Assembly (NCBI GenBank): GCA_001766815.1
Contig: LYOS01000002.1
Location: 234,577-266,576 of the forward strand
Source of the DNA: Candidatus Syntropharchaeum caldarium
GTDB lineage: Archaea; Halobacteriota; Syntropharchaeia; Syntropharchaeales; Syntropharchaeaceae
DNA: 32,000 nt
Direction: 5' to 3'
A program made the translations under genes and the position numbers. The notes beneath the pieces are model-generated. The model was not told where the DNA came from, did not search any database, and worked only from the letters and a program-made list of their open reading frames with translations. Each line of letters opens with the position of its first letter. Positions within the stretch are counted from its first letter, which is position 1. Shown one piece after another: positions 1 through 32,000 of this stretch.

Positions 1-1046
1 GCAACCCTCAACGCTCCAGAGGATATATCCTTTATCCTATCCTCAATCTCACTCTTTATTCCATTCTGCACTTCTTTATTTCCTGGTAGAAATGATACAA
101 GATTTCCACCACCTGCAAAGAGGATTGCCTCTGGTGAAACCTTCTCACTGATAACCTTTTTCGCCGCTTCCAAAGCATCCTCTATGATCTTACTTCCACC
201 TCTGAGTGCATTAAGCTTCTTCGCCTCCCTGATGAATCCCTGAATACCCTGGATGTCAAGCGCAAGAAGGCCTATCTTACCTTCAAATGGTTTATAATCA
301 CCTATGATCTGACCGCCATAAACAATCTCATCATAAAAATAGCGATTCTTATCATACCTGGGATCGCTGATCTCTTTCTTCCCACACCTTCCAAGCACGA
401 TCTTTCTGCCGCCGATGGTCAAAAGATGCGGAAAAATCTTATCTCTCGATTTTACAACTCCATCATCGAATGAGACCTCATACCTTCTATCAGATGCAGA
501 TGAGATCGAGTCAGCCAGTGACAGAAGCCTCTCTTCATCCTTTTCAGCCCTGTACTTCTCATAATGCGATGCGCCATGGTGTCTTGGGGCAAGCCTCTTT
601 ATGTAGTGCTTATCCTCTTCTTTAAGCCAATCAATATCTGATAGAAGCTCATCGATCATCTCCTCGCTCGCTTTCACATGTTCCAGACCCTTACCAGGTG
701 CCCTGAGCTTACCGATATCATGAAGAAGCCCTGCAATCCTGAGCTTGGTAAGAAGTGAATGATCATACCCTCTATCGATCCCCAAACAGACCGCAATTCC
801 TGCCGTGCTCTTCAGGTGATGGTAGAGCGAGCAGATGGGGAGTCTTGTATCTGATGGAATGCACTTCAGATCATCACATTCCTCCAGGACCTCTGAAAGA
901 ATCCTTGCAAAGGAGCTGAGATCATGGTACCTGCCTTCATGCTGCCTCCCCAGAATATTATTCTTGATCGTCTCCCATATCTTCTCCCCCTCCTTAGCAT
1001 CCTCTCGCCTCTTTCTGAACCAGTTAACAACACCCTCTGCCATCAT
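1..1046 (-). CDS. cas10: Cas10 (type III CRISPR-Cas large subunit), N-terminal ~348 aa; gene continues beyond the left edge
   Basis: Absent from the ORF track because it has no stop in the window. Hand translation of the minus strand from ATGATG at 1046 stays open to position 1. It gives MMAEGVVNWFRKRRED...SLYHHLKSTAG...RIAGLLHDIGK...APRHHG (HD nuclease motifs). This is followed by GLLALDIQGIQGFI...NALRGGSKI...ILFAGGGNLVSFLP, the pattern of the first Palm/cyclase-like domain of Cas10. Its start overlaps the cas6 stop (ATGA). Confidence 0.8.
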   Translation of the reverse strand, partial: MMAEGVVNWFRKRREDAKEGEKIWETIKNNILGRQHEGRYHDLSSFARILSEVLEECDDLKCIPSDTRLPICSLYHHLKSTAGIAVCLGIDRGYDHSLLTKLRIAGLLHDIGKLRAPGKGLEHVKASEEMIDELLSDIDWLKEEDKHYIKRLAPRHHGASHYEKYRAEKDEERLLSLADSISSASDRRYEVSFDDGVVKSRDKIFPHLLTIGGRKIVLGRCGKKEISDPRYDKNRYFYDEIVYGGQIIGDYKPFEGKIGLLALDIQGIQGFIREAKKLNALRGGSKIIEDALEAAKKVISEKVSPEAILFAGGGNLVSFLPGNKEVQNGIKSEIEDRIKDISSGALRV

Positions 1047-1798
1047 ATAACCTCCAATTTCCCGAACCCATAGGATGTCCACCTCCCAACCTGGAAGAAA
1101 TCAGAGAGCCTCAAAATATTCTTAAGCTCAGACGTCATACACTCAACCTCATACTCAATCCAGCCCCATGTGCCATGAAGTGGTATAACCTCTCCCCTGA
1201 TATTTCTATGCCTCCAGAAGTAATTTCTCATCTCAAACTCAACGATCTCACCTTCAGGGATCTCCCCTACCCTCAGAGGATATACAGACTTTACATAGTA
1301 CTTCGTGAACCTGTTTACAGATCGCACAAGCGATCTTGTAACCATATCAAACGAAGGCACGGTTGAGAGATTATCCCCATCAAAAAAAGCTGTGGGGGAT
1401 ATGAATCCAATTTTAAACCTCTTTTTAATCCTTCTATTCATGAATGATCTCTTTTTAAGGCTCATAGCATCGATAACACACTTTACCCCTCCAATATGGG
1501 CTGTTTCCTTCTCACCAATTGCCCTCACCACCTCTTTGATAAAATGCTCGGAAAACCCCATCAGCATGAGATGTGCAGTAACAGAATTTCCATTTCTCTC
1601 TGTATAGAAGAAGTAGGGTCTAACGTCGATACGCGGGTTCTTGAATATAACTTCTGAAAGAACATTGTCATTGGAAAAAGTATCTCCAAGCATCCCTCGA
1701 ATAAGCGGTCCATAATATGGAAGCTTTGCGATTTTTTCCTGCTGAAAAGTAACTTCCAGATGATAATAACTTTTCTTGAGAAGACTTTGAAGTGTCAT
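1043..1798 (-). CDS. cas6: Cas6-family CRISPR RNA endoribonuclease (RAMP)
   Basis: 251-aa ORF. N-terminal PYYGPLIRGMLGDTF and C-terminal glycine-rich loop QVGRWTSYGFGKLEV are typical of Cas6/RAMP proteins. It sits directly upstream of cas10 and is translationally coupled to it. Confidence 0.75.
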   Translation of the reverse strand: MTLQSLLKKSYYHLEVTFQQEKIAKLPYYGPLIRGMLGDTFSNDNVLSEVIFKNPRIDVRPYFFYTERNGNSVTAHLMLMGFSEHFIKEVVRAIGEKETAHIGGVKCVIDAMSLKKRSFMNRRIKKRFKIGFISPTAFFDGDNLSTVPSFDMVTRSLVRSVNRFTKYYVKSVYPLRVGEIPEGEIVEFEMRNYFWRHRNIRGEVIPLHGTWGWIEYEVECMTSELKNILRLSDFFQVGRWTSYGFGKLEVI

Positions 1799-1830
1799 TG
1801 GGATCGTTAAAATAGTTATCTGTTGTTATC

Positions 1831-1838
1831 TATTTATA
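1831..1838 (-). promoter_or_regulatory. Candidate TATA box for the cas6-cas10 transcript
   Basis: The minus strand reads GGTATAAATAG, 33 nt upstream of the cas6 ATG, inside a 216-bp AT-rich divergent spacer. Confidence 0.3.
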
Positions 1839-2014
1839 CCTTTGTTACGCTCATGATTCTGCCAGATTCACCTATTGAACTTGAATATCAGACACTATAA
1901 TCTTTTTTGCCATTATATTGGTTGACTATTGTTGTAAATACACAATATTATGTAAATAATCCCAAAATAATAAATAATACCTCCACATAACAAAATAAAA
2001 GACAGGTGATGTGA

Positions 2015-2974
2015 ATGGATTTATCTATGCTGTTATCAGAGTTCAGCGTGTTCACCATAATATCTCTATTTTTGGGTCTTCTCGCAATTTACTTCTGGAT
2101 CCAGGTGTACTTTGAGATGAAAAAAGGCTCTCTCGCCTGGTTATTACTCGCATTGACCTCAGTATTTTTGATCACGACTTCGATATTTCCAGCCATCGCG
2201 ATAACTTATTCTGAACCAGTGATACAGTCTATTGTGCTTAGTATACTTGAATTTTGGAGCGTTGTTTACCTTGGTACATTTGTCGCAGCGGGATTTCTGG
2301 TGTACAGGGCGTTCAAAACGGTTCCAAAGGAGAACATAGGTGAGTATCTGGTGGAAGGGCTGACGTTTGAGATTCCCACTGCGGATGAAGTGAGCAACCT
2401 TCTTGGAAAGTCCACACTGATAGAATATACCACCCAGAGTCGATATGTGGATGGTGTGATTGAGCTTACATATCGGTTCTTTGGTGAACTGCGAACTGTC
2501 ATATTGTTTTCATCAGAGCCAAGGGCATCGATGTATCGAGAGAAGCTGATGGATCTGGTTGATGTTGGCGCGATGAAGTTTGTTGAAGTTTGCATGGAAG
2601 GGGATGAGATCTCGATAGAAGATGAGATCGTTAGAGTGCCTGTAACAAATATGGATCAAATTTTAGAGTTGTTTGACCAGCTTCCAGCAGGAGCAAGGAT
2701 AATATTTGAGCCGCTGAGTCACCTGATTTCGATGCTGGGTAAGGATGAGACGTACAGGCTTCTTTCAAGAGTGGTCGAGCGCACCTCACGGCTAAAACTC
2801 GATCTCGTTGCGTTTATAAACAAAGAGGCACACGATGATGAAACGATAAACAGATTCAGGGAATTGTTTGTGAACTACGCTGAGATTACCAGCGATAGAA
2901 TAAGGGTGGTGAAAGGCAAAAAAGAAGGGCACATTCGATTTATGGTTGGAACAGAGTTCTATTTGAACTCGTAA
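2015..2974 (+). CDS. Membrane protein: 3 N-terminal TM helices plus a C-terminal KaiC/RecA-like (DUF835-like) domain without a Walker A motif
   Basis: 319-aa ORF with AGGTGAT 5 nt upstream of the ATG. Residues ~10-97 form three hydrophobic helices. The C-terminal ~190 aa follow the KaiC-like layout (GKSTLIEY...VILFSSEP...ARIIFEPLSHLISML...LDLVAFINKEAHDD), but no GxxGxGK[ST] motif sits where the P-loop should be. Confidence 0.55.
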   Translation: MDLSMLLSEFSVFTIISLFLGLLAIYFWIQVYFEMKKGSLAWLLLALTSVFLITTSIFPAIAITYSEPVIQSIVLSILEFWSVVYLGTFVAAGFLVYRAFKTVPKENIGEYLVEGLTFEIPTADEVSNLLGKSTLIEYTTQSRYVDGVIELTYRFFGELRTVILFSSEPRASMYREKLMDLVDVGAMKFVEVCMEGDEISIEDEIVRVPVTNMDQILELFDQLPAGARIIFEPLSHLISMLGKDETYRLLSRVVERTSRLKLDLVAFINKEAHDDETINRFRELFVNYAEITSDRIRVVKGKKEGHIRFMVGTEFYLNS

Positions 2975-3029
2975 ATTCTACATAAACCTTAAATGTCCAT
3001 TCAAACTAAAAGATAGTAAGACTTGTTGA

Positions 3030-4022
3030 GTGGGTTGGACTATGCCTGGTGATGATGGGGTACTTGTCAGCATGGAAGGGGAATATGCATTTCTTGATGT
3101 CTATAGTGGTGGGCGTGTTTCATGGACACAATGCAAGGCGACACTCACTCCAAAAGCGATCTGGTTGAAAGACACATCAGGAAAGCGTGCAATACCACTT
3201 AGCTCAATTACAGTCATTGGAAGAGACATATCCTCGCGAATCAAAAGAGTATTCGAGGAGTATATCAGTATTGCATATCTCGATAAAAACGGTGAGGAAA
3301 AGATATTAGTGTTGAGTGGAACGACCCATAAAGAGCTGCAAAAGTTCAGGTCATACCTTACCTACACTCAGGCGCGGCGGATGAAGGTTTTAATGCTTCA
3401 TCCTGCGAAAATTGGTGGGGTGATACAGTCAGATAGTAAATGGAGGAAGGCACTTCTTGGCATCAAACGAAAGACAGATGAAGAAGGAAATATCATCGAT
3501 ACGATAATCGTGAAGCCTGAAAAAGGGGAGTCTGTTGTAATTCCAGTGGATAAGATTGAGAAGTTTAGTTCTGAGATTCAGAGTATAGGTAATAGTAATA
3601 AAGAGGTTATCACGATCAGGTATACCTACAATGGCGAGAACTACAGCACATACATCTACACAAAGACTGCAAACAGACTGCGTGAGTATCTGACCGAGTG
3701 TCTTCATGATAGTGGGATCGTCCCGAAGCGGTCTGCAGATTCAATGGTGGTGGAGGGAAAGTACAGAGGACCTTCATTCTCTCAGATCGAAGAGAAGATA
3801 CTTGTAGCGCTTTACTCAGGTGTTGGATCGATGGAAATTGACTCGTTTGTTGAAGGGATCGATGACGTGGACGCGTTAGAAGAAATATATGACCGTATGA
3901 TCGCAGACGGGCTGTTAGAGGTTGTGCGCATACGAAAGGAGGTTGAACTTACGCCGAAAGGAAAAGGGATCGTGAACCTTAAGATGGAGATCAAAGATGA
4001 GGATGGGAAATCAACCTTTTAA
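3030..4022 (+). CDS. cheF: CheF-like archaeal taxis adaptor (DUF439-like): two beta-rich PH-like modules plus a C-terminal winged-helix-like segment
   Basis: 330-aa ORF ending 15 nt upstream of cheY. Length, all-beta repeat character and che context fit CheF. The assignment rests on pattern and context, not alignment. The start may be GTG 3030 or ATG 3042. Confidence 0.5.
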   Translation: MGWTMPGDDGVLVSMEGEYAFLDVYSGGRVSWTQCKATLTPKAIWLKDTSGKRAIPLSSITVIGRDISSRIKRVFEEYISIAYLDKNGEEKILVLSGTTHKELQKFRSYLTYTQARRMKVLMLHPAKIGGVIQSDSKWRKALLGIKRKTDEEGNIIDTIIVKPEKGESVVIPVDKIEKFSSEIQSIGNSNKEVITIRYTYNGENYSTYIYTKTANRLREYLTECLHDSGIVPKRSADSMVVEGKYRGPSFSQIEEKILVALYSGVGSMEIDSFVEGIDDVDALEEIYDRMIADGLLEVVRIRKEVELTPKGKGIVNLKMEIKDEDGKSTF

Positions 4023-4037
4023 ATTGAAGGGATAAAA

Positions 4038-4391
4038 ATGGCGAACATACTCCTTGTGGATGATTCAGAATTTATGCGAAAACTCCTGAAAAAGTTTCTG
4101 ACACCGAAACACACGATAGTTGGTGAAGCAGATGACGGCATCGTTGCAGTCGAGAGATTCGATGAGTGGAATCCTGAAGTGGTCCTGATGGATGTTGTGA
4201 TGCCACACATGGATGGAATCACGGCAACAAGACATATCACGAGGGCACACCCTGAGGTAAAGGTGATCATGTGTACATCGATCGGTGAGGAGAAAAAAGT
4301 AAAAGCTGCGATCGAGGCAGGGGCGGTTGGGTATGTCACAAAACCTTTCCATGGGCCAAATGTCTTAAAAGAAGTCGATAGCGTACTATAA
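4038..4391 (+). CDS. cheY: Chemotaxis response regulator CheY (single receiver domain)
   Basis: 117 aa. It has the acidic pocket LLVDDS, the phospho-acceptor context VVLMDVVMP, the conserved T/S (MCTS) and K (YVTKPF). It lies within the che cluster. Confidence 0.85.
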   Translation: MANILLVDDSEFMRKLLKKFLTPKHTIVGEADDGIVAVERFDEWNPEVVLMDVVMPHMDGITATRHITRAHPEVKVIMCTSIGEEKKVKAAIEAGAVGYVTKPFHGPNVLKEVDSVL

Positions 4392-4419
4392 GAGTTGTTT
4401 AAGTTCTCATATCTATAAT

Positions 4420-4905
4420 TCACAACCTCATCTCACCGTGTCCGGTCCTAACAAGAACTGTTCCAGTCTCAATATAGAACTCAACCGTCCTGCTAAAATT
4501 CTTTCCTGTATCCTCTGATGTGATCTTAAGGTTCAGAGCGTGGAGAGCTTTCTTTACAGCCGCGACATTCTGCTCGCCTATATTAATCGATTCTTTCTTT
4601 CCAAAGCTCGAAAACATCGTTGCACCGCCTGCAATCTTTGTTACAAGCCGTTCCCTGGATGCTCCTGCTTCAAGCATTCTCTCTACAAGCACCGGGATCG
4701 CGGTATCTGCATACATCAATAGTTTCTGTTTACCTCTCTCTGAGCTATTGCTGTCAGGAAGCATTATATGAGCGAGGCCGCCTATCTTTGCAACAGGATC
4801 ATAAATACATATACCAACACATGAACCGAGTCCTATAGTGATAAGGGTGCTACCGCCTTTTGCAATCTTCAAATCAGCTATACCTACTTTTATGATCCCA
4901 CTCAT
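4420..4905 (-). CDS. cheD: Chemoreceptor glutamine deamidase CheD
   Basis: 161 aa with the GLGSCVGICIYDP...GGLAHIMLP signature of CheD. It lies immediately downstream of cheA. Confidence 0.85.
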   Translation of the reverse strand: MSGIIKVGIADLKIAKGGSTLITIGLGSCVGICIYDPVAKIGGLAHIMLPDSNSSERGKQKLLMYADTAIPVLVERMLEAGASRERLVTKIAGGATMFSSFGKKESINIGEQNVAAVKKALHALNLKITSEDTGKNFSRTVEFYIETGTVLVRTGHGEMRL

Positions 4906-4919
4906 GCGTCTCTTCTTCT

Positions 4920-6956
4920 TTAGATCAATGTCCCAATATCAACGATTAATATAACCCTACCATCACCAAGGATCGTTGCACCAGCAAATCCCTTAACGCC
5001 CTTCAGAATACTCCCCATCATCTTTATCACAACCTCCTGCTGTGCGGTTATATTATCAACAACGAGCCCCACCTGCTTTGAATTCCTCTCGACCACAACA
5101 ACGTTCAAATCCTTAGCCCTGGTATCAGGAATCTGCATAAGATCATGCATACGGATAAGAGGGAGTACATTGCCCCTAAGTGTTGTGATCTCCGAGGATC
5201 CGATCATCGATACATCTTCAAGTGGGATGCTTGCCACCTCAACAATATTGTTTATCGGTATCGCAAATGTTTGATCACCAACTTCTACAAGCATTGCCTG
5301 GACAATTGCCATCGTGAGTGGTAGCCTGAGTGCGACCCGTGTCCCTTCCCCTACTTTAGAGTTGAGTATAACAGAACCACCAAATGACTCGATCTTCGTC
5401 TTTACAACATTTAGCCCAACTCCTCTACCCGAGACCTCTGATACCGTCTCTGCTGTCGAGAGGCCTGGCATAAATATGAGTTCCTGGGCCTCCTGATCTG
5501 TGAGCTTCTCTGCGTCATCGCGCGTCATGAGACCTTTTTTAACGACTGCGTCCCGCATCATCTCTGGATCGATTCCAGCACCATCATCGATCACTTCGAT
5601 CAAGACCTGGTTTTTTTCACGCGATGCAACAAGCCTCACCTGTCCTTCAGCAGACTTTCCAGATGCTCTTCGCAGATCGGGCGATTCTATCCCATGATCG
5701 ACACAGTTTCTGATTAGATGAAGAAGTGGCTCTCCTATCTCGTCAAGTACAGTCCGATCAAGCTCGATCTCACCTCCCTCCATCTCAAAGTTAATCACTT
5801 TTTCTTCCTTCCTAGCAAGGTCCCTGACCATTCTTGGGAATTTATTGAAGATCTGCCTGACAGGGACCATCCGCATCTCCATTACCTCGCTTTTAAGGTC
5901 TGTCACGAGGCGATCAACTGTTGCTATCGTCTCTTCAAGATCCTTGAGCTGATGGGATGCTCCAAGATCCTTTAGTCTGATCTTGCTGATTACAAGTTCT
6001 CCCACGAGGTTAACAAGTGCATCGAGTTTATCTATATTCACGCGGACAGACTGCACCTTCTCAACACCTACTTTATTCGTTGCAGCAGACAGGGTGCTGG
6101 ATCCGGTCCTGGGGTGAAGATGTGGTGAGAGTACATCCTCTCTCACGAATTCCTCAACGACTACACTCGCAATCTCGTTCATAGCTGCGAGCTCTGATGA
6201 GAGTTTGGCACATTCTATACTCCCTTTTTTTACCCCGAGAAGCAGGATGAATTCATTTTCAAATTCACCGTTCTCAATAGCTTCTGCCTGGGGTATGCTT
6301 GCAACGATTGCACCCCTCTCCCTGAGCTTCTTTATGACCATGAATGCACGTACACCTTTAAGGGCACAATCCTCCTCGACTGTGACCTTAACCTGTAAGA
6401 TCTCCAGTCCCTCACTTATTGCGAGATCGACCGCTCTTTTGTCCACTTCTGTAAGCTCAATATGAGGTATATGATCTGGTACAAACTTACCTGGATCTTC
6501 TGTGAGTTTATTCAGGCGTTCAATAAACCAATTGACATCGATCTCGCTCTCCCGATCATGATCTATATCCTCCACCAGCACCTCAAGTGCATCAAACGAT
6601 TCAAAGATGAGATCAAGTACATCAGAGGTTATCATCAGGCGCTGATTCCTGATCGCATCCAGAACGTTCTCCATCTTGTGCGTAAGTTCTGAGATATTTG
6701 TATATCCCATTGTCGCAGAAGAACCTTTCAGTGTATGTGCAGAACGAAAAACACGGTTCAAAAGATCCATATTTCCAGGGTCGTGCTCAAGATCGAGAAG
6801 CGCTTCGTTCATATCCTGTAACTCTTCTTTTGCCTCGTTTATGAATTCATCCTTATACTCAGAGATATCGAGGTCTACCACATCAACACCACCTTGCCAC
6901 TTCAGGTGCAGAATTTGATATATCAGATATAACTTTGCACCCGAAGAGTGAATCAC
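4920..6956 (-). CDS. cheA: Chemotaxis histidine kinase CheA
   Basis: It carries an HPt motif (FRSAHTLKGSSATMG), an HATPase region (DDGAGID...GRGVGLNVV) and a C-terminal CheW-like domain. The first 25 codons look non-native. A GTG at 6881 preceded by GGTGGTG is an alternative start. Confidence 0.95.
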   Translation of the reverse strand: MIHSSGAKLYLIYQILHLKWQGGVDVVDLDISEYKDEFINEAKEELQDMNEALLDLEHDPGNMDLLNRVFRSAHTLKGSSATMGYTNISELTHKMENVLDAIRNQRLMITSDVLDLIFESFDALEVLVEDIDHDRESEIDVNWFIERLNKLTEDPGKFVPDHIPHIELTEVDKRAVDLAISEGLEILQVKVTVEEDCALKGVRAFMVIKKLRERGAIVASIPQAEAIENGEFENEFILLLGVKKGSIECAKLSSELAAMNEIASVVVEEFVREDVLSPHLHPRTGSSTLSAATNKVGVEKVQSVRVNIDKLDALVNLVGELVISKIRLKDLGASHQLKDLEETIATVDRLVTDLKSEVMEMRMVPVRQIFNKFPRMVRDLARKEEKVINFEMEGGEIELDRTVLDEIGEPLLHLIRNCVDHGIESPDLRRASGKSAEGQVRLVASREKNQVLIEVIDDGAGIDPEMMRDAVVKKGLMTRDDAEKLTDQEAQELIFMPGLSTAETVSEVSGRGVGLNVVKTKIESFGGSVILNSKVGEGTRVALRLPLTMAIVQAMLVEVGDQTFAIPINNIVEVASIPLEDVSMIGSSEITTLRGNVLPLIRMHDLMQIPDTRAKDLNVVVVERNSKQVGLVVDNITAQQEVVIKMMGSILKGVKGFAGATILGDGRVILIVDIGTLI

Positions 6957-6971
6957 CGGCGAGAGATGGCC

Positions 6972-8396
6972 TCACCTATATACACCCCTTCCAATTCCTA
7001 TGCGATCCTCTCCCCCTTCTTCTATCTGCCAGTCTATCGGGAGCAGAATGCGGAAGGTACTGCCAACACCTGGTTCACTCTCAACTGTTATAGTACCTCC
7101 ATGAAGTTCAACAAGCTCCTTAACGATCGATAGCCCGATCCCGGTCCCACTACCAGATCGAGTGGTGCTACCATCCACCTGATAAAACCTATCAAATATC
7201 TTGTCAAGCTCTTCCTTTTCAATACCAATACCATCATCAGTGACGTCCACTATGATATTCTCTGAGTCTGCGTGTAACCTGATCATTGTTGTGGTGTTCT
7301 CAGGGTTGTACTTTATCGCGTTTGAGACGAGGTTCATCAGTGCCTGTTTCATCCGTCTTGGATCGATCAATCGCATCGGGATCTCACCCTCCACATTGAG
7401 TATAAGATTCTGTCCCTTCGCCTCCGCGTTCTTTGCCATCCTCTCGACAACATCCTCAGCGATATCGGTGATCACGATCTGAACGAGATCGAGTTTGAAA
7501 TTGCCTGCATCGAGTTTTGCGAGATCAAGGATCATCTCAACGAGATCTTCGAGATCAAGTGTTTCTCTCATTGCCACATCGACTGAACGTTTCATTTTTT
7601 CGGTCAATTCACCAAGCTTACCGGTTTTCAGGAAGTGCAGATGCGCTTTTATCACGGTCAGCGGAGTTTTGAGTTCATGTGAGACGTTCGAGAAGAACTG
7701 CGTCTTCAGCCTATCAAGCTCCTGCAGATCTTTGTAAGCTTCTGAAAGTTTTAACTGATCATTCTTAAGCTCACGTGTTGCCAGCTCGATCTCATGTTCA
7801 AGCTCCATTGCATGACGCTCCAGTTGATCCTGAAGCTTTCTCTTCTCAGTCACATCCTTCATCGTCTCAACAGCAACGGTTCTTCCATCCCGATCCTTGA
7901 ATGGCGCGAGGGTGATCTCGAATATCCTGCCATCCTGCAGCGTTCTTGAGGTTGTGAAAGGTTTATACGTATCTATCACCTCTTCAACCATACAACCTTC
8001 ACAGGGTGCATTCCTACCGGAATAAACTTCGTAGCAGATTCTTCTGATAGCATTTCCAAAATTCGTTTCAACAACGCTGTTCTGGAACTTGACTTTATAA
8101 TTTCGATCAATGATGGCGAGGCCCTGATTAGTACTATCAAGTGCTCTTTCATAGTAGTCTGAGACTGCTTCGATCTCTACTTCGTGTCTGATTTGAAGTC
8201 TCAAACTGTAGCCCACGACCAGAAACATTGATACAGTGGTAAGGAGGGCAAGCAGAATGATTGGCCACGCTATCAGATTAGCTATAAATGTTGATATCCC
8301 GTTTATTCCGATCTCCAGGACAGTATAGAATGTAACAAGGAAGAACCCAAGCCCCATCACAAGGTCTGGAATTAAATATGTTAACGATCTTTTCAT
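6972..8396 (-). CDS. Membrane sensor histidine kinase (2 TM, PAS, HisKA, HATPase_c)
   Basis: 474 aa. Two N-terminal hydrophobic helices are followed by a PAS-like segment with CYEVYSGRNAPCEGC. It has the H-box FFSNVSHELKTPL, an N-box LVSNAIKYN and G-boxes DDGIGI and GTGIGLSIV. Confidence 0.9.
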   Translation of the reverse strand: MKRSLTYLIPDLVMGLGFFLVTFYTVLEIGINGISTFIANLIAWPIILLALLTTVSMFLVVGYSLRLQIRHEVEIEAVSDYYERALDSTNQGLAIIDRNYKVKFQNSVVETNFGNAIRRICYEVYSGRNAPCEGCMVEEVIDTYKPFTTSRTLQDGRIFEITLAPFKDRDGRTVAVETMKDVTEKRKLQDQLERHAMELEHEIELATRELKNDQLKLSEAYKDLQELDRLKTQFFSNVSHELKTPLTVIKAHLHFLKTGKLGELTEKMKRSVDVAMRETLDLEDLVEMILDLAKLDAGNFKLDLVQIVITDIAEDVVERMAKNAEAKGQNLILNVEGEIPMRLIDPRRMKQALMNLVSNAIKYNPENTTTMIRLHADSENIIVDVTDDGIGIEKEELDKIFDRFYQVDGSTTRSGSGTGIGLSIVKELVELHGGTITVESEPGVGSTFRILLPIDWQIEEGGEDRIGIGRGVYR

Positions 8397-8435
8397 CTAT
8401 ATTTCTCGTTATCAATGTAAATTTCTTTCACCCCC

Positions 8436-8891
8436 TCACGTCATGCCACCTGTAAGTACCTCTTCCAGATCCACTATGATGAGAAGTCTCCCATCATCAA
8501 GCTTTCCGATGCCCTTGATGTACTTAATATCAATCGAGGACTCGAGGACGTCAGGGGTTGACTCAACCGCGTCCGACTCAAGCTGCAAAACCTCTATAAC
8601 CGTATCAACGATCATTCCAATCGGCGTACTATTTATCTCAACAATTATCACCTGCCCATCTCGATCTTCTATCTTTTCTTCTAATATCCCGAATCGTTTC
8701 TTGAGATCGACCACTGTTGTAACCTGCCCTCTCCGATTTGTAACACCGTCAACAAAGAAAGGAGCGCCTGGTACAGGTGTGACATGTCCCATCGGCGTAA
8801 TTTCCCGCACCTGCTTGACGTCCACGCCGTATAGAGTGTTATTCAGCGAGAATACAACAAGCTGGATATCCTCTGTCACACATTCATCCAT
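8436..8891 (-). CDS. cheW: Chemotaxis coupling protein CheW
   Basis: 151 aa in the typical CheW pattern (LVVFSLNNTLYGVDVKQVREI...VTNRRGQVTTVVDLKKRFG...GRLLIIVDLEEVL). Confidence 0.9.
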   Translation of the reverse strand: MDECVTEDIQLVVFSLNNTLYGVDVKQVREITPMGHVTPVPGAPFFVDGVTNRRGQVTTVVDLKKRFGILEEKIEDRDGQVIIVEINSTPIGMIVDTVIEVLQLESDAVESTPDVLESSIDIKYIKGIGKLDDGRLLIIVDLEEVLTGGMT

Positions 8892-8905
8892 TTTTTCACC
8901 CCTCT

Positions 8906-10852
8906 TTAGTTCAGTTTGAAGTGGCCAAGCTCTCTGAGAAGATCATCCGCAAGACCTGCAAGTGTCTGTGTTGATGCGGCAAGCTCCTCAATAGCTGCTG
9001 TCTGCTCTTCAACCGATGCAGAACTCTCTTCTGAGGCCGATGCACTCTCCTCTGAGACTGCTGCAACCACTTCGATCATCGTAAATATCTCCTTCATCGA
9101 AGCATCAATCCTGGTTGCTCTTTCTGCAATCTCTTCTATTATTGCATTTATCTCACCAATCGATGAGACCACATTCTCAACGCTCTTCAGGGCTACCTCA
9201 AGAACCTCTCCTCCTTCTTTTGCAGCGGTGTCTGCTTTGGAAGAGATCTCAAGTGTGCTCGTACCAACCTCGTTGATCTCATCAACTGCACTGATTGATT
9301 CACGGGCTGCATTCTTGACCTGATCTGCGAGGTTCTTGACGGCATCTGCAACAACCGCAAATCCCCTTCCAGCCTCGCCTGCACGGGCCGCTTCGATCGC
9401 AGCGTTCAATGCGAGCATGTTCGTCTCGTTTGCAACCTCGGTTATCACTTTACCAAGCTCTCCAACCTTCTTGATCGACTGGTTCATATCCTTGATCGAG
9501 TTAGAGGTCTTTGCAATCTCACGCTGTATCGACTCAAGCCCAGACATAGCTTCCTCTGCATTCTCTTGAACCTCTTCTGACTTCTCGACCGCTTCTTTTC
9601 CTTTCTGGGTGGAGTCCTTTATGCGTTTATTTGTGGAATCTATTAGCTCTGAAATTTCACTGACATTTCCTGCGGCCTTCTGCGCAAGTTCTACGAGCTT
9701 CTGTGATCCTTCTGTTACATTCTGCGTTCCAGATGAGATCTGATCCATCGATGCTGACATCTCCTGTGATGAAGCAGAAAGTGTTTGAGCCATATCTGCA
9801 ACCTGTTTTGCGACGTCATCTGCAGATGCAATCGCCCCCGCAACCGCATTAACAAGAGTGTTGAAATCATCAATCATCCTGCCAAGATCATCATCCCGCT
9901 CTTTCTCAAGCCTGACCGTGAGATCTCCTTCTGCAACCTGCCTCACCGCCTCAGCAAAACGCTCTGTATTTCGCTGGAGGTAGTCCTGTTGCTCTTTGAT
10001 CACTGTGATATCTGTTATATATTCAAGCGCACCCACGATCTTGCCTTCTGCATCCTTCATCGGCGCATCTGTGTACTGTATCGGGATATTACCTGCTCCA
10101 TGTGCAACCGTCTCACCTGTGAAAACGCCATCATTTCGCATCGCCAGGGATGCTCGACACTCCTCTGTCTGGCAGTGTGGTGTGTCAAATAGTTCATAGC
10201 ATTTCTTCCCGATTGCAGATTCTGGTGTCTCTCCGACAGCATTTGCACCAGCCCTGTTTATGAACTGAATGTTGAAGTCCCTATCAATGACCATCACAGG
10301 AGCTGGAATGTTGTTGAGATACTCAACCTTCACCTGTGCATCATACTCAGCCTTCTTAACCTCAACAACCGAAGTCCCTGTGTGCAGTATCCCGTATATC
10401 TCACCATTCTCGTCTCTCAGAGGATCACAGGTGTATTTGATCGGTATAAACTCTTCACCAAGCTTGATATCAATCTCAAAGACCGAACTCTCGCCCCTGG
10501 CAGCTTTTGATAGCGCATCCTTCATCTTAGCCACTGCATCATGAGAATATGTCCACCATTCCATATCGAGAAAATTCCTTCCAACGACGTCATCGAGTGT
10601 GAAACCAAAGCCTTCAAGCGGTGCACGGTTTGCAAACTTTATTGTACCATCAACCTCACTCGCTGCCATCAATGTTGGCATGTTGTCAAGATACTCAACC
10701 TTCTCCTTTGCGTCTTTTGCCGCCAATTTCATCTCTGCATTCTCTTTTTCAAGTCTTTCAATCAGCGATTCGAGTTCTTCTATCTTTGACGGCTCTTTTA
10801 CAGATGCACCAGTATCTGCTTTCGTAGTAGAACTCTTCTTCTTTGCTGACAA
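8906..10852 (-). CDS. Soluble methyl-accepting chemotaxis protein: N-terminal coiled coil, two PAS domains, HAMP, MCP signalling domain
   Basis: 648 aa with no TM segment. The highly conserved hairpin tip is present ([32 protein letters not shown]). The start is TTG at 10852, preceded by GGGGGG with a 6-nt spacer. Confidence 0.9.
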
Positions 10853-10895
10853 TTCTTTCCCCCCTTTTTAACATTTAAGTTCACAAATAAGTATG

Positions 10896-10903
10896 GTATA
10901 TAA
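10896..10903 (-). promoter_or_regulatory. Candidate TATA box for the MCP-cheW-HK-cheA-cheD transcript
   Basis: The minus strand reads GGTTATATAC about 44 nt upstream of the MCP start. Confidence 0.3.
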
Positions 10904-10989
10904 CCATTTGAGTTTTTTCATATCAATAAACTTATTTTGATCTTGGAGTTATTTAAGTATTGTTTAAGTTATACCATAAATCTAAGCAC

Positions 10990-10996
10990 AAAAAAA
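10990..10996 (-). terminator. Oligo-T tract downstream of mptA
   Basis: The minus strand reads GAAGCTTTTTTTGTG about 35 nt after the mptA stop. Archaeal terminators are typically T-runs. Confidence 0.3.
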
Positions 10997-11030
10997 GCTT
11001 CAGGCAAATCAAAATATCTGATTACATATT

Positions 11031-11975
11031 TCAGATCTCAGATCTCAGCTCAGCAAGGGTTGCAACGCGCTCAGCAAATGCGTTATGTCTGTGGATACTC
11101 TCCTCGTTTGTCTGCATTATCGTTATGATCGAGTCATCCGGGAGATTCGTCAATCGTTCCACAACAAGCTTTGCCATCGCTCTGACACAATCCTCAACAA
11201 ATCTCGGTCTGCGGTGAGCGGCCTCAACTATTGATGCTTCATCCACCCGCTTCAGCAGTTCAAATATTCGTGAACTCATGGATTCCTCGATGATCTCGAT
11301 AATCTCATCGAGTGAGACATCAACCCCGTCAGAGACCTCGATCGTGATCATACCACGACCGCGCTGATTGTGGGTTGCCATCGGAACATTCTTGAGGAAA
11401 GTTCTGATCTTGTCTTCGGCAAGCCCGAGCTTTGAGAGTTCGTCCGCGGCCAGTTCGCGCATAATCTCCTGGGCACAGGGACAGGTTGTAATTCCAAGAA
11501 CCTCTGCTCCAATGCGTCGTTTGATGGTGATCTCATCGCCTCCTGTCGCAATTGCATCTGCATAGATATCCACTATCTCCTGACACTGCATATCGGTTAT
11601 CGGTGTCCTTCGCTTGATTATGTATTCACTCTGCATCTGAACCTCTGCTCTGGATGCATACTCATGTCTATCAAGCAGTTTCCGTGCGACAGCACTGCAT
11701 AACTCCTCTATCTCATAGACTGGAGCGTTTATCGCCTCTTCAAGCACCTCGTCGATCGCTTCAAAGTTTCTGGAGAGGTTTGCACCCTTGATCTCTCTCG
11801 GCAGATCGACAAAAATATTGAACGTCGAAATGAGAATGATCGGACGTTTGTTATCTCTTGCAACCTCTACAAGCTTCTTCACATTTTTGACACCCACTCG
11901 AGTGAGGTTTATCTGGATATCCGGGTGGTTTGACTGAACATCAGGTAGCACCATCAGGGGAATCTCATGGATCAT
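11031..11975 (-). CDS. mptA: GTP cyclohydrolase MptA (GCH IV/FolE2 family, methanopterin biosynthesis)
   Basis: Contains LPDVQ...[13 protein letters not shown]...[10 protein letters not shown]...[10 protein letters not shown]...ATHNQRG, the FolE2/MptA pattern. The longest ORF starts at TTG 12017. ATG 11975 (an 11-nt overlap with the tatC 3' end) or ATG 11954 is more likely. Confidence 0.8.
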
Positions 11976-12726
11976 GTTTAAAAGTGTATCTATTTTTTGC
12001 AGTGGGTGAATAACCAATACCTGCTATCAATATCCCAGCCTCATAGAAGATAACAAGCGGCAAGCCAACGATGATCTGGCTGAAGACATCTGGGGGGGTG
12101 AATACTGCCGCCATGATAAAAAGGGCAACATACGCATGCCTCCTGTATGCTTTCACGGTCTCAAGACGTACGAGCCCTGATCTCACAAAGAACAGGATCA
12201 GAAGCGGAAGCTCAAATGAGATGCCGATTAAAAGGGTCATTATAAGAACAAATGAGACAAACTCCTGTATCGAGTAGGTGGCATGTACGAGCCCTGAACC
12301 TGTAGCATCACTATAGAGGAATTTTAGAAAGAGGGGAAGCATGAAACAGTATGAATAGATCATGCCAATCACAAAAAGAGAGATGGCAGTGACTAAAAAA
12401 AGTACCGCATTCGATGGTTTGATGCGCGTCCTGATCTTAAACCGTTCCTTAAGTGCACGGTGCATGATGTAGAGTATGACTGGTAGAGAGAGGAGCACAC
12501 CTATCGCAAGCGCCATCTTGAACTTGAGAAGGATGACTTCAACAGGTGATATGTATATAAGTTCTGCGCCTTCAGGCAGGAGATCGTCTTTTATGATAAT
12601 AAGCAGGTCATTGAGGAACGGGAAGGAGATCATCATGCCCAGAACAATAACAAGAAGAACCAGCTTGAGTTTCTTCCTTATGGATACAGTTATATAACCA
12701 AGTTGTTCACCAATAGGAGTAGGCAT
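11965..12726 (-). CDS. tatC: TatC paralog (twin-arginine translocase component), divergent N-terminus
   Basis: Polytopic membrane protein with GISFELPLL and FTPPDVFSQ motifs. The track start at 12732 is TTG. ATG 12726 has AGGTGG 6 nt upstream. Confidence 0.8.
12690..12697 (+). promoter_or_regulatory. Candidate TATA box for the plus-strand tatC, lying inside the minus-strand tatC coding region
   Basis: TTATATAA followed by CC, about 59 nt upstream of the ATG at 12756. Confidence 0.3.
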
Positions 12727-12755
12727 GGACAACCACCTGTAACGGAGTCGGGATT

Positions 12756-13484
12756 ATGGCAGATACGACCAGAGATAAACCGATAGAGGATAAAGAACTA
12801 CCGTTGATGGAGCACATCATGGAACTTAGAGGGCGGCTCATGACGGTTTTGATCCCGCTTATCATCATCACGCTTATCACCTTTCCTTTCTCAAATACGG
12901 CACTCACATATATATTCAGAGATTTAATTCCTGAAAACCTGTCACTCTTCATCTATAGCCCCATAGAATGGATTTCTTTGAGATTTCTCTTTTCTTTAGT
13001 TTGTGCACTTGCTATTACGATCCCCCTCTTATTATATGAAACTTTTGCGTTCATCGCTCCGGGCCTCTATCCACATGAAAAGCGGTTCATCCTGAGGATT
13101 CTCATGCCATCATTTCTGCTCTATCTCCTTGGGGTTGTCTTTGCATATTACGTTGCACTCCCTCTTATCTTTGCTGCGCTAATCCCCTATGGCAGTGAAC
13201 TGGCAGCCTCTGCCTTCTCTGCAAAGCGCGTCTTCTCACTCATCTTCTATACAGCAATCTGGTTGGGAGTTATCTTTCAGGTGCCACTACTTATAATACT
13301 TGGTGTAAAGGCAAAAATCACAAACTACCATGCATTGCGGGCAAAGCGCGGTATCGTGTATATCGCCGCAATCGCCATAGCCCTCTTCGTAAACTCTGAT
13401 CCAACAGGCGTCTCACAGGTTCTGATTGCAGCCCTTCTGATCGTACTTTTCGAGCTTGGATTGCTTATAACACGATTTATGTAG
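12756..13484 (+). CDS. tatC: TatC paralog with a canonical N-terminal motif
   Basis: 242 aa with LMEHIMELRGRL (the H-x-x-E-L-R motif) and IAPGLYPHEKRF. It has GVIFQVPLL (Q where most TatC have E) and NSDPTGVSQ. Confidence 0.85.
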   Translation: MADTTRDKPIEDKELPLMEHIMELRGRLMTVLIPLIIITLITFPFSNTALTYIFRDLIPENLSLFIYSPIEWISLRFLFSLVCALAITIPLLLYETFAFIAPGLYPHEKRFILRILMPSFLLYLLGVVFAYYVALPLIFAALIPYGSELAASAFSAKRVFSLIFYTAIWLGVIFQVPLLIILGVKAKITNYHALRAKRGIVYIAAIAIALFVNSDPTGVSQVLIAALLIVLFELGLLITRFM

Positions 13485-13488
13485 TGTT

Positions 13489-13502
13489 AAAAAGAAAAAA
13501 AA
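13489..13502 (-). terminator. T8-C-T5 tract ending the Roadblock operon
   Basis: The minus strand reads ACTTACTTTTTTTTCTTTTTAACA, in the 32-nt gap between the convergent genes ending at 13484 and 13517. Confidence 0.4.
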
Positions 13503-13516
13503 GTAAGTCGCTTCAT

Positions 13517-13861
13517 CTACTTTAGCACAAGCGGTGTTATCACAATCTTTGCCATCAACACCATGGCACCGAGCATACCGATGTGATGAATTATTCTTGT
13601 AGCCTCGCCACCGCCCATCGCTCCAAGAATCTGTGCATCTATTGCGACCGAGAGACAGATGAACGTCAGTCCCAGATAGAGCAGTGTGTTGTGCTTTGTC
13701 TTATCGTATGCGAGAAAACTTGCACCCACAACAACAATGCAGACCGCAAGCTCAAGCGCGCTCGACCACAGTTCCCACGCTGGTGTCTCCTCTTCTGCAG
13801 CAGATGCCACACCAGCGAGTAAGACCAGTGTTAGAAGCAACACCAGCAGCATGTTTCGCAT
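13517..13861 (-). CDS. Small membrane protein (signal peptide-like N-terminus plus about 3 TM helices)
   Basis: ATG at 13861 is preceded by AAGGAGGTGA. The protein starts MRNMLLVLLLTLVLLAGVASAAEEE and continues with hydrophobic helices. It is the last gene of the Roadblock operon. The track ORF start at 13918 is probably too far upstream. Confidence 0.55.
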   Translation of the reverse strand: MRNMLLVLLLTLVLLAGVASAAEEETPAWELWSSALELAVCIVVVGASFLAYDKTKHNTLLYLGLTFICLSVAIDAQILGAMGGGEATRIIHHIGMLGAMVLMAKIVITPLVLK

Positions 13862-13886
13862 TTTAATTATCTCACCTCCTTTTCTC

Positions 13887-15221
13887 TTAGAAATCAAATG
13901 AATTTGCAAGTTTCTCATAGTTAATTTCCTCTTTTTTCTTTTCCTCGTGCCTCATACCAATATCCAGTGGCAATGTACACTCGATATCTTCTGCCTCAAA
14001 TCTTTTTTTAATCTCTTCATCGAGTAAGGCAGAGAGTTGTGAATTATCAAAGTGTTTGAGCTTTGATAACATGCCAAATTCATACCAGACAGTGACATGT
14101 ATCGCTTCGTCTATCACAACTGATGTATTCAATATCCTGATACGATTCTTCTTTCCAAAGTTTCTTATCTCGGCGTTCACCACTTCAGAGAGTAATTCAT
14201 AGTTCGGACTCCTTTCAACCTCCTCTTTCACTTCTTCAACTATATCGAGATTTACGGCATTATCGTTACCTATGATCATGTGTCCCAGACCCTCTGTCTC
14301 AACATGAACTTTCAGAGAATCGAGACTGATGTCCAGATCCTGGAAATCGGTAATAAAATCGAGTAGCCCCTCCTCTTCATTCGAGGACTGTTTACTGGTT
14401 TCTTCGATCTTAAACGTCTCTCGCCATTCACGCGTATCATCCGACCCGATCGGCGATGCGGTGATCACGATCTCGCCGGTGCCTTTCTTCTCAGGTATAA
14501 ACTCAATCTCCTGTACCTTTCCAGCTTCAATCATCCTTACAAAGGATTTTTGTTTCTCGCCTTCGATTGAGATCGAGACCTCAAGGTCAAAGATCTCCCC
14601 TTCGTCCTCAGATTTTGCCTGAATAAGGATTGGGATTACATCCCCGATCATAAATTGATCTTGCCCGATGTCTATCGTAAGTTCAAAATCTTTTGTCCCC
14701 GCGGTGGCAGGCACCACCTCTTCAATCACTGCACCTTCGGAAGTTTTCTCTTCTTTTTCCTGTTCTTCCTCCTCTAAGATAAGATATGGTCTTCCCTGTG
14801 AGTCAATAGCAAGAACGCCAGAACCCCACGTATCAATGACTGTTCCTCTGCCCTCTTCAAGTTCAGTTGTGATCTTGATCAGATCATCCATCATCGTGAA
14901 GAGGGATTCTTTATTCCATTCCTTTATCTTTGACATATCCGATGGGTTGAGCATGCATACATCAAACCAGCCTTTTTTGATGCTCAAGAATTTTTTGCAG
15001 GCCTTCCACCCGTGATATGTGTAATCTGCCCCCTCCTCTGATGATCCTATGATTTTTCCATTCTCTAAAAGGAGATATTTATCCACAAAACTCGTTTCCT
15101 GATTGGATACCCGGATATATCCAGTAAAAGAATCCATTATAAGATCGTATATAATCTTCCCAACGTCATGGTCTTCCATTCTTTCATCCCTGTATATGAA
15201 TTTCCCGGTTAAAAGATCCAA
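13887..15221 (-). CDS. Acidic multidomain protein: N-terminal PATAN/DUF4388-like domain, central beta-sandwich-like domain, C-terminal alpha/beta domain
   Basis: 444 aa. The N-terminus (VGKIIYDLIMDSFTGYIRVSNQETSFVDKYLLLENGKIIGS...YHGWKACKKFLSIKKGWFDV) follows the DUF4388/PATAN consensus shape. Two Glu-rich linkers are present. The middle segment (FELTIDIG...GEIVITASP) looks like a CARDB/Ig-type sandwich. The call is by pattern only. Confidence 0.45.
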   Translation of the reverse strand: MDLLTGKFIYRDERMEDHDVGKIIYDLIMDSFTGYIRVSNQETSFVDKYLLLENGKIIGSSEEGADYTYHGWKACKKFLSIKKGWFDVCMLNPSDMSKIKEWNKESLFTMMDDLIKITTELEEGRGTVIDTWGSGVLAIDSQGRPYLILEEEEQEKEEKTSEGAVIEEVVPATAGTKDFELTIDIGQDQFMIGDVIPILIQAKSEDEGEIFDLEVSISIEGEKQKSFVRMIEAGKVQEIEFIPEKKGTGEIVITASPIGSDDTREWRETFKIEETSKQSSNEEEGLLDFITDFQDLDISLDSLKVHVETEGLGHMIIGNDNAVNLDIVEEVKEEVERSPNYELLSEVVNAEIRNFGKKNRIRILNTSVVIDEAIHVTVWYEFGMLSKLKHFDNSQLSALLDEEIKKRFEAEDIECTLPLDIGMRHEEKKKEEINYEKLANSFDF

Positions 15222-15224
15222 TAG

Positions 15225-15575
15225 TTAACCCCCCACAAGGTACGATTTAAATTCGGGTATTGCAACCTTCATAGCGACCCTGACCATGCCTATGTTGGCA
15301 TCTCTATCCGTCAACACAGCAACACCCCCTGCATCCACGGGAAGTACAAGGAGCTTCTCATTGTTCATCTCAAGCATTATAAACTCAGAATTTGATCCAA
15401 TACCCTCGGCAACTTTCTCTGAGTAGTTTATGAGGTCCTGGGCGTATGCAAATAGCTTTTCCTTGTCAACGTCCGTTGATGTGATCGCGTCGACCGGTAG
15501 ACCATGCACAAATACGCCACATGCATGAACACCACCTATCCTCATCAGATCTTCAAGCCTCTTTTTAATACTCAC
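15225..15575 (-). CDS. Roadblock/LC7 (MglB-like) domain protein
   Basis: 116 aa with LEDLMRIGGVHACGVFVHGLPV...LLVLPVDAGGVAVLTDRDANIGMVRVAMKVA, the typical Roadblock/LC7 fold pattern. GTG start with GGAGAGGTGA upstream. Confidence 0.7.
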   Translation of the reverse strand: MSIKKRLEDLMRIGGVHACGVFVHGLPVDAITSTDVDKEKLFAYAQDLINYSEKVAEGIGSNSEFIMLEMNNEKLLVLPVDAGGVAVLTDRDANIGMVRVAMKVAIPEFKSYLVGG

Positions 15576-15628
15576 TCACCTCTCCACCACATCGAAAATA
15601 AAATATGGGGTGAATACCCCTTTATCTC

Positions 15629-15982
15629 TCACTGCAGCTGCTTCTGCACCAGTGGTATTGCTTTTTTCATCTCAAGGCGCGCCTTACCAAGGTTACCGTT
15701 TGCTTCAAGTGCCATCCCAATCCAGTACTCCTCATCGATCGGGCGCAGGAAGAAGATTGCAGCATCCGTTGTTGTCATCGACTCTTTGACCTTTCCGGCG
15801 CTTGCATCTTCCATCATCTTCTTGGAGTAGGTAAGCCCCATTGCAGCAGATGCTACTGCATCCTCTATCGAGAAATTCGGATCAGTCTGTGCCGATGCAA
15901 CTGGCATGCCATCATATCCGGCAATCGCCACTGCGATCGAACCATCAACGTTTTTTAGTATATCATTTAACACTCTTTCCAA
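15629..15982 (-). CDS. Roadblock/LC7 (MglB-like) domain protein
   Basis: 117 aa with LNDILKNVDGSIAVAIAGYDGMPVAS...AAIFFLRPIDEEYWIGMALEANGNLGKARLEMKKA, the typical Roadblock/LC7 pattern. It is a distinct paralog of the downstream gene. Confidence 0.7.
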   Translation of the reverse strand: MERVLNDILKNVDGSIAVAIAGYDGMPVASAQTDPNFSIEDAVASAAMGLTYSKKMMEDASAGKVKESMTTTDAAIFFLRPIDEEYWIGMALEANGNLGKARLEMKKAIPLVQKQLQ

Positions 15983-16085
15983 TGCCGTATTTTATCCCCC
16001 CTTTCAGGTTCTTCGTTCTACACATCGAGCAGATGTATATTATGTTTTATTACTGAATTTATCTATAAAAGTCTTTTGTAAGTGG

Positions 16086-16146
16086 TTAAAAACTTTTAAA
16101 GTTTTGTAAATACTATTAAAATAGTTTAAATACCTTTAAAAACTTT
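16086..16146 (-). terminator. AT-rich spacer with repeated T-runs after the AMP phosphorylase gene
   Basis: After the TAA stop the minus strand contains AAAGTTTTTAA twice (plus strand TTAAAAACTTT at 16086-16096 and 16136-16146) plus ATTTTAA. This is consistent with oligo-T termination signals. Confidence 0.3.
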
Positions 16147-16150
16147 CATT

Positions 16151-17704
16151 TTACAAAATCCTTCCACTTGGCAGCACCCTTTCAAGCACCATCCCCTCAA
16201 CATCTACAGGCTTCAACCTGTTTGCAAGCTTAACAGCATCTTCGAGTCTTGCTCTGCTGTCAGAGAAGATCGTGTAGATGACCTCACCTCGATCAACCTT
16301 CATCCCCATCTTCTTCTCAAGTAGTATCCCACCTCCTTTCTTTGATGGGGCACCGGCAGCCCTTGCTATCTTTACGATGCTTTTGTTGTTTATCGAGACA
16401 ACATATCCGTTTGCATCCGAGATAAGTTCTGCAGAGTATTTACCAACTTGAATTGTATCTGATGTGATATCTGGATCTCCTCCCTGTGCAGCTATAATCT
16501 CACGCATCTTCTTCAATGCCCTGCCGCTTGAGAGGATCTCTGCTGCACGATCCCTACCAGTATCAGCACGCACTCCCCCCATCTCAAGTACCATGCCTGC
16601 AAGACACACCGCCTTCTCGATAACACTGTTTGGAACACCACTTTTTCCTTCAAGTGCAGCCAGCGCCTCTTTTGCCTCAAGAAGTGGACCTATCGCCCTC
16701 CCAACAGGTTGTCCACCGTATGTAATTGCACACTCAACCACCATCCCAAGCTCTTCTGCTACAAGCATAAGATCTCTACTGTACTTCTTTGCAAGCTCAA
16801 TTGATTCCACCTTTGCGTTTGGACCCACAGGTATGTCAAGCACAAGCTTATGAACCCCACAGGACTTCTTCTTGGCGAGTATCGATGCTATGAGCTGTGG
16901 GTATGGATCTATCGTGAGTGGGTACTCTGCTCTGATGATCAGATCGTCTGCTGGAGCGATATTGACACCTCCCCCCCATACGATTGTGCCACCAACACGC
17001 TCTGCAATGTTTTTGATCTCAGGGATGGTGAAAGTAACATTAGCAAGCACCTCAAAGATGTCAGCAGTGCCACACGCACTACTTATCGCCCTTGAGCTTG
17101 TTTTAGGGATCAAAAGACCTGCCTCAGCAACGATCGGGACTACAAGGAGAGTTACTTTATTTCCAGGTACACCACCAATTGAGTGAAAGTCAAATACAGG
17201 TTCCTGGTCAAACTCGATAACATCCCCTGTCTCAACCATGGCGAGCGTGAGGTCTTTGATCTCTCTTATTGACATCCCTTTTGTGTATACCGAGCTTATG
17301 TAGGCTGCAAGTTCAATATCTGAGAGGTTTCTGTTTACAATATCTTTGATAATCTGTCTTATTTGTTGCGCGGATAGTTCCATCCCATCCATCTTGTTTT
17401 TTATGTACTCAACTGAGACCGGCTTCTCAGCAGCATGGATCTCAACCTCTGTACCCACGACCTCCTCAAGTTCAGTGATCACATTGATCGGGAGACCCAC
17501 TTCATCCTCTGCAACAATCTTTTTTGAGACGAGAACAAGTCCTGTGACTGTTTTTTTACTACCTCTCACCTTTACACGATCGTTGCTCACAACACCAAGC
17601 TCAAATGCCGCATCAGGGTGGATTACGACGAGATGCCTTGATCCTGTATCGACATCGAGCCGTTTGATCTTGAATACTTGATTCTGATCCATCAAACCCC
17701 CCAT
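16151..17704 (-). CDS. deoA: AMP phosphorylase (thymidine phosphorylase family with extra N-terminal domain)
   Basis: About 513-517 aa. It has the N-terminal ~85-aa extension typical of archaeal AMP phosphorylase, then HSIGGVPGNKVTLLVVP and KTSSRAISSACGTAD motifs. An ATG at 17692 shares its A with the rbcL TGA stop (TGATG coupling) and is an alternative start. Confidence 0.85.
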   Translation of the reverse strand: MGGLMDQNQVFKIKRLDVDTGSRHLVVIHPDAAFELGVVSNDRVKVRGSKKTVTGLVLVSKKIVAEDEVGLPINVITELEEVVGTEVEIHAAEKPVSVEYIKNKMDGMELSAQQIRQIIKDIVNRNLSDIELAAYISSVYTKGMSIREIKDLTLAMVETGDVIEFDQEPVFDFHSIGGVPGNKVTLLVVPIVAEAGLLIPKTSSRAISSACGTADIFEVLANVTFTIPEIKNIAERVGGTIVWGGGVNIAPADDLIIRAEYPLTIDPYPQLIASILAKKKSCGVHKLVLDIPVGPNAKVESIELAKKYSRDLMLVAEELGMVVECAITYGGQPVGRAIGPLLEAKEALAALEGKSGVPNSVIEKAVCLAGMVLEMGGVRADTGRDRAAEILSSGRALKKMREIIAAQGGDPDITSDTIQVGKYSAELISDANGYVVSINNKSIVKIARAAGAPSKKGGGILLEKKMGMKVDRGEVIYTIFSDSRARLEDAVKLANRLKPVDVEGMVLERVLPSGRIL

Positions 17705-18927
17705 TTCTCAAGTGCAAGTCTGAGAGCCTCATGATCTGCTGCATACTCTTCCAGCGCCACTCCTTTAACTGATGCATCCACTGCCTCACAGATCGCTTTT
17801 GCACCTTCCCGAACGCCACCTGGATGTCCTGAGACACCTCCTCCTGCCTGAATCTGAATGTCATAACCGCCGATTGCTATAATTGCCGGGATAAGTCCTG
17901 GATGAATACCTCCAGAACATACGGGCACAACCGCTTTGAAATTGCCGAACGGTTCGATCAGTGCGTTTTGAGAGCGTTTATCCTCTAAATCAGATCCATG
18001 CATCTTCCCTACACCAAACGTTCCGATATGGAGCGCATCCCCACCACAGAGTCTGACAAGCCTTGCAATAACGGTCATTGCGATTCCGTGATCTGGATTT
18101 CTCGTGAGTGCTCCATGCATTGTCCTGTGGACATGGATCGGAAGATTTATAGATGGATCTTCCCGCAGGATTCGCACAGCATCAAATCCACACGTCAGCA
18201 CATCAACCATGATCTGGCGTGCACCATTTGCCATGGCAAGTTCTGCAAACTCGATGATCTTATCATGGGGTGAACTGACGTTGATTGCATGGATCATCCG
18301 ATTTCCCGCCTCATCAAAGACACGATCAAGTGCATCAGCGACTGCACTGGTTCGATCGGCAAGTGGGCAGAAGTCCTGGTCAACAAGCGTTTCATCATCT
18401 TTTGAGTTTGTAAGACCTCCCATACCTGCCTCATAGACATAGTCTGCAAACTTGCGGGGTGGCAGTCCGATCTTTGGTTTAACGATGGTACCGATAAATG
18501 GCTTATCTGGTCGATCGAGCAGTTTTCGTAGTCCTTTTATTCCAAATGCTGGACCTGGAAAGTGTTTTGCAAAAGCTTCTGGTATCCTGACATCTTCAAG
18601 TCGCACACCTTTAAGATCTTCAAGCCCAAAGAGGTTACCCGCAACAACACTCAAAAACTGCGGTATACCACCTCCTGCTGGATCAAAGTCTGCAAGCGGA
18701 TATGCAATCCTGACGATATCCCCATCGATCTCAATCACCTTGGCACCGAGTTCGGCGATGATCTCATGGGATGTTGTCGAGATGTCTGTCCAGGTTCCTG
18801 TCGACTCTTCAGCAGCGATTGCACGGGCTGCCTTCTTCATTTCAAGATCTGTTTTTACCCTGTATGTTGTCAGGATGTATCCCTCAGGATCGATCTTTTC
18901 TCCGATTGCAATATACGGTTCATCCAT
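17692..18927 (-). CDS. rbcL: Form III ribulose-1,5-bisphosphate carboxylase/oxygenase large subunit
   Basis: 411 aa with the catalytic motifs intact: AAEESTGTWT, VAGNLFG, GTIVKPKIGL, GGLTNSKDDET, IHVHRTMHGA, ALHIGTFGVGKMHG, CSGGIHPG, QAGGGVSGHPGG. Confidence 0.9.
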   Translation of the reverse strand: MDEPYIAIGEKIDPEGYILTTYRVKTDLEMKKAARAIAAEESTGTWTDISTTSHEIIAELGAKVIEIDGDIVRIAYPLADFDPAGGGIPQFLSVVAGNLFGLEDLKGVRLEDVRIPEAFAKHFPGPAFGIKGLRKLLDRPDKPFIGTIVKPKIGLPPRKFADYVYEAGMGGLTNSKDDETLVDQDFCPLADRTSAVADALDRVFDEAGNRMIHAINVSSPHDKIIEFAELAMANGARQIMVDVLTCGFDAVRILREDPSINLPIHVHRTMHGALTRNPDHGIAMTVIARLVRLCGGDALHIGTFGVGKMHGSDLEDKRSQNALIEPFGNFKAVVPVCSGGIHPGLIPAIIAIGGYDIQIQAGGGVSGHPGGVREGAKAICEAVDASVKGVALEEYAADHEALRLALEKWGV

Positions 18928-18931
18928 TTCT

Positions 18932-19837
18932 TCATCTCTCCTCGAATTTCTTTATGATATCGTAAGCTGCGAATGGTGAGATAACCCCCATTTCTGTCAC
19001 GATCGAATCGATGTACCTGGGTGGTGTCTGGTCAAATACAGGATTCTTTATCTTAACATCGAGACCCTCAAACTCGGCGACGTCAACGATCTCAGATGGG
19101 TCTCGCTCCTCTATCTCAACGATCCTGCCCATGGCGGTCTCTCTTGAGAATTTGTATCCTTCAGCACAGACAAGCACGGGAACTCTTGCTTCGTTGGCTG
19201 CAAGTGCAACCAGCGAGGTTCCAATCTTGTTTATAACAACACCGTTTGATGCAACGGTATCAGCACCAATTATAACAATATCAACCTTCTGCATGAAAAA
19301 TCGCACTGCGGAATCCACGATCAGCGTAACTGGAATACCATTCTCTGCAAGTGTTCTTGCCGTGATGCGCCCCTGATATCTGGGACGGGTCTCTGTTGCA
19401 TACACACTGATCTGTTTCCCCTCCTCATGTGCCTTTATAATGGTTCTGATCGCAGCAGTGCTGTTGCAGTGAGTGAGAATCACATCACCATCAACGATTC
19501 TGTGAGACCCCATCGTTGCAATTTGCTCTATTGCAGCAATGGAAGCCTCAACAAAATCATCGACGGCTTTAACCAGATTAGCCCTTATCTCTTCGATCGA
19601 TTCACCTGTTGCCCTACGCATCACGTACGACAGTGCATTAGATAGTGATATCGCGGTAGGACGTGTATTTTTTAACTCATTGCATCCCTCTCTCAGGGCT
19701 TTGAGATAAAGTTCAGTTGATTCTGCATCGATACTGAGCGCATATTCTTTCAGGGCCATGACCGCGCATCTTGCGATCTTGCCTGCCCCTCTGATCTCCA
19801 TATTCTTGATTTTCGATGCGGTTTCCTCGATTGACAC
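18932..19837 (-). CDS. Ribose-1,5-bisphosphate isomerase (eIF-2B alpha/beta/delta family)
   Basis: KNMEIRGAGKIARCAV near the N-terminus and ATETRPRYQGRITA...ADTVASNGVVINKIGT fit the e2b2 family. The longest ORF starts at GTG 19927. GTG 19837 or ATG 19801 are likelier starts, so the 5' end is uncertain. Confidence 0.8.
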   Translation of the reverse strand: MSIEETASKIKNMEIRGAGKIARCAVMALKEYALSIDAESTELYLKALREGCNELKNTRPTAISLSNALSYVMRRATGESIEEIRANLVKAVDDFVEASIAAIEQIATMGSHRIVDGDVILTHCNSTAAIRTIIKAHEEGKQISVYATETRPRYQGRITARTLAENGIPVTLIVDSAVRFFMQKVDIVIIGADTVASNGVVINKIGTSLVALAANEARVPVLVCAEGYKFSRETAMGRIVEIEERDPSEIVDVAEFEGLDVKIKNPVFDQTPPRYIDSIVTEMGVISPFAAYDIIKKFEER

Positions 19838-20120
19838 AATATAAATTAGGTGTCTGCGAGCATAAGGCTTTTTTGTTGTTGGTAGATGCCCATCGCGCGC
19901 ATTTACATATCCTATTAGTCTGTGCACTCTGCCGTTTGCAAAGTTTTATAAGTGGTGGTAGAAGATGGATGATAGTGGTGATGAGGTCCACCTTGGTTTA
20001 TGCCAAAACCGCTACAGCTAATGACTTCTAAATAAAAGATGCCAAGGTGAGAAGATGTATATGTTATTGCTTATTGGAATTGGAGGAATTTTTTCCTGAT
20101 GATTTCAACTGAGTAAAGTG

Positions 20121-22661
20121 TCAAGTATGGGTTAGACGAGTCTTCTCCACAAATTTCATCCACTCAACCACAACAAGCGTTGATAATCCAACCAGGATCA
20201 TCAACACCCAATCACCAGGATCAAGTCCCACCGTATGAAACGCACCCTGCAGGAATGGGAGGTATATCACGATAAGCTGGAGCAGGATCGTGCTTGAGAC
20301 GGCAAGTATCAGCGGTTTATTCGTCAGAAAACCAAGTTTGAAGATCGATTCCTTATCAGAGCGCCAGTTGAAGACATTGAACATCTCAGAGATTACAATT
20401 GTCGTGAAAACCATGGTCTGAGCTTTTTCAGGATCTGCGAGATGGAATATGAAAGATCCCTGTATCGCAACAAGAAGTCCAATGACGATCCCATAGAACA
20501 GTACGCGGCGGGTGAATATTCCTTCCTCCTTCCTCCTTGGGGGTTCTCGCATAATGTTATATCCTGGACGCTCTGTAGATAGCGCGATCGGTGGGATTCC
20601 ATCGGTCAGGAGATTGATCCAGAGTATCTGGACTGCAGGAAGTGGAAATCCTTTCACTGATACGAGATCCTCGAAGAAGAGGAACGCAAAAAGAACGAGA
20701 AGAATCTCACCGATGTGGCATGATAACCCATAGGTGAAGAAGTTCCTGATATTCCTGAATATCGTTCTTCCCTCTTCGACAGCAGCAACGATCGAGCTGA
20801 AGTTATCGTCCATGAGTATGATATCAGATGCCTCTTTCGCAACATCGGTCCCGGTTATCCCCATCGAGATCCCGATATCGGCCTTCTTGAGTGCAGGCGC
20901 ATCATTGACACCATCCCCTGTCATTGCAACGATATGCCCCCGTGCTTTCAATGCATCGATCACCTTGAGCTTGTGAAACGGTGAGACCCTTGCATAGACT
21001 GTAACATCCTCAGCAATCCTTTCAAGCTCATCCTCACCCATTAAATCAAGCATGGCACCTGTAACTATCTCACCCTTATCCTGCATCCCAATTTCTCTGG
21101 CGATGGCTGTCGCGGTTATCGGATTATCACCCGTTATCATCAGCGTCTTTATACCAGCCTCTCTACATCTCGCAATCGCTTTCTTTACTCCCTCTCTTGG
21201 CGGATCGATCATCCCCACAAGACCAAGAAATACCATATCGCTCTCTAAGTTAGAATCATCTACTTTCACGCTTTTATATGAGAACGCAAGTACCCTCAGC
21301 GCATCTCCTGCCATACTCGCTGCGTTCTTCAGTACCTCTTCTTTTTCAGATTCACTCAACCTGCAACAGGAAAGTATCACCTCACAGGCGCCCTTTGAAA
21401 AGGCATAGACCCCGTTCTCGCACCTGTTGACCGTCGTCATCATCTTACGCTCGGATGAGAAAGGGATCTCATCGATCCGCTCACACTTCTCGTCAAGCAG
21501 ATCTTTCGTGAAGCCGCCTTTTTCGGCAAGAACGAGTAAAGCACCCTCGGTCGAATCTCCAACGATCTTCCATCCATCCTCCTCCTTTCGAAGGTGTGCA
21601 TTATTACAGAGTGAACCTGCCATAAGAAGCAGTTCGAGGTCGTGATTGAGTTTCTCATCCTCATATAGGAGTATCTCCCCCTCTGGTGTATAACCCACGC
21701 CTGTAACCTCGATCATCCTCCCCTTCAGGTAGATCTTTCTAACCGTCATCTCACCCTCTGTGAGCGTTCCCGTCTTGTCGGTGCAGATCACAGAGGTTGA
21801 TCCGAGCGTCTCAACACTCAGGAGTCGCCTTACAAGTGCATTCCGTGATGCCATCCGTCTGAGCCCAAGTGCAAGTGCGATCGTGATAACCGCGGGAAGC
21901 GCCTCAGGAACGGCTGCAACAGCAAGCGCAATACCCAGGACAAAGATCTCAACCGGTGGCGCCCCTCGAAGAAGTCCGACTGATGCAACAACTGCACATA
22001 CAATGATGGTAAGCACGCCAAGCCACTTTCCAAGTCTATCTATCTCATGCTGGAGTGGGGTCTCCTCGTCATCGATTGCCTGAAGTGCACCTGCGATCTT
22101 CCCAAACTCAGTCTTCATCCCGGTCGCTGTGACAATTCCCTCGCCCCTTCCATGAAGCACAGTTGTACCCATGAAGACGGTGTCACCAGCCACCTTTGAT
22201 ACAGGCTCAGACTCACCCGTGAGTGGCGATTCATCGAGTTTCAGATCGACTGCCCGTATAAGACGCATATCTGCTGCAACCTTACTTCCTGTATCAAGCA
22301 GTAGAAGATCACCTGGGACAACAAAGGTGGAATCAATCTCAATTTCTTTGCCATCCCTCACAACAACCGCCTTTGGCGATGCCATTCTTTTAAGCGCCTG
22401 GATAGCCCCTTCTGCACGCATCTCCTGAATATACCCGAGTACACCTGAGAATAGGACGATTAAAAGAATTATAATGGCGTCTGTCACCTCTTCGGTTACA
22501 ACCGCAGATACAACCGCTGCGATGATTAAAATAACGATTAAAAAGCTTTTAAACTGTGATAGAAAAATTAAAAGGCGCGATCTTCGCTTCTCTTCGGTAA
22601 TCTCATTTCTTCCGTAAACTTCAAGCCTTCTTTCTGCTTCGATCTGGCTTAACCCAGACAC
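20121..22661 (-). CDS. P-type cation-transporting ATPase (P2, Ca2+-ATPase-like)
   Basis: 846 aa with the motifs TGES, ICTDKTGTLT, MITGDN, TGDGVNDAPALKKADIG, a TM4 PEALP and a TM6 NLLTDG. GTG start overlaps the upstream aminotransferase stop by 13 nt. Confidence 0.9.
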   Translation of the reverse strand: MSGLSQIEAERRLEVYGRNEITEEKRRSRLLIFLSQFKSFLIVILIIAAVVSAVVTEEVTDAIIILLIVLFSGVLGYIQEMRAEGAIQALKRMASPKAVVVRDGKEIEIDSTFVVPGDLLLLDTGSKVAADMRLIRAVDLKLDESPLTGESEPVSKVAGDTVFMGTTVLHGRGEGIVTATGMKTEFGKIAGALQAIDDEETPLQHEIDRLGKWLGVLTIIVCAVVASVGLLRGAPPVEIFVLGIALAVAAVPEALPAVITIALALGLRRMASRNALVRRLLSVETLGSTSVICTDKTGTLTEGEMTVRKIYLKGRMIEVTGVGYTPEGEILLYEDEKLNHDLELLLMAGSLCNNAHLRKEEDGWKIVGDSTEGALLVLAEKGGFTKDLLDEKCERIDEIPFSSERKMMTTVNRCENGVYAFSKGACEVILSCCRLSESEKEEVLKNAASMAGDALRVLAFSYKSVKVDDSNLESDMVFLGLVGMIDPPREGVKKAIARCREAGIKTLMITGDNPITATAIAREIGMQDKGEIVTGAMLDLMGEDELERIAEDVTVYARVSPFHKLKVIDALKARGHIVAMTGDGVNDAPALKKADIGISMGITGTDVAKEASDIILMDDNFSSIVAAVEEGRTIFRNIRNFFTYGLSCHIGEILLVLFAFLFFEDLVSVKGFPLPAVQILWINLLTDGIPPIALSTERPGYNIMREPPRRKEEGIFTRRVLFYGIVIGLLVAIQGSFIFHLADPEKAQTMVFTTIVISEMFNVFNWRSDKESIFKLGFLTNKPLILAVSSTILLQLIVIYLPFLQGAFHTVGLDPGDWVLMILVGLSTLVVVEWMKFVEKTRLTHT

Positions 22662-23773
22662 GTCTTCATACCCTCAAGCCCAAGCCGTATCTGATCGATC
22701 GAAGTCGCATACGAGATCCTGATGAATGAATCGCTCTCTGGACCAAACGCGCCGCCTGGAGTTACGATGACATGTGCCTTGTTGAGTAAATCCTCTGCAA
22801 CCCTCTCACCGCCACCAAATGCGCCGACATCTGCAAATACATAGAATGCACCTGCTGGTCTCTGGCATGGAATACCGATCTCATTCAGACCTTCAACGAT
22901 CAGATCTCTTCGTTCTCTGAATCGATTTACCATCTGCTCGACACAGCTTTGATCACCTGATATAGCCTCGATCGCCCCATACTGGGCAAATGAAGTGGCA
23001 CAGGTTGTTGAGTGCTGTTGTAAGCGTTTTACAGCCGAAGCAACCTCTTCTGGAGCTGCTAAATATCCCACCCGCCATCCAGTCATCGCATAGGTCTTTG
23101 AGAAGCCGTTTATCGTGATCGTTCGCTCATCCATACCATCGAACGATCCGATGCTGAGATGTTTCTTCTCATAGATCAGTTTCTCATAGATCTCATCTGA
23201 TACAACGGTTATGTCATGGTCTATCGCAAGATCTGCGATCATCTTAAGCTCTTTTCTGTCAAGCACATATCCTGCAGGGTTGTTCGGTGAGTTTATGAGG
23301 ATGAGCTTTGTTTTTTGAGTTATGGCATCACCGATGCGGTCAAACCGTGTCCAGACAACTTTTCCACCTGCAAGGTTTACACAGGCGGGGTACGTGACCC
23401 AGGAAGGATCAATGAGAATCACCTCATCTCCATCATCGATAATTGAGTTGATCACAGCGTAGATCGCATACTTTGCACCAGGGGTTATCACGACATTATC
23501 GGGTACGAGATTGAGGTTGTTCTCCTGCTTGAGCTTTCTGGCAACTGCCTCTTTCAACTCGGGCAGCCCACCACTTGGAAGATAATGCGTGAAACCAGCA
23601 TCCATCGCACGTTTTGCTGCATCAACGATGTGAGATGGAGTGTCAAAGTCGGGTTCACCGAAGCTGAAGTTAACAACATTCTTCCCCTCGCTCTTCAATC
23701 TGTTGGATATATCGATCAGTCTGATCGTTGCAGACTCGCTAACACCTGAAATTCTGCCTGAAAGTTTCATCAA
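22649..23773 (-). CDS. Class I pyridoxal-phosphate aminotransferase (aspartate aminotransferase-like)
   Basis: 374 aa with LILINSPNNPAGYV and the PLP-lysine context NGFSKTYAMTGWRVGY. Confidence 0.85.
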   Translation of the reverse strand: MMKLSGRISGVSESATIRLIDISNRLKSEGKNVVNFSFGEPDFDTPSHIVDAAKRAMDAGFTHYLPSGGLPELKEAVARKLKQENNLNLVPDNVVITPGAKYAIYAVINSIIDDGDEVILIDPSWVTYPACVNLAGGKVVWTRFDRIGDAITQKTKLILINSPNNPAGYVLDRKELKMIADLAIDHDITVVSDEIYEKLIYEKKHLSIGSFDGMDERTITINGFSKTYAMTGWRVGYLAAPEEVASAVKRLQQHSTTCATSFAQYGAIEAISGDQSCVEQMVNRFRERRDLIVEGLNEIGIPCQRPAGAFYVFADVGAFGGGERVAEDLLNKAHVIVTPGGAFGPESDSFIRISYATSIDQIRLGLEGMKTCLG

Positions 23774-23784
23774 TGTTGCTCCTG

Positions 23785-24969
23785 CTATGCTTTGAGTTTA
23801 CCAGCTCGAGGATCGAAGATGCAGGTTGGATCCTCCTCAAAGAGATCACCTCTGTAAAAGTAGGCTTTCTGCCTGCACCCTCCACAGACATCTTTGTACT
23901 CACAGATTCCACATCCACCTTTCAGGTGTTTTTTCATCTCCCTGAGCTTTATGAGTGCATCACACGGATGATCCTTCCAGATATCCCTGAAGCTTTGCTC
24001 CCTGATATTTCCAAGATGCTGGTGCGGCGTGAAGTGGCAAGGGCTGACATTACCAAGATGATCAATATTTGCAACCTTCTTACCGATCGAACAACCACCA
24101 GAGACTGCCATCAGCTTTCTTGCAATATCAAACCGCTCTGGATCTTCCTTCTTCAGGCGTTCGAGGATATAAACCCCATCCATCGGTGAATCAGTCGTCA
24201 AAATCTCGATCTCCTTATCCTGTAGCTCGATCGCCTTATCATAGAGATATTCAAGCACCTTGATCCGCTCCTGTGGCGTGATGTCCCAGTCAGCGATATC
24301 TGTTCCTCTTCCGGTTGGAACCAGATGATAGAGGCAGAATCTTGGGACCCCCATCTCAACTGCAAGATCGAGCAGCGCTGGCACCTCCTTCCAGTTGCTT
24401 TTGCTTATCGTGATTCTGAAGCCTGTTTTAAGCCCTGCATCCATCGCATTCTTTATCCCCGTAATTGCCTGTTCCCATGCACCATCGACTCCTCGAAACT
24501 CATCGTGAAGCTCCGGATCTGCGGCATCGAGGCTCACTCCCACATACAGGATGTCAGCCTTCTTCATCTCACGTGCAATTTCAGGCGTTATTACCGTTCC
24601 GTTTGTAGATACAACCATCCTTAGCCCTTTTTCCTTTGCATAGCGAGCAAATGGAAGAAAATTTTTGCTCATCAACGGCTCTCCACCCGTAACTATTGCC
24701 ACAGGTATCCCAAGTTCCACAAACTCATCGATCAGCCGCTTTCCCTCCTCCTCGGTGAGCTCATCAGGATGTGGGCCAAGCTGTGCATCGAGGTAGCAGT
24801 GTTTGCACTCCAGATTGCACGCACGGGTGATATTCCACATGACAACAGGAGTCTCCTCTGATGAGAAGCGTATGAGATCATCCGGCACCTCACACGATGC
24901 AATCTCACGCGCCCTTACAGCATCCCATACAGTTCCCTTATCCGCCAGAATTTTTGAAAATACAATCAT
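23785..24969 (-). CDS. Radical SAM/SPASM enzyme, AhbC/AhbD/NirJ-like (alternative haem biosynthesis)
   Basis: 394 aa with the radical SAM cluster motif CNLECKHC and the C-terminal Cys cluster CGICEYKDVCGGC...(x17)...C. It shows a 4-nt ATGA overlap with hemD upstream. The subfamily call is tentative. Confidence 0.6.
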   Translation of the reverse strand: MIVFSKILADKGTVWDAVRAREIASCEVPDDLIRFSSEETPVVMWNITRACNLECKHCYLDAQLGPHPDELTEEEGKRLIDEFVELGIPVAIVTGGEPLMSKNFLPFARYAKEKGLRMVVSTNGTVITPEIAREMKKADILYVGVSLDAADPELHDEFRGVDGAWEQAITGIKNAMDAGLKTGFRITISKSNWKEVPALLDLAVEMGVPRFCLYHLVPTGRGTDIADWDITPQERIKVLEYLYDKAIELQDKEIEILTTDSPMDGVYILERLKKEDPERFDIARKLMAVSGGCSIGKKVANIDHLGNVSPCHFTPHQHLGNIREQSFRDIWKDHPCDALIKLREMKKHLKGGCGICEYKDVCGGCRQKAYFYRGDLFEEDPTCIFDPRAGKLKA

Positions 24970-25754
24970 ACTCCAATCCTCTCACTGATCTCATCGATCA
25001 TCGCATCAAATAACGCACGTTCAGGCATAATATCAACCTTAACACCCAGCTCCTCCACTACATTAGCTGTAGGTTCTCCAATTACTGCGACAATAATCTC
25101 GTTCAACCTTTCACACACCTTCTCTTTCAATCCAAGTTCTTCTGCAGTTTCAAAGAAATTTTTAACGGTTTGTGCACTTGTAAATGTAGCAACATCAACT
25201 TTTCCGTCTGCAATTGCCTTAATAAGATCACGTTGCAGATCTCCAACAGGACGAACAATTTTGTAGACCTTGATCTCATGAAGATCTGCACCTGCACGTG
25301 TAAGCTCATTGGTCAGGACACTGCTACCATGATCAGACCTCACGATCTCGACAGTTTTACCCTCGACCATCGGGGTAAGAAGCTCGACAAGTCCAGATGA
25401 TGTATAGGTCTTATCTGGCATCAGATCTGGATTGATCCCTGATCGTTCAAGCCCCTTTGCGGTGCGAGGACCCATCGAGACCACCATGATCTGAGATCCA
25501 TTGAGGGCTGATACAAATCCCGCTTCTCTGTCTTTACCGACCTTTCTGAGCATGAACCTGACACCGTTGACCGATGTGAGGATCACAAAGTCTGTGAGAC
25601 CGTCGATCACGCGCTTGTAGAAAGCTTCAAATGCGGGTTCATCCCGTTCACAAACTGCAACCATCGGAGCAGCAATGACCTCGAAGCCTCTCGATCGTGC
25701 AAGCTCAACAGATTCTTCAAGATGTTCTTCTGGCCGTGTAATAGCGATCTTCAT
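24966..25754 (-). CDS. hemD: Uroporphyrinogen-III synthase
   Basis: 262 aa in the HEM4-family pattern (MKIAITRP...DFVILTSVNGVRF...VDVATFTSAQTVKNF). It is coupled to the haem radical SAM gene. Confidence 0.75.
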   Translation of the reverse strand: MKIAITRPEEHLEESVELARSRGFEVIAAPMVAVCERDEPAFEAFYKRVIDGLTDFVILTSVNGVRFMLRKVGKDREAGFVSALNGSQIMVVSMGPRTAKGLERSGINPDLMPDKTYTSSGLVELLTPMVEGKTVEIVRSDHGSSVLTNELTRAGADLHEIKVYKIVRPVGDLQRDLIKAIADGKVDVATFTSAQTVKNFFETAEELGLKEKVCERLNEIIVAVIGEPTANVVEELGVKVDIMPERALFDAMIDEISERIGV

Positions 25755-25818
25755 CGATGCACCTGATCAGAGAGTTTTTACATATCTGAGCTTAAAAGAC
25801 TTCCCTGTCTCCACCATG

Positions 25819-26394
25819 CTAAAAACCTGTCCACTTAACTCTCCTGCCCTCGCACCTTGCTGATATTACAGCCTCAGAGAGGTTCATATTCGCCGGAACC
25901 TCAAAGCATATCCACCCTTCCCGCGTCACATTGGGGTAGATCTTATCTGTTGTCAGTGGATCGTAGTGCGTCCTGCCCCCTTCGCAGCGCCAGTTCTTCT
26001 TGGGTCGAACCACATCACCGAGATAGTGGAGTCGCATATCTATTAAAAGCGGGAGATGCTCAGGAACCTTCCCGACATTCTTCACACGGACAAGCGCCAG
26101 CAGATAGGCTGCACCCTCCTCTGCAAAATTGCTCTCAAGAAGTTCACATTCAGCTATCGTTGTATTTAAGTTTCCTGTATTGACGTACTCTCCCTTTGTG
26201 GCAGTATTTGAGAGAAGAGGAGAGAGAAGATCTGCAAAGCCATCTATCGCGAGATTTGTGTAATACTTAATCTCTGCAATACCTGTCTCAAGCGCATTGT
26301 TCAATGGAGCAAGTTCTTCTCTATCAAGATTAAGATAAACGATCCCTGCAAGTGCAATGATCACGATAACTGCAACAACATTCTCTGCTTTCAT
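25819..26394 (-). CDS. Membrane-anchored extracytoplasmic protein, DUF4352-like beta-sandwich
   Basis: 191 aa with one N-terminal TM helix. The C-terminal LLALVRVKNVGKVPEHL...GWICFEVPANMNL resembles DUF4352. Low-confidence family call. Confidence 0.4.
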   Translation of the reverse strand: MKAENVVAVIVIIALAGIVYLNLDREELAPLNNALETGIAEIKYYTNLAIDGFADLLSPLLSNTATKGEYVNTGNLNTTIAECELLESNFAEEGAAYLLALVRVKNVGKVPEHLPLLIDMRLHYLGDVVRPKKNWRCEGGRTHYDPLTTDKIYPNVTREGWICFEVPANMNLSEAVISARCEGRRVKWTGF

Positions 26395-26402
26395 GGTTTC
26401 TA

Positions 26403-27098
26403 TCAGGCGGTTGCAGGCATGTAGTAAATCTCCTCGAACGGCTGGATCACGACAAAGCCATCGCCATCAAACTTCATCTGGATCGTCTCACCGCTGGTTC
26501 TGCCAACCAGTGTCTTCAGCGAGATGTCAGCCTTCAGATCCGGGGCAAGATTTGATGACCACGCAACAGTCGCATTTGGATCGGTAAAAACAGGCTCACC
26601 TGGCTTAACGATCAATGTTACAGGATCGTAGTGGGTGGTTATCGCGATCATCCCCTCTCCTTCAAGCCTGACATTGAAAATCCCGCCTGCAAGCATCCCT
26701 GTTACCTTTTTCATCATCGTAATATCCCATTTGATTGACTCCTGGAACGCGAGGAGGTCATTTCCGTTGACTGTGATGGATTCGCTCTGAAGGTCTATCA
26801 CAGAGATCTTCTTACCGCTGTCTGCAAGATAGAGATTTCCCTTTCCTTCTGCCTTTGTTAACATTGTCCCCTCGCCTGTGACCGCCTTCTTCAGCATCTT
26901 GCCGAGACCATGCTCAAGTACACCCTCACGGGTGAACTTAATACTGCCATTGTATGCAATCATCGACCCCATCTTTATCCATACTTTTCCATCGAGCTGA
27001 ATCTCGAGCGTTCGATCATTCTCAAGCTCAAACGGTCCTCCCCCTCGATCCCGCTCTGACGTGGCACGGACAAACTCTTCTATAGAAAATTTACTCAT
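26403..27098 (-). CDS. AIM24/DUF124 family protein
   Basis: 231 aa with the repetitive beta pattern typical of AIM24 (LEIQLDGKVWIKMGSMIAYNGSIKFT...LYLADSG...FNVRLEGEGMIAI). AGGGGGA lies 6 nt upstream of the ATG. Confidence 0.65.
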   Translation of the reverse strand: MSKFSIEEFVRATSERDRGGGPFELENDRTLEIQLDGKVWIKMGSMIAYNGSIKFTREGVLEHGLGKMLKKAVTGEGTMLTKAEGKGNLYLADSGKKISVIDLQSESITVNGNDLLAFQESIKWDITMMKKVTGMLAGGIFNVRLEGEGMIAITTHYDPVTLIVKPGEPVFTDPNATVAWSSNLAPDLKADISLKTLVGRTSGETIQMKFDGDGFVVIQPFEEIYYMPATA

Positions 27099-27140
27099 AG
27101 GAATCCCCCTGATAACCTGTAAAATATATTGGATATAGGT

Positions 27141-27148
27141 TATATAAA
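27141..27148 (-). promoter_or_regulatory. Candidate TATA box for the AIM24-led minus-strand gene string
   Basis: The minus strand reads TATTTATATAACC, 43 nt upstream of the ATG at 27098. Confidence 0.35.
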
Positions 27149-27188
27149 TATGTGTGGTCTGAACGCGCGAAAAAATGCAGGTAACCTA

Positions 27189-27196
27189 TTTATATA
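27189..27196 (+). promoter_or_regulatory. Candidate TATA box for rpl15e-rtcA
   Basis: AACCTATTTATATACCCC lies 54 nt upstream of the ATG at 27250. It is divergent from the AIM24 promoter candidate. Confidence 0.4.
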
Positions 27197-27249
27197 CCCC
27201 TGCAATGAATTACACTAAAATTATCAATTGATTTCATGGGTGTACAAAG

Positions 27250-27813
27250 ATGTCAAGACCTTTCTACAACTATATCGGCGATGCATGGGCACGCCCGAAG
27301 GATACATATGTGGGTGAACTGCTCTGGGAGCGGATGCAGACCTGGAGACGTGAGCGAGCATCGGTCAGGGTGAGTCGCCCGACAAGACTCGATCGTGCAC
27401 GCAGACTCGGTTACAGAGCTAAACAGGGGATAATTGTTGTAAGAACACGGATCAGACGTGGTGGCAGACGAAAGTCCAGATATGTCAGGGGAAGGCGCAC
27501 AAAAAGAATGGGTCAATACCGCATTACGCCAAGAAAAAGCCTTCAACGCATAGCAGAGGAGCGCACTGCAAGAAAATATCCAAATATGGAAGTTTTAAAC
27601 TCATACTGGGTGGGTTCGGATGGAAAGCGGAAGTGGTATGAGGTGATACTCGTTGATCCCGCACATCCCGCGATCAGAGCAGATCCTCAGTTCAAATGGC
27701 TCAAAAATCCTTCGAACAGAGGTAGAGTCTTCAGAGGAAAGACAAGCGCCGGAAAAAAAGGTAGAGGACTCAGAAAGCGTGGAATTGGGTCAGAGAAGGC
27801 AACAGTAAGGTAG
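27250..27813 (+). CDS. rpl15e: 50S ribosomal protein L15e
   Basis: 187 aa, highly basic. [10 protein letters not shown]...[18 protein letters not shown]...RRGGRRK matches the L15e family. Confidence 0.95.
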
Positions 27814-28812
27814 ATGATCGAGATCGATGGTTCGATGGGTGAGGGCGGTGGGCAGATCATACGAACCGCGATCGCATTTGCAACGATCACAGAAACACCT
27901 GTAAAGATCAGAAACATACGAGTCGGACGCCCGAAACCAGGGCTTGCCATGCAACATCTCACGGGCATCGAGTTTCTCGCAAAGCTCACAGATGCAACGG
28001 TTGAGGGGCTTAAACTCGGATCAAAAGAGCTTTTCTTTGCGCCGCACAGGGTACGAGGTGGTAAATTTGATCTTGATATAAAGACCGCGGGGAGTATCAC
28101 ACTCTTTCTTCAGACGGTGATCCCTGCCTTGCTGGACTCAGATGAGAGGCTTGAGATCACGATAAAAGGCGGCACGGATGTCAGATGGTCTCCACCAATC
28201 GATTTTTACAGGTTTCTGCTGATACCTGTCCTGCGTAAGATGGGAGCAGATATCGAGATTGAACTGCTTAGACGGGGTTACTATCCAAAGGGTAATGGCC
28301 TTGTCCGTGCTCTGATAAATTCATCAAAACTGAGGGGTATTACGCCTGAAGCACAGATGAACAAAAGAGTCAAAGGAATCTCGCATGCTTCAAACCTTCC
28401 TGAACATGTGGTCAGACGTCAGGCAGATAGTGCAGAAGCAAAACTTCTTGAGCATGGGATAAGTGCATCGATAGAGCTTGAAAGCACACAGGAAATCTCA
28501 ACAGGCTCAGGGATATTTTTATACAGCGGATATAAAAGTGGGAGTGCGCTCGGAGAGCGTGGTAAACGTGCAGAGGTTGTGGGCGCTGAGGCGGCTGAAA
28601 ACATCCTGTCTGAGCTTGGCACAGCCGCAAGAGTGGATATATACCTTGCAGATCAGCTCATACCATATATGGCACTTGCAGAGGGGAGATCAGAGATAAG
28701 CGTGCGTGAGATGACAGGACACCTTAAAACCAATATTTCTGTGGTTGAGGCTTTTATGGGGCGGATCTTTGATGTTGAAACGCGTGAAGGTATTATACAC
28801 ATCATGACCTGA
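27814..28812 (+). CDS. rtcA: RNA 3'-terminal phosphate cyclase
   Basis: 332 aa with MIEIDGSMGEGGGQIIRTAIAFA...IRNIRVGRPKPGL and a C-terminal histidine context (MTGHLKTN). Its ATG directly abuts the rpl15e TAG stop. Confidence 0.9.
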   Translation: MIEIDGSMGEGGGQIIRTAIAFATITETPVKIRNIRVGRPKPGLAMQHLTGIEFLAKLTDATVEGLKLGSKELFFAPHRVRGGKFDLDIKTAGSITLFLQTVIPALLDSDERLEITIKGGTDVRWSPPIDFYRFLLIPVLRKMGADIEIELLRRGYYPKGNGLVRALINSSKLRGITPEAQMNKRVKGISHASNLPEHVVRRQADSAEAKLLEHGISASIELESTQEISTGSGIFLYSGYKSGSALGERGKRAEVVGAEAAENILSELGTAARVDIYLADQLIPYMALAEGRSEISVREMTGHLKTNISVVEAFMGRIFDVETREGIIHIMT

Positions 28813-29755
28813 AACCTGCTTCCTTCACTCCGATAATATCAACCCCAACGGTATTTATTCTGACGAGGATTGAAAAGGCAAAGGCGGTTGCTGGATCAAT
28901 CCCAAGAAGCGTAAAGATCCCTGTTGTGCCACCCTCCATCAGACCAAAACCAGCGGGCGTTAACGGCACAAACGCAAGTAGTGATAGGAGTGGGTGTAAG
29001 AGGAAGTATGTGAGAAATGAAAGCTCAATCCCGAGTGCTCTGCCAAGAAACATCCACTGGAGTGCGACACATACCCAGCCGATCATGTGAAGCAGAAGTA
29101 TGAACGGAATCTCGGATCTGATCTTGAAACTCTCTTCTTTGAGGTGCGAGAACTCGTTGAGAAATCGCTTCATGAGTGGTATCTTTGCGATGATCTTGAG
29201 TGAAGATTCCTCAGAACTCCATAAAAAGATGAGGATACCAATACCAAGAAGCAGAAAGATTGCACCTGCACCGAGCAGGGGTTTTATTATTGCATTATCG
29301 ATGTTTGATATTAGAAGGACGATCCCAAGTAGGCTACCAATAACTTTCAGTATGAACTCAATACCCTGCGGTGCAAGGATCGCTGCCATACCACCTGTTA
29401 CGGTCAGGTTCTCACCCTTCCTTTTGAGAAAGATCGGTGTCAGGAAATAGCCACTTCTTGCAGGAGTTACATCAGATGCGATCATGCCACCCATATGCGA
29501 GAAGAAGACATCTCTGTATGGCAGGTTTTCCTTGCTTATCACCTTCATGAGGTATCTTAGACGGATTGCCATGAACGTGTTGTAGGTTAGATAAGCACAT
29601 CCTGCAAGGATAAAGTACCTGAGTTTAACCTGCGTCAACGATTCATATATCTCACCTGGTCCAAGTTTGAAGAGTATAAAGGTGATGATTATGATGCCGA
29701 ATACAATCTGAACCACTCGTTTCCTCATCACGTATCTCAGAAAAAGAGAAAACAT
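28802..29755 (-). CDS. UPF0104/LPG-synthase-TM-like (flippase-like) polytopic membrane protein
   Basis: 317 aa, about 8 TM helices, with the N-terminal pattern KRVVQIVFGIIIITFILFKLGPGEI typical of UPF0104. TTATAGG lies about 25 nt upstream of the ATG, suggesting a leaderless mRNA. It overlaps the rtcA 3' end convergently by 11 nt. Confidence 0.6.
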   Translation of the reverse strand: MFSLFLRYVMRKRVVQIVFGIIIITFILFKLGPGEIYESLTQVKLRYFILAGCAYLTYNTFMAIRLRYLMKVISKENLPYRDVFFSHMGGMIASDVTPARSGYFLTPIFLKRKGENLTVTGGMAAILAPQGIEFILKVIGSLLGIVLLISNIDNAIIKPLLGAGAIFLLLGIGILIFLWSSEESSLKIIAKIPLMKRFLNEFSHLKEESFKIRSEIPFILLLHMIGWVCVALQWMFLGRALGIELSFLTYFLLHPLLSLLAFVPLTPAGFGLMEGGTTGIFTLLGIDPATAFAFSILVRINTVGVDIIGVKEAGFRS

Positions 29756-29828
29756 GGGAGTATTTAACCTCTATGCCCTCCTATAACATTTGAGTTCGCA
29801 GTAACGAGACCGCCATGAGAGCGGATAA

Positions 29829-29837
29829 TTTTATTAA
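29829..29837 (+). promoter_or_regulatory. Candidate TATA box for the RHH-KaiC gene
   Basis: TTTTATTAA lies about 43 nt upstream of ATG 29880, which has GGGG 9 nt upstream. This argues against the track start at 29841. Confidence 0.3.
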
Positions 29838-29879
29838 GTAATGTCATATAATATAATGTTAAGTGTAGGGGAAATAATC

Positions 29880-30722
29880 ATGAACAAGCAACGAATACAC
29901 ACCACCATTGACGATGAGGCATACAAGATACTACTGAAGTATGAAGAGCAGTGGGGTGGAAAGAACGCAGTGCTTGAGGCTGCGTTGAAAGGGCTTGATA
30001 GGGGACATAAGGCAAAGCTTGATATAAAGAGCTATGAGAAGATCGGGCGAAAGAGCAGCGGGATACCGACATTAGATCAGATGATAGAAGGGGGTTTTCC
30101 GAAGAACTTTGTCGTTGTTGTGACGGGCCCTCCAGGTACAGGTAAGACAACATTCGGGATGCAGTTTCTGGTTGAGGGGATCAAAAACGGCGAAAGAGGT
30201 ATTTTCTTCTCCTTTGAAGAGGATTCCGAACAGCTTGCGAATCATTGCCTCCGATTTGGCTGGAATCTTCGAGAATATGCAGAAAATGGGCAGCTTGTAA
30301 TATACGGGCTTTCCATGATCACGGTAAACGATGTAATTGAGGCGGTAGAGGAGTACAAACCATCGAGGGTGGTAATAGACTCCATAAATCTTCTCACAGA
30401 TTTCGGTTCAGCTTCTTCACTCCGACAGAACTCGATGGTGCGAAACCTCCTGAAACTCCTCAAACGCGAACGGGCCACAACAATAATCACAACTGAGAAG
30501 ACACATGGGCTTGAGAAGAAAGCATTTGATCAGTTTGACTTTATGGGAGACGGTTTAATCTTCCTTGATCGCACAACAGTCAATGATATGGATGTTTTTC
30601 TAATCAAGGTTCAGAAGATGCGGGGAACAAAGATCACCGGGCAGACGAAGGTATTTGAGATGACAGATGAGGGGATCGCGGTCTCATTGGACTTCAGCCC
30701 AGGAATTTTCGACATCAAATAA
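29880..30722 (+). CDS. Single-domain KaiC-like (RecA-superfamily) ATPase with an N-terminal ribbon-helix-helix-like extension
   Basis: It has Walker A GPPGTGKT, catalytic FSFEED and Walker B RVVIDS in a KaiC-like layout. The N-terminal ~45 aa (RIHTTIDDEAYKILLKYEEQWGGKNAVLEAALKGL) fit a CopG/Arc strand-helix-helix pattern. Confidence 0.75.
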   Translation: MNKQRIHTTIDDEAYKILLKYEEQWGGKNAVLEAALKGLDRGHKAKLDIKSYEKIGRKSSGIPTLDQMIEGGFPKNFVVVVTGPPGTGKTTFGMQFLVEGIKNGERGIFFSFEEDSEQLANHCLRFGWNLREYAENGQLVIYGLSMITVNDVIEAVEEYKPSRVVIDSINLLTDFGSASSLRQNSMVRNLLKLLKRERATTIITTEKTHGLEKKAFDQFDFMGDGLIFLDRTTVNDMDVFLIKVQKMRGTKITGQTKVFEMTDEGIAVSLDFSPGIFDIK

Positions 30723-32000
30723 GGGAGAGTTCACGTTTTCGCTGTTCGATCATTCGTTTAACCTCTTCGGGAGCAGGACCACCTGTCACTTTCCTTTTGT
30801 TGACGCTCAGCATGGGATCAAGCACATCTCTGAGCGTTGCTTCATCAAGTTCCTCGATCGCATACCCCTCACTCACAGCCTTCCCAACGATTTTGTGAGC
30901 AGTTCTGAAAGGTAGCCCCTTCTCACGTACAAGCGCATCTGCAAGATCGGTTGCCATCAGATCGCCAAGTTCAAGCTTTGATCGCATTGAGTCTCTTTTG
31001 ACCTTCATGCTCCTGATCATTCGCTCCATCCCCGATACTGATGCCGCTGTTATTGTCACTGCCTTTATAAGGTGGGGCGTGAGTTCCTGGAGATCGCGGT
31101 TGTAGCTCATCGGCATTGCTTTCATGATCGTGAGTGCTGCAGTGAGTGCTCCATTAACCGTACCTGTTTTCGCACGTATAAGCTCTGCAAGGTCTGGATT
31201 TTTTTTCTGAGGCATTATTGAGCTTGTACTTGTAACGGTATCATCAAGCTCGATCATATCAAAGCCCTGACTGCTCCACAGGATCAACTCTTCAGAAAGT
31301 CGTGAGAGGTGCATCATGATGATTGCAGATACACTGATAGCCTCGATAAGAAAATCTCGTGCGCTCACAGCATCCATAGAGTTCTCAACAAGTCCTTCAA
31401 ATCCTAAAAGCTCCATTGTGCGCCTCCGATCGATCGGAAAGCTCGTGGATGCAAATGCGGCTGCACCAAGTGGTGATCTGTTTGTACGACTGTATACCCC
31501 ACCCAGCCGTTCAAGATCGCGGCTCAGGGCATCGAAATGTGCGAGCAGGTGGTGTGCAAGGGTTGTTGGCTGAGCAAATTGCAGATGTGTAAAACCAGGC
31601 ATTATGGTTTCCAGATGCTCTTCAGCACGCAGAAGAATTGTTCGCCTCAGGTCGTTCAGCTTATCAATCAGTTTCTCAAGTTCTTCCCTCAGTGCGATCC
31701 TGATACACGTTGCAACCTCATCGTTTCGTGATCTCGCAGTATGCATCCGCCCGCCTGCGTCCTCACCGATAAGCTCAATAAGTCGTGATTCCACGCATGC
31801 ATGAATATCCTCATACTCTTCAAGATTGAGTGCATCGATACCAGCTTCTTCGATCTGGTCAAGCCCTTCTAAGATGAGCGATGCATCTTTCTCACTTATG
31901 ATCCCATTTTCAAGAAGCATTCTTGTATGCGCTCTATCAACTGCCAGATCTGCCTTGAAGATCCACCGGTCTGCCTCGATCGACTGCATGAACTCAAGTG
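30715..32000 (-). CDS. argH: Argininosuccinate lyase, N-terminus beyond the right edge
   Basis: The frame stays open upstream of the track start (..LEFMQSIEADRWIFKADLAVDRAHTRML). It has the fumarase/lyase signature SSIMPQKKNPD and TARSRNDEVAT. It overlaps the KaiC-like gene 3' end convergently by 8 nt. Confidence 0.9.
   Translation of the reverse strand, partial: LEFMQSIEADRWIFKADLAVDRAHTRMLLENGIISEKDASLILEGLDQIEEAGIDALNLEEYEDIHACVESRLIELIGEDAGGRMHTARSRNDEVATCIRIALREELEKLIDKLNDLRRTILLRAEEHLETIMPGFTHLQFAQPTTLAHHLLAHFDALSRDLERLGGVYSRTNRSPLGAAAFASTSFPIDRRRTMELLGFEGLVENSMDAVSARDFLIEAISVSAIIMMHLSRLSEELILWSSQGFDMIELDDTVTSTSSIMPQKKNPDLAELIRAKTGTVNGALTAALTIMKAMPMSYNRDLQELTPHLIKAVTITAASVSGMERMIRSMKVKRDSMRSKLELGDLMATDLADALVREKGLPFRTAHKIVGKAVSEGYAIEELDEATLRDVLDPMLSVNKRKVTGGPAPEEVKRMIEQRKRELSLI

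Follow-up and report, generated by a model that had tools for sequence, protein, structure and literature searches.

A conserved four-gene Roadblock operon in Candidatus Syntrophoarchaeum caldarius that may encode a membrane-associated scaffolding module

Almost without exception, Roadblock proteins are viewed in terms of small GTPase regulation. The closest described systems include the polarity module of Myxococcus xanthus (the GTPase MglA, its GAP MglB, the adaptor MglC, and RomR/RomX), in which RomR, MglC, and MglB form a polarity complex (PMC10329633), as well as the conservons of Streptomyces (the kinase CvnA, the Roadblock protein CvnB, CvnC, and the GTPase CvnD) and the eukaryotic Ragulator (LAMTOR1-5) with its Rag GTPases. 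Nearly half of the prokaryotic MglB homologues are orphans, none of them characterised; Wuichet and Sogaard-Andersen counted 328 of 749 as uncoupled from MglA and also described PATAN-MglB neighbourhoods, with PATAN genes near mglA or mglB (PMC4316618). Binding of the PATAN domain to PilB1 and PilC has been described (bioRxiv 10.1101/2021.06.11.447907). In Archaea, MinD2 and MinD4 are responsible for placing archaella and chemosensory arrays, with a conserved small gene following minD2 (PMC11588486), and type IV pilus loci are associated with Roadblock genes (arCOG02603) and FleN/MinD genes (PMC4858521).

Here, we analysed a stretch of 32,000 nt (the window) from the butane-oxidising archaeon Ca. 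Syntrophoarchaeum caldarius. Four ORFs on its minus strand encode two Roadblock/LC7 paralogues (RB1 and RB2), a 444-aa scaffold, and a small membrane protein (Table 1). A previous sequence-only reading had described them as co-directional, closely spaced, and flanked by an AT-rich promoter spacer and a T8CT5 run, and we recovered exactly this arrangement, with gaps of 53 nt (RB1-RB2), 3 nt (RB2-scaffold), and 25 nt (scaffold-membrane gene). Between the RB1 start and the AMP phosphorylase gene, whose stop codon is at 16151, the upstream spacer harbors a TTTATA box near 16058-16068; a sigma-70 promoter scan was disregarded as not relevant to Archaea. A terminator-like match at 15620-15607 lies within the spacer between RB1 and RB2, GGAGAGGTG precedes the GTG start of RB2, and the N terminus of the 444-aa protein, MDLLTG, is kept in its orthologues. 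For the membrane gene, the ORF caller places the start further out, at 13918; translation almost certainly begins at the ATG at 13861 instead, which is preceded at a distance of 8 nt by the strong SD motif GGAGGTGA, and the protein length follows from this choice.

Table 1. Features of the four-gene operon and its flanks (positions within the window)
Feature	Coordinates	Strand	Basis
Upstream spacer, AT-rich, probable archaeal promoter	15983..16150	-	Read from sequence
RB1, MglC-resembling Roadblock/LC7, 117 aa, TTG start	15629..15982	-	ORF and structure match
RB1-RB2 spacer, 53 nt, hairpin GGGGTATTCACCCC followed by T-rich run	15576..15628	-	Sequence
RB2, MglB-resembling Roadblock/LC7, 116 aa, GTG start	15225..15575	-	Pfam Robl_LC7
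Acidic scaffold, 444 aa, TTG start	13887..15221	-	ORF and orthologue N terminus
Membrane protein, 114 aa, signal-like segment and three TM segments	13517..13861	-	ORF and SD
T8CT5 run, likely archaeal termination signal	13489..13502	-	15 nt past stop codon; read from sequence

The four genes constitute a real operon. Their order is kept in four Syntrophoarchaeum genomes, i.e., the window, L001, L006, and L007 (S. butanivorans; L numbers denote loci), with protein identities of 52-88%; the sequence-only reading had made its case depend on such joint conservation in relatives. The core pair of a Roadblock and a scaffold gene also exists in L002, in Alkanophagales (L003, L011, L012), and in an unclassified euryarchaeal MAG (L010, L013, L014), and L002 and L013/L014 have PilB3/T2SSE and T2SSF genes in the vicinity of the module. 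Roadblock genes come directly after the DUF2226 genes of L009 and L016. The latter locus repeats the theme as a DUF2226 gene, a Roadblock gene, a Roadblock-like gene, and a membrane protein gene, again lacking a GTPase. The DUF2226 proteins of Theionarchaea (L008) have no Roadblock, GTPase, or MinD neighbours. As to other surroundings, a che cluster that had been placed about 3 kb away ends at 10852, putting CheF and the che genes 2.7 kb from the operon; this proximity is weak evidence because it was seen only in the S. caldarius genome. In both the window and L001, the operon has paralogues of TatC on its flanks. We rejected this adjacency as a functional signal, as it is confined to these two genomes of one genus.

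The presence of two different Roadblock paralogues, suggested earlier, was borne out by profile searches. RB2 scored 29.5 bits (E 6e-7) against Pfam Robl_LC7, above the 23-bit threshold, and matched PDB entry 7yh1 (E 5.8e-4). RB1 fell under this threshold (18.5 bits, E 1.7e-3) and matched MglC of M. xanthus (7ct3) over its full length with an E value of 2.3e-10. When both proteins were combined into a joint profile, solved Roadblock structures were recovered, with 7f8m at the top (E 7.5e-22), followed by MglC (4e-12), CvnB5 (3leq, 6e-11), and MglB (1e-5). Both RB1 and RB2 match the domain of ~100 residues that defines Roadblock/LC7 (PF03259). Orthologues of RB1 share 72% identity in Syntropharchaeia and 42% in Alkanophagales, those of RB2 59-61%. 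In Syntropharchaeia and Alkanophagales, the scaffold gene is accompanied by the RB1 paralogue; the scaffold-adjacent Roadblock protein of the euryarchaeal MAG had a BLAST match to neither RB1 nor RB2. In P0011, a natural fusion protein of one relative, an RB2-type Roadblock domain is joined to the C-terminal module of the scaffold, suggesting that RB2 and this module probably touch. An extra gene of 149 aa sits between RB1 and RB2 in L001 and L006. A V4R/TRAPP-like label for this gene and for a 164-aa gene in L010 found no support in Pfam, PDB sequence searches, or pairwise BLAST and was dropped.

The scaffold protein is very acidic (pI 4.47, net charge -47), and its predicted division into a PATAN-like N terminus, an Ig-like sandwich, and an uncharacterised C-terminal domain held up. 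A PATAN/DUF2226-like domain (residues ~12-109), a helix/hairpin region, an acidic linker, and the Ig-like sandwich (~178-275) are followed by another acidic linker, which carries the invariant motif EGLGHM (310-315), the C-terminal domain (~340-428), and a conserved FDF tail. A direct Pfam search of the 444-aa protein returned no DUF4388 or DUF2226 match at E<1. In profile-profile comparison (hhalign), residues 12-109 aligned to DUF2226/PatA_N proteins with 97.5% probability (E 8e-12), which establishes N-terminal homology to PATAN/PatA_N (PF14332) and DUF2226 (PF09987). The family HMM, run against 1.8 billion proteins, reached P0009, P0014, and P0015 (E 7e-7 to 4e-4), all of them above the DUF2226 Pfam threshold and P0009 also above that of DUF4388. 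The secondary structure predicted by AF2 (beta-alpha-beta-beta-beta-alpha-beta-alpha) likewise fits a PATAN/DUF2226 domain. Proteins of the PatA type are characterised by a helical insertion, the alpha-clip, and a C-terminal receiver domain; the AF2 model contains no such insertion within residues 12-109, and Pfam detected no Response_reg match in the protein. As modelled, the N-terminal domain resembles the insertion-less archaeal DUF2226 type.

For the Ig-like region, Foldseek searches against the PDB yielded MG domains of C3/CVF (E 5e-6) and the CARDB domain 3idu (E 4.5e-4), which at 10-16% identity is a fold-level match only to Ig-like/CARDB/macroglobulin-type sandwiches; pLDDT was 73-84 across this region, and matches of the whole protein were solely Ig-type. 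The C-terminal domain, with alpha-beta-beta-alpha-beta topology, was modelled well (pLDDT ~90) and gave no significant fold match in the PDB, the best (E 0.016) being to generic alpha/beta folds (MamM CTD, OsmC, RbfA). Confidence in the full-length AF2 model was low (pLDDT 59). The family is tiny, with 11 matches among 1.8 billion representatives, and the PATAN plus Ig-like plus EGLGH/alpha-beta architecture was found in only about three lineages.

The membrane protein, read previously as a signal peptide plus three TM segments behind a strong SD, indeed contains four hydrophobic segments, the N-terminal one signal-like. It is 88% identical to its orthologue in L001, is present also in L006 and L007, and is absent from L002, L010, and L011. 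Being confined to one genus, it is outside the conserved core. Its Pfam matches were all sub-threshold (7TMR-DISM_7TM, MASE4), and no homology to the membrane protein of L016 was detectable.

Compared with the M. xanthus polarity module, the locus shares two different Roadblock paralogues and a large acidic scaffold, together with motility and chemosensory genes. It differs in its archaeal host, in the lack of an MglA-type GTPase in operon and window, and in the neighbouring NTPase of its relatives, which is MinD; moreover, RomR is a response regulator, whereas the scaffold here is a PATAN-Ig-novel-domain protein. With PATAN (PatA_N/DUF4388) and archaeal DUF2226 proteins, the scaffold has in common ~100 homologous N-terminal residues and mglB-like neighbours (PMC4316618), but it stays under all DUF4388/DUF2226 Pfam thresholds and is devoid of a receiver domain. 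Like a Streptomyces conservon, the locus unites several genes, Roadblock and membrane components included, in one operon, its joint Roadblock profile matches CvnB5, and a GTPase from L010 is CvnD-related; unlike it, the operon lacks a histidine kinase, a DUF742 protein, and a GTPase. Ragulator likewise combines Roadblock folds, a scaffold, and a membrane anchor, and RB1 matches MAPKK1_Int/LAMTOR3 below threshold. However, Rag-like GTPases are missing here and the anchor is an integral membrane protein in place of the lipidated LAMTOR1, and we infer this analogy purely from architecture. Finally, the minD2-HVO_0596 pair of Haloferax volcanii (PMC11588486) parallels the archaeal-type MinD and following small conserved gene of the relatives, the small genes being likened by position, not orthology; in contrast to the MinD2/MinD4 systems, MinD lies outside the S. 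caldarius window.

Our leading interpretation, offered tentatively, is that the operon encodes a membrane-associated Roadblock/PATAN scaffolding module, with MinD, a GTPase, or both as a switch provided in trans. Gene structure, domain identities, conservation, neighbourhoods, and the fusion were observed; the interactions and the cellular role are what we infer, the module most likely determining where chemoreceptor arrays, type IV pili, the archaellum, or similar envelope machinery are placed or how they are polarised.

The sequence-only reading had seen no GTPase gene in the window, and our searches agree. A six-frame Walker-A scan of the 32 kb picked up a KaiC-like ATPase and nothing else apart from ribosomal protein L15e, where the match is spurious, and Pfam scans of most window ORFs of at least 100 aa, including every one not inside a longer ORF, found no small GTPase. 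Nor was one detected in the 2-10 kb around the module in L001, L002, L006, L007, L011-L014, and L016, and no cognate, MglA-like GTPase lies within a few genes in the window or in the loci of Syntropharchaeia and Alkanophagales. In L010, a divergent Roadblock-GTPase-Roadblock operon is located 1.1 kb from the Roadblock and scaffold genes; its 165-aa GTPase, in which the G1 and G4 motifs are present, is a member of a family including Streptomyces CvnD-type "ATP/GTP-binding proteins". An adjacent small GTPase thus occurs in only one of about five lineages, and orthologous loci do not always carry one. The absence had been presented as noteworthy; this view does not stand, as orphans among the MglB homologues, like PATAN-MglB neighbourhoods, have been described before, and the lack of a GTPase alone is nothing unusual.

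RB1 and RB2 might alternatively be classical MglB-type regulators, acting as GAP, GEF, or scaffold for a small GTPase of MglA/Arf type whose gene lies at another site of the S. caldarius genome, with the 444-aa and membrane proteins serving localisation as in Ragulator, which the sequence-only reading had invoked, or in RomR/MglC/MglB. The L010 operon with its CvnD-related GTPase, the matches of RB1 and RB2 to MglC, MglB, and CvnB structures, and the PATAN genes near mglA/mglB (PMC4316618) are in line with this idea, which we nevertheless consider somewhat unlikely: besides the GTPase-free window and neighbourhoods described above, no Syntrophoarchaeum protein appeared among the best 120 matches listed for the L010 GTPase in a word-index search of limited sensitivity. 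A GTPase in trans is compatible with the scaffolding module and does not exclude it.

The strongest contextual signal is the pairing of MinD with a small TM/coiled-coil gene. An archaeal MinD gene in convergent orientation, and after it a gene for a TM/coiled-coil protein of 61-66 aa, lie directly downstream in L002, L003, L004/L005, L010/L013/L014, and L011/L012, so that the pair adjoins the module in every lineage outside Syntrophoarchaeum; the other flanks vary among loci. These MinDs matched TIGR01969 with E values of 1e-92 to 3e-94, and the small proteins form one family. S. caldarius carries a 64%-identical MinD (P0233) elsewhere in its genome, and the gene for a P0233-identical protein, on a short and unattributed metagenome contig, is followed by a 63-aa partner gene. 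The pair is convergent, not co-transcribed, and absent from all four Syntrophoarchaeum loci including the window, in which the six-frame Walker-A scan revealed no MinD. Since several of the MinD-adjacent loci belong to one class, Syntropharchaeia, shared ancestry could account for part of the synteny. MinD stays adjacent even where the scaffolds are detectably related only through the N-terminal domain (E 3e-9).

For the scaffolding module, we propose that RB1 as MglC-like adaptor and RB2 as MglB-like component would assemble into a Roadblock dimer-of-dimers platform, which would bind the 444-aa scaffold, RB2 probably contacting the C-terminal EGLGH/alpha-beta module. The PATAN-like N terminus could reach a PilB/ArlI-type motor ATPase or the membrane in the manner of cyanobacterial PATAN, although we know of a PATAN-motor ATPase link only from bacteria. 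In Syntrophoarchaeum, the 3-TM protein might tether the complex. The nucleotide switch would come in trans, the best-supported candidate being archaeal MinD with its small TM/coiled-coil partner, because this pair is adjacent in every lineage outside the genus and S. caldarius keeps MinD at another place in its genome; an MglA-like GTPase, likewise encoded in trans, could be an alternative or additional partner.

A further explanation is a complex of structural or regulatory function that is independent of nucleotides and has no relation to motility or polarity, e.g., an adaptor near the membrane that serves secretion, stress signalling, or the biogenesis of the envelope; the synteny with MinD, pilus, and che neighbours would then be coincidental. 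The many Roadblock orphans of unknown function (PMC4316618), the solitary DUF2226 proteins of Theionarchaea, the TatC paralogues around the operon, and the lack of an informative fold match for the scaffold C terminus speak for it. Against coincidence stands the persistence of the MinD pair despite scaffold divergence and differing flanks; the TatC adjacency is limited to a single genus, and the characterised MglB/MglC and PATAN relatives all act in polarity or motility, making this explanation unlikely. That the ORFs are mis-called genes or chance neighbours without functional unity, as the sub-threshold Pfam score of RB1 and the TTG or GTG starts of three of the four genes might suggest, is effectively refuted by the kept gene order and protein identities in four genomes, the gaps of 3 and 25 nt, the SD motifs, and the match of the Roadblock profile to solved structures.

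Beyond the scaffolding module as such, a long shot is that Roadblock/PATAN modules represent the missing partner of archaeal MinD, i.e., that the target which a Roadblock-fold complex controls or brings into place is a SIMIBI-class MinD ATPase instead of a Ras-like GTPase. To our knowledge, partner proteins of archaeal MinDs have not yet been identified, and we know of no Roadblock or PATAN partner reported for the haloarchaeal MinDs. Such a pairing would take the role of bacterial MinE/MinC or FlhF-type partners and help to explain the positioning of archaella, pili, and chemoreceptor arrays in Archaea. As a Roadblock system, the locus is compact, conserved, and free of a GTPase, its scaffold can be identified, and the recurrent neighbour, MinD with a small membrane protein, is a concrete and testable partner. 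Should the link hold, Roadblock function would be widened beyond TRAFAC GTPases, with a handle on archaeal cell polarity; should it fail, the operon would be one more orphan MglB/PATAN cluster from uncultured alkane-oxidising archaea.

Two further observations concern neighbouring genes. A TM protein encoded upstream of MinD, directly in L002 and two genes up in L004, may be Roadblock-like, a weak hint only from hhalign (34%, E 4e-4) and a sub-threshold match of the L004 protein to LAMTOR5 (E 0.007). In L007, an ATPase gene directly follows the membrane gene. It was rejected as a MinD-type partner, given 66 bits against the MinD cut-off of 201, a CxC motif as is typical of nickel-insertion ATPases of the CooC type, and the genes for cytochrome c maturation that come after it. 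A 34%-identical paralogue of this CooC-like ATPase adjoins MinD in Alkanophagales, which hints at an old synteny.

The four closely spaced minus-strand ORFs recognized in the sequence-only reading were all recovered, as were the AT-rich spacer upstream and a T8CT5 run downstream of the final stop codon. SCAL_000814 of the butane-oxidising archaeon Candidatus Syntrophoarchaeum caldarius matches the 444-aa scaffold ORF with 100% identity, and the N terminus of the scaffold, MDLLTG, is kept in the orthologues. RB2, the second of the two Roadblock/LC7 genes, is preceded by GGAGAGGTG; the membrane protein gene most likely starts with an ATG 8 nt past GGAGGTGA. Intergenic gaps measure 53 nt (RB1–RB2), 3 nt (RB2–scaffold) and 25 nt (scaffold–membrane gene). 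A TTTATA box lies inside the 168-nt spacer upstream of RB1, and the RB1–RB2 spacer holds a small GC hairpin with a T-rich stretch behind it.

Features of the window and of loci (L-numbers) carrying homologues in other genomes or metagenomes
Locus	Feature	Coordinates	Strand	Remarks
Window	Cas6, CheF, CheD, CheA, extra PAS histidine kinase, CheW, MCP	1043-10852		
Window	Cas6 endoribonuclease gene	1043-1798	-	
Window	Chemotaxis cluster	3030-10852		CheF, unannotated 134-aa ORF, CheD, CheA, CheW, PAS-HAMP-MCP
Window	PAS-HisKA-HATPase sensor kinase	6972-8396		between cheA and cheW
Window	TatC paralogue	11965-12732	-	pair divergent, directly downstream of operon
Window	TatC paralogue	12756-13484	+	
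Window	Membrane protein gene, most likely start	13861	-	ATG, 114-aa product
Window	Scaffold gene	13887-15221	-	444 aa, TTG start
Window	RB2	15225-15575	-	116 aa, GTG start
Window	RB1	15629-15982	-	117 aa, TTG start
Window	AMP phosphorylase, form III RuBisCO, ribose-1,5-bisphosphate isomerase	16151-19927	-	isomerase gene at 18932-19927
Window	Fluoride riboswitch aptamer RF01734	19968-20037	+	41.2 bits vs gathering score 34, E 2.6e-8
Window	P-type cation ATPase gene	20121-22661	-	
Window	KaiC-like ATPase	29841-30722		
L001	Accessory gene	2726-3175		149 aa
L006	Accessory gene	1521-1970		149 aa
L010	Accessory gene	1338-1832		164 aa, cysteine-rich
L010	ORF right behind scaffold gene	4407-4880	+	157 aa
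L002	Membrane-anchored protein upstream of MinD	4330-4923		
L004	Membrane-anchored protein upstream of MinD	7645-8337		
L015	Membrane-anchored protein upstream of MinD	3-536		

RB1 and RB2 are two distinct Roadblock paralogues, as had been proposed, sharing only about 25% identity. RB2 exceeds the Pfam Robl_LC7 threshold and matches the solved Roadblock/LC7 protein 7yh1. RB1 remains below that threshold (18.5 vs 23 bits) and matches the sequence of the Myxococcus xanthus MglC crystal structure over its full length (E 2.3e-10). A profile of both proteins and their orthologues matched solved Roadblock proteins with an E value of 7.5e-22, and RB1/RB2 profile matches included MglC (4e-12), CvnB5 (6e-11) and MglB (about 1e-5).

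The scaffold has no Pfam or NCBIfam match of its own. When a family HMM built from six orthologues was run against 1.8 billion representative proteins, only 11 were found at E<=1e-3. Six of these 11 are covered in the N-terminal ~110 residues only and match Pfam DUF2226 and/or DUF4388 (PatA_N), with five passing the DUF2226 threshold and one also that of DUF4388. Profile–profile comparison of residues 12-109 with DUF2226/PatA_N proteins gave 97.5% probability (E 8e-12); on both grounds, the earlier assignment of a PATAN-like N terminus is correct. Its other predicted traits held as well: the protein is very acidic (pI 4.47, net charge -47), and the AF2 model, of low confidence over the full length (pLDDT 59), contains a beta-sandwich at about 178-275 (pLDDT 73-84), for which Foldseek returned macroglobulin and CARDB-type Ig-like domains (E about 5e-6). 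Modeled separately, the C-terminal region adopts an alpha-beta-beta-alpha-beta fold (pLDDT about 90) with no significant neighbor in the PDB (best E 0.016); it is preceded by an invariant EGLGHM motif, and the protein terminates in a conserved FDF tail. This combination of PATAN, Ig-like and EGLGH modules constitutes an undescribed, very narrow family. The membrane protein has four hydrophobic segments; its similarity to the 7TMR-DISM and MASE4 membrane modules stays below threshold.

All four genes are conserved together, in the order RB1, RB2, scaffold gene and membrane gene, in S. caldarius, in S. butanivorans (L007), and in Syntrophoarchaeum sp. (L006) and MAG GCA_030596445 (L001), where the same additional 149-aa gene separates RB1 from RB2. 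A Syntropharchaeia MAG (L002) carries RB1, RB2 and the scaffold gene without the membrane gene. Alkanophagales (L003, L011, L012) encode one Roadblock protein, an RB1 orthologue with 42% identity, and a 342-aa scaffold of the same architecture; an unclassified "Euryarchaeota archaeon" MAG (L010, L013, L014) encodes one Roadblock protein, without BLAST match to RB1 or RB2, and its scaffold, of 662 aa, contains several Ig-like repeats. Judged by gene content across the compared loci, the conserved core is thus one Roadblock protein plus the scaffold, the former being RB1 in Syntropharchaeia and Alkanophagales. RB2 was found in Syntropharchaeia only and the membrane protein in Syntrophoarchaeum only. 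At L004/L005, the 276-aa protein P0011 fuses an RB2-type Roadblock domain to the EGLGH/alpha-beta module, apparently through in-frame deletion of the PATAN and Ig parts; this fusion is an argument for a joint function of RB2 and the C-terminal module.

Accessory genes lie within or just upstream of the Roadblock–scaffold cluster in L001, L006 and L010. Their precomputed labels are PF27323 RdxA_C and PF27343 MJ0207, and searches of a local Pfam copy and the PDB yielded no match; the window has only the 53-nt spacer at this position. The 157-aa ORF of L010 is a stand-alone, near-identical copy of the EGLGH/alpha-beta module of the 662-aa scaffold; because neither sister contig (L013, L014) has it, it is the product of a recent duplication or else an artefact of assembly.

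At every locus outside Syntrophoarchaeum (L002, L003, L004/5, L010/13/14, L011/12), a genuine archaeal MinD gene (TIGR01969, E 1e-92 to 3e-94) is convergent with the scaffold gene. It is followed by a gene for a 61-66-aa TM/coiled-coil protein of a single family, and the remaining flanking genes vary; PilB3/T2SSE and T2SSF genes occur a few kb beyond in L002 and L013/14. S. caldarius keeps MinD on a separate contig (P0233, 64% identical). The P0233 sequence is also present on a short metagenome contig, followed by the gene for a 63-aa partner and preceded by a TM protein gene whose homologues stand upstream of MinD in L002 and L004. The C termini of these TM proteins are weakly Roadblock-like (hhalign 34%, E 4e-4; LAMTOR5 E 0.007), and this N-terminally membrane-anchored family may provide a second Roadblock–MinD link. 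The association with MinD is a new lead.

The sequence-only reading had put the lack of a GTPase partner in its headline. Indeed, neither a small GTPase nor a MinD/ParA ATPase emerged in the 32-kb window from a six-frame Walker-A scan or from Pfam scans that covered the majority of ORFs ≥100 aa, among them every ORF not nested in a longer one; the sole genuine P-loop protein is KaiC-like. Orthologous loci do not always carry an adjacent GTPase: one adjoins the module in L010 only, within a divergent Roadblock–GTPase (165 aa)–Roadblock operon 1.1 kb upstream, and none was seen at the other module loci examined. The L010 GTPase belongs to a family of Bathyarchaeia and Methanobacteriales related to Streptomyces CvnD-type "ATP/GTP-binding proteins". 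PATAN genes near mglA/mglB were reportedly noted by Makarova et al. in 2006. They were also noted by Wuichet & Sogaard-Andersen, who reported that 328 of 749 MglB homologues are not coupled to MglA and that these had all gone uncharacterised (PMC4316618). As a headline, the absent GTPase is therefore unsurprising, given the number of orphans among MglB homologues. L016 has a DUF2226 gene with two PATAN domains, followed by a Roadblock gene (E 1e-13), a weakly Roadblock-like gene and a gene for a multi-TM protein, with no GTPase within 6 kb; hence, PATAN, Roadblock and membrane proteins without a GTPase are not confined to Syntrophoarchaeum.

Makarova, Koonin & Albers (PMC4858521) observed that archaeal type IV pilus loci often contain, or have close by, genes for Roadblock proteins (arCOG02603) and FleN/MinD ATPases (arCOG00589). 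[quoted passage not shown] Most likely, the operon encodes a membrane-associated Roadblock/PATAN scaffold for the positioning or polarity of envelope machinery, all interactions being putative; the resemblance to Ragulator suggested earlier goes no further than an analogy of architecture. The module would receive its nucleotide switch in trans, with MinD as the candidate best supported by the conserved neighborhoods; a trans-encoded small GTPase could act instead of MinD or in addition to it.

Elsewhere in the window, Tandem Repeats Finder revealed no CRISPR array to accompany Cas6, and CheY, CheB, CheR and CheC were not detected. The fluoride riboswitch aptamer lies between the isomerase gene and the 3' end of the ATPase gene. 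Over the roughly 470 nt that follow it, no plus-strand ORF >46 aa begins, and all sequence beyond is antisense to the ATPase gene; the aptamer thus either is an orphan or lies antisense to the 3' end of the ATPase gene. The window also contains folE2. The two TatC genes flank the operon in L001 as well, not in L006 or L007, and in the window the operon is immediately preceded, in the same orientation, by the complete archaeal AMP-salvage trio.
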